DNA of 64,000 nucleotides from Bugula neritina (lineage: Eukaryota; Animalia; Bryozoa), in NCBI GenBank assembly GCA_964035545.1, contig OZ037769.1, positions 13,236,633 through 13,300,632 on the forward strand, given 5' to 3'. The notes beneath the pieces are model-generated. The model searched no databases and was not told the origin of the DNA. It was given only the letters and a program-made list of their open reading frames with translations. Positions 1 through 64,000 of the stretch are shown piece by piece (the first letter of the stretch is position 1; the number at the start of each line of letters is the position of its first letter). The translations under genes and the position numbers were made by a program.

Positions 1-89
1 CAGGTTACGAAACCAGCAAGTCATAAAGTATAATAAATTATCTTCCACCACAGCTCCATGTCATTATATCGGTCAGCCCCATACCACCA

Positions 90-400
90 GCCATAATACC
101 AGAATACTATTGTATTACATTACAATATACTATAATATTGTATTACATTACAATATACTATAATATTATAATACCATAATACTATTATATTACATTACAA
201 TATACTAGAATACCATAAACATTATATTATATTGCAATATACTATAATACTAAAATACCATAAACATTATATTATATTTGAATATACTATAATACTATAA
301 TACCATAAACGTTATACTGCATTACAATATAATTACAATTATATTACATTGCAATATACTATAATACCATAAACATTATATTACATCACAACATATTACT
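90..400. repeat. AT-rich degenerate minisatellite
   Basis: Recurring TATTACATTACAATATACTATAATA(CCATAAAC) units. Confidence 0.85.
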
Positions 401-909
401 ATATAACAAGAACCTAGTAGCATCATATCTCTTTACTGTGAACATTGCTCAGCTATGAGAAATAAAATTTACTAAATAAATTAATAAACACACTGCTTAA
501 AAAGCTAGACTTTTAGTAAACTTTGTGTGAAGTTAAATAACGTTCTCAAACTAAGATTTACAACTAGTAGTAACGCATTAATCAGCTTTAAGTTTTCATC
601 ACCAAAAACTATTATTAAAAAATAAACAAGAAACGTATTAGTTTTGTGGGTCAAGAAATGTTACACCAGAAAAAGTGATTTCATATTTTAAAGCAAAGGC
701 AAACAGTTCATCATCATTGGTTTGTATTAAAATGTATTTTTAGGAAACAAATGAAAATGTCATTAATTTATTTAATTACCTTTTAGGAATCAAATACTGT
801 TCTTTATTTTCATCTCCTAATAATTTAGATTGACAATCACAGCCTTATTTTTTTATTCACTGTAATATTCACTATACTGACTATACATTCCACTTATATA
901 TGCTGTAAT

Positions 910-1014
910 ATATTGCCTATACACAACAAGCAGTTGACTTATACACAATACATATATTACCTATACACAAAGGGTATATTACCTATACACAATGGGTATA
1001 TTACCTATACACAA
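910..1014. repeat. 22-bp minisatellite duplicating an exon/intron junction
   Basis: Units TATTACCTATACACAA(A/T)GGGTA. Confidence 0.8.
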
Positions 1015-4000
1015 GGGAGATGCCGTGATCAGTTCGCACATGCTCTCTCAGTGTTTCCAGCTCTGCGTGCTGATTGGTGCATAGCCAACAAGGATAGTCC
1101 AATGCAACTCTTTCTTCTGGACTGCCATTTGATTCTAAAAATAACAATTTTAAATATTATATATTACTCTACACATATGCAGTGCTGCCTCCGTATCTCA
1201 CCAAGTTCCGGGCTTAAAATCTTAATTCGTGACATAGTAGAATACCATATTTAACTTTTCAGGTCCATTACATTCGGCCATTTTGTCCCTATACACATAC
1301 ATGGGCCACAAACCATGGTCTATGAAGTTTTGTAATAAATAGAACCGTGAGATACAGAGGGAATGCTGTATTACTCTAAACATAATATATCATTCTAAAC
1401 ATCCATTACTTGGTACTTCAAATCAACAGAAGTAAAAAAAATATTTATTGGGTAGCTCATGGGTTTGCATTTGTATTATTAAATAACTCATTAGTTGCCT
1501 GAAATATTAAATTAACCACTCGTCATGTATTAAACAGTGAAGTAATAATTTTACTAGTACGAAATGCTGGTAGAGCCAGGAGAAAAAGATAGAAAATGGA
1601 AAATATAAGCTGAGATATTTAATATTTGAATCATCATCAATACTTCAAATGCCCTTCCCAGAAAGTCACGTCAGTTCAAATCAAACGCAGCTATGAAGAG
1701 TATGTGAAGCAGAAGAGATGATGACACACTAGATAACCGGCATCATGACACAAATATTGTCAGCTGGTAGGAAATACTTCAGAGAAAAGTCATTTCATGT
1801 GATTTTCAAATTTGGCCTATTTCATTACAAAAGTTTTATATACTTTAGTACTATGTAACAGTATTATATATTATGCTGGCTTCATGTATTATATTAGTTT
1901 TATATATTATTATATTATACCATACTAGCATTAAATATCATGGTATAATAGTTTTATATATTATGCCAATATATATTCTGATAGCAAAACGCCGGAATTT
2001 CATTTCGGTAAAAAATACTTAATTTATAGCTTTTCAATATCAGAGTTTGGCTTTTATAATTATTAACCTGGTTATACATTGTACTGGTGTTGCATTAACC
2101 TGGTTATACATTGTACTGGTGTTATATTAACCTGGTTATACATTGTGCTGGTGTTATATTAACCTGGTTATACAGTGTGCTGGTGTTATATTAACCTGGT
2201 TATACATTGTACTGGTGTTGCATTAACCTGGTTATACAGTGTGCTGTGTTATATTAACCTGGTTATACAGTGTGCTGGTGTTATATTAACCTGGTTATGG
2301 GTCATTTTACTTAATTTAGCACACACTGGAAATCTCCAGTTTTTAGCTATTTTTTTTATAATTTAGCTGCTAATGAACATGGATTTTTGCCCAAAACTAG
2401 TAAAATATCAATAAATACACCTAAATAATCAAGGTTCTTTTTAAATTTGCTTGATTTCCAATGTTTTTTCCTATTTATTTAGCTTTAGATTGGAGACCGT
2501 TACGGTGTACTGGTGTTATACAGAATTCTGGCGTTATACAGTGTTCTGTAATATTAACCTGCAGAGAAGTGAGGGGGGCAGGTCAGGACCCCCAACCTGT
2601 GCAGTGAGGTGACACAAGCTTGGCACGGATCCCAAAGTACCATCACATCTCAAATCAAAGCAGATTAAACGCTTACAATTACACAACGACATTTACATAT
2701 TTTTTGTCATTTGCTTGAGCTAAATGGCTTATTTTTGAAGTAAATGTCCATCAATAGGTCAAAGAACTAAGGCAAGACACAAAGACAGTAGGAGTGATTC
2801 ACTGCGAGCTTTGTGTACAGTTCTATACATCTGGCCCAGCAAACAATGCTAGTTTAATTAATTGTTTCAGAGTACAGAATAAATACATATTAACAGAAAA
2901 TAATGACTGTTAATAAGTGATCATGTTGACCTTGAGGAAGGTGAGGGTTCCAGAACACTAAATGATGTAATCAAGGATAGGGCAGAACGTATTGTGACAT
3001 TTGATTGAGGTAAAAATAATAATCCACTGAAACTGCACACAGTAACACAGCAGCGTTTACTAGATATTATGGGTGCATGTAGCATTTCATTTGTATTTAT
3101 AGCAGTTTAACCGTGTCCTTAACAAAACCAAGAAGAAATACCACAACCAGTTTTTGTGAAATAGAAATCAAGTTGCCGATGATAACATACCAAGTAGGCA
3201 AATTATTATTTAAATATTTCTGGTTTAATAGAAGAAAAGAAAATTTGAGAACATAAATCTGCTTCAATAAGACTAGTTTATTCAAACATACAGTCCTCAT
3301 TGACTTTTACTTTCTTTTACTACTCTTTTTTAAAGCTCCAAGCATACAACAAAGTTGAACCACAAGTTCTGGTACTAGAGAACCTGGCAGGCTGAATGGT
3401 GGAGCAACTAATTTTAGTCGCGGACTGCATGAAAAACTATAGTCGGGATAGATTGAAGGATGTGTTTGTGGAAAATGAGATTCCAGTGAACATGCTGTGT
3501 TTCATGCAATTAGCTATACTTAGATGCAATAGCAATACATTTTATGTATAAAACATTTCAAAGAGAGGAATCTGTGGACTTTGTACTAGTTTTGAGGAGA
3601 CACATATCAACATAATAAAAGTGGAAAATATCATCCTTTAAATGCTTCTAAAGAGGTTCTTGCGAATTTAACTAATGACAGTTTTGAAAACTCAAAGAAG
3701 CAGAAGGTAGTGTAGTGTTGAGATTACCCAGTAGCCTCTGTAGCGCAATGGTTAGCACGATGGCTTGCGAGCCGGAGGTCTGCGGTTCGAGTCCCAATGG
3801 GAGAAATTATTTTACAGTTAGGTTACCAAATGCTTGGAAAAAAGATGAGCAAGCAATGTATCATGTAAGTAATACCCGGTGAAGGGCGTACAAGCATAGC
3901 CTAAGGGTAGGCAGAGTATAGTCTAAGAGTATACATACCTAAAGACATTGAAGAGGAAAAGAGAAAGGGCCTCTGCAACTTCTTGTTCATACTCAGGTCC

Positions 4001-7000
4001 ATTACGTCCTCACTATTACTATATGACTCTGAATCTACAGTATATACAGTGCAAGTACATAGAATATATACAGTGTAAGTACATATAATATATACAGTGC
4101 AAGTACATAGAATATATACAGTGTAAGTACATAGAATATATACAGTGTAAGTATATATAATGTATACAGTGTAAGTATATAGAATATATACAGTGCAAGT
4201 ACATAGAATATATACAGTGTAAGTATATAGAATATATACAGTGTGAGTACGTAGAATATATACAGTATAAGTATATAGAATATATACAGTGCAAGTACAT
4301 ATAATATATACAGTGTAAGTACATAGAATATATACAGTGTAAGTATATAGAATATATACAGTGTAAGTATATAGAATATATACAGTGTAAGTATATAGAA
4401 TATATACAGTGTAAGTACATATAATATACACAGTGTAAGTATATAGAATATACACAATGTAAGTATATAAAATATATACAGTGTAAGTATATAGAATATA
4501 TACAGTGTAAGTACATAGAATATATACAGTGTAAGTATATATAATGTATACAGTGTAAGTATATAGAATATATAAACATTACATGCAGGTATATGTTACG
4601 CTGCCCTATTACATTACATGCTGTCCATTGTACAGAAAGGTATGATATGGCCTACTAAATTATAGATCTGCTATCAAATTCAATGCATTGAAATGTAACC
4701 CATGAGCCTAAGGAGTAGCGCAGTTGAAACTATGCCAAACACGCCGCCATTTTGTTTTATAGTAGCACCCAACAAACTACTGGGAATTGAGTTTAGATTT
4801 GGGCAGATTACTGGCAGGCACAACCTTCAACAAATAAATTCCAACAATTAGGAAGTCACATTTTTTCCAACTTTCACTCCGCTCATCAAAACAATCCCAA
4901 AAAGCAAAACATAGTCTCCTATACTAATGAGAATTGGAGGTACATGCTGCGGTTGAATTAGGGTAAGTTTTGGAGCCTGAAAGCAGGCTGGTGGTCAGTG
5001 GGGTGAGGGTGGTGTAACAAGGATGATCAAGGATACAGTGCCACATCCTGATAGAAATGAGCAAAACTTCATGGGAAATTTACTGGACAAATATGTGTCA
5101 TTTTCATGTGTCTTAGGCCATAGTGAGATGGCAAGATGACACAAGCGCTTCTTATCTGACACTGGGAAATATAAAAGTTCTATATTTTGGAGTTGTCCTC
5201 AACGAAAGGGTGTGGCAACGTATGCCTCTGAGAAATCATTCAAAGGATGTGATGTCATAACTTAGCAACACAGCAGCTACCAGTAGATAGAGATATGTCA
5301 TTTAGGAGCCTGGTGTAGGTGTTAACACTGCTATGGGTGGCAGCACCCAATAAAACTCTACAAGTAGAAAAGCTATGTTTGTTTAATATCAATTATTTTC
5401 ACTAAGAACTGTAGTACTACCTGGTCCAGAAGTGACTCGCCCGCTGCCGGCATCGGCTGACCCTGTAGCGGTAGTGGAGGTGGTAACAGCCTCATTGTTG
5501 GGCGTTTCAGAGGTATTTTTGTTCTCATCAACATTCAGATGACCTTCAGCAGGCGCCAGTAGACTCTTGCTTTCAATATGAGGCGTGACCTTTTCACTCC
5601 AGACCTGCATAGCAAGAGGAGATATGATACTAAATATATGAGAGAATGGGTTGAGGCATGTGGAGAGCTGGTTTCGCTTATGTTGGGAAAACAATATTGA
5701 AATATTAATATTCTATTGAGCAGTTCATATTTCACAGCTAGACAGTTTTGGCTGAAGATTTGGTACAAAAAGCAATAATTCTGCTGCAGAAAGCTATATT
5801 TAGGAGCCGGTTTTGGCCATTAATTATTCTGTTATTTTGCCTTGTAGCCTGTAATTAGGTTGACAGCTAAAAGCCCCAAAACTGATAGATCCAGGCAAGG
5901 GAAGGGACTACACAGGCAGATCAATCCATTGACCTCTAAGTTGCTGGCATAATGTGGCTATAAATAACAGAGTTTACTAAACAAATCCCTGAAAGTCATA
6001 ACTGAGTTAGATGATGTAACACAAATATAGTTTAATAAACATGGGCTAAGCTTTCGGTTGATGCCAGCTTTAGTCTTTGTTCTAACCCAGCAGTTCTCTA
6101 GAAGAATTGTCAGCAGACAAAGTAACCCTACTAAATTCAGGCAGCATGACCAGAACACCGTGAAATACACAGTACGAACACAACATTGTGTAGGCTAACA
6201 CACAGCATGGACACAACAGTGTGGAACTGTGTTTCGAAAGTTCTAGAGAATAAGCGGATCAACACCGTTGCTGTGCCACTGCCAAATTTGTGCAAAAAAC
6301 CGGCAGGCGTCGGCATTATCCAAATGTTTCCAAAGAATCACTGGTTACCAAAGTCGAGCTAACAGGTAGGAAGCTGTAAATTAAGCCAGTGGTTCTCCAC
6401 CATTCTCTACTCGGCAACCAAATTCTAGTTAGGAGCAACTTTGGGTTGTGAACCAACCTTGTGATAGTCCATGTGGAGGTCCAAAGACTCTTGACTAAGA
6501 AACTTGAGGCAGCAGATAAAACATCTTAACACATCTGAGTCTACATTTACTGAGTTCTCATCAACCATCTCATTAATATCATCTTCGCTGACGCTGCAGC
6601 CAATAGGAGCGTGGAAGTCTCGAAAATGACAAACCAGCTCATCCTGTGTAACACATAGCAGAAATTTATAATAGATATATAGCAGACACAGTATACGACA
6701 TTAATTTAAATTTCAAATGAGGGATGCTTTAATTTTGTGAAAAATAATTATTAAAATATATTTAGCTACAGCATCTGCTTAAAGCACTTGAATTTAGTCA
6801 TAATACAAACAAATTATACACAAAATAATCAACACCCAGCTACCTGCCATCGCCCATGCTATTTTCATTTACTGGCATATTAGAGAAATATCAGAATATT
6901 ATGTGATTTCAAATGCTGATTGAATGTTTAAAGCGTAAAAGAAACGAAATCCCACCATTTCATATTTATTGACCGAATATTTTGGAAAAGAGACTAAATG

Positions 7001-10000
7001 CAACGTTTTCGACTTATTGCCGGAACTTGATAAAAGAAATTAGATTTGTAAGGGTATTCTGTGAAATTATGTGTGTTGTATGTGATATACATCATGTAGT
7101 TATGTGTGTTGAATGTGGCACAACATGTAGCTATGTGTGTGGTATGTGCTACACCATGTAGCTATACGCTTTGCAGACGACGTATTGTTAGGTCCAGCAA
7201 ACAGTGTCAGTCATAGTTCATGTAAAGCAAATGAAATATTGCGTTTTTGATGTTTCATATATTGCATACTACACAGAAACCAGCATGGTGTATATTATTT
7301 ATTATATAGCAGCTAGTGTATTACAAAACTATACATTGTGTTAGAGAAATATATAAAAGCAGTTTAGAGTACTTCCACTTTTTAAAAAACACAAATGCTT
7401 AAATTTATCACATAATCAATCATAATAAATAATAAACTTGGCAATTGTGCACTCGCAATTCTTAAAACATAAAAGTCAAGACATAAAAAATTAAAAAAAA
7501 CATCACAATTTTGTCATAAATATTACAACAGTACTTCCTTAGGCCGTCAGTATCCCATCAATTAAATACCAAAAAGACACTAAACTTACAGGAGATACAC
7601 AAATTATTTTCTCAAAACGCAAACCTTTTTGAAAATAATCATGAACTGCAAAAACAAAATTTCTTTCCGAAGCTGAAAATCGACATGTGATTAAACGGGA
7701 CACGGCGTATGTAAAACGCGATAAACAGCGCCAAGATGCTATCATGTACATTCATCTGTGCCAAAGGCACTTACTGGATCTTTATGCGAAAACTCATATT
7801 CTACATGTTCAAAAACAAATTTGGTAAACTTTCAAACTTGACGTTCTTTTAATATCTAATTTTTTATGATGTCAAAAGCTAGCCGAATATTTTGCTGTGT
7901 TGCAGAGCTGCCGTAGAATAGTCAGATGCATACTAAAAGCAGCATTTACCAGCTACCAGCTAACCATGACAGACATGACTTTGAAGCGAAGTCTGCTATC
8001 AGGCTAGTTCTGTTGTAGAGACGCTTTACAAGGCCACCTTTACGCGACTTCGAGCAAAAAAAGTAACATTTAGCGCATCCTTTCACACGTATACAATAAG
8101 TGAAATATTTTACGGATGTCCGAGCAGATTTTTCCAAAGAGAGTGTTGAGGAAAAAGATAGCTGGGTGATGATAGTTGTGGTGCATTTAGCCACTCTCTA
8201 GTTTTACATGCAACTCAAAAAATAGCAAATAAATAAATAAAACAATTAGAAACAGTAAACAGTAAACAGACAATTAGAAACAGTATTACTTACCTTGTCT
8301 GAGAACTTTGATTGACAACATGGACAGGTAACTTCTGTAACGACTAGTGTGTCAACAGCCTGAGATGCATGAGGCTGTGACAATGATTGTGGGACGGTTG
8401 ATAGACTTGTGGGTAACGCTGCACTGGGAAGAGGCAAAGTCGAGGAACCAAGACTAAGATTATTGCCAACAACTGAAGCAGCAAGATTAAGACTGCTGCC
8501 GGAAGTGGAAGCAGATAAATTCAGCTGACTAGCAGGAGAAGGCTTGTCTATTTTGATGTGGCGAATTCTTTTCACCTCTTGGGCCACCTGGTCAACAGAA
8601 ACACGAAATGAGAGGATTTGATTTTCCCTGAAAGGATAAAGTGACTCTAAGTAGTAAAAAACAATCTTCGACATGTTGGAAATTATCTGGTCTAAAGAAA
8701 CCAAATAATTCCCATTAGATACATTGCATAATTACTATAAGCTGTATCAAATACAGGACTTAACTAAATTAAGGTCACAAGTACAGTTTATTGGTAAAAA
8801 AGTTTTTCAAATTTGAGAAATATTTTTATGATAAATACATTTTTAAACATTTTTCGCAAACAGAAAAAATTTCAGACAGGTTTATGCATGAATAGCAAAA
8901 TTAGACAAATTTGATCAAAGCTGTGTTGTATAATAGTTACTGTGTGGGTGGAGGATTTATTACATGAAAAATAAATCAAACCTCACATTAACATCATTTG
9001 ATATTAGAGTCCCAAAGCAAATAAAAACATTAATGCCAAAAATTAGGTTGTACTTCAATTAGCACTAAATTTTAAAATTTAGGTAGTTTTGAAAGTTTTA
9101 GCCAATAAAAGACGCATCTGTTATTGCCATAGTCAAAGTTACATACATTAGACACAATGAGTGAAGCATAAATGAACTTCCAATATTTATGAGAAAATAA
9201 ACAGATGTGTACAAAAAATTCAGTTCAAGTTCAAAGGTAACTTTAAATACTGGACACCCCCCCATCCCGAGGCCAGCATTTACTCTCTCCACCTATTGAC
9301 CACAAGCATTTGATAAGATGGGCAGAATATCGGTCACTAGAGAGGCTGTTGTATGTAATGACGTTATACGGAGAAAAGCTGGTATTTGGGACATGATGAC
9401 GGCAAAATTTTAAGTAAAATCTTGATGTCAAAAAGAAAAATGTGCAAATAATAGCTGTAAAGGTTATTAAAACATGACAACATTTATTACCACGCCTTGT
9501 GATACTTTCCCTGGGCCTGTGACTCATGACATGGTGTAATTACACAAATCCTACTTTATATAATTATCGGGCTTAATGGAACAGCCGGGTTTAATGGAAC
9601 AGACATGGTCTAGAGGTTAGAGTGTTGGCCTACTAAATATGAGGTCAGTGGTTCAAACACCAACAGTGATGTTAGGAAGAGCATCCAGTCATAATTGCTC
9701 ATATGCCACATTAAAAAATGGCCCTGTAGTTTGCCTTAAAAGCCTTTTCCATCAGGGATAGCCACTATACAGTCACATGAGCATTTTAAGGGAACCAACC
9801 TCGTCAACTATCTGTGAGTGATCATGCTTCACCAAATGTATCAACAGCTTGTTCTTCCTATCTTGAAACTTGCCGCAAAATCTGCAATATCCTGCAAATC
9901 AATTCGAATATTAGACATAAATTAGACATAAATTAGATGCATTTTAGAAATAAAATAGATATGAATTAGAAATAAAATTTACACAATTATAATTAAACTT

Positions 10001-13000
10001 ATAGCATTAAACTAAAATTTCATAATCAGGCACTGGTACTGTTACAGCCACCTGAAACAAACAAAAAGCAAAAACAAAGAATTAACACAAAGCGCTGCTA
10101 GTTGCTATGGCAACAGAAATGACAGAAGAAAACATCCATTGAAGATGAATATTAACTTAATTTATGCAAAACTATACAGAGCAGAGGGCAGAAAAAATCA
10201 ATAACTGGATCAAATCTGTCAGATTAAAAATAATCTAGTGATGCATAGAAAACTGAGCTCTACGTGAATGAAGCAATCATCTAATTGATAAGAAGCCGGG
10301 TTTAACATAATTTCCTTGAAACCAATACTATTGCAATTAGCATGGGATTAATTTTATTTAAACTCATTAAATTTCTATGAAACTTGAGGAGTTTTGAATG
10401 AAAATATTTTTAGCGCTAGTATTTGCGTTATCGTGAAAATTGTAAGGGTGCAGAATATAGCTGCTAAAAGAGGAGGCCTTTAATTCAGTTGAAGAGGTAA
10501 TAAAAAAGTACCTACTCTAAGAATGCAATTGTTTAAATAAGTAGAACAATAAAACTGGCATTTTTAAATATAATTAATGATAAATATTTAAAAATAAAAA
10601 ATAATTGGTTTTAAACTTTGAGAAAAATAAACTTTGTAATTCTTGATGAAAAAAATATCCCAGCTATTTATCAGTGATGAAAAAAGTTAGCTGATGGACG
10701 ACTTATAAAACTTCATGTTTTCAAAAATAAGAAAGTTGAAGTTAAGTTGAATTTTACAAAATTTAAAATGATATAACGCTGACAGTAATTGTTTTTGCAA
10801 CAGCACAGTTACCTGCCTATTACTGCTAGTGCTGAAATATCTATATCAAATATTTTGAATTTTAAAGTAACTTGGAAAAACTGTATAATAAATAATGATT
10901 ATTGCTCAATATATGGAAGAAATGGTATTTCTGTAGTCTTAGTGCAGGTTTCAGCGATAGATTTATTTATTCCTTTAGCATTGAATTACCATTTTAAATT
11001 GTGTGAATCATAGATATAGTTTTTGTTACATTGAAATTTATTACACTGAGTTGACCACATTCACAGAAAAGCTCTCTTAATATTCTTATCTTGCCAAACC
11101 AATGTTCCCCAAAACCTTTATAACTTGAGTGGTTGGAAAGAGAATCGTTCATTATAGGCTTAAAGGTGCAAATGCAGATATAAGTAATATTATTGAAAAT
11201 AGAAAAAAGTTATGTCTAGGCAAAATATAGCTCAGTAACCTATAGCTAATAGCGCTAAACCAATGGGGCTGTCTAGCAATATCAGCCAGTTTTCACGTGT
11301 GTGTAAGCCTCAAAGTTAACAACAAGTTAAAGATCATTTTCAATAGTTTCAATGTAAAATTGAAGAAATATAAATATTTTAGTTTAATGATTGCTTGAGT
11401 TAAACTTTGATTGGCTTAATTTCAGGACCCACAAACTAAATAACACCAAATGTTTCCTATAGGAAAATATTGTTAATAATGTGGTCTGCAAAATTGTAGG
11501 TGATAAGCTAAATCAAATATGAACTATTAGAGTATGAGGTCTTATTTTCAGGAATACGGGCTACACTTGAGTGTCCTTAGTGAGAAAACTTCAAGGTCAT
11601 CAACTTTGCTGACAACAAAATAAATATTTGAATTTATCCAATTTTTAATATTTTGATGAGCACAGTAGCAATAGTGTATTTTAATCGCATCAAATATCTT
11701 ACTCCTAAGAAAGGGAGAAATTTTGTTTGATATTCGATTCTGTACGTATCACTCAGTGAAGAGCGAACCGATCAACAACTTATTCCCGGAGATTGGAATT
11801 GTTTTTGGAGTCTGTAATATATGCAAATTTGTTTACAGCAAAAGGCTTTGCCAGATATAATATATCACTAACCACTTGGCGCAATTCCTTTCCCCCAGTA
11901 TTATGCTAAGTACTACAACTAGGTTAGCTTTTACTATTGTCTTACAGTGTGTCTTACTTAAAGTACTACCAAGAGTAAAACCTTTACGAAGAAGCCATCT
12001 TGAATGTATTTTGCCAAGTTTAGCAATTATATACAGTTTCTTTGCAGCAAATAAATGTTGAAGTCACCATAAAATACACTTGTTCATATATTTTACAAGT
12101 ACTACAAGTACTTTCTAACTTCTATGACTCAGTATAGTTACATAAATATGGGAGTCTAATCATTGTTATCCGAATTTAAAAATGCTGGTAATTATGAAAT
12201 ATTATATTTTAGATAAATAGTTTAAAGAGATGCTAGACATACTTTAGGCGTTCCTTCTACTGTACTGAAACTACTAACATAATATTACAATACAGTCTCT
12301 TCTACCAGCAATCAACAGCAACCGTCTTGAGTACACAATTTTTGTCACAAGCTTTAATAAATAGATAGCAAGCAATGCAATAGCTCCAGAAAAATTTTAT
12401 GTCACGTTCTATTTCAGTAAAAATCTGATAATCAACGCTGTTCTTCAAAGAGAATGTAAAATTTAAATTTAGAATATTTTGTTAAGAAAGTCACTACAAT
12501 AACTGCATGACAAGAGTTGCAGCGTTTGTCACTAAGGGGTAGGGGAGGGGTGGAAGGGGTGGAGAATGAGGGGGCGATGAGAAGTAACAACGTACCAGGG
12601 TAATACGCAGGATGTTTCTCCGAATGGTGACTAATAATATCATCATAACTATTGTGTATTTCAGAGCACAAACCACAAGTAAATGATACTTTAGATGGTA
12701 GGGAGACCAGCTCTTCCGTCTCGCTGTTGTCATCTATTGCATCCACATGGTCCTTAGCCTAAACGAGAAAGTAAAAAACAGTAAAACTGCAGCCAGATAT
12801 CTAATCTCCAGGCCTGCAGTGAATATTCTGTCCCATAACAAAGTAATTCTCTCTAAAATATGTTGTCCATCAGGCAACTCTTAGATAAAACAGAAAATCC
12901 TACTCAAAGTAAAAAAAAATAAACTACACAATATAACCAGCTACCAGTTACAGATTATAACATAAATTAAAATACATAAACAATACAAATCTATATCAAA

Positions 13001-16000
13001 TTTAGCTATAATTTATAATCAAATAGGGTGAGATTTCATAAATAGGCCTAATCGGCTGGGAGGGGGGTCAGGGAGGGGAGATTTAATAGACAAAACTAAA
13101 TTGGCCCAAATCATTATCCTCCCAGACCGACTATTAGTCAATGATTTATTTCTTTGGGTGCAAACTGCATATATATGCCATAATATTCTTGCGTCCCCAT
13201 TCTGTTTTTGAGACTTATTTATATATGATTACAAAACTGCTGTTATTTTAATTAAAAAATTCCTAATGGTAGTTTAAAACCCATATTCAAAAATAAGGCA
13301 ATTATTTACGGGCATAATGAACTTACTGTGTCAAAATTTGTTCATTTAATAGTTATAAATTACTGTGGAGTTTTTGCAGACATTTAATTTAGTGAAATGG
13401 GGTATTAAATTCTGGGGTCTTGAATAGAGGCAAAAAATACTAAATATATTTGGTATAGTTAACCCAGGGCCATATTAATGACTTAAAAAATCTCCATCCC
13501 TGTGAGAAGAGTTTAAAGCAGGCTAAAGACTAAGTCTCTCACCATGCTGGTAACTGTTAGAGGGTTCTACTGTGACAAAGGAGCAATGATGACTGAATGC
13601 TCTTCCTGACATCACCAATGACTAGGTATTTAGCCTGTGGTCATACTAGGACTGTGCCCTAACCACTAGACTACTGCTGCTTTGTGATGGCTTGACTTGA
13701 ATTAAACTAATTTTTAAAAAACCTGCTTATTTGCAGAGCACCGGTGCTACAGCCTGGGACCAATTTGCACATAATATAATATAATTATTATGTAGATTTA
13801 TTCGATTGTTGTATTCATTTTTTTTGTAAATATTGGAATAGCTATACCTATGATCTTGCGTCCACCCAAACAAACCGACTTTATACACATACTGAGCCTC
13901 CAAGAGCAAAACGGCTTTACAACTTTTACAGTATTTCTAAATTTAGTAACCAGTATTTTTGAGAAAGCAGCATTTGCTTTGTTTAAGAGAGTATTAATTG
14001 GAATGGCTAATAAGCATACAAGTAGTCGGTTTACTACCAAAAATCGAGTGCGGAATCTTTTTGAAATTTCATAAACTTTTATAAAATATGACTTTGCCAA
14101 AATTTTGACACGACAGACAATTTTTAGCTGATGAATAATAGGAGGAATGGAACGCTGAATTCCAGCTTGTTGAGAGTCGGTAAAACAACGGTGTGGTAGC
14201 TCTGCTATTATCACTCTTACAGCCTTGCTACGACTCCTCGTCAACTTCATGTTGCAAGAGTTTTGCCGATGTGGAACAAAATCTAAACTTTTTATCATGC
14301 CCAAACAACTTATGCTGTGACATGTAACCACACAGGCATCTATTCGCTTCATTTTTGACAATATTAATTTATTCCATTTCCCCTTTTTCTTGGTGACACG
14401 CGAGATATGGAACAACAAGGGACATCTTTTTCCAGCATCTCATAACAACTGTCCAAATCTAACATGGCTATAAAATGTAAAGCAGACCACAAACAAAATG
14501 TTGCTGTAAATTTCCTAATGTGTAAGATGCAAAGAGGATGTTAGCTCCATGGGGAAAGGGTTAGAGACAAAAAATGGCATATTATTAGGTAGTTATTTGA
14601 CAGCCAGGCCTGCCCAACTGTCCTTTAGTGAAGAACGAATCTTCAGTGGACTCTAATCTACCAGTCATGGCTGAAGATTCATAATATGTATTCAAAAACT
14701 CCAAAATATAATCCAAGAAAGATTGGAGTGTTGCTGTATAGATTTGCAAGTAACTGCTCAAATACAGTAGCATATAATTATAGGAGTTATATGGCCAGGT
14801 GGGAGAGATCTAAAGTGTGAATTTGATTGCAATAGAAATCGACCTTGAACTACATTTTTGATTTAAGCAAAATATAGAGCAAAATAATAAAAATGATAGT
14901 CTAAATGAGAAATATTAAATATTGGAAATATAGTTTCATCTCAATAAAATCAATTAATACTGTATCTCCAATTAACTAGAGCGTAAATGTAGTCACATAT
15001 ACACTATACAACATCTACCTGCAGCTAAAAGTTACCTGCAGCTAAAAGTTACCTACGGCTAAAACAAATCAGACTAAGAATGTATACCTCACACGGCTTC
15101 TTTTTGTTCATGTGTCTATGTAGATGTGAGAGCTTGATAAAACTTTTTGAGCACCTGCAACACAAAGCTATCTTCAAACAGGTGATTAGAATGATGGCAA
15201 AATCATGGCCGCACTAAAAGGCAACAAAATTATAAAGCAATAACATACAAAGTAGGAAACATCATTACGAAACAAATCACATTTTTAAAAAGAATGGCAT
15301 ACAGATTACTGCATTAGATTGAATTTGATCGCCTAATGATGGTAGTTTTTGTCAAATATTTGTGTCAGGGAGGATCTAGTGACAGCTGTTAGGATGTTAC
15401 GGCCCTGGTTCCCAGAGGCAGGGCCAACGTAAGCTCCTGGTTCCCCTAGATGCACATACCAGAGGCTCAACACTTGATTGTGATACCATTTCAACATTTT
15501 ATTTTATAAAGAAAGAGGGGAGCAGCCGCGGTCTACGGGTTAGACTTTAGAGCATTTGCTTAGTAAACACAAAGTCCTGCATTTGAACACTGACAAAGGC
15601 CTTTGGTGATGTTAGGAAGAGTATCCAGTCATAATTGCTCCTGTGCCCCATCTTATTTAACAAAAACTTTTTCCAACAGGGGTTTCTCACAGGGATGGCG
15701 ACTATAAACTTGTGTGAGATTCTTATTTTATCAAGATATTAAAGGCCTGCTGCCTATCACGCCACTGCCTCATGATAGGCTGACCCGCTGACATTTCTTG
15801 GACCATCTCATCTGACAGCACTGGAAAAGTGAAGAAAGTGCACAAAGTAAAGCCGAATAATTTTGGCAGCAGCACTAAAACTAAACATACTTAGCTCAAG
15901 GTTGGCAGCTTTTGGCAGCGGCATACACCAGATTGTATTCACAATAGTGTGAAAATAAGCCCTCAAATGCTGCGTATAACATTATGGAGTTTTCAGTCAC

Positions 16001-19000
16001 CAGGTGAAACAAAGGTCACTGGTTTTGACTAGCTTAATATTGCCAATTCTGCAGAGAAAATTCAATGAAATAATCTTAGCATAGGGAGAAGGGGTTTAGG
16101 AGAGGTTGGGGAGAGAGGGTTAGGGGAGAGAGGGTTAGGGGAGAAGGGGTTGGGGGAAGAGGGGGTTGGCGTGCTTTGTTTAGCCCATCAGTTGCTCTGC
16201 ATGAGCCACCCTTAACCACAAAGCCCAGTATATCCTGTACGATATTCAACAAGCCTTCCCATCCCTTCAAGATTCTAGCTTATCCATTGTAAATACTAAA
16301 ATTCTTTGTGGTTTGTTGATGTCATGGCTTTTGGGTGGCATTTTTTTAGAAATTACAAATGGCTGCAATCAGTAGTTGTGCAATAGTTGATAAAGTCCAA
16401 AAACTGACCAAGAATTAATTTTCAGTTCAACAACACAACAACGCGCCATTGTTCAACACTTGGGAAAGCAGAGTATATTTGGACGAGCTGATTTTATCTG
16501 TAGTGTTGCTATTACCCAGTAGCCCCTGTGGTGTACTGGTAGCACGCTTGTTTGCAAGCCAGAGGTTTCGGGAGGTAGGTGTAGTAATGGAGAAATTGAG
16601 AAAAGCCTGTGTTATAGATTAGAAATGTAACATAAAAAGTTACCTTCTCACGATAATTTCAACCCGCACCCCAAACTGAAATGTAATAATAAAATTAAAG
16701 AACTCAGGCTATCTCAATTTCTCCACTATTGCTCCTAAATGGGTCTCGGGTTTGAATTCCAGTAGGGGAAAATATTTTATAGCATCCAAGTTCCTTGATC
16801 ACTAGAATAACTTTTTTCCTAATAAGTTGAATGCCCCAAAATAAAACAAGGTGTTGGAATCTACTAGGATAGCTACAAGTCATTGCAACTGCTGCCTGAC
16901 CTTGGACACGAGTAGACTCTAGGCAGCACCAGAGGCCTTCTAGAATGGCTGCTAATATCAGGAGTGGACAGCGAAGTTTGTTCAGGGGAGAACAATGATA
17001 AACCGGATGAGGTCGCGATGGGAGAAGAACTAGCACCAGGGGAGACAATCACCGATAAATTCGACTCTTTCCTTGGCCGACCTACAAAATGAGCTCTAAG
17101 TATGACAATATATAGTTACATATAATACTATATAATATTATACAATATTGTATAGCATTATATAATTATATACTGTTATATATATAATATTGCTTACGAT
17201 TACATAACTTTATATAATATTATATCTAGTGATATGCAATATTGCACAATATTATATAAGTATATGTGATATTATATATAATATTGTATAAATTCTATAT
17301 ACTATCATACAATATATTATGTAATCATATGATAATAGTATATAATATTACATAATCATTATATCTGACAAAACTATGACTAATACTAAAGTAAAGTAAC
17401 TATTTTTATGGACTTATTGTGATTTATAATTTCCTTGCAACATTTTTCAAAAACATCTACCCTGACAACAAAAAAGAAAAATAGTAACAAATAAATTCAA
17501 TAAAATATTAGCTTTTTCTCTGAAGGCAACCAGCAGTTTCAACACCACAACTTCAGCTGCATTGCTATAAGAAAATTACGATAAAACTCACACAAACTTG
17601 TTACTTCACATTTACAGATGAAAGAAAAGAAAGTGAAATAGTCAAGATGCCTCATCTATAGGCTCACTGTGCAAGTGGTAAACACTTTCATGGCTGGAAT
17701 ACAACACCGTGTGTTTAGACAAGACAGCTGTAGGATGAAGACACATGTATGACACCCTATCTGACACCCTGTATGACACCCTATCTGAGACCCTGTGATG
17801 ATACCCTATCTGACACCCTATGATGACACCAGCAGAGATCAGCATCTCTCTTGCTGCCAACCTAGTGAAGTTGGCGGTTCATTTACCAACCATTTACCTC
17901 TTGGTCGTTTGTAGAGGGCACTTTCGGCACTGTCTTTCTCGTCACCAGGGGGCGACGCTGGCATCAACGACTCAGCATAATTTATGGTTGGAGACGACTT
18001 TTCTAACTTCACCAGAGGTTGGGGAGAGTCTTGCTTACGTGAGCGAGCTGGGAACAACAGAAAACTCCACAATAAATCAGACTGAAGGCTGAAATAACCA
18101 ATTTTAGTCTAACTTTATTTTACAAAATTTCTGCAGGCAGTTATAATTAACACAATCAGCTGAAAGTAAACTGTGTAGGGCCAGTTAGAATCAAAACCCC
18201 ATGGCTTTAGTCAATTCTATGGTATAGTCCAAGTATTACTTATGCTTTCGTAGTGATTGCTAAGGTCATGGGGTCACAGAAACGTTGCAACTTCCTTTTC
18301 AAAAGAAAATCTTCAAATTTGACCCAAGATGAAATAGTTATATTGCAACAGCCAAAGTTAATAAAACTTATAAGCTGAGAATTGATGAAGAAAATATTGC
18401 AAAAATATCAAGCAAGCACCTTGCCATGAATGACAAGTAGAAATGCTGGGAGTTAGTACTCTGAATCGGATTTATTTTGGCAAAAAAATAGCTGCTTGAG
18501 GTAACTTTTGCCTCTAGAATTCAGATAGATGACATGAACTCATAAAATGTCAAATAAAATATTGGCATCCCACCTGCTAGCGAATTCACATCCCTTGATT
18601 TTGAAATTATTCAGCTGCGTATTTTATCAATTTATTTTTATAATCATATATACTGACTTAGTAACCAGGCCCATCCCAACTTAAACTTTGTGACAAAGCT
18701 TGTAATTACCACAAAGATCTAAATAGTTGGCTGTTCTACACACACTTATATAAAAATATAAAATTCAGAATTAATGTTCTATTTCCTTTTCTGATATCTA
18801 AAATAGATGGAGTTGTAACGTAGAGTTGAATGTCATGTTAGGGGATGACTAGGCTTAAATTTAGAAAACTTGATGAGCCAAGCACCATGACTAGCTTGAA
18901 GTGACTGTTCAAATACTGCGGAATATGAAAATATAACATTATGTCAAAGTTGAGGATATTTTTTTACTTTAAAATATTCAAAAGTGGAAAAGTTGTTTTG

Positions 19001-22000
19001 CAAGTTAAAAGGTGGGTCACTTGCGGTTATGTTTTAAAAAAAACTTAGTCTTGCATCATCCCAACTGTTCTTAATTATATGCAGTAGCATCTAAAAACAA
19101 GAGAAATTTTAAAAGATTAATAATAATTATCGCTATGACCTTAATTCCAAATTGGTTTGCAACCAAACCTAAAATTGTTCTGACTAAGATATAAGCCACA
19201 CATACAGTGCAATTATTTTTAACTTCGGTTAATTAGTTGGTAGAGAGAATTGTTGGCAGTGAGCCAATCTAGCCTATAAAGATTAGAGAAGAAACTAGTA
19301 TGGCAAAAACATTTAATATACAGCCGAATAAAAAAATAATTAGTTAAAACTTTTGCTAGTTTTATTAAGTATAGGGAAAGTCATTTTGAAATGAAATTTT
19401 GTAACAAATAATTATTTCTGCAGGGAAAACTGTAAACTTTAGCCTTTTTTGACAGTTTAGAGAAGGAAAAGCTGTACTATAATAAAGAAATTAGCATGTT
19501 TGACAGATGCAGATGGGTGTGCTTGGAAAGTAGCATCACGGGAGCCATTACCTCTCTCCCGTTTCCTGTTTCGAGGCATTATGGGATAGAGACTTCGCTT
19601 GATCGGCACAGCAAAGGAAGAAGAGCTCCCCGGCCCCATAGACCGACTACTGGTAGACATATCTACAAAACAACACTCATCCAGTTCAATTATAAGGCAT
19701 TCAAAAAAATTTACCTGCAGTCAATTTTAATATTTCAAATAAAAGTTTCAACTGGAATGCACTCGCACTTTACTGAAACTCAGTGCAAATGTTATCATCA
19801 TGACTCCACTTTCAGCATTTCTGCTGGCTGGTGATGAACACTTCTGAGTCATCCGGCAGGGTTTGAGGAGCTGACTCAGCTGCCGATAGATGCTGCCATA
19901 GTCTACGCCCTATTAGATGTAGGTGCAGTAATAGAGAAATAGAGAAAAGCAGTGTTTTAGATTGAAAATGTAGAAAAAAAGTTATGTTCTCGAGAGAAAT
20001 TCAACGCACGGCCCAAACCAAGACTTTAATAGGAGATTTAAAGAACTTTGGCTATCTCAATTTCTCCATCACTGTATCTAAATGCCCCATCTACTGCTTA
20101 CAGCTCACATGATTTTCTTGTTTTATAATAATAAGCCAGTTATTTCTACCATAGCAAGTCGGTCGTAGCAATTTTCATTCGCTGCCATTTAGTACAGACA
20201 TGGAGCAGCAATATCATAAATGGAATTATCTAATCAACACTAAGGAGGCTCATTTTAGAAACTCCCAGGTCCAAGAGTGCAGACACTGTACATTGATTAG
20301 ATGACGTGGGCATTTAGTGCTATTCCTCGTGGGATAATATAGGAACCTCAACAATTACTACCTCTTAGGTCCAAAGCGTTAATGAATATTACTTTCAACT
20401 TCAAATCAAGGGTAAAACATTTCCTATGAAGGCCAGAGCTAACAAGTTTGGGCCGTGCTGCAACCACCCCTTCCCCATGAGATTAGACTAGCTGCAATTT
20501 CGTTTGATTATTAGACCTAGAAATGCAGCAACTGTTGGATTGCTTCAAGTTTCAGGTAGTCTAGACAGTGCGAGAATAATTTTTACAGGTTAGTTCTTCG
20601 GAATAGCTCTTCCAGTGTACACCTTATAAAATCTCTCAGTTTAGAACTATACAATTCAGAGTAAAAGTTGGGGTCAGTAGGCTAATACTACTTTGTGAAA
20701 ATCTGTCAAAGTGATGAATTTTATTTAGACCTTCATCTTACTTCCAGAAAACAAAAATAAACCAACAGTTTCCCACTACCCTAGTTCATCATAACAAGCC
20801 CTGATTTAGTCCACTATCAAGTAATATAATTGTATTTTTTATTTTAATATAATTACAAATTTCTTATAGACATTGTTACCAAAGTGGATACAAATAATCA
20901 AGTAAGAATTTATTCAAAAACTATGCACTCTTGAGTAGATCAAAAGGTGTGGACCACACCTATAACATAAAACAAATTCTACCCAATAACTTAATTTGTT
21001 GACAGTACTTTGGCAGATTAAACAGCCCTATACCCAGCATAATACATTACATCACAGGAGCAGCATTAGGGTAACATAGGGTAGGCCTATAGGTGTCCCA
21101 CTAAAAGTACAACTACACTATCTATCAGCTAGTAGAATGATAGCCTACTTGTCAAATTCCCACATGGACTGCCTTGTTTAGCATAAAGTTGTTCAAAAGT
21201 AGATTAGCTTGGAAGTTTCTAGATTTTGGGCAGATTTTGCTCATGTTTTAATGAGGAAGTTGATAAAAATAATTTAAATTGAATAAAATGAGTAACTTTT
21301 TGCTTTGATAAACGTAGTTGTAAACTTCGATAATGGTATTCATCCCATGCCACATTATTGTAAATCAGCACAACATCTTTTTCAAGGCAGCAACTAATTT
21401 ATTCGACTATTTCATATAAAAATTGAAATTTGAAAAAAAAACAAAATTGGAATTTGACCAGTCATAGCTGGTCATCTTTATTTGATGCTTTTGATTTATT
21501 GTTGATATTTAGGAAGAAAATAAAAACTTGAAATGAACAAAACTCCGACATAAAACATACGTGGAGATCATTTCACAACTTCCCTTAAAGTTGCCGTTTA
21601 CCAGGGTTAGTTTGGGAAATTCTATGCCGCAAAAAATGAGCCTAGTTTATCCGTGTTTTCTATAACATGAAACTATACTGAAAAACGATAAAAATATTTA
21701 AAAATAAGCATAAAATATAATATGAAGCATTATATGAAGCAGTATTATCATAGATATGCGTACCTTGGGGTTGGGAAGAGTCATTTTGAAAAGGTCTGTC
21801 ATGTGATGAGAGAGAAGGGTGTGCGACCATTTCTGGGTGCTGCGAGAAGTTATGCACCCTGTATGAGGTTTTGCACCACTGCAGCTGCTTGTGTTCCAGC
21901 CACAGATTCAGACGTTTGAAGGTTTGTTTGCAGAAGCCACACACATGAAGGTCACCCTCGTCTGCAATACACAGGTGACAATATATGGCAGGTGTCACAC

Positions 22001-25000
22001 AGTGCTCCATGGTGTCCTATAGTGTCATACATTATTCCATAATGTCACACAGTTCCCCACAGTGTCATATAGTGTCTTACAGTGCAACATAGTATCATGT
22101 AGTGTCACACAGTTCCCCACAGTGTCATATAGTGTCACACAGTGCAACATGGTGTCATGTAGTGTCGCACAGTGCTGCAGTGCATAGTGTCATGTAGTGT
22201 CACGCAGTGCAACAACGTGTCATATAGTGTCACACAATGCAACATAGTATCATGTAGTGTCATACAGTGCCATATGGTGTCATATAGTGTCACACAGTGC
22301 CCCACAGTGTCATGTAGTGTCGCACAGTGCTGCATAGTTGCATGTAGTGTCACACAGTACTCTATATAGTGTCCAAAAGTGTCACACAGTGCCCCATACA
22401 CAGTTACACTGAGTCTATAATAAGGGTTATACAGTGCCTGACATTTGGACGTTAGGTTACCCTACCGCACATGTTCTTTACAGCATTAGACAGTGGCCAC
22501 AGTCTAGGACCCAGTCTAGGACACAGTTTATGTTAAAGTAAATTAATCTAGGGCATTTACTCTTTTGGTACATATCAGTAATGTAATCTTTTGTGAAATA
22601 TAAGAGATGAAGAAAACCAGGGCAATGGCTTGAGCTTTGAAAGTTATTTTAGGAAATAGCACTGCAGTTTTATTATATTAGTATATTGCATAATTTAGTA
22701 GTAAGATTTGAATGCACTAAGGAGTTACCTACTCTATTCTATTGCGAAACCATCTATAGAAGTGTTCAATTACTACCCACTAAGAAAATGCCCTTTATCA
22801 GATTTATGTAAGCATATCTAAGCATCCATAAATTCCTTGGCAAAAGACGGTGCTAGCTTGGTTCCCATAGCATATGCTAAGCAGTGTTCCCATAGCAAAC
22901 ACAAGGGGGGAATAAATTTAACAGCCAACGAGCAGCCCATTTCCTGTATACTGAAGGTGATCGGCCAGGTGATACCCCACCAGCCAGTTATGATAGACTC
23001 AGAAACTTAGAGCTAGAAAGAGAAGTAGTGGCTGGCCAGGGAACAGGCCTAAACACAGGCGGTTAGATATAGGATGATTCAGAATTCTTTAATTGATTGA
23101 ATTTTATTAATGTTTACTGAAAACTAACCTGTTTCAGGTCAGAATTCTTATGTCAAATGTTTTTTATTTACTTGTTTGTTGGGAGATGATGAATAGCATA
23201 AAATATACCCTATAACTATGGTATTGGCCAGCCAACTCGGGAACATTCTAGAATGTCTGCTCAGACTACTAAAGCCAATTTTATAACTCCGAATTCAATT
23301 AGCTGCTCCCAGCCCTAGCCTTTCAATGCACTCAACTGCAGATGAAAACTTGCAATGAGAGGAGTTTTAAGGCAGTGAGGCTAATATTTATATTAGCTAT
23401 TCAAATGTTAGCCTCAGTTCGTTCTCTGACATTTAAATTAATAGTATTTTACTGTCTAGCACGTTTATTGTAAAGACTTATGTAATCACGCAGAAGGTAT
23501 GCATGCTTGAATTGTTAGAAGGCATTGATTAAAGGCCCTTTATTACATACAAGTCTTTATAGCAATACAACATTGATTTTTAGGCCTCAATCAAAATATA
23601 AATCCATTGGGATCCTGTATCAGACTAGAGATATAAGTGACCCATAAACTTGAACCCTATGCTTTATCATCACCTACAACTCGTTAAGGAAAAGGAACTT
23701 GATGATGGAAAAGGGCACGGAATGTCAATAATTTTATTTAGCTTCTAGGCAGGCTGACCAAAAACCAACACTTAACGGGTAATAAGCATACAGACCCGAA
23801 TTAGTTGAACACAGGGAACAAGGCTAATTTGTTAGATAATGGCTAATAGAGTTGCGGTGGTACTGCACAACCCCAAAAACAGGGCAGCCCCTTAGGTGAT
23901 GGTCGAATAAGAAACAATGACTACCCACTTCCTTCTCAAGTGACAACAAAACCCAGCCTTTGTTTAGTCCTAACATTGTTACTAACAGGGCTTTAGATTA
24001 TGCAGGTTGGGAGATGAGCCAATGGGGCTGTAGATCAGATTGTGTACTGTATCAAAGGCCAACTAATTACTTATGCATACATTTCAATTGGGGAAGCAAA
24101 TATCTAAACAGCCCCATGCAAGTGAAATGATGAGAATAAATTGTGGGAGAGTTAATTAAAAACAAATAAGGGATGGTAGTTGGATGGTAGCTGGGAGAGA
24201 GCTGTATTTAGGTGAGAGACTATTCAGCTACGACAATAACAACAAAACCGCCACTGGGCTTCAAACAGCTTTAAATGGCGGTCGTATCAACCAGAAAACC
24301 AGCTATGCTAAGCTGACCAATTAAACAACTGACCATGATTCAAGGCAAAGCGTACTGCACACAGAGCCAGGAGCCAATAATACGAGTTGTGCAGTGGGAA
24401 TTAATAGCTGCAGGCTGCATTAGCTGGGCAGATACGTGCAGATGATTAGGGTATTGAATAGCGTGCAGCTAGCTATTGAAGGCCCACACGAGGGTATATA
24501 ACTTTCAACTATTACACAACAGTACAGTAATGATAGCTGCCAATAGCATATTCCTCCTTCTAGTTACGTCTAACTAGTTCGTATGCAGCAGACTAGCTAG
24601 TCGAGAAAAAATGTCACGAAATGACCTAAAGTCAAAAATGTTGAACTTCTGCAAATTAAATGATGACTAAAGGCAACTTGAATTCGATAGCTTTTCAGTA
24701 ACACAATTCTGTTGCTATATTCAGTGTGTAAACCCTTGGAATTAGAGACGAAATATTTCACAACAAATTTTATATTTTAACAAATGGGGGACCAGGAACA
24801 TAGTGTGTTAAGTTGTTAGACAGTCAGTAGACATGAGCCATGTCTAAACAACCCAAGGGTTTATCACAAAGTCAAACTTTATAGCCTGTGTAAAGAAGGC
24901 ATAATAATACTAAATTTTCTTGAATCAAACTTGAAATAGACAAGTTTTCCAATACAAGGGAGCACTTTTCAAGACTCATTTATCAGATATTAAGAGTTTT

Positions 25001-28000
25001 GCATCCAAATGTTTGAGAAACTCAATATTTTTGAAACCTGATGGAGTTTATATTTCTCAAATATATTATGTATTAAATAAATTTCCAATAGCACCGAGAA
25101 AGATGCTTTTTTACAACTCCGTAAGCTTTTCTACTATAATGAGGGGCCTGTGTGAGTCACCCCCAACAACCAGTGTGGGATCTGTAGCACAGGATCTCTA
25201 CTAAATACTAAGTAATGAATGTAAGGGCTGGCCGTGTAATACATTCAGACTATGTCTAACAATAGGTCAAGGAACCCAGTCACAATCACAGAGTGAATAC
25301 TTAATGCTCCAAGAAATGGGCTGCTTAGCTCTAACGTGTAATTGTGCAACACATACCTCATGTCTACGTCTAGCAGGTAAAACAGGTGTGTGCAGGTAAA
25401 TATAATAGCATTGGATATATTAGTTATCCAAGCAGCCTTACATAATTAGCCATAAACAGAGCAACGCCTAAACTGGGCTTTGATTTGGATTGACATTTTT
25501 AAAAGCAATTTGCAATGGCTGCAGAAATTATACAGTTGGTGTTTTTGGCCCCAGGCATAGTACAATTTTCACTTCTTGAATTTTGTAGAAAACTTCAACT
25601 ATTTAGACAATGTTAGTGTGGAAAAGATAGCCTAAGGACCACAGAAGCCTTTAACCCTTCTCACGAAATACGTAGATGAAGAGATAATTATTGAAATACT
25701 AACTATTACAATGAAGCCTAGGGCTCATATTCCCAATAGCTGTTATCTAACACAGTGTTATGTAAGACCGATATTGAATCTGATTACTCATGGATATCAT
25801 GCTAATAGTTTTAGGATGAAAGAGCTAGAAATAATGGCCTAGTTGTACTTAGTAATAAAACTAGGTGGAGTACCCAAGATTCCTAGAATATACAAACTAG
25901 TTTATCTACGATAGCGTGTACCAGCATAACGCTGGGCCTATCTCGAAGCTGGGCCCATGAGCTGTGAGTATAGAGAACACTGCGTAGCTACACTGCTGTA
26001 TTTAACGACCGAATTACACCATCGAAACTAGACTGATATATGTCTGCATGCTTGACTGAAAAAAGGTTTATTTGATAAAGTGCATGAGGTCATATATAAT
26101 ATATGTCAGCAAAGTATAATGTGAATCAAATATTTCAAAAGGTTTATAGCTTGGAAAGTGTTGCAAATTAGTAATATATTAGAAGTATTTTAAAAAGGCA
26201 GGTTTAAAGGTAACCTTCACTAGAATTCCATCTGCTTTACAGTAATCAATAAATAATATGAGAAAAGCATAGATATTTACTATAATATAAGTTTTATGCA
26301 GTTAGTTTAAAAGCCATGGTGTGCTCCCCAAGAGAAAGGCTTCAATTCCAAACGAAACACTGGGTGACACAAACTAAGGGTGATATTTCTCTCCCCTAGC
26401 CTATGATGCAATAGAGGAAACCAACAGGGGCTCTGATGGGAAAGGACAGAAAGGAGAGAGAGGTTTCAAGGAGTAAGATAATGACTGAACTAGTTAAAGG
26501 CCGTACTAACTCATAGCGTTATCATAATTTCAGGAAGTCCAATATGTGTGCCAACAAACATATAAATTATAATAATTATGACATAACGATTGGTGATATG
26601 AATCCTGGTCCACCTCTTATTTCTGAGAAATAATAGCCCAGCACCTGTGATGTGATGGGAAGAAGAGCCACCTGTCCCTTCATACCTAACAGGTTCGTAA
26701 AACACATTAACCGTGTGGGGGTGGAGAGAAAAACCGGAATAATGTTCGAGTTGGGAGGGGCACCAAACCACCCCATCTCAGCAATCAAAACCTAAACAAT
26801 CTGGACTAAACTATGACTCATGAAGACAGAATTTCTTTCCCAGATAGGCAGCAGCTGATGCCCATATCTCAACTCCCGGCAGCCAATTTGATTTCTCACT
26901 AAATTTGCCCTAGTTACACAGAGATTGATTAAATTAAGAGTTCTAACAATGGGAATAGGGAGTTAATTCACAAAGTGGGCAGAAAAATAATAGAATCAGC
27001 TAAATCTAAGGAAAAACTTAAAGTTCACTGCAATAGCAACGCTATATTATATATACATAAATTAATACACGTATACCACAGGTCTATGAGTGTGAGAATC
27101 AACTTACAAGTATAATGCTTTATTAGTACTATATAATTTGCATATACACATTTTCAATAATTTAAAAAAAATCTTTAAAATATTCTTTTAGTAAATTGTT
27201 TTTGAAACAGGTGATTTTTTTTCAATCCACTCCTAGGAAAAAAGTGAGACTGACAAAATTGAAGTCAGCAAATAAAGGTCAATCAGATATCAAACATGAA
27301 ACGACCTTTGACATTTGCTGACATCAGGAAATTGGCGCGAATCAATGAGACAATAGAAGAAACGTTTCGGCATTCCCAAAAAAGGTCAGAATTTAAGACA
27401 GCTATTTTCTTTTGTCAAGAAATCATGTCTGGAGAATACACTATGAAATATTTTGTACAAATATGGTGCAAATTGACATGAACATCAAATAGCTAGCTTC
27501 ATCACTGCTCAATTTATTAAGACTGCGAAACGAGAAGAAGTTTCTTATTAGAATAAACATTACATCCAATCAAAAACCAAAGAAAGCCAAAGTCTGAAGA
27601 TAAAATTATGAATACTAAATTATCCGACTGAAATATCCTCAAGTTTGTTATTTCTCCAGTTATTTCAAGACATTCCGCATTTATGTAAACTAAATTAGAC
27701 ACCTACAGCTAAAAGAAACTGCAAGAGTAAAAACAAATATTATTAAGGATGAAAGGACCTGGAAAGTTGCATATTTTATTAACCTCTGCGCCAAGTACAA
27801 AGGCGAATAGCCGTGTAAAAATGGCCTGTAAAGTTGCTCTTCCTTCAAGTGTAATGTATGCAGGCTTGGCAGGTAAATGGAAAGGTGCAGACAGAAAGGT
27901 GTGTTTGACAGGCTGATAGTTATGTAACAGGAAAAGCAACAGTTAATAGTCTGTGTAAAAGACTGTTTTGGGCAACATTACAGATGATAAATCTCGTTGA

Positions 28001-31000
28001 TATGCATCAAGCTGTGTGGCTGGCAATGCTAGGTGACAAGGGTTATAATATTCTGATGACATGCAACTAATGGCCTACGTCCAGAAGGAAGACTGACGCC
28101 AGGTCTTGCCTGTTACTAATTTTTTTTCTCATGTAAAATTGAAAATAGCCAATTGCAAAAAAATTAAATATTTTTATTCATTATTCAAGCTAAGTTACTG
28201 TTGCTCTGTATTTATTAATCAAAGTTCACCTCACAATACATTATTGGAGATTTCATCCCTTACAGGGAAACGTACCCGGGAAATGAGAATGGCGAGAGAT
28301 TAATTCAGAAGCAGCTAACTTTAATTGCCATAGTCTAGAAGCCTCTTCCATAAGTGAAGTTTTATCCGGAGTCCAAAGCATGGGAATCAGTCGACCAAAG
28401 TGAAATGTAATCCAAGAAGAATCGAGTATTTTAGTCCATTTGACCTTCGGTTGACCTTCACGGCTAGATCAGCAACACAACCAGCATGTAGCCTTGTTGG
28501 CGGACAAGGCATGAATAACCCAGTGCCACCTTCTCCCAGACCCACCACAGGTTCTGGAACTTCACCATGGCTCAAGGCACCAGGGCAACCAAATTTATAT
28601 AAGCTCCACCCAGAACTGGGTGGCTCAGCGCAAAAGCTGATTGGCTAAGAGCGAAATATGGAGCATTAATTTGTTAGCCTGGTAACCAGATGTACCAGTG
28701 TTTGGATTTTTGGCTAAGTTATTCTCAACTTTCCCTACATGTGACTGGGCAGCCAATGACTGAATAACCTTAAATTATCAAGTGTGAGATTTTTGGTAAA
28801 AGATAGGAGAAAAGGGCCAAAACCAATAAACTAGTGCTGTAGGGTCAGGTAAAAATTAACTAGCTGATGCTAAAGTCATGTGTACATGCTGCCTGGAAAT
28901 ATAGAAGTGGTACTGCCAACAGCTTAACCCTGGGAGAAATTACGGCAATTTGGAGTGAATCCCTAGCACATGGGGAGATAAAATCAAACACTTTCAAAGG
29001 AAGCAGACTTACTTGGCAGACTGAAATGCTTCACTTGAAAGCTGCATTCTGGGCTACTGCACAATTGATTAGACAATATATTGAAAAGCTCCATTCTTGG
29101 TCAGTTATTACATAATGAATTCATTGAGTATATGCTATGAGCTGTATGCACGTATTTCCTTTAAATGGTCCTAACCTCTCATGCAGAGAGTAAAAAATTG
29201 ACAACTAGACAGGCTTGTTTACTTTAGACAGCCCAGTAGATATTACATAATTATTACACATGCATCAGTTAGTTCAATCAGCCCCACTGCAAGCAGCATT
29301 CAATACAATGGGATGCAGGATTCAGCTTTTTAAGTCAGCTGCCTTTCCAAAAGGATTACATCATTGCCAGCAACTCATTGATTCTAATCAGCCCACAATA
29401 CTGTATGCAGAATGTACATCGTGTGCCCCTGGGGTCAGATAGGCTTTGATTGAAAACTGAAACTTAAGCAGTAGAGTGGAGTTTGCTATCTGCACACACA
29501 TAGCTATCTTGAATGCAATAAAGTTTGACGTGTATTATGTTTCCAGTTGGGGCTTAAGCACTCAATAGACCTATGCAAATAAAGCGTGTGCAATGCTAGC
29601 CAGCCATGTAATATTATATAACTGGTCTGCAACGTAATATCACCAGCAAGATTGGGGTCACAATGACATTCCATGACATTCTATGAAGACTCTGAACTTA
29701 TAGCTTTGACATTCAATGAAATGAGGCAGCCTGTGATAATTTACAACCATTGCTGCCACTGGTGCTGCCATAAGTTCAACTGTATTCGTAACCTCCTGGT
29801 GTCGCCATCTGGTCTATTAGGAGATTTACAAAATCATTATCAATGGCACAGCCGGCCTCAAGTACCTCTACTCAAGTCTAACTGTTCAGTTATTGATTAT
29901 CAAATAAGGTCAATATATATAAATAATCCGGGGCTGAATTTTAACCGTGATGAAGCAAGATATGCAAAGATGTATTATCATAACCAACTTTATTCTTATT
30001 CAAACACAGCCCCACACCACTACAAGGCAAGGCAGCATATCTATACATTGTTACTCATAGCATAGTTCAACTGGCCTGGCCGCATTCTTGCACTTTGAAT
30101 TTCGTACTGCACCCCTGCCGTTTTAAGCTGGTAGCTATTCACTGGTGGTGTAATGGTGACATTTTTTTACAATTCATCAGGCGAGATTGTTTTGGCTGTT
30201 AGTTGCCAGAAGGTTTTGTATTAGTGTGCTTCACTACTAGCTAAAAATGTGCCAAATATACAACAAAAACCGTGACTGTGAGTCAGAAGAGATACCGGAG
30301 AGCGTGTGCAAGGCGGGATATGATAATTGCAAAAAGTCTAACAGCCGCCTTATATTTTCTTTGAAACACGCCCATCCCCAAGCATGCAGCTAACAAAGAG
30401 CTCTGATTAGTCCTGGAACAAGAGTTTGACCTTGAAGAGAGCCTATACATAAGTGTGGATGATAATCCATTTAATCCAATGACACACAAGAGAGGAAAGT
30501 GAAAAATCACGAGGGGTTTAGTGCCCCCCCCACCACGGGCTAGTATTGAGACTATCTTTTACAGGAAGTAGATTAGCCATGGCCACTATATAGTTGGTCT
30601 TTGTGATTACTCACTACATGACTGACTTTTTGTTCAACATTTATCCAAAAAATCTGATCAACTTCCACCATTCATGGCTCCTATGATAAACTGAATACCA
30701 GCATAGCTAGCAGTAAAATCTTGAGTAAACCTGGACTACATAATGCATTACTTGAGATTGTGCTATAAGTCCTTATGATTGCTATCACTAAATCCTTGTT
30801 ATCCAATACATAACTGAGAGAAAGAAGTAAAATCTTTACAGAATTCCAAAATATCTTTGATAGTGTAAATTACTATTTAGTAACCCATGATAAAAAAAAC
30901 TGTTTTTGAGGTACTGCAGTGTGTTTTAATCCCATATACCATAACCTATTATAAAACATACAAATGAATTTTGAAAGGTGGTGTACTAAAACTACATCAA

Positions 31001-32120
31001 CAACTATCTGTATTCGAAATTCCTATGTTTGTGAGAAATCATGTTGTTTATTGGTGAACGGGTCAAGATGAGTTATTAACTTAAAACCAAAGCTGGATTT
31101 TACCATATTATTTTCGTAAAGTAAAGCCAGTTGTCATGGTGATACTTTTTTTCACCTTCATAATGACTTATGATTACTCATCGCCCTGAAAGGCGTTTGG
31201 TGGACCAACATCTTACAATCACAATGAATATACACAAAATACCATTCAATCAATAAAAAACAGTGAAATTTTTATGTGAGGGTGCTTTTAGTAAATCAGG
31301 TGTTAATTCCTCGATGTATTGAAATTTTCAATAATTGCTTGAGTGAAGAAATTTGTGTTGCCTGAAGATATAAATTTTCAGTCCTAAGCAATTCAAAGCA
31401 GGTAAATGATTATGTTTTATACTCTTAACTTTAGTCTTAGAAGTCATAGGCCAGATTATATATGCACAGTAAAATAACTCAGTCAAATAGTTAGATAACT
31501 GTACTAGGACTACTGTAGAACACTAGGCTATTGATCAACATGCAGCTTATCCAAAATATCCAGTATTTAAAATTAAAATATTTCTTTAAAGCAATATCAA
31601 TAGGATTGCAAAAACTGTTAGGCTCATTTTAAACTTAAAATATCAATCAAGTTGATATTTGGTAAAAAATAAATGAACTTAATTCCCATATTTAAGGTTT
31701 TTACATTTAGCGGGTTCAATTTTTATCTGGTCTGCACAACAATAATAAACACTAACTTAGGTTATTTACTAGTGTTTAAAGGTGATAGTTGATAACCAAA
31801 CGTTCTAGGGATAAGCGAAAATGTATGCCATGAGCAAAAAATGACACTGCACAGTTTTAGTGGTGATAAATTAATGCATTCATAATCATTATGATTACAT
31901 GATAGGTATGTTTAATTGTAACTTTGGTGCTTGGCTTTAAGCAGCTACTGAAATTTTTATTTCGTAGAATTATAAAATTTTAGCCTTTTAATCTATTGGC
32001 CAAAGCTAGCACTAGCAGTGTGGCTCAAGAGTCAAAATCACAATGATTAGAGTTGCTTTACTATGTACCAACCACTGACGATCAGATCATATTAATCCAC
32101 TCACCGGTGAAATAATCCAT
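1005..32120 (-). CDS. Multi-exon C2H2/CCHC zinc-finger and AT-hook transcription factor, more than 622 aa; 3' end lies beyond the left edge of the window
   Basis: Phase-consistent GT-AG exons: 32105-32120 (MDYFT, donor GTGAGT), 21764-21961, 19552-19662, 17898-18047, 16901-17081, 15088-15154, 12596-12758, 9800-9891, 8294-8587, 6458-6643, 5421-5604, 3939-4034, 1005-1134. Motifs: N-terminal CCHC finger DLHVCGFCKQTFKRLNLWLEHKQLQWC (ZFP64/ZNF341/BCL11 ZnF0 type); AT-hook KRPRGRPRK formed across a junction; fingers CPRC..HRHMNKKKPC, CGLC..HHSEKH, CRFC..HLVKH, CPCC..HFRDFH, CFIC..HMDYH, CWLC..HVRTDH; VMDLS (PxDLS-like). Several motifs exist only after splicing, which supports the model. Confidence 0.85.
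2062..2297. repeat. 32-bp minisatellite, about 7 copies
   Basis: Unit ATTAACCTGGTTATACA(T/G)TGT(A/G)CTGGTGTT(GC/AT). Confidence 0.95.
3723..3900 (+). mobile_element. tRNA(Ala)-derived repeat, family B; second copy at about 16511-16790
   Basis: A box TAGCGCAATGG, TGC anticodon loop and B box GGTTCGAGTCC are present, but the acceptor stem does not pair; the leader ATTACCCAGTAGCC is shared with the copy at 16511. Confidence 0.6.
4037..4575. repeat. 24-bp minisatellite, about 22 copies
   Basis: Unit CAGTGTAAGTA(T/C)ATAGAATATATA; explains three overlapping spurious ORFs. Confidence 0.97.
9596..9782 (+). mobile_element. SINE family A copy
   Basis: TGGTCTAGAGGTTAG ... GGTTCAAAC ... GTGATGTTAGGAAGAGCATCCAGTCATAATTGCTC ... 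CAGGGATAGCCACTAT. Confidence 0.8.
13490..13680 (-). mobile_element. SINE family A copy (degenerate)
   Basis: Plus-strand text CCATCCCTGTGAGAA ... GGAGCAATGATGACTGAATGCTCTTCCTGACATCACC ... CTAACCACTAGACTAC matches the reverse complement of the family. Confidence 0.75.
15518..15718 (+). mobile_element. SINE family A copy
   Basis: GGAGCAGCCGCGGTCTACGGGTTAG ... GGTGATGTTAGGAAGAGTATCCAGTCATAATTGCTCC ... CAGGGATGGCGACTATAAACTTG. Confidence 0.8.
16083..16168 (+). repeat. G-rich tandem tract with G-quadruplex potential
   Basis: GGGGAGAGAGGGTTA units with many GGG runs. Confidence 0.7.
16573..16740. mobile_element. 168-bp MITE, inserted into a tRNA-derived repeat
   Basis: About 34-bp imperfect TIRs AGGTAGGTGTAGTAATGGAGAAATTGAGAAAAGCC / GGCTATCTCAATTTCTCCACTATTGCTCCTAAAT; flanks AGGTTTCGGG / GGGTCTCGGG. 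Confidence 0.75.
17100..17360. repeat. AT-rich low-complexity tandem tract
   Basis: Recurring TATAATATTATA variants. Confidence 0.75.
17748..17830. repeat. Short tandem repeat
   Basis: TGACACCCT(ATC/GTA) units. Confidence 0.85.
19917..20083. mobile_element. 167-bp MITE (same family)
   Basis: Ends ATGTAGGTGCAGTAATAGAGAAATAGAGAAAAGC and GGCTATCTCAATTTCTCCATCACTGTATCTAAAT. Confidence 0.75.
21990..22410. repeat. About 31-bp minisatellite
   Basis: AGTGTCAT(A/G)TAGTGTCACACAGTGC.. units. Confidence 0.93.
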
Positions 32121-33271
32121 ATTGCTGCGTTATATTGCATAACAATGAGATTAGGAAATCCCTGCATCACCGTACATGTAGAAGACTAGTTGAAATGGCG
32201 ATCCAAAACTATCAGCGAATCACTATTAGTTTTACTGCTAAACTCAGTACGAGTAGTAGAGCCTAGAGAGTTTACTGTATAAAGCTGAAGGTCGAAGTTC
32301 AAAGTTAAAAATTATACCATTTAAATATGACTGAATGGGGGAACCTTTTCAACTCATGAAAGAGATTTCCCTAACTTTTGGTCCAAAAAACGCCACGAAA
32401 ATTTATTAAGACTAAGCATGATAGCTTTTCAATTTCTCAACTACACATGCACTGAGTGCAACTTGAAACACGTGCAATTGTTTACTGCGCAAAAACTGAC
32501 CAATGGCTAAAGGTTAATGCGTAATCAATTAGACATTACGTGAATTTACGTAACATCAAGGAAATCGTGTATATTCGTGTGTATACAACTCCAAATTAGA
32601 TAGAACGAAGTCCCAAAATCAAATTTATTTTTTCAACTAACGTTTCATTTCCAGTACATGCAAATACATAGTTACTATTAATTGTCAAAGTAACTGCCCC
32701 ATAGAGGTAACAATGGCATGCGATAACGTATATAAGTAAAATACGTCATGATACAAATCATGAAGTTTAAGTTTAAAAAATTTCATCACCCGAACCAAAA
32801 CTAAAAAAGCTACACTCCAACATTGAAATATATAGAACATAGTAATTGGTTTTTAAAAAAAATCCTCATAAAAATGAAATTAACTACAGTTTCCTGTAAT
32901 ATCTTTACAGTTATGTACACAAATATTTGATTAGCAAAGAAGTAAAAGTACTTAAGCAGTCAGTATGTAGTGTTGAGGTAACCAACCCCACATATTTACA
33001 TATATCTTTAAGGGCTAGCAACTCCATTAAAAATAGATATACGAGACACATTTTATTTGTTTACTACTTTATTAATCAAAGCAAATTAATATTTTGGACA
33101 CTACTTTATCCATCTTCGGAGTTATACATTCATTGTTTCATGTATTATTTTAAAGATGAACTCAGTGGTGTCCAAAATATTAGTTTACTTTGATAAATAA
33201 AGCGGTAATCAAATATAATATTTCTCGTACATTTATTCCTAATATTTACATATAGGCTTAGCTGTTGAATA

Positions 33272-36200
33272 TTAAACGCTTGGGGCTGGTGTTGGAGTAT
33301 TGGTTGGTGAGGCAGTAGGAGGCGCCGCTGTAGGAGGTGACGGTGTAGGAGGTGACGCTGTAGGAGGTGACGGTGTTGACCGAGATTGAATCTTAGACAG
33401 ATAGGGCTGCAGTCGACTTTGTATATCCTGCAGACACTGGTGGAGGTCGATGAGTTGCAGGTGATGCGCCATGGTCGCCCCGACAATCACGGTGACTATG
33501 AGTATGAGCACGATATCCTTGGCGGTGATTTGGTCAAGGAATCCCTTCGGCTCAACAGGCTTAGGGGGTTGGAGAGACTTTGGCACAACTACTGAAAGCA
33601 GCTGAGATTTCTTCACCTGCTGAAAGAAAGAATTGCCATAGAAAGAAAGAATTGTCATGCTATGAGATGTACAGAGTTGTCTACCCATTAAACTCTTCAT
33701 AGTATTAAACTAGATCACTAGGAGTTGTCTAATCATTAATAAACCTTTATCATCCGGAGTTGTGTACTCATGTAGATTATATTGGTAATATGAGGCAAGC
33801 TCATTGTGCTTTTAGTAATGCAACAACACAAATCAAACTTGCCATCCCAAAAGCAGATTTATACAACTTATTGTCTATGCGATTATTAAAATACTGGTTA
33901 TCCACTTCAAACTATTTATCATGGTAGATAGTGAAACTCTACTAACAAAAAATACATTATAATTGTACCACCATGATAAATAACACGACTACACTATATA
34001 CATTATGATATATAGCACTACTATATTATATTCATTATGATATATAACACTACTATACTATATACATCATGATATATAAGATTACTATACTATATACATT
34101 ATGATATATAAGATTACTATACTATATACATTATGATATATGATGACTGACTTTGAGAGAACAGGAAATAGCAATAAGTTAAGTTTATCAACTCTCAATG
34201 ACCAGGCATGGACATGTTGTAGAAGAGGTCGATAAAACACATGTTTTGTGGTTGCTAGGCACTCTAAGGACCTACAGGTAGGCAGGTGTGAGGGTAAATA
34301 GAAGAATAAGTACCTTAACAGACGCAGTAGCATCACCACCTGCGTATTTATCCACAATGGCTGAAACATTTTCTACAGTCCTGGTGATAGAGGAGGAGGG
34401 AACATTTTCTACAGTCCTAGTGATAGAGTTAGCGGTAACCGTGGTAACGACACCTGACCTTCGGGCTGAAGAGCGCAAAGGAATTATTGGCTCTCTCTCT
34501 TCTACCTCTCTCTTGACCTGAATAGACAAATAAGATTTTTTTTCAAAGGATTTGAAACAACAGATAGAAAACATTTACAAGGAAATGTAAACACCAACAA
34601 CAATAGATGATACAGAAACAATTGCAGTGCACATCAGCTGAGCTAACAACTATAGTGTCAGATAAAACGTTACTGTCGGTTTAATATATAGCTGTCTCAA
34701 AACGAATACAAATTCAACAGCAATGCACTTTACCCTAAGTTGACCTCAAATTAAGCTCAAGTTGACTCTAAGTTCACATCAAGTCAACCCTAAGTTGACC
34801 TCAAATTCATTTTAACCGACGGGCTCATCATGCATCAGAAAGGGAAACTGCTACTAGAAAATCAGACAGGAAGTAGCGTAACAACCAACTGTTCGAGATC
34901 GGGATCGACTCCTAGATCGCGCAGGACTCCTGTTGGGTGTTTTAGATCGACCTTTCTTTGCAGGAGACTTGCTCGCGGCTCGCGACCTTGACACAGATCG
35001 ACGTGACCTTGAAACTGAACGCCGCCTTGCCGGAACCTTCTTTTCAATTTCTTTGGGGGATTTCTGCACTTCTCTGGTGGGAGTCTTGGACCTGGTAGAC
35101 TTTCGACCCGGGGACCTTTTCTGCAACAAGTTCAGGAGGTGTAAGCAACAACGAGCTGACAGAGCGAGGCAGGGGCAGGGATTACCGAGCTGTATACTAG
35201 ATGAGAAGACAACTCCACCAACCAGCCTTCCAAAGCACAGCTATTGTAAATGTTGAGATTTTAAAAAAAATACAATCAGCCTTTGACAGGCAAAATGCAT
35301 ACAAGACTATTTAAATGAGGCTGTAAGCTTCTTTACGCTGACTTGCAGTGAGATTGCTGACTCTGTAGATGTTAATAACTGACCTCTTCAAACTTGGCTA
35401 TCTCGTTGGCACAGTTGTGTAGGTTAGCCTCTGGCTCCCAGCTGTGCTCAGAGCTGTCATAGCCCTTCCACTGGACGAGGTACTCTGTAGTGTTACCTCT
35501 TCTTCTTTTCTTTAATAGTCTGTCAACCTAATCAAGCAACCACAACCGTATCATATACCAGCACTCGTTATCATATAAATACACAATTATATCATATATA
35601 GACAGAAATATGTCCTATAAATATATTCCGTATCACATTAATAAACAATTATATTATATAAAGGCACATTATTATCATATGATTACCAAATTGAACCTCT
35701 AGTTATTGATTGACCTATAGTCATTACAATTTCTTATTTTTAATTGATGAATCAAATGATTTTTAAGTTTAGAACATAACACTAAGTTTACATCTAACAT
35801 GATTGAGAAGGATAGATCAAAAGGTGCAAGTATTTGTATTAGAATTGATATAATAGTAGCCACTAGTAAAATACCCTTACTAAGTTAATTGTTGAAAATT
35901 ATCACCCTGTAAATAAAAATAGGCTATACATCAGGCACCTACTCACACAAGTTTACCAACGGAGATTATAGTTGCCATCCCTGTGAGAAACCCCTGATGG
36001 AAGAGGTTTTTGTTTAATCGGGCTAAGGGCTAATTTAGATGGGGCACAGGAGCAAATGCATCTGGGCACTTACTGCTACCACAATAATATTATCTAGAAC
36101 CTTAATAGCTATAAGCTATAGCCTATATGAATGTAATAATTTGTGATAAATTTTTTGGCACTTTTAGCATTACTACACTGCCATCATAATCATCTGTATC

Positions 36201-37127
36201 TGTATTTGTGTTGAGTCTCTAGAGGAGACCTTCACGGAGGAGTGTTATGAAGGCATGACTTCAGAGATTTTAAGGTCTCTGATTGTCCCGGGAAGGACAA
36301 TCAGTATCACTATCACTATGATTATGATTTAACTTTCAAGAATAAATTCCCTTTAAGCTTCAACATATTCATAACCAATAACTTAACATTAAGTCAAAAA
36401 CTTTAACTTGAAGTAAGTTCAAAAAATAAACTAAAAGGTGTAACGAATAATTCATAATTGTCACTATAACTATAACCTATACTTATAGTTACAAGTATAA
36501 GTATAGCTCTTACGGTTACTATTACATTTACTATTAGTATTAGTATTACTATTACTATTAGTATTAGACTTGGAGTTATTACTATAACTATTACTATAAG
36601 TACTATAAGTATTAGTATAAGTATTGCTATTACTATTACTATTAGTATAACTAGTATACTATAAGTATTACTATTAGTATTACTATTACTACTGTCACAC
36701 TGAGTGACTGTCTATTAGTATTACTATTAGTATTAGTATTACTATAAGTATTATTACTTAAATACTAGTATTAATTAGTTACTAGAGTCTTGGAGTTGGA
36801 GTTACTGTTAGACTTAGAGTTCAGTTACACTTAGACTTACTGTTAGTGTTACAATTACTGTTAGACTTAGGTTAGACTTACTCTTAGTCATAGTGTAAGT
36901 CACTGTCACTCTGTCAGTGTGAGTGTTCCGGTTCGTGCTACACTTACTGATTATGAATATGTCTAATTCAAAGTGTTCTCAAGATGTAAACGCGAATTAA
37001 TAAACAATACGAAAAGATTAAACTTTATGAAATAAATTAACTGAATATATTGTCTTACACTTTGTTTCAATAATAGTAAAGTATACTATTTTACCTCAAA
37101 AATTACATCACTCTCAGAGCCCGCCAT
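33272..37127 (-). CDS. Chromodomain + RS-rich + single-pass transmembrane protein (319 aa), putative inner nuclear membrane chromatin tether
   Basis: Five phase-0 exons: 37095-37127 (MAGSESDVIFE), 35384-35527 (VDRLLKKRRRGNTTEYLVQWKGYDSSEHSWEPEANLHNCANEIAKFEE, canonical chromodomain), 34890-35120 (RS/SP-rich), 34314-34517, 33272-33619 (NAGNAG acceptor; hydrophobic IVLILIVTVIVGATMA, then a P/T/S-rich tail). Total 960 nt. Confidence 0.85.
33985..34142. repeat. About 30-bp AT-rich minisatellite
   Basis: TACTATACTATATACATTATGATATATAAGAT units. Confidence 0.85.
35941..36070 (-). mobile_element. SINE family A copy (5'-truncated)
   Basis: CCATCCCTGTGAGAAACCCCTGATGGAAG ... GGGCTAAGG ... GGGGCACAGGAGCAA. 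Confidence 0.7.
36455..36925. repeat. TAT/TAC/TAG hexamer-type low-complexity tract in the first intron of the chromodomain gene
   Basis: TATTAG, TATTAC, TATAAG and TTAGAC runs. Confidence 0.8.
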
Positions 37128-37390
37128 TCTATTTAAATAGAGTAAAAAGGAAACAGTTGTGGTTGGTTATAAAATTTCCGCTGCCACATATAAACGTAGA
37201 ACCTTCGTAATAGTGCCAGGAAGCATCAGTTAGCAATTACATTGGCTTAGAGTCTATTGCTAACCGCGCCCTCTCTCCGTTGGACCGCCAGTTTAAAGCA
37301 CTTTCACTTTGTTGCGGTTTACAATAATTGATGGCAGCGAGTTTAGTTGTGTGGCGATTGCTTTCAGTTTAACTTTTAGCACCCAGTAAA
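37128..37390. promoter_or_regulatory. Putative bidirectional promoter for the chromodomain gene and SHMT
   Basis: Short CpG-containing patch with a CCAAT box (ATTGG near 37241) between divergent genes, flanked by AT-rich low-complexity tracts. The SHMT ATG is directly preceded by a splice acceptor (CTGCAG|ATG), implying an upstream exon. Confidence 0.5.
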
Positions 37391-38607
37391 TTTATTAGTC
37401 TTTAAAATTTAAACATAAATATTAGCTAAATTGAAATGGCAATGCCAATTGAAAGCAATTTTAATTTATAACTGCATTTAACTGTTTTATATCAACAAAT
37501 TCAAATTGGGATTGGAAAAAAATTCAGCAAATTGAAATGCAAATCAAAATGAAAATGAAGCAAATTTAATTTAATTTAGTTTGTTTTTAAATTTTTATTT
37601 AATAATTATGATATTTCAATTTTTTACATTTACAATTACCTGTAGCTATTATTTATAAAACAAAGTACGAGAATAATTTGAAATATAGCTGTAACTATAA
37701 GTGTAACTAAAGCCAAAAGTATATTAATATTATAATAATAATTACTATTACTAATAATTTAAATAATAAATTATAATTATTAATTATAATTATGAGTTAT
37801 GACTACTGATTAGCATTGTCACTATTAATATTATTCATTTATTGTGATTATAATTGATTCATTTTAATCATGGTTATCATAATTATTATGTGGTCGTCAT
37901 CATTTTGTTTATCATATTCATTATGATTGTGGTGACCATAATTGAGTTCAGATACTCATACTCGCCCTGATTATTATGATAACAATGACTATGAGCATGA
38001 TAACTCATTAAGTATTATATTTATTTTTAAAGTAGAGGTAATAAAAGTTGGTTATCCATGATTTGCTTTGCTCTATGATTTTATATTTCTATAATATTAA
38101 TTAGAAAAACCTCAGCTTTATTATTATATTGGTAATAACATGCTGGTAATTGCTTCTTTGGAGCTTTTATGTTGAACATTAAGCAGCATGTAACATCTCT
38201 ACACTCTGCTTATAGTAAGTAAAACTAAAAGGCTGTTAGTGTTACTCCACTATTTACTGCTACTTGCACTTTTAATATTTCACTTATAGTTCTATTTAGG
38301 CTTTTTTACAATTCACATACAAACATAGTTTACTTAATTGAATTTACTCATGCTTATAGAAAATACTAAATAAGAAACTTTTCCATTAGGTTAAGTTTAT
38401 TGTGTTGTATTTACAATGCCTATCTTTTGAAGACAGATAATCTTGACTCATTAAATTGGGTATTTTGAAACTTGGGTTAGTGTTTTCAATAATGTCCAAT
38501 AATTCTTGCAGCAAGTCATTTTTAAAAACTATCATAAAAAGGGACCAAATAGGTTGCCGTTCGTTCACTGGTTGGCTAAATTATTACATAATTTTGAAAA
38601 TCTGCAG

Positions 38608-41600
38608 ATGGCATCTGGAGGGTGTGATCTACAGGGTAGCGTGCAAGATGTTGACCCTGAAATAGCTGAACTCATCAAGTTGGAAAAGCAAAGGCAGGTC
38701 CGGGGTTTAGAGCTGATAGCGTCAGAAAATTTCACCAGTCAGGCGGTTTTGGACTGTCTAGGCTCCTGTTTCACTAACAGATACAGCGAGGGCTACCCAG
38801 GACGGAGGTATATAGACAGTAATCTCTTCTAGTAGGACTAAGTTTGTCGTAGTTTGTCCTCTAGCACTGTGTGAATACCAGGTCATCCTACCATACTCTG
38901 CAGTAAAACAGCTTGCTCACACTTATTCTTTAGGAAAAAATAGCTGCTAGTCTCTAAACCATGCCTTTGCAGTTCTGATGTAATATTTTTATTTTCTATT
39001 GTTAATTTATCTTATACAGACTGTTTTTAGCCAACTTTTGTTGATATTCTAAAAAGCTCATATGAATTACTTGTTTCAGTAATATAGTCTGTTGTGTGCA
39101 GGTATTATGGCGGACAAGTATATGTGGATAAACTTGAACTGCTGTGTCAGCAAAGAGCCTTAGCTGCTTTTGGCCTGGACTCAGCCAAGTGGGGGGTAAA
39201 TGTGCAGCCCTACTCTGGTTCCCCAGCCAACTTTGCAGTTTTCACGGCTATTGTGGAACCTCATGGTGAGAGCTTGTAACTTTTTATATGAAAATGAAAG
39301 CCCATTCCCTATTAAGCAGCAGTGTTTGACTCTAAAGGACACATACATTTACCGACCATAGTAGCATTCTACTGCCACACGGCAGAAGCTCAACATTTTT
39401 TGTAGCACTTCCTCTATAACTCTTCTGATATTTTCTGTCAAGTCATCTCAATCATGTTTCCATTGAATTTTAATTTACTGTGAAGTTTTATTTGAATCTG
39501 AAGTCCTGTTGTGTGTCACAATTATTGCATGGTTGAATTGTAATATATCTTGTTCGGTGACATGCCAGAATGCAATCCTGCCTCTTCAACTCTGCTTTGT
39601 CATCAAAATAAACCCTCCATCACTCATTGTCAAAGTATTGTTTATTGGAAGTCATTCCTACTGTATATTATATTATATATGTTATAATACATGTCATGTC
39701 ATCATAAATATGATATATTATCATACATATTACATATAAGTGATTCTGTCCAATTCCAATGTGACGTCTTTAGGAGTGAAAAGCAGCATTTAAGCAGTAT
39801 TGATGAGAATTTGTTTGTTGTCATCAACATAAGGGCTAGGCAGGGAAAATACGTTGAACGAATAGTTCACAGTAACAGATTTGGCAGTGCATATGCACTG
39901 GGCATAGCTTATTTAATGAAAAGAAATTGCAGCTTGAATATGCACGTTCAGTGAGTTGAGACTGTCAGGTGCATACCTACGGTAACTTACCTTTATTTAC
40001 AGTTAACTTTGTGTAGTACAAATACTTGACGCATACTTACTATACTTACACTGTATTATATGCATGTGACATACTTACTATACTTATACTACATCATATA
40101 CATGTGATATACTTACTATACTTACCTGTAAATGTGACATACTTTCTATAATTACAGGTCGTATCATGGGACTGGATTTACCTGACGGAGGTCACCTGAC
40201 TCACGGCTTCATGACCACCACTAAGAAGATATCAGCCACCTCGGTGTTCTTTGAGTCGTGTCCGTACAAGGTCAACCCCGATACGGGACTCATAGACTAC
40301 GATCAGCTGCTCTACACTGCCAGGGTCTTCAAACCCAAACTCATTATTGCTGGTCAGTTGAGATTTGTGTCTGTAGAATGTAGATATCAGCTTAGTAACC
40401 TAAACTTTCATAGGCTCAGTTCTTGGGCTTCAGATGGTAATTGTTGTTCTTAGCGATTTTCTTGACAAGATGGTTCATAATTACCTTGTATGTCGGACAT
40501 CATTGCTGTGTTCATTCTGATAGACCAGCTCACTTATTTCTATCTAGTTTAGTGTCAACTTCATAAATGCTGTTTTTGTATGTAAGTACCAGCGCCTTGT
40601 TTTATTTAGGAGCAGTAGTAGAGAAATTGAGATAGCCTAAGTTCTTCAACATTTTTATCAACTTTTGGTTTGGGATGCGGCTTGAAATTCTTGCAAGAAC
40701 TCAACTTCTTTTGCTACATTTCTAATCTAGAACACAGGCTTTTTTCAATTTCTCCATTACTGCACCTACCTCTTTGTTTCATTTTCCAGGCATGTCCTGC
40801 TACCCCCGCAACTTGGACTACGACAGATTCAGGGCTATTGCTGACGAAGTTGGAGCTCTCCTATTGGCTGATATGGCACATGTCAGCGGGTTGGTCGCTG
40901 CCAATGTTGTGAACAACCCGTTTGATGTGTGCGACATTGTCACCACGACAACGCACAAGTCTTTGAGGGGGCCACGTTCAGGCATGATCTTTTATAGAAA
41001 AGGTAAGTTAATCTGTCAAGTAAGAAGTGACACTCTAAAACAGTACGTTCTGTGTGACATGCTAGCTATTGTAAACAGCTGGAGCAGGGATTAGGGAGTG
41101 GCATGGCACAGATTTTCAACTTTCATTTCCCAGGCATGCAGGAAGCACCTGACAAGCACCTGACAAGCACCAGCCTGCTCTATGCCGTGCATGTACCGTG
41201 TGTAAGATATGTTGGTAGGTTACATGCACCCCAGGTCATGGTTCACATGTTTATCTATATCTGTTATCATCTTGGAAGTGCAATGTGTACATTAGAGCAG
41301 TGGTAAAACTGTATTACTAAATGTTAGATAACTCCAGTGACCAAAGTCCAACTAATGCATCTATTATTAGCCCAACCTGTTTAGTGCTATGATACAGACA
41401 TGCCAACCTGTTCAGTGCTATAGTACAGACATGCCAACCTGTTTAGTGATATAATACAGACATGCCAACCTGTTTAGTGATATAATACAGACATCAATAA
41501 TAAAGGGAAATGAGGAAGTGGCACTTCGTGTTACATACTTTTGGTTTGGGCAAATCATTTATTTCTGTATAAGTGTTGTCAACCATAACAAATAAGCTAG

Positions 41601-44600
41601 AAAGTGACTAGTTGAATTATACACTGTAGGCAAATAGTGTAAGTAGATAATTCAGTAGTAGATAAGTCAATAAGCAAGAGTAAGTCTCATCAATTGTAAA
41701 TTGCCACAGTGCTGATGAAAATTGTGTATAAAGGAATTCGAATGCAGCCTACTGGGATATAGGTTATTGTCACTTTAGATGATTTCAGTGATATGCTACA
41801 TGTTCCAAGAATCCTGCTGTAGTCAACAACTGGCAATGAGCAACTGGCAATTAGCAATTCTCCACCTCCTAACTTGTCTCCACAACAATAAATAGTGATA
41901 TTCAGTCATTTGCAGTCAGTTTCACAGCATTCACATGTCCCTCAATTAGCTAAAACAATTGCAGTGCAGAAAAAGTAAAACTTAGACATATATGTGGCTT
42001 AAATTTCTCCAATGGTAAACTTGTTTCATACAGAGTTAAACGACTTCAAAGGTTTTGTTTTGATTTTCATTCCAAATAGTAATTGAAGTTAGACAATAAT
42101 AGTGGAATTCAAATTAGAGATCTAAGTATTTCCATATTTTAATACAATTTCAATAAAAATCAAATTATTTTATTATTTATTTATTTAATTATTTTTCTCT
42201 CCGCAGTTATTTTGCTCTGCGTTGTATGGAATGAAACAGGGTTGCAATAGTAGTCTAAGTTATACACTTTGCAGGTTGATTCAATGGCTTGTTTTTGGGG
42301 GGTTAAACATATACTCCAACATTTTAGCTCTAATCACAATGATGTCTGTTTACTCAGGGGTTCGGTCTGTAGACAAGAATGGTAAAGAGATCATGTACAA
42401 TCTGGAAAACCCGATTAATGAGGCGGTATTTCCCGGACTTCAAGGTGGGCCACACATGCACCAAATAGCCGGTAAGTCATCAGTCAACCAGTGAGAATAT
42501 TTTTAGTTTCACACTAATTGATTGGTTTGAGTTTTTAATTTCATAGCCTTCTGCGTCAATCTGTACCTCAAATATTAAAATTTCTAGGTCACTGAAAGTC
42601 TATGAAAGAATTGCCATATGTGGCACTATTCATTTGACTAAATTATGCCTATATACTGTCACAAGAATTGATCGAAATTTGAAGTTATTGTTTATAATAC
42701 TAATTAATTTATTGGAATAACTAAAACAGTTTTAAAAAAATTCAAATTCTTCTAAAGTGAGTTAAAATGAACAAACACCAACAACTTATGTGCAACTTAA
42801 TTCCTACACATTACGGAAATTCTGCAGGTATTGCGGTAGCATTAAAGCAAGCCCAGTCTCCAGAATTTAAGACTTACGCACAGACAGTGGTGGACAACGC
42901 CAAAGCCTTTGGGGAGGCTTTGAAGAACTTTGGCTATACTGTAGTTACAGGTACAACTTCATGTTTAGATTTAACTTTACTAACCTGGTTTCAAATGATA
43001 TAGAAAATAGTTCCAAGATTCTTGCAAAAGTACTAAATGTTTGGTAAAATAACGTTCACCGAAGTCAGTTGTGATGGTTTGCTGGTTATTTTAAAAACTG
43101 TTATAGGATATATTCTGCTTGTAGCTGAAAGTTGATATAAACTTTAAATCATATTGAGTAGTTAACATTTTGATTTATGTTTTGGCAGTTTTATAGCAAA
43201 TGAAGAAATTTCAACTATGAAATACATGCTGTCAGCAGGTTTAGGTTGGATAATGATTGTTGACAATAGTTATTCAATAATTTTAGAAAAAAAAAGTTGA
43301 GAATATTTTCTCTGATTTGAAAATTTTATGAATAGTTAATCTGGACCAAGTGTGAAGGTCACCAATAACTTGATTTAAATAGTGCACAAACCTTCTCAGC
43401 GCATATTTGGGGCCGTAAATATAACAATCTTCAACCAGGTGTACAAATGTCACTCTTGTGTTTAGGAGGTACCGACACTCATCTCCTGTTAGTCAACTTT
43501 AAGCCTCTCAAGTTGACCGGATCTAAGGTCGAATACACACTGGAGCAGATTTCAATAACAGCGAATAAGAACACGTGTCCGGGGGATAAATCCGCCCTGA
43601 ACCCCTCCGGTGTTAGACTCGGCACTCCTGCATTGACCTCTAGAGGCTTTACTGCATCAGACTTTCACAAAGTCGCAGAGTTCATGCACAAAGGTGAGCA
43701 GAAAATATAAAGTCATTTTGTTGAGTCAGTATAGAAGCTGGTGTAGCTTATGAATTGTGTTGGTGAGTTTCAGAGGTAACTTGACAGATTTATGACCCGA
43801 TCTAAGGGTGCCATCATACTGCATTCGACATGACAACTTGTATCTTCTAACTTGGCTGTAATGACCAGGTTTATAGTCACTATCCTTGTCAGAACCCCTG
43901 GTGGAATGGTTTTTTTAAAGTAAGCTAAGGACTTATTCATATGTGGCACAGGAGCACTTATGACTGGTTGCTTTTCCTAACATCACCAATTTCCGCTACC
44001 ATAAGTTCAGGTTTACTAAGCTAGCACTCTTACCCCTAGACCACCCTCTTACCCCTAGACCACAGCTGCTCCCAATGGCTAGCCTTGATGTAGTCACTAA
44101 GAGTGGTCATCTGCAGAAAATAAGGAAAACTAGCTATTTAGCTGAACAGATGCTCTATTACGTTACTGCAAGTTACAGCAGTTACTCTGTTCAACCAAAT
44201 ATGTAGCAGTTCCAAACCTCTGGGGGTTTGTTTTACAAGCTCTGTAGTTTCTAATGGTGAACCAGATGTAACATGATTAGTGGTGGAATATAGACCATGA
44301 ATATTGATACTCTTTTTCTTACTTATGTAAACTTGAAAGTAATATTGTGACTGCAGGTTAAATATAGTCTTCTAGGCTTAGTGCCTAATATTATACATTC
44401 ACTTGGGTGATACATGGTGGTAGGGTGAAGTTTTATCAATGTTGCAATGAGTTTAATGATAATATGAAGATCCTGGTAAGTTTAGGATACAATCATATTT
44501 TCTGCGCCTTCTACATCCTTTCGTGTGTACCTTTTGTACCCTTTCCCTTTTGTAGGATGCAAATACTCTACAAATCGTTTTATCTACTACATGATAAAAC

Positions 44601-45003
44601 AACTCCTTTTATAAAAAGTTTGTTATCACTATGCCTGTAAGAAACCCCTGATGGAAGGAGTTTTTGTTAGATCGGGCTAAGGACTTATTCAGATGGAGCA
44701 CTGGAGCAATTATGGCTGGATGCTCTTCCTAACATCTCCATGACTTTGTGCTTAGTAGGCAAACGCCCTAACCCCTAGACCACAGCTGCTCATAAGACAA
44801 CTCTTTTTCTGTTACAAATTTAATAAATGGATAAATTTCTTACAGGAATAACCTTAGCCCAAGAAATTCAGGCCAACAGCCCGTCAACATTGCTCAAAGA
44901 TTTCAAGACCACTCTTCACAGTGAGCTCTTCCAGCCCAAGATAGACGAGTTGATGCATCAGGTTGAGGAATTCGCTGCTACATTTCCGATGCCCGGCAAA
45001 TAA
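38608..45003 (+). CDS. SHMT: Serine hydroxymethyltransferase (464 aa, no evident transit peptide)
   Basis: Exons 38608-38807, 39102-39265, 40158-40352, 40790-41002, 42358-42471, 42828-42950, 43466-43693, 44846-45003 total 1395 nt. Motifs [40 protein letters not shown]-lysine loop [50 protein letters not shown]. Confidence 0.98.
40604..40771. mobile_element. 168-bp MITE (same family, opposite orientation) in SHMT intron 3
   Basis: Ends ATTTAGGAGCAGTAGTAGAGAAATTGAGATAGCC and GGCTTTTTTCAATTTCTCCATTACTGCACCTACCT; flanks CCTTGTTTT / CTTTGTTTC. Confidence 0.75.
41372..41474. repeat. 31-bp minisatellite, about 3.5 copies
   Basis: Unit CCAACCTGTTTAGTG(C/A)TAT(G/A)ATACAGACATG. Confidence 0.9.
43867..44072 (-). 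mobile_element. SINE family A copy
   Basis: GTTTATAGTCACTATCC ... GGCACAGGAGCACTTATGACTGG ... CCTAACATCACC ... CCCCTAGACCACAGCTGCTCC. Confidence 0.8.
44616..44791 (-). mobile_element. SINE family A copy
   Basis: GAAACCCCTGATGGAAGG ... GGAGCAATTATGGCTGGATGCTCTTCCTAACATC ... CCCCTAGACCACAGCTGCTC. Confidence 0.8.
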
Positions 45004-45892
45004 TTGTTTTGACCTTTGACCTTGATATTTTATTGATATTATGTATCATGTTATGTTGTTTGGTAAAGATTCAATTCTATTTTGCATATTTTACACATGC
45101 TAAAATTGGCATTGTTGTTTTTGTTTGGAGTTGTCTAATTTCAAAGTAGTAACTCCAAATTATCAGCAATTTATTTACAATGTTTTAGATTTTTTGAAGA
45201 TTGCTGTCATTTGACAACAGCTTGTGACTCAACAAGCTTTTTAATCATGCCAAATACATCATTTTGCAACTATAAAAATAGTTTTTATGAAATTTTCAAG
45301 TTGTGACTATTTCTAGCTATTGTGACATCTAGTGGAAAGTGGTGCAGTTCATCCCACCAACTAAATGATAGTCATCGCACTTTTTATACTTGTTTCAAAC
45401 TGCTCATGAGACTATCGTCTTAAATATTATAATTTTTAAATTAAAGCATGAGGTCTCCAACGATGGCTGCAAAAATCTGAAATAATATTCATATTTCAAG
45501 TGCTAATAAGATTTACTTGAATTCGAATATAGCCAAGAAACAACTTCAATGAATGAACTGTAAAGATAACTGATGATAAAGGCTATATAGTATCGCGCAT
45601 AATTACACTAGAAAAGTAATGAAATATTGTTATAGGGTCACAACATTTTATTAAAGAGCCAGAAAACTTAGTCTATTAAAGAAAAGAACACTTTTATGCC
45701 GTTATAATATGTAAATAAAATACAAAAAGCATTTATTAATATCCACGAAATAGTTGATGCAAGACTTAATAAGCTCCCGAGTTAACTGGCGAGGAGACGA
45801 TTACTTATTACAAAAACTCTGTACCTAAGAAGTTGGCAACAAATCAGCATACTGCCTCGTATTACCTGCAGAAAGAACTAAAATAAAAGTAG

Positions 45893-54803
<8,911 letters not shown>

Positions 54804-55199
54804 TGTGTGATTGATGTGATTGCGTAGAAAATGTATATGAATATACACTAACAACTGTATGAAAATTAATCTAGTTGGGCTTGTGATTGATGGAGAATTG
54901 GTTTTCTAGAGCTTTCAAAACTTTGAATCGAAAACCGATATTTCCAGTCTTATTGAGAATATGCTAGATCACAGCTGCCTTGCGCAGTCAACGGAAAGGC
55001 ATTCACAAATTTCCTATATGAGCCGAATGAATGCGGTCTGACTATAAAAAACAATCGGTTACGAACGCGCATTCCTTAATGTATTCCATTCCTCCTGAAA
55101 TCGACCGATTCTTTTACAGTGCACCAATGCGGGAGTATTTCATTCGCTCATGAAAGAAAAGACAACTTTGCAAAGTGACGTTCGTAATTTGCAGCTTAA

Positions 55200-55968
55200 A
55201 GGATTGCTCTATCTTAGTTTATTACAATCACATTATACTTATGAACTATAATCTAATGTATATGCAAACAATTGTGACTTTGCAAAGGGATATATGCCTA
55301 GAAAACAGCTTTTCAAAATTCCAATTTTGAGGGAGGTAAAATTTTCAGCCATGAAAAAGAATAGCCTAATACGTGACGTGTGAACGCCAGTAACTATGCT
55401 GCACGTGCTAACTATAACGCTAGTATTCAAGGTTGCTGAGCACAATATCAACCAATAACGCTCAAGCAGTTACAGTGCGCTATATAGGTCAACTTTGGTG
55501 CGCCCGTAATATTGCACAATCTGACCTAGTTTAGATCGATCGCAGGCATTCATCCTAAAGAATGCATGCTTTTGCAATGCTTTTTTCTAATGGTTACAAG
55601 CAAAATATAGCCTAATGTTATTACATACATGTTATTTAAAATGTCAAAAAACTATAGATTAAGATAATTAACATTTGCACTTCTATAAATATACAAATTA
55701 CGAGCTGAAAGATCACATCTCACAGTCATATTTCTATAGTTATTCATTTGTATAGTCACGTGACCAGCAGGAATGCTGGCGCTGTTACGTCACAGTTCCC
55801 AGCTCATTTCAAAATCGGCGTTTTGGCTGTTACCAATCTACACCCTCAACTTCAACTAACTTTTTCTACCTTTGGTCAAATGCTTTTTGTCAATGCATGC
55901 TTAGAAAAACACAATATTATGTGTGTTTGACCTAAATGGCCATTTATTAGACAAGATAGAGCAATCCT
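55200..55968. mobile_element. Non-autonomous TTAA-target DNA transposon (Kolobok-like), 769 bp
   Basis: Perfect 16-bp TIR AGGATTGCTCTATCTT (55200-55215 and 55953-55968), flanked by TTAA at 55196-55199 and 55969-55972; no coding capacity. Confidence 0.8.
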
Positions 55969-57810
55969 TTAAGTTATAGAAGAAGTGCTAAACAATTTTG
56001 TGTGTATGCACAGCTGCAAACAAAAATAAAAATGGCAACATGCTGTTGAATACACACTTTTCTTTGTACTATATACATACAAATTCTTTCTTTGTACTAT
56101 ATACATGCAAATTCTTCCTTTGTACAGAAGATTGAGCGCCAGTCCTATACTAAAGATTTTACTACAACAGTCAAAATGACTATATAACAAAAACAAAACA
56201 AATGTACACTACAATAATATTATTGTGTTTAGATGCGTACGCATCGGTGCTTGAGTAATTTGCGAGGTGCCTGTGCTGTGGCAATGTTTATTTCTTTTGA
56301 ATATTGAAAGACCTAGTGTACTCTTGTATATATGGCTGCAAGTGGTGGTTGTGAAAATTTCAACAATATATTTTATCTAAGAATTTTTACAATAAATATA
56401 CCTGGTATTACAAAAAAACATGTATCAATGTAGCTCTAAATTTTTTTGTTAACGTTATTGAGCTTTTAAATAAAATATGTAACCTTCAGAATCCTTCCAT
56501 TCTATTACCAATGCAGAACAAACAACTAGATTAATAAAGTGAATAAAAACTGAAAAATAGTGAACAATATAATATTTCACTATAAATACACAAATAGCTG
56601 TAACAAACAAAAACCTGCTATAAAAGTGGAAACAACTGTATTTAATACTGAAAAAAAAAACATGTGCGAAAATTTTACTGATTGCCCGGTTTTAAAAGAA
56701 TAATATGTACATAACTATTAATGTTATTCTCTATATTGGAAAACAATTGTATTGAGATATATGCATTTGATTAGCATAAAAGACTTCTGTTGCTTAAATG
56801 ACTTCCACTCTAGGAAGATACTCAAAGAGTCTAACATGTGAAGCACCCTTAAACAGACAGTACAGTTTAGGAGCTCAAGCTCTTTATGGCGAGAAGTTAA
56901 CTAGAAAATCAGACTTGAAAGTGAGAGGCAAATCCAGGTGAGCCTTCCACTGCAAACTTCCAACATACATGGTATAGCCTTGTGAAATAAACATGAAAAG
57001 AGTTATCATTGGTTGCTGTTAGTCGGCTTGTACAATCGAGCGAAACATTATCTCACTATAGTAAATACTGGCGACTTTTACACAAAATTCAACTGTTTGC
57101 AGTTTTAACTCTCATTCACTGCAACCAACTGTTGCGTTATGTCAAGCAAATTTAGGAATAAGCATCAACAATAATTCAATGAAAGAAACTCTTATATTTC
57201 ATTTAAGCTAAAGGTTTTAAATTCTTAGAAATAAAAATTGCCTCAGATGTTAGCAGTCTCCTGCCACCGAACTTTAGAAAATATAAAAATTGCTGATTAT
57301 ATTTTGTGTAGGAAATGTAGATCAGAAAGAGAAATTTTATACATGTTACAAAAACTGCTTTCTGGTGTTGTGGAGTATATCTATACGACAGTTAGAATGA
57401 GTAATTGCCAAACCTTCCAATGATGCAACAGGTCAGGTAACAGAGAATGAGAAATGTCGACCATAAGATTATTTTCAAGCATGTTCGGAGAAAAATGTTT
57501 GGAGAATAATTATGAATGACCATAGTTATGAATGAGCATTTATAATTCATTGATTGGCCACTTGTACAGTCACATTTGGTAGAAACTTTCAACAGCTCAA
57601 GTGGAAGACAAATAAGTGATTGTAGCAAAAATTTTACACTAGAAAGTTTCAACGGAGTGCTTGTCTATATAAATATCTAGTACTACAGGCTATTTATTGC
57701 CCATTTTACTGAAAATTGTCTTGAATATAAATTGTGCAAAGATTTTGTCATACAGTCTGTGTAGTCTGATTGTAAAGATGGCTCATACATACTTACATCT
57801 GCTAACAGGA

Positions 57811-60756
57811 CTAAGTTTTGGTAGAGTGTTTCAATTTTGCAGCCATTGAAGAGCTTCTCTTCTGTTTAGCTGAGACGATCTTTGCTCTACGATCTTCTAT
57901 CTAAACACAAGTAACACACCCCACTGAAATAGGCAGCACTAGTGAAATAGGCAGCACCAGTGAAATAGCCAGTATCATTGCATTCAACAATATTTTTATT
58001 TTTACAAAAAGATCCCATCACCTTTTAGATTTAGGCTCACATGCATATATGAATTATGTATAGTCCATGCTAGCTGCTGTTTTCCTCAACGATTCGATAA
58101 CAAACATTGTTATGTTGCCTAACATGTATGTTAGGGTGCTAGAAGTCCAAATTTATATTACTGGGGCGAACAAAATAACATTACACAATGCAATTATGTT
58201 TTAATAGGCTCTGTTTTCCATTTCATTAAAACTAAATCTTTAAAATTAGGAGTTGTTCTTTCATGAAGGTAAACTGTACTGACCCACTACTATATGATGA
58301 CTCATCATAATGTGTGTTGAGTCACAGTATTATGCAATGACTCATCATAATGTGTTGAGTCACAGTACTATGTAATGACTCATCATAATGTGTGTTGAGT
58401 CACAGTACGGTGCAATGACTCATCGTACCTGTTTACAAAGTATTACTCTGTGTGAGAGCTGAACGTGTACAAGTAACTTCCATGCAGAATTTCGCGTTTC
58501 AGGGCAGAATGAACATTTCAGCTGGAGTGGAACACCTGCACACGAAAGATTTAATTTATTTAGACATACAGGGCTTAGTGAATATAGACTGACAAACAGC
58601 ACTAACTACTAGATTGAAATAATCCATTAAATTCTGTCCATTGTGGTGTTTTACAAAGTTGAAGTACCATAAAAACTTTCTTGACACAAAAAACTGGCTA
58701 TGGACTCCGAAACCATTAGTATACTCAAATATTGTAGCAATTCATGCTGGATCTAGCAACGTAGTAATGCCATACAGCTCATCAGAGCTTCTAACACCAA
58801 ATTTGATTATTTGATATAATCAGTGTAGTCAGTGCAGTCACATGAATGAAGCCAGTCTCAACTCGTACACAGGAATAGATGGCCATCTAACACAGCCTTT
58901 CATGCCAACCTATTGACTACTCACAGCAATTTAGTAATTAGGAAATCAAAAATACAATAAAAAGGGTACTTTTCTACTAGTTGACAATATTCTCTGTGCA
59001 TAAAATTAAAGAATAAACCCAAAAATCTGTTAATATAAGACTTTTTATATTTTGCTGATGGTAATTAATGGTGATTAGAACCAGCAAGGTATTTCTGAGT
59101 TGAGAAAAACTAAAGCAGCATTATTTGTGAAACATTTTTTCACCCCAAGCAAGTCGATATATTGATACCTACATTTATCACAATGAGAGAGGGCACGGCA
59201 GTCTTTCTTATTCACCCTGTGTTGTTTCAGACACTCAATGGCTGAAAATACTTGTAGACACAGTCCACATATCAGGATGTCACATGAAGAGCTAGGTGTT
59301 GCAATGGGAGTTGTATCACCCTGCTCTTTTTCAAAGTATCTAAGTGATGCAATAGGAGTTGTACTATCCTGTTCTTTCTTGATGCATTTGGGAGTAGAAA
59401 AAATGTCCGAATCATTATTTGCTTTTCTAGTACGTCTAGGTACGAAGACATCACTGACGCTAGATATTTCGCTGCTGCAACTATCATTATGGCTATCACG
59501 AAAACTGCTGACTTTTTCCGGCCGTCTGCTACTGCTGCTACATCTGCAGAGAAACAGATCCTGTCACCGAAATGCTTCAACATCATAAAAACTCATGCAA
59601 GTTTATAGTCACCATCCCTGTGAGAAACCCTTGATGGAAAGGTCTTTTGTTAAATAGGGCTAAGGACATATTCAGATGAGGCACAGGGGCAATTATGACT
59701 GGATGCTCTTCCTAACATCACCAGTGGCCTTTACTGGGGTTCGAGCCCATGACTTCATGCTTACTAGGCAAGGCTCTAACCCCTAGACCACGGCTGGTCC
59801 CTAAATGCTTCAACACCATGACTCGGGTTCATTCTGACTGAAATATTGGTAGAGGTGCAAGACATGATGTACAGAAAGATACTCACATGGAGTAAACGCT
59901 GATGTCATCAGATGTTTCTGAGGTGGAGGAGAAATGAATTTCCGCACCAACTGCCTCACTCGGTACTTGTTAAAATCAATATAAATGTTAGCATACTCGT
60001 TCAAGCAGTAAACAAAAACATTAACTAGGCCACGGTCAATTTTAATCATAAAAAATGTATTGTAATACTATAGACTGGGGCGATATAAAAACCACTTAAT
60101 CAAATTTTTCTACAAAAATACATAAATGTATTGTAATACTATAGACTGGGGCAACATGAAAACCACTTAATCACATTTTTCTACAAAAATACATAAATGA
60201 ACAACTATAAAATATGTTGACTGTTGAAAAATATACAAGTTCATGTGCATGTCTTTTATTATTGTGAAATTATTTGTTTAATAACCACGATTAAAATATA
60301 AATCCTTAAAAATTGCTTCCAGGGACATTCATGAAAACATTAAACAGACGTACATCTCTCAATGATCTCCTTTCAACAACCTCTGTTACGTAATAGCGTC
60401 AAAGCAACTTTGCCTTTAAACATGTCAGGGACTTATTGGATAAGAAGTGTTCAGTTTTCATTTCAACAAAAACCTTTAGTTTAAAAGATGCAGAACAATA
60501 AGTATACCTCCAGACACTGAAGCAGCTGTAACTGGCAGAGGTTTGTGTGGTAGCAGTGTTGACATTTTCTCCTTTTTCAATGCTACAAAACGAAGGCCAC
60601 CCAGATTTAATTACTATATTCTGCGAATTATGTATTAGAATGTATTACTCTATTGAGTGCTATTGTTACCTTTGAAATAAGCATAGGAATAAGATTCGGT
60701 GACTGATACCGCTTGTAGAGGCAGAGATGATGGTGTTGCCAACTCTTCCTCAACTA
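57811..60756 (-). CDS. BCL11/ZNF296-like zinc-finger protein (CCHC ZnF0 plus SAW-type C2H2); 5' end uncertain
   Basis: Phase-consistent exons 60670-60756, 60508-60582, 59887-59917, 59173-59543 (DILICGLCLQVFSAIECLKQHRVNKKDC), 58429-58535 (LKCSFCPETRNSAWKLLVHVQLSH), 57811-57900 (TAG stop). SAWxLLxHxQxxH is the BCL11-family first C2H2 signature. A possible internal ATG lies at 60565. Confidence 0.7.
58290..58424. repeat. About 40-bp tandem repeat carrying seven TGA(C/G)TCA motifs
   Basis: Unit ATGACTCATCATAATGTGTGTTGAGTCACAGTA.. Confidence 0.9.
59587..59802 (-). mobile_element. tRNA-derived SINE, family A (best-preserved copy)
   Basis: Minus-strand head with A box TGGTCTAGGGGTT and B box GGCTCGAACCC; core GGTGATGTTAGGAAGAGCATCCAGTCATAATTG; 17-bp flanking direct repeat AAATGCTTCAACA(T/C)CAT at 59570-59586 and 59803-59819. 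Confidence 0.85.
60052..60198. repeat. About 70-bp tandem duplication
   Basis: AAATGTATTGTAATACTATAGACTGGGGC..AAAACCACTTAATCA..TTTTTCTACAAAAATACAT present twice. Confidence 0.9.
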
Positions 60757-61594
60757 CTAAAGATAATAGCGCATGGTATATCTTAATATCTGGTTATTAT
60801 AATAACAAGCTAACTGAAACATAGCGTGCATTATGAGGAAAGATTTATAAAACATTTGCCAGGTTATGGTGGTAGTAGCGGTAAAGGCTATGCCTGCTAC
60901 TTGTTTACACAAAAAATTATGTACTTGAAATGAATCCCACAATGCTAAGAAAAGAATAAAAAATAAACTAATAGAAAATAAGATACAGCTTGCCAAGTTG
61001 ACTGTTCCTTGGGATTAATACAGGTCTAACACTTTATGTGCAGTTAGTTATACTCATCAACTTCGCTAAAAGCTCACTTAAACTTTCAAGTAATTTTTAA
61101 CGTAACAAATCACCAAGTGGCACTAAAAATAAATCTCTGCTAATTATCAAAGGTCAGCATTTGAAGAGTATTAAAAGCTTAATGTAAGCAAAACATAAGA
61201 CCTTAGTAGTATAATAAGCGCCTCTACGGCTATGGAAGTAAGCATCTCGTATCGGCCAACTTGTCAACATAGCGTAGACTCTATGGCTATGGAAATTAGC
61301 ATCTCGTTAACTATGTGACCATTGTATTTGTTATTGATGAATTAGCATTGTAAGCCTTAAAGTTGACAGGTGGTAGCTATTAAATTTAGCTTACAGTGAA
61401 TACACCTTTTAACTAACTACGTAGTCAGAATCTCACGTACTAAAACATTGATCTATGATTAGTTACCCTCGTTATATCACTGTTGTCACTTTGGTAAATT
61501 CTACACTCCGTATAATATTCAATAACCAGAAAGAGATTTCTTTTCACCATGAGTTTATTTTCTTGAAAAAATGTCATAATAGAATATTACAGCT

Positions 61595-62134
61595 TTAAAT
61601 TTTAACAGGATAAGAAGCTTGTTCAAAAATAAAAGGTAAGTCTACAATTTCCAGTTCTTTATTTAAAAAATTACTATATTTTTGATTAATGTAATTAAAT
61701 ATAAAAGCATCATTTGCGTATGTATCACAACAATCATTTATTAAAGATATAATGTGTTCTAGTGAGAAACCTCTGGCTAAATGCGTTAACACAAAAATAC
61801 AGTATTGTCCGCAAACTGTAGAAAATACAGATTGTAGCTGAGTGCTACTAAATTGCCAAGAGTCTACTGAATCAAATATAGCCGCAACCTCTGGCATGTT
61901 GTAAAGACCACTTCCAAAAGAGTCAAAATAAACTCCTGTGTTATTTTCTGTCTTTAGAAACATCACCCAGTGCTCTCCCGGATGATTGTGAGGTTTAGTG
62001 TTTACAACTCCACAGCAAGGATAATCCGTCAAACTACTACTAGGTATTCTATCGATTGGAAATACACCGATGAAGTTCATCTTTTTCACCCACTCATCGT
62101 TCTCAAGAATGGAATATATTTCTTTAGAATTCAT
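61595..62134 (-). CDS. Polinton adenain-like cysteine maturation protease (PRO)
   Basis: Catalytic motifs PGEHW, YFDSFG, QLQS and TVCGQYC are all intact; the ATG at 62134 overlaps the capsid stop codon (TGATG). Confidence 0.92.
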   Translation of the reverse strand: MNSKEIYSILENDEWVKKMNFIGVFPIDRIPSSSLTDYPCCGVVNTKPHNHPGEHWVMFLKTENNTGVYFDSFGSGLYNMPEVAAIFDSVDSWQFSSTQLQSVFSTVCGQYCIFVLTHLARGFSLEHIISLINDCCDTYANDAFIFNYINQKYSNFLNKELEIVDLPFIFEQASYPVKI

Positions 62135-63444
62135 CACGCGTAGAAATTTGTAAGTACCGCTCTATTCTTATCAATTTTTATACCAGAGTCAAATTCGGAG
62201 TAGACAATCACATTAACGGGTGTGTCAAGAGCCTGAGAAAACTTTAGCTCTAATCTTATTGTTCCTCGCTTCATCAAATGAAAGCAAGTGCTCAAATCTA
62301 GGTCAGGAGTTAAATCAAAGGCCATTAGACTGTAACCTTTCTCGTATTCCTCTCTATCTATATCTATTCCGCCATTGTTGAACACCTTTCCCGTTGATTC
62401 CAAGAGCGTAAAATAGTTTCTTAGAGTATTATGATTTGTGTAGTCTGAAACCAATGCCTTCTGAGGTACTTGTTTCCCGTCAACGACTAGGTTTGTATAT
62501 TTTAAATGTTTGTGCTGAAAGTTGAAAGGATTCAAATTGTACGCGCCTTCGAATGCACCAGCGTTTACAATACCTATAACTATCCTCTTAGGCAGAATAC
62601 CGTGAAATAAATTTTCTTCGTTCCAAGACAGTGAACCCAATGCGATATTGAATGACTTCATATCAACTCTTCTGATAGGATAAACGGCTGGTAATAGTTT
62701 CTTGTCTAAATTTTCAATGTGCTTTAATTGTATTCCGCTATTGATTTTAACTTTTCGAAGGAAAAAAGATGCGTTTAGGATTTTTAGTTTGCAAGTAGAG
62801 TTTTCACCAGCCATTAGCACTAAGCTGTTGTGATTCCTCACAAATTTTAATTTCATGTCTACTCCGTTTAAAATGAATCGCCTTTGAAAGAATATGTCAG
62901 CGTGCGGTCTAACAATTAATTGCACAGTTTTACTCTGCCCCGTAATTCGCCTTCTAGCTTCCAAGCCTTCATTATCACCACCAATGTGATCCATTTTTCC
63001 GGGTGTATCCTTTGAGTAGAGTGACATTGATAGTTGTGACTTTTTAGCTTCATCGGAGTAACTTAGTAAAGTTTCTATAAGAGCTCTGTAGTGGTAGAGA
63101 TTAGAAGCGTTGGAAATAACTACATCATTTAGCATAATTTCTACTTGTTGAAATAATGTGTGACCCAAAAGGTTTATAGGAGCCGCATCACCTTGAGCAT
63201 CGAGATCCGTACCGTCAGCTTTTGTTATTTTCACCTCTAATAATAGATAGCTTGAACTGAGGTCAAGGTAGTTGTTCGAATCACCAGAGATTGAGAACTT
63301 TATAGGTCCCTCATCATTCAATGAGGTTGTGGGCATATGTTCTACGTGATATCCTTCTTCGATTGATGCTTGAGTAGGTAGTGTAGAAAATAAATCTAAT
63401 TCGGGTTTGCCAGCGAGGCAGCTATGTTCCATTATGAAACTCAT
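62134..63444 (-). CDS. Polinton major capsid protein (PY, double jelly-roll), 436 aa
   Basis: Typical PY motifs ELDLF..PTQ.SI, YLDLSSSYL, LFQQVEI.LN, YHYRA.IETLLSY, PHADIFFQ, LPKRIVIG, NPFNF, GYSL.AFDLTPD, G.IRLELKF. Confidence 0.92.
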   Translation of the reverse strand: MSFIMEHSCLAGKPELDLFSTLPTQASIEEGYHVEHMPTTSLNDEGPIKFSISGDSNNYLDLSSSYLLLEVKITKADGTDLDAQGDAAPINLLGHTLFQQVEIMLNDVVISNASNLYHYRALIETLLSYSDEAKKSQLSMSLYSKDTPGKMDHIGGDNEGLEARRRITGQSKTVQLIVRPHADIFFQRRFILNGVDMKLKFVRNHNSLVLMAGENSTCKLKILNASFFLRKVKINSGIQLKHIENLDKKLLPAVYPIRRVDMKSFNIALGSLSWNEENLFHGILPKRIVIGIVNAGAFEGAYNLNPFNFQHKHLKYTNLVVDGKQVPQKALVSDYTNHNTLRNYFTLLESTGKVFNNGGIDIDREEYEKGYSLMAFDLTPDLDLSTCFHLMKRGTIRLELKFSQALDTPVNVIVYSEFDSGIKIDKNRAVLTNFYA

Positions 63445-63455
63445 AGTATAGTATT

Positions 63456-63887
63456 CTATGAAAAGATATCACGTTTAGTAACCCTACGTCTTTTCACCTT
63501 TGAAGACTTGGAAGAAGTAACTCTGTTAGTCTGACGCTTCCTTTTTTTATTTCGATTTCTGTTGGTGACGTATGTAATACCTTTAGTAATAACCTCTCCA
63601 GCCGCGCTGTTGACGTTATCTTTAATTGACTCTCTGAATGGTTTACCGGATAAACTATCTCTGGCAATGTTTAGACCAGTATTTATTGCTGTCTTTCCTA
63701 AACTTTTTACACCTTGTTTTACAACAGGCAATGCTGCTTTGAGTATGTTACCAAATATGCTCCCTAAACCGTATCCTGTTTGATATTTTTCTCCTGAAAA
63801 TATTGGAATCATTCCATTTCCTGATTGTTCATATAACTGTCTATAGCTATTTGATGCGGCATCACAATCGAATGGAATTATTCTCAT
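63456..63887 (-). CDS. Polinton PW-type core/membrane-lytic protein, 143 aa
   Basis: Q.G.G motifs (QSGNG, QTGYGLG), then an amphipathic helix GLGSIFGNILKAALPVVKQGVKSLGK and a K/R-rich C-terminus ending DIFS; located between penton and major capsid. Confidence 0.8.
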   Translation of the reverse strand: MRIIPFDCDAASNSYRQLYEQSGNGMIPIFSGEKYQTGYGLGSIFGNILKAALPVVKQGVKSLGKTAINTGLNIARDSLSGKPFRESIKDNVNSAAGEVITKGITYVTNRNRNKKRKRQTNRVTSSKSSKVKRRRVTKRDIFS

Positions 63888-64000
63888 ATTAGGTTTATAG
63901 GTTTAACTTTTCGAATATCTACCGTTACCACTGTACGTCCATGCGTGAATGGTACTCTTTCACCGTAATCCGTGTATATATAAATTGATACACTCGAAAC
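63884..64000 (-). CDS. C-terminus of Polinton minor capsid/penton (PX), partial
   Basis: Open frame VSSVSIYIYTDYGERVPFTHGRTVVTVDIRKVKPINLI* matches the penton C-terminal I.I.D..G..V.F..G...V pattern; its TGA overlaps the PW ATG (ATGA). Confidence 0.75.
   Translation of the reverse strand, partial: VSSVSIYIYTDYGERVPFTHGRTVVTVDIRKVKPINLI

What the first reader, a model, noticed from the sequence alone, without database searches (positions are those of the whole stretch)
33272..37127. Membrane-anchored chromodomain protein: candidate direct heterochromatin-to-nuclear-envelope tether (LBR-like, with chromo instead of Tudor)
Seen in the sequence: five clean phase-0 exons encode, in order, an N-terminal chromodomain with the aromatic cage residues in place (F of FEV, W and Y of WKGY); a very basic RS region (RRRSVSRSRRSVSRSR, RSRSRSRSR) with many S/T-P sites (SPGR, TPTR, SPAK, TPNR, SPAR); a linker; one hydrophobic helix after about 240 aa (IVLILIVTVIVGATMA); and a short amphipathic plus PPT-repeat tail. 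There is no signal peptide. Established knowledge: lamin B receptor uses a Tudor + RS nucleoplasmic head, regulated by SRPK1/CDK1, ahead of its membrane domain; HP1/CDY/MPP8-type chromodomains read H3K9me/H3K27me; C. elegans CEC-4 is a perinuclear chromodomain anchor. Inference: this is a type II inner-nuclear-membrane protein that binds methylated H3 directly without an HP1 bridge and is released by mitotic phosphorylation. I do not recognise chromo-RS-single-TM as a named family. The ORF track misses the chromodomain exon entirely.
Basis: partly seen in the sequence, partly recalled or inferred. Interest (0 to 1): 0.85.

Follow-up and report, generated by a model that had tools for sequence, protein, structure and literature searches.

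The report
Membrane-anchored chromodomain protein of a bryozoan
A real, conserved gene of the moss animal Bugula joins a reader of silenced-chromatin marks to a membrane anchor in one small protein, a layout I found no description of, which probably pins silent DNA to the nuclear envelope, although where it sits and what it binds are untested.

Summary
Five phase-0 GT-AG exons on the minus strand encode about 319 aa: an intact chromodomain (Pfam E 5e-17; closest to CDYL/MPP8), a basic RS region with five full CDK sites, a disordered linker, one hydrophobic helix at residue 240, an amphipathic helix and a Pro/Thr tail. The window is from a close relative of the sequenced Bugula neritina (not human). 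That genome has a syntenic orthologue, annotated independently with the same five exons (EB796_012711, 308 aa, hypothetical). Between the two, dN/dS is 0.145 (p 4e-13) and all splice sites are kept. No Tudor, sterol-reductase, LEM, KASH, crotonase or chromoshadow domain is present, so it is not LBR, CDY or HP1 by membership. Its layout matches the LBR 1-238 fragment that is enough for inner-nuclear-membrane targeting. Best reading: a single-pass inner-membrane tether that reads methylated H3 directly and lets go in mitosis (about 0.6). Localisation, ligand and junction reads are untested. Spread beyond Bugula is unresolved: one orphan exon in marine metagenomes is a possible orthologue, and my searches could not see LBR-sized relatives.

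The parts
37095..37127 (-). Exon 1: start codon and 11 residues, including the first aromatic cage residue (Phe10)
   Evidence: same exon in L001:10001-10033
35384..35527 (-). Exon 2: body of the chromodomain (cage Trp31, Tyr34), CDYL/MPP8-like
   Evidence: Pfam E 5.2e-17; PDB CDYL E 1e-11; model pLDDT 90, TM-score 0.88 to MPP8 and CDYL; dN/dS 0.125
34890..35120 (-). Exon 3: basic RS region, five full CDK consensus sites, several RxRxxS/T sites; candidate nuclear-targeting, chromatin-binding and phospho-switch region
   Evidence: most constrained large exon, dN/dS 0.061
34314..34517 (-). Exon 4: disordered Ser/Thr/Val-rich linker with a short internal duplication
   Evidence: dN/dS 0.125
34476..34490 (-). 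PxVxL-like pentapeptide (possible HP1 chromoshadow ligand; weak lead, a proline sits inside the motif)
   Evidence: exact PxVxL in the orthologue, PxIxL here
33272..33619 (-). Exon 5 (terminal): juxtamembrane segment, membrane helix, amphipathic helix, tail, stop
   Evidence: dN/dS 0.24
33467..33514 (-). Predicted single transmembrane helix, 16 uncharged residues from residue 240
   Evidence: hydropathy 2.29; helix 236-252 in a low-confidence model of the orthologue; one conservative change in the orthologue
33386..33457 (-). Amphipathic helix after the membrane helix (predicted luminal side)
   Evidence: hydrophobic moment up to 0.47; helix 259-283 in the model; dN/dS 0.17
33275..33382 (-). 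Pro/Ser/Thr repeat tail, faster evolving, ten residues shorter in the orthologue
   Evidence: dN/dS 0.43 and in-frame deletion
33232..33237 (-). Polyadenylation hexamer 35 bases after the stop, kept in the orthologue
37128..37300 (-). Conserved upstream region with a CCAAT box (37245-37241) and a GC-rich element; the gene lies head to head with SHMT

Best explanation
A single-pass (type II) inner-nuclear-membrane protein that tethers silent chromatin directly. SHOWN by sequence: one selected gene with chromodomain, RS region, linker, one hydrophobic helix and tail. INFERRED: (1) the helix is a signal-anchor and the 26 kDa N-terminal part stays on the cytosolic, then nucleoplasmic, side; (2) the protein diffuses from the ER past the pore and is held at the inner membrane by its basic region and by chromatin binding, like the LBR 1-238 fragment; (3) the intact cage binds methyl-lysine in an ARKS context, most likely H3K9me2/3, perhaps also H3K27me3; (4) the unphosphorylated RS region adds DNA/histone binding and self-association, giving the avidity a single CDYL-type chromodomain lacks; (5) CDK1 and SR-protein kinases phosphorylate exon 3 at mitosis and release the tether, helped by H3S10 phosphorylation.
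For: Gene reality and linkage: same five-exon model made independently in B. neritina by AUGUSTUS with transcriptome hints; selection on every exon, wrong-frame controls fail; exons 2-5 have no conserved start of their own and no conserved intron read-through. Cage intact and fold confident. CDK sites and RS dipeptides enriched and all five CDK sites conserved. Helix more hydrophobic than anything in 148 other chromodomain proteins. LBR head plus any one membrane helix is enough for nuclear-envelope targeting, and its helix lies at about the same distance from the start (PMC5617974). In LBR the RS region oligomerises and is switched off by SRPK1 and CDK1. CDYL1b binds H3K9me3 best, needs multimerisation and is displaced by H3S10 phosphate (PMC2787366). 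CEC-4 shows that a perinuclear chromodomain can anchor H3K9me chromatin (PMC4783997).
Against: No localisation, binding or junction-read data. No dedicated topology predictor was available; the helix is short (16 uncharged residues) and its flanking charges are nearly balanced. The full-length structure model is poor (pLDDT 47). No full-length relative outside Bugula was found, so conservation of the layout over long times is not shown. CDY- and MPP8-type domains also bind H3K27me3 and non-histone methyl-lysines (PDB titles).
Confidence: 0.6

Rival explanations
1. Origin rival (compatible with the same function): the gene is a cut-down LBR-type gene of a lophotrochozoan lineage in which a chromodomain stands where vertebrates have Tudor and the sterol-reductase part was lost or split off. 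It would then be a variant of LBR, not an independent invention.
For: Reader domain, RS region, CDK sites and first helix come in the same order and at similar spacing as in LBR. Fly LBR shows that the head and the enzyme activity can change while envelope function is kept (PMC2478713). My searches were blind to proteins longer than 539 aa and showed only 150 of 3470 chromodomain hits. I have an unverified recollection of invertebrate ERG24-type proteins with a chromodomain head; it was not tested.
Against: No ERG4/ERG24 or LBR Tudor match at E up to 10 in the orthologue or its membrane region. None in 29 open frames over 6 kb downstream; no sign of further coding exons there (low sensitivity); stop and polyadenylation signal conserved. 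Four literature searches for such proteins were empty. One survey places LBR only in deuterostomes (PMC5630835).
Confidence: 0.3
2. It is a membrane protein, but not a heterochromatin tether: it reads another methyl-lysine (H3K27me, a lamin, a methyltransferase) or works mainly to recapture chromosomes when the envelope re-forms, or sits in the ER.
For: Closest structures include MPP8 with a DNMT3A peptide and CDYL2 with H3K27me3. The residues flanking the peptide groove are a mix of HP1-like and CDY-like (my reading against known structures). The strong CDK signature fits a mitotic role as well.
Against: The closest characterised domains bind H3K9me3 best. A +27 basic region is typical of nuclear retention.
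Confidence: 0.2
3. The hydrophobic helix is not a membrane span, or exon 5 is not in the main transcript; the product is a soluble nuclear chromo-RS protein whose C-terminal helices serve for dimerisation.
For: Helix is short; no junction reads seen; the annotation is a prediction; no transcript-derived member in the orthologue's cluster.
Against: Hydropathy above all 148 comparison proteins; the segment is uniformly apolar, not amphipathic (moment about 0.1); exon 5 is under selection and cannot start on its own in the orthologue; read-through endings of introns 3 and 4 are not conserved.
Confidence: 0.12
4. A latent reader parked on the ER and set free by proteolysis in or near the membrane, as with SREBP or ATF6.
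For: Type II layout with a nuclear-type N-terminal part; small residues in the distal half of the helix.
Against: No RxxL-type site-1 protease motif is evident in the short luminal part (read); the RS/CDK signature fits a tether better.
Confidence: 0.07

Closest known systems
Lamin B receptor (LBR), in particular the LBR 1-238 fragment
   Same: N-terminal methyl-lysine reader, then RS region with CDK and Akt-type sites, then linker, then a membrane helix at a similar position (LBR 1-238 includes its first helix; here the helix starts at 240); no signal peptide.
   Different: Chromodomain, not Tudor; one helix, not eight; no sterol reductase; no globular second domain detected; no sequence similarity detected beyond composition.
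C. elegans CEC-4
   Same: Chromodomain with intact cage plus a long disordered region; proposed perinuclear H3K9me anchor.
   Different: CEC-4 is described as envelope-associated through a disordered C-terminal part (PMC7111258); the papers read give it no membrane helix. Here there is a predicted membrane span and an RS region. No orthology shown.
CDY family (CDYL1b, CDYL2, CDY1)
   Same: Best chromodomain matches (E 9e-15); domain at the very N-terminus; splice site right after the first cage residue, as described for CDYL1.
   Different: No enoyl-CoA-hydratase-like domain; membrane helix instead; RS region.
MPP8 and HP1
   Same: Same fold and cage (TM-score 0.88-0.89).
   Different: No ankyrin repeats, no chromoshadow domain; both are soluble.
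Emerin and LAP2-beta (from own knowledge)
   Same: Small N-terminal chromatin-binding domain, disordered phospho-regulated linker, single C-terminal membrane helix.
   Different: No LEM domain; those reach chromatin through BAF, not by reading a histone mark.
Bugula neritina EB796_012711 (KAF6028960.1)
   Same: Direct orthologue: syntenic, same exons, about 93% identical.
   Different: Listed only as hypothetical / chromo domain-containing protein; membrane helix and RS region not noted in its names.

Membership tests
Lamin B receptor | N-terminal Tudor domain | tested here: not met
   Chromo found, no LBR Tudor match
Lamin B receptor | RS region with CDK1 and SRPK1/Akt sites after the reader domain | tested here: met
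   LBR description
Lamin B receptor | Multi-pass ERG4/ERG24 sterol-reductase domain | tested here: not met
   one helix only; no Pfam match in protein or downstream frames
Lamin B receptor | Inner nuclear membrane location and lamin binding | not testable with these tools
   needs cell work
Lamin B receptor | Descent from an LBR gene (orthology) | tested here: inconclusive
   searches could not reach LBR-sized relatives
CDY family | N-terminal CDY-type chromodomain with splice site after the first cage residue | tested here: met
   similarity is 45-47%, no tree with CDY sequences was built
CDY family | [quoted passage not shown] | tested here: not met
HP1 family | C-terminal chromoshadow domain | tested here: not met
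LEM-domain membrane proteins | LEM domain | tested here: not met
KASH proteins | Membrane helix followed by a short luminal peptide ending in PPPx | tested here: not met
   no KASH match; tail is 54-64 residues and ends differently
Methyl-lysine-binding chromodomains | Chromo fold with three-residue aromatic cage | tested here: met
CEC-4-like perinuclear H3K9me anchors (functional class) | Binds H3K9me and is needed for peripheral anchoring | not testable with these tools
   needs binding assay and knock-down

The most novel reading that the evidence does not exclude
An undescribed family of integral inner-nuclear-membrane proteins, present in bryozoans and perhaps more widely in lophotrochozoans, that reads H3K9 methylation directly with a CDY-type chromodomain: an independent third solution, beside LBR and CEC-4, to anchoring heterochromatin, and the first with reader and membrane span in one chromodomain protein.
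Probability: 0.35. Interest if true: 0.8.

Novelty: new variant of a known kind. Interest (0 to 1): 0.62.

Why it matters
How H3K9-methylated chromatin is physically held at the nuclear envelope is open outside a few models: CEC-4 has no obvious homologue in mammals and reviews suppose the job is split over several proteins (PMC4783997), and the Tudor-type LBR is reported only from deuterostomes. It is also a compact natural construct for testing whether direct mark-to-membrane tethering alone positions or silences chromatin, for example by rescue of cec-4 worms or LBR/lamin A-deficient cells. Limits: known so far from one genus, with no functional data.

Tried and rejected
For full-length questions I used the database's own annotated orthologue P0037. 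Exon 5 alone: no homologue. P0037 whole: only itself, with the candidate list cut at 8000. P0037 residues 1-62: only 3 candidates. These blanks say little, since they need shared exact words and lengths of 169-539 aa. JGI metagenomes: 15 unrelated chromodomain loci, none matching beyond the domain. Screening 150 chromodomain hits for helix plus RS run: only P0037 has both. Intron 3 read-through ends in a prenylation-like motif and intron 4 read-through in a hydrophobic tail in the window, but neither is kept in the orthologue, so both were rejected. The upstream ATG that would make exon 5 a separate ORF is absent in the orthologue; that ORF is not on record. Downstream sterol-reductase exons: none found. 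KASH, LEM, chromoshadow, crotonase: no match. Single-sequence fold of the whole orthologue was too poor to use. A tree of 40 chromodomains was mostly unresolved. Literature searches for a transmembrane chromodomain protein returned only CEC-4. The CEC-4 primary paper was not held.

Full report
Source. The window is not human. The chromodomain exon found a 94% identical protein, P0037, which is Bugula neritina EB796_012711 / KAF6028960.1, 308 aa, named only hypothetical or chromo domain-containing. Its locus L001 has the same neighbours as the window, SHMT head to head and a zinc-finger gene downstream, and aligns over about 24 kb at 82-92% identity. The window therefore comes from a close relative of the sequenced strain, plausibly one of the cryptic species of B. 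neritina (inference). Following the operators' note I searched the window's model exon by exon by reference and left the joined step out; whole-protein questions used P0037, which a tool returned.

Observation. All are phase 0 and all introns GT-AG in both genomes. Summed lengths give 319 residues. Exon 2 is a complete chromodomain. With exon 1 the three cage aromatics align with those of CDYL; a model from a 40-sequence alignment has pLDDT 90 and superimposes on MPP8, CDY1 and CDYL at TM-score 0.87-0.88. The splice site just after the first cage residue is the arrangement described for CDYL1 (PMC2787366). Exon 3 is strongly basic (net +27 in the orthologue), with RS dipeptides and full CDK sites well above composition shuffles; all five CDK sites are conserved. 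Exon 5 holds a 16-residue uncharged helix from residue 240, an amphipathic helix and a Pro/Thr tail; a polyadenylation hexamer follows the stop in both genomes.

One real gene. Over 308 aligned codons dS is 0.204 and dN 0.030 (ratio 0.145, Fisher p 4e-13). Each exon is below 0.25, the RS exon is at 0.06, the helix at 0.11, and shifted frames of exon 3 give ratios above 1. Net length differences in exons are multiples of 3, while introns carry many gaps. The B. neritina model was made by AUGUSTUS with transcriptome hints (PMC7576161) and joins the same exons. Exon 5 cannot stand alone, because the upstream ATG seen in the window is absent in L001, and the alternative endings from intron read-through are not conserved. 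Junction reads were not available, so linkage is strongly indicated, not shown.

Relatives. Among the 150 best hits in 1.84 billion representatives only two have a single chromodomain: the orthologue and P0139; the rest score by having several domains. P0139/P0151 is an exon read into its intron on short marine-metagenome contigs. It is 58% identical against 37-50% for the others, begins at the same phase-0 acceptor and ends two codons later, and groups only weakly with the Bugula pair (80/68). It may be an orthologue from another animal, but its contigs hold no further exon. Other searches were blank and weak, and none could see proteins of LBR's size. The spread of the layout is therefore unknown.

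Mechanism. With no signal peptide and a 26.5 kDa hydrophilic part before the only hydrophobic helix, established membrane biology predicts a signal-anchor with the N-terminus on the cytosolic/nucleoplasmic side. In LBR, the basic head plus any one helix is enough for envelope targeting by diffusion and retention, and residues 1-238 are the standard reporter (PMC5617974); this protein has the same order and similar spacing. LBR's RS region oligomerises and is switched off by SRPK1 and CDK1 in mitosis. A lone CDYL1b chromodomain binds H3K9me3 at about 2 micromolar, needs multimerisation to stay on heterochromatin and is displaced by H3S10 phosphate; clustering in a membrane through RS regions would supply that avidity. 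CEC-4 is the precedent for a perinuclear chromodomain anchor. I put the direct-tether model at 0.6. Every step after the anatomy is inference. The mark read is uncertain, and a PxVxL-like motif in exon 4 leaves an HP1 contact open.

Comparison and novelty. It works, by inference, like the head-plus-one-helix part of LBR and like CEC-4, but fails membership of LBR (no Tudor, no sterol reductase, none hidden downstream), CDY, HP1, LEM and KASH families. Phrase searches for a transmembrane chromodomain protein returned only CEC-4; the library lacks most subscription journals, so absence is not proven. The main open rival concerns origin: a shortened LBR-type gene with a chromodomain head (0.3), which these tools could not test.

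Noticed in passing
window 38500-44000, + strand: Serine hydroxymethyltransferase gene, head to head with the chromodomain gene about 1.4 kb away; arrangement conserved in L001. A shared cell-cycle-type promoter is possible.
   Followed up: partly
window 61595-63887, - strand: Three intronless ORFs that look to me like a Polinton/adintovirus-type cluster (protease, major capsid, core protein). Only weak support: adenoviral protease E 0.21; no Pfam, PHROG or PDB match for the others. Described only.
   Followed up: partly
window 50017-51975, - strand: Intact 652-aa pogo/Tigger-type DDE transposase ORF (DDE_1, HTH_Tnp_Tc5, HTH_psq).
   Followed up: partly
window 45893-46141, - strand: Last exon of a ubiquitin-conjugating enzyme gene (UQ_con), converging on SHMT.
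   Followed up: partly
L002:1289-1438 and L003:1087-1236: Orphan chromodomain exon from marine metagenomes with near-identical exon borders to exon 2; host animal unknown; candidate orthologue.
   Followed up: partly
window 34854-34889 and 34272-34313, - strand: Read-through into intron 3 ends in a prenylation-like four-residue motif and into intron 4 in a hydrophobic tail; neither is kept in B. neritina, so probably chance.
   Followed up: yes
window 33973-34141, 36400-36900, 3900-4580, 22135-22400: Simple AT-rich tandem repeats in introns 4 and 1 and elsewhere in the window, giving spurious repetitive ORFs.
   Followed up: no
window about 5400-28400, - strand: Scattered exons with Cys/His patterns, matching in position the zinc-finger gene annotated downstream in L001.
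   Followed up: no
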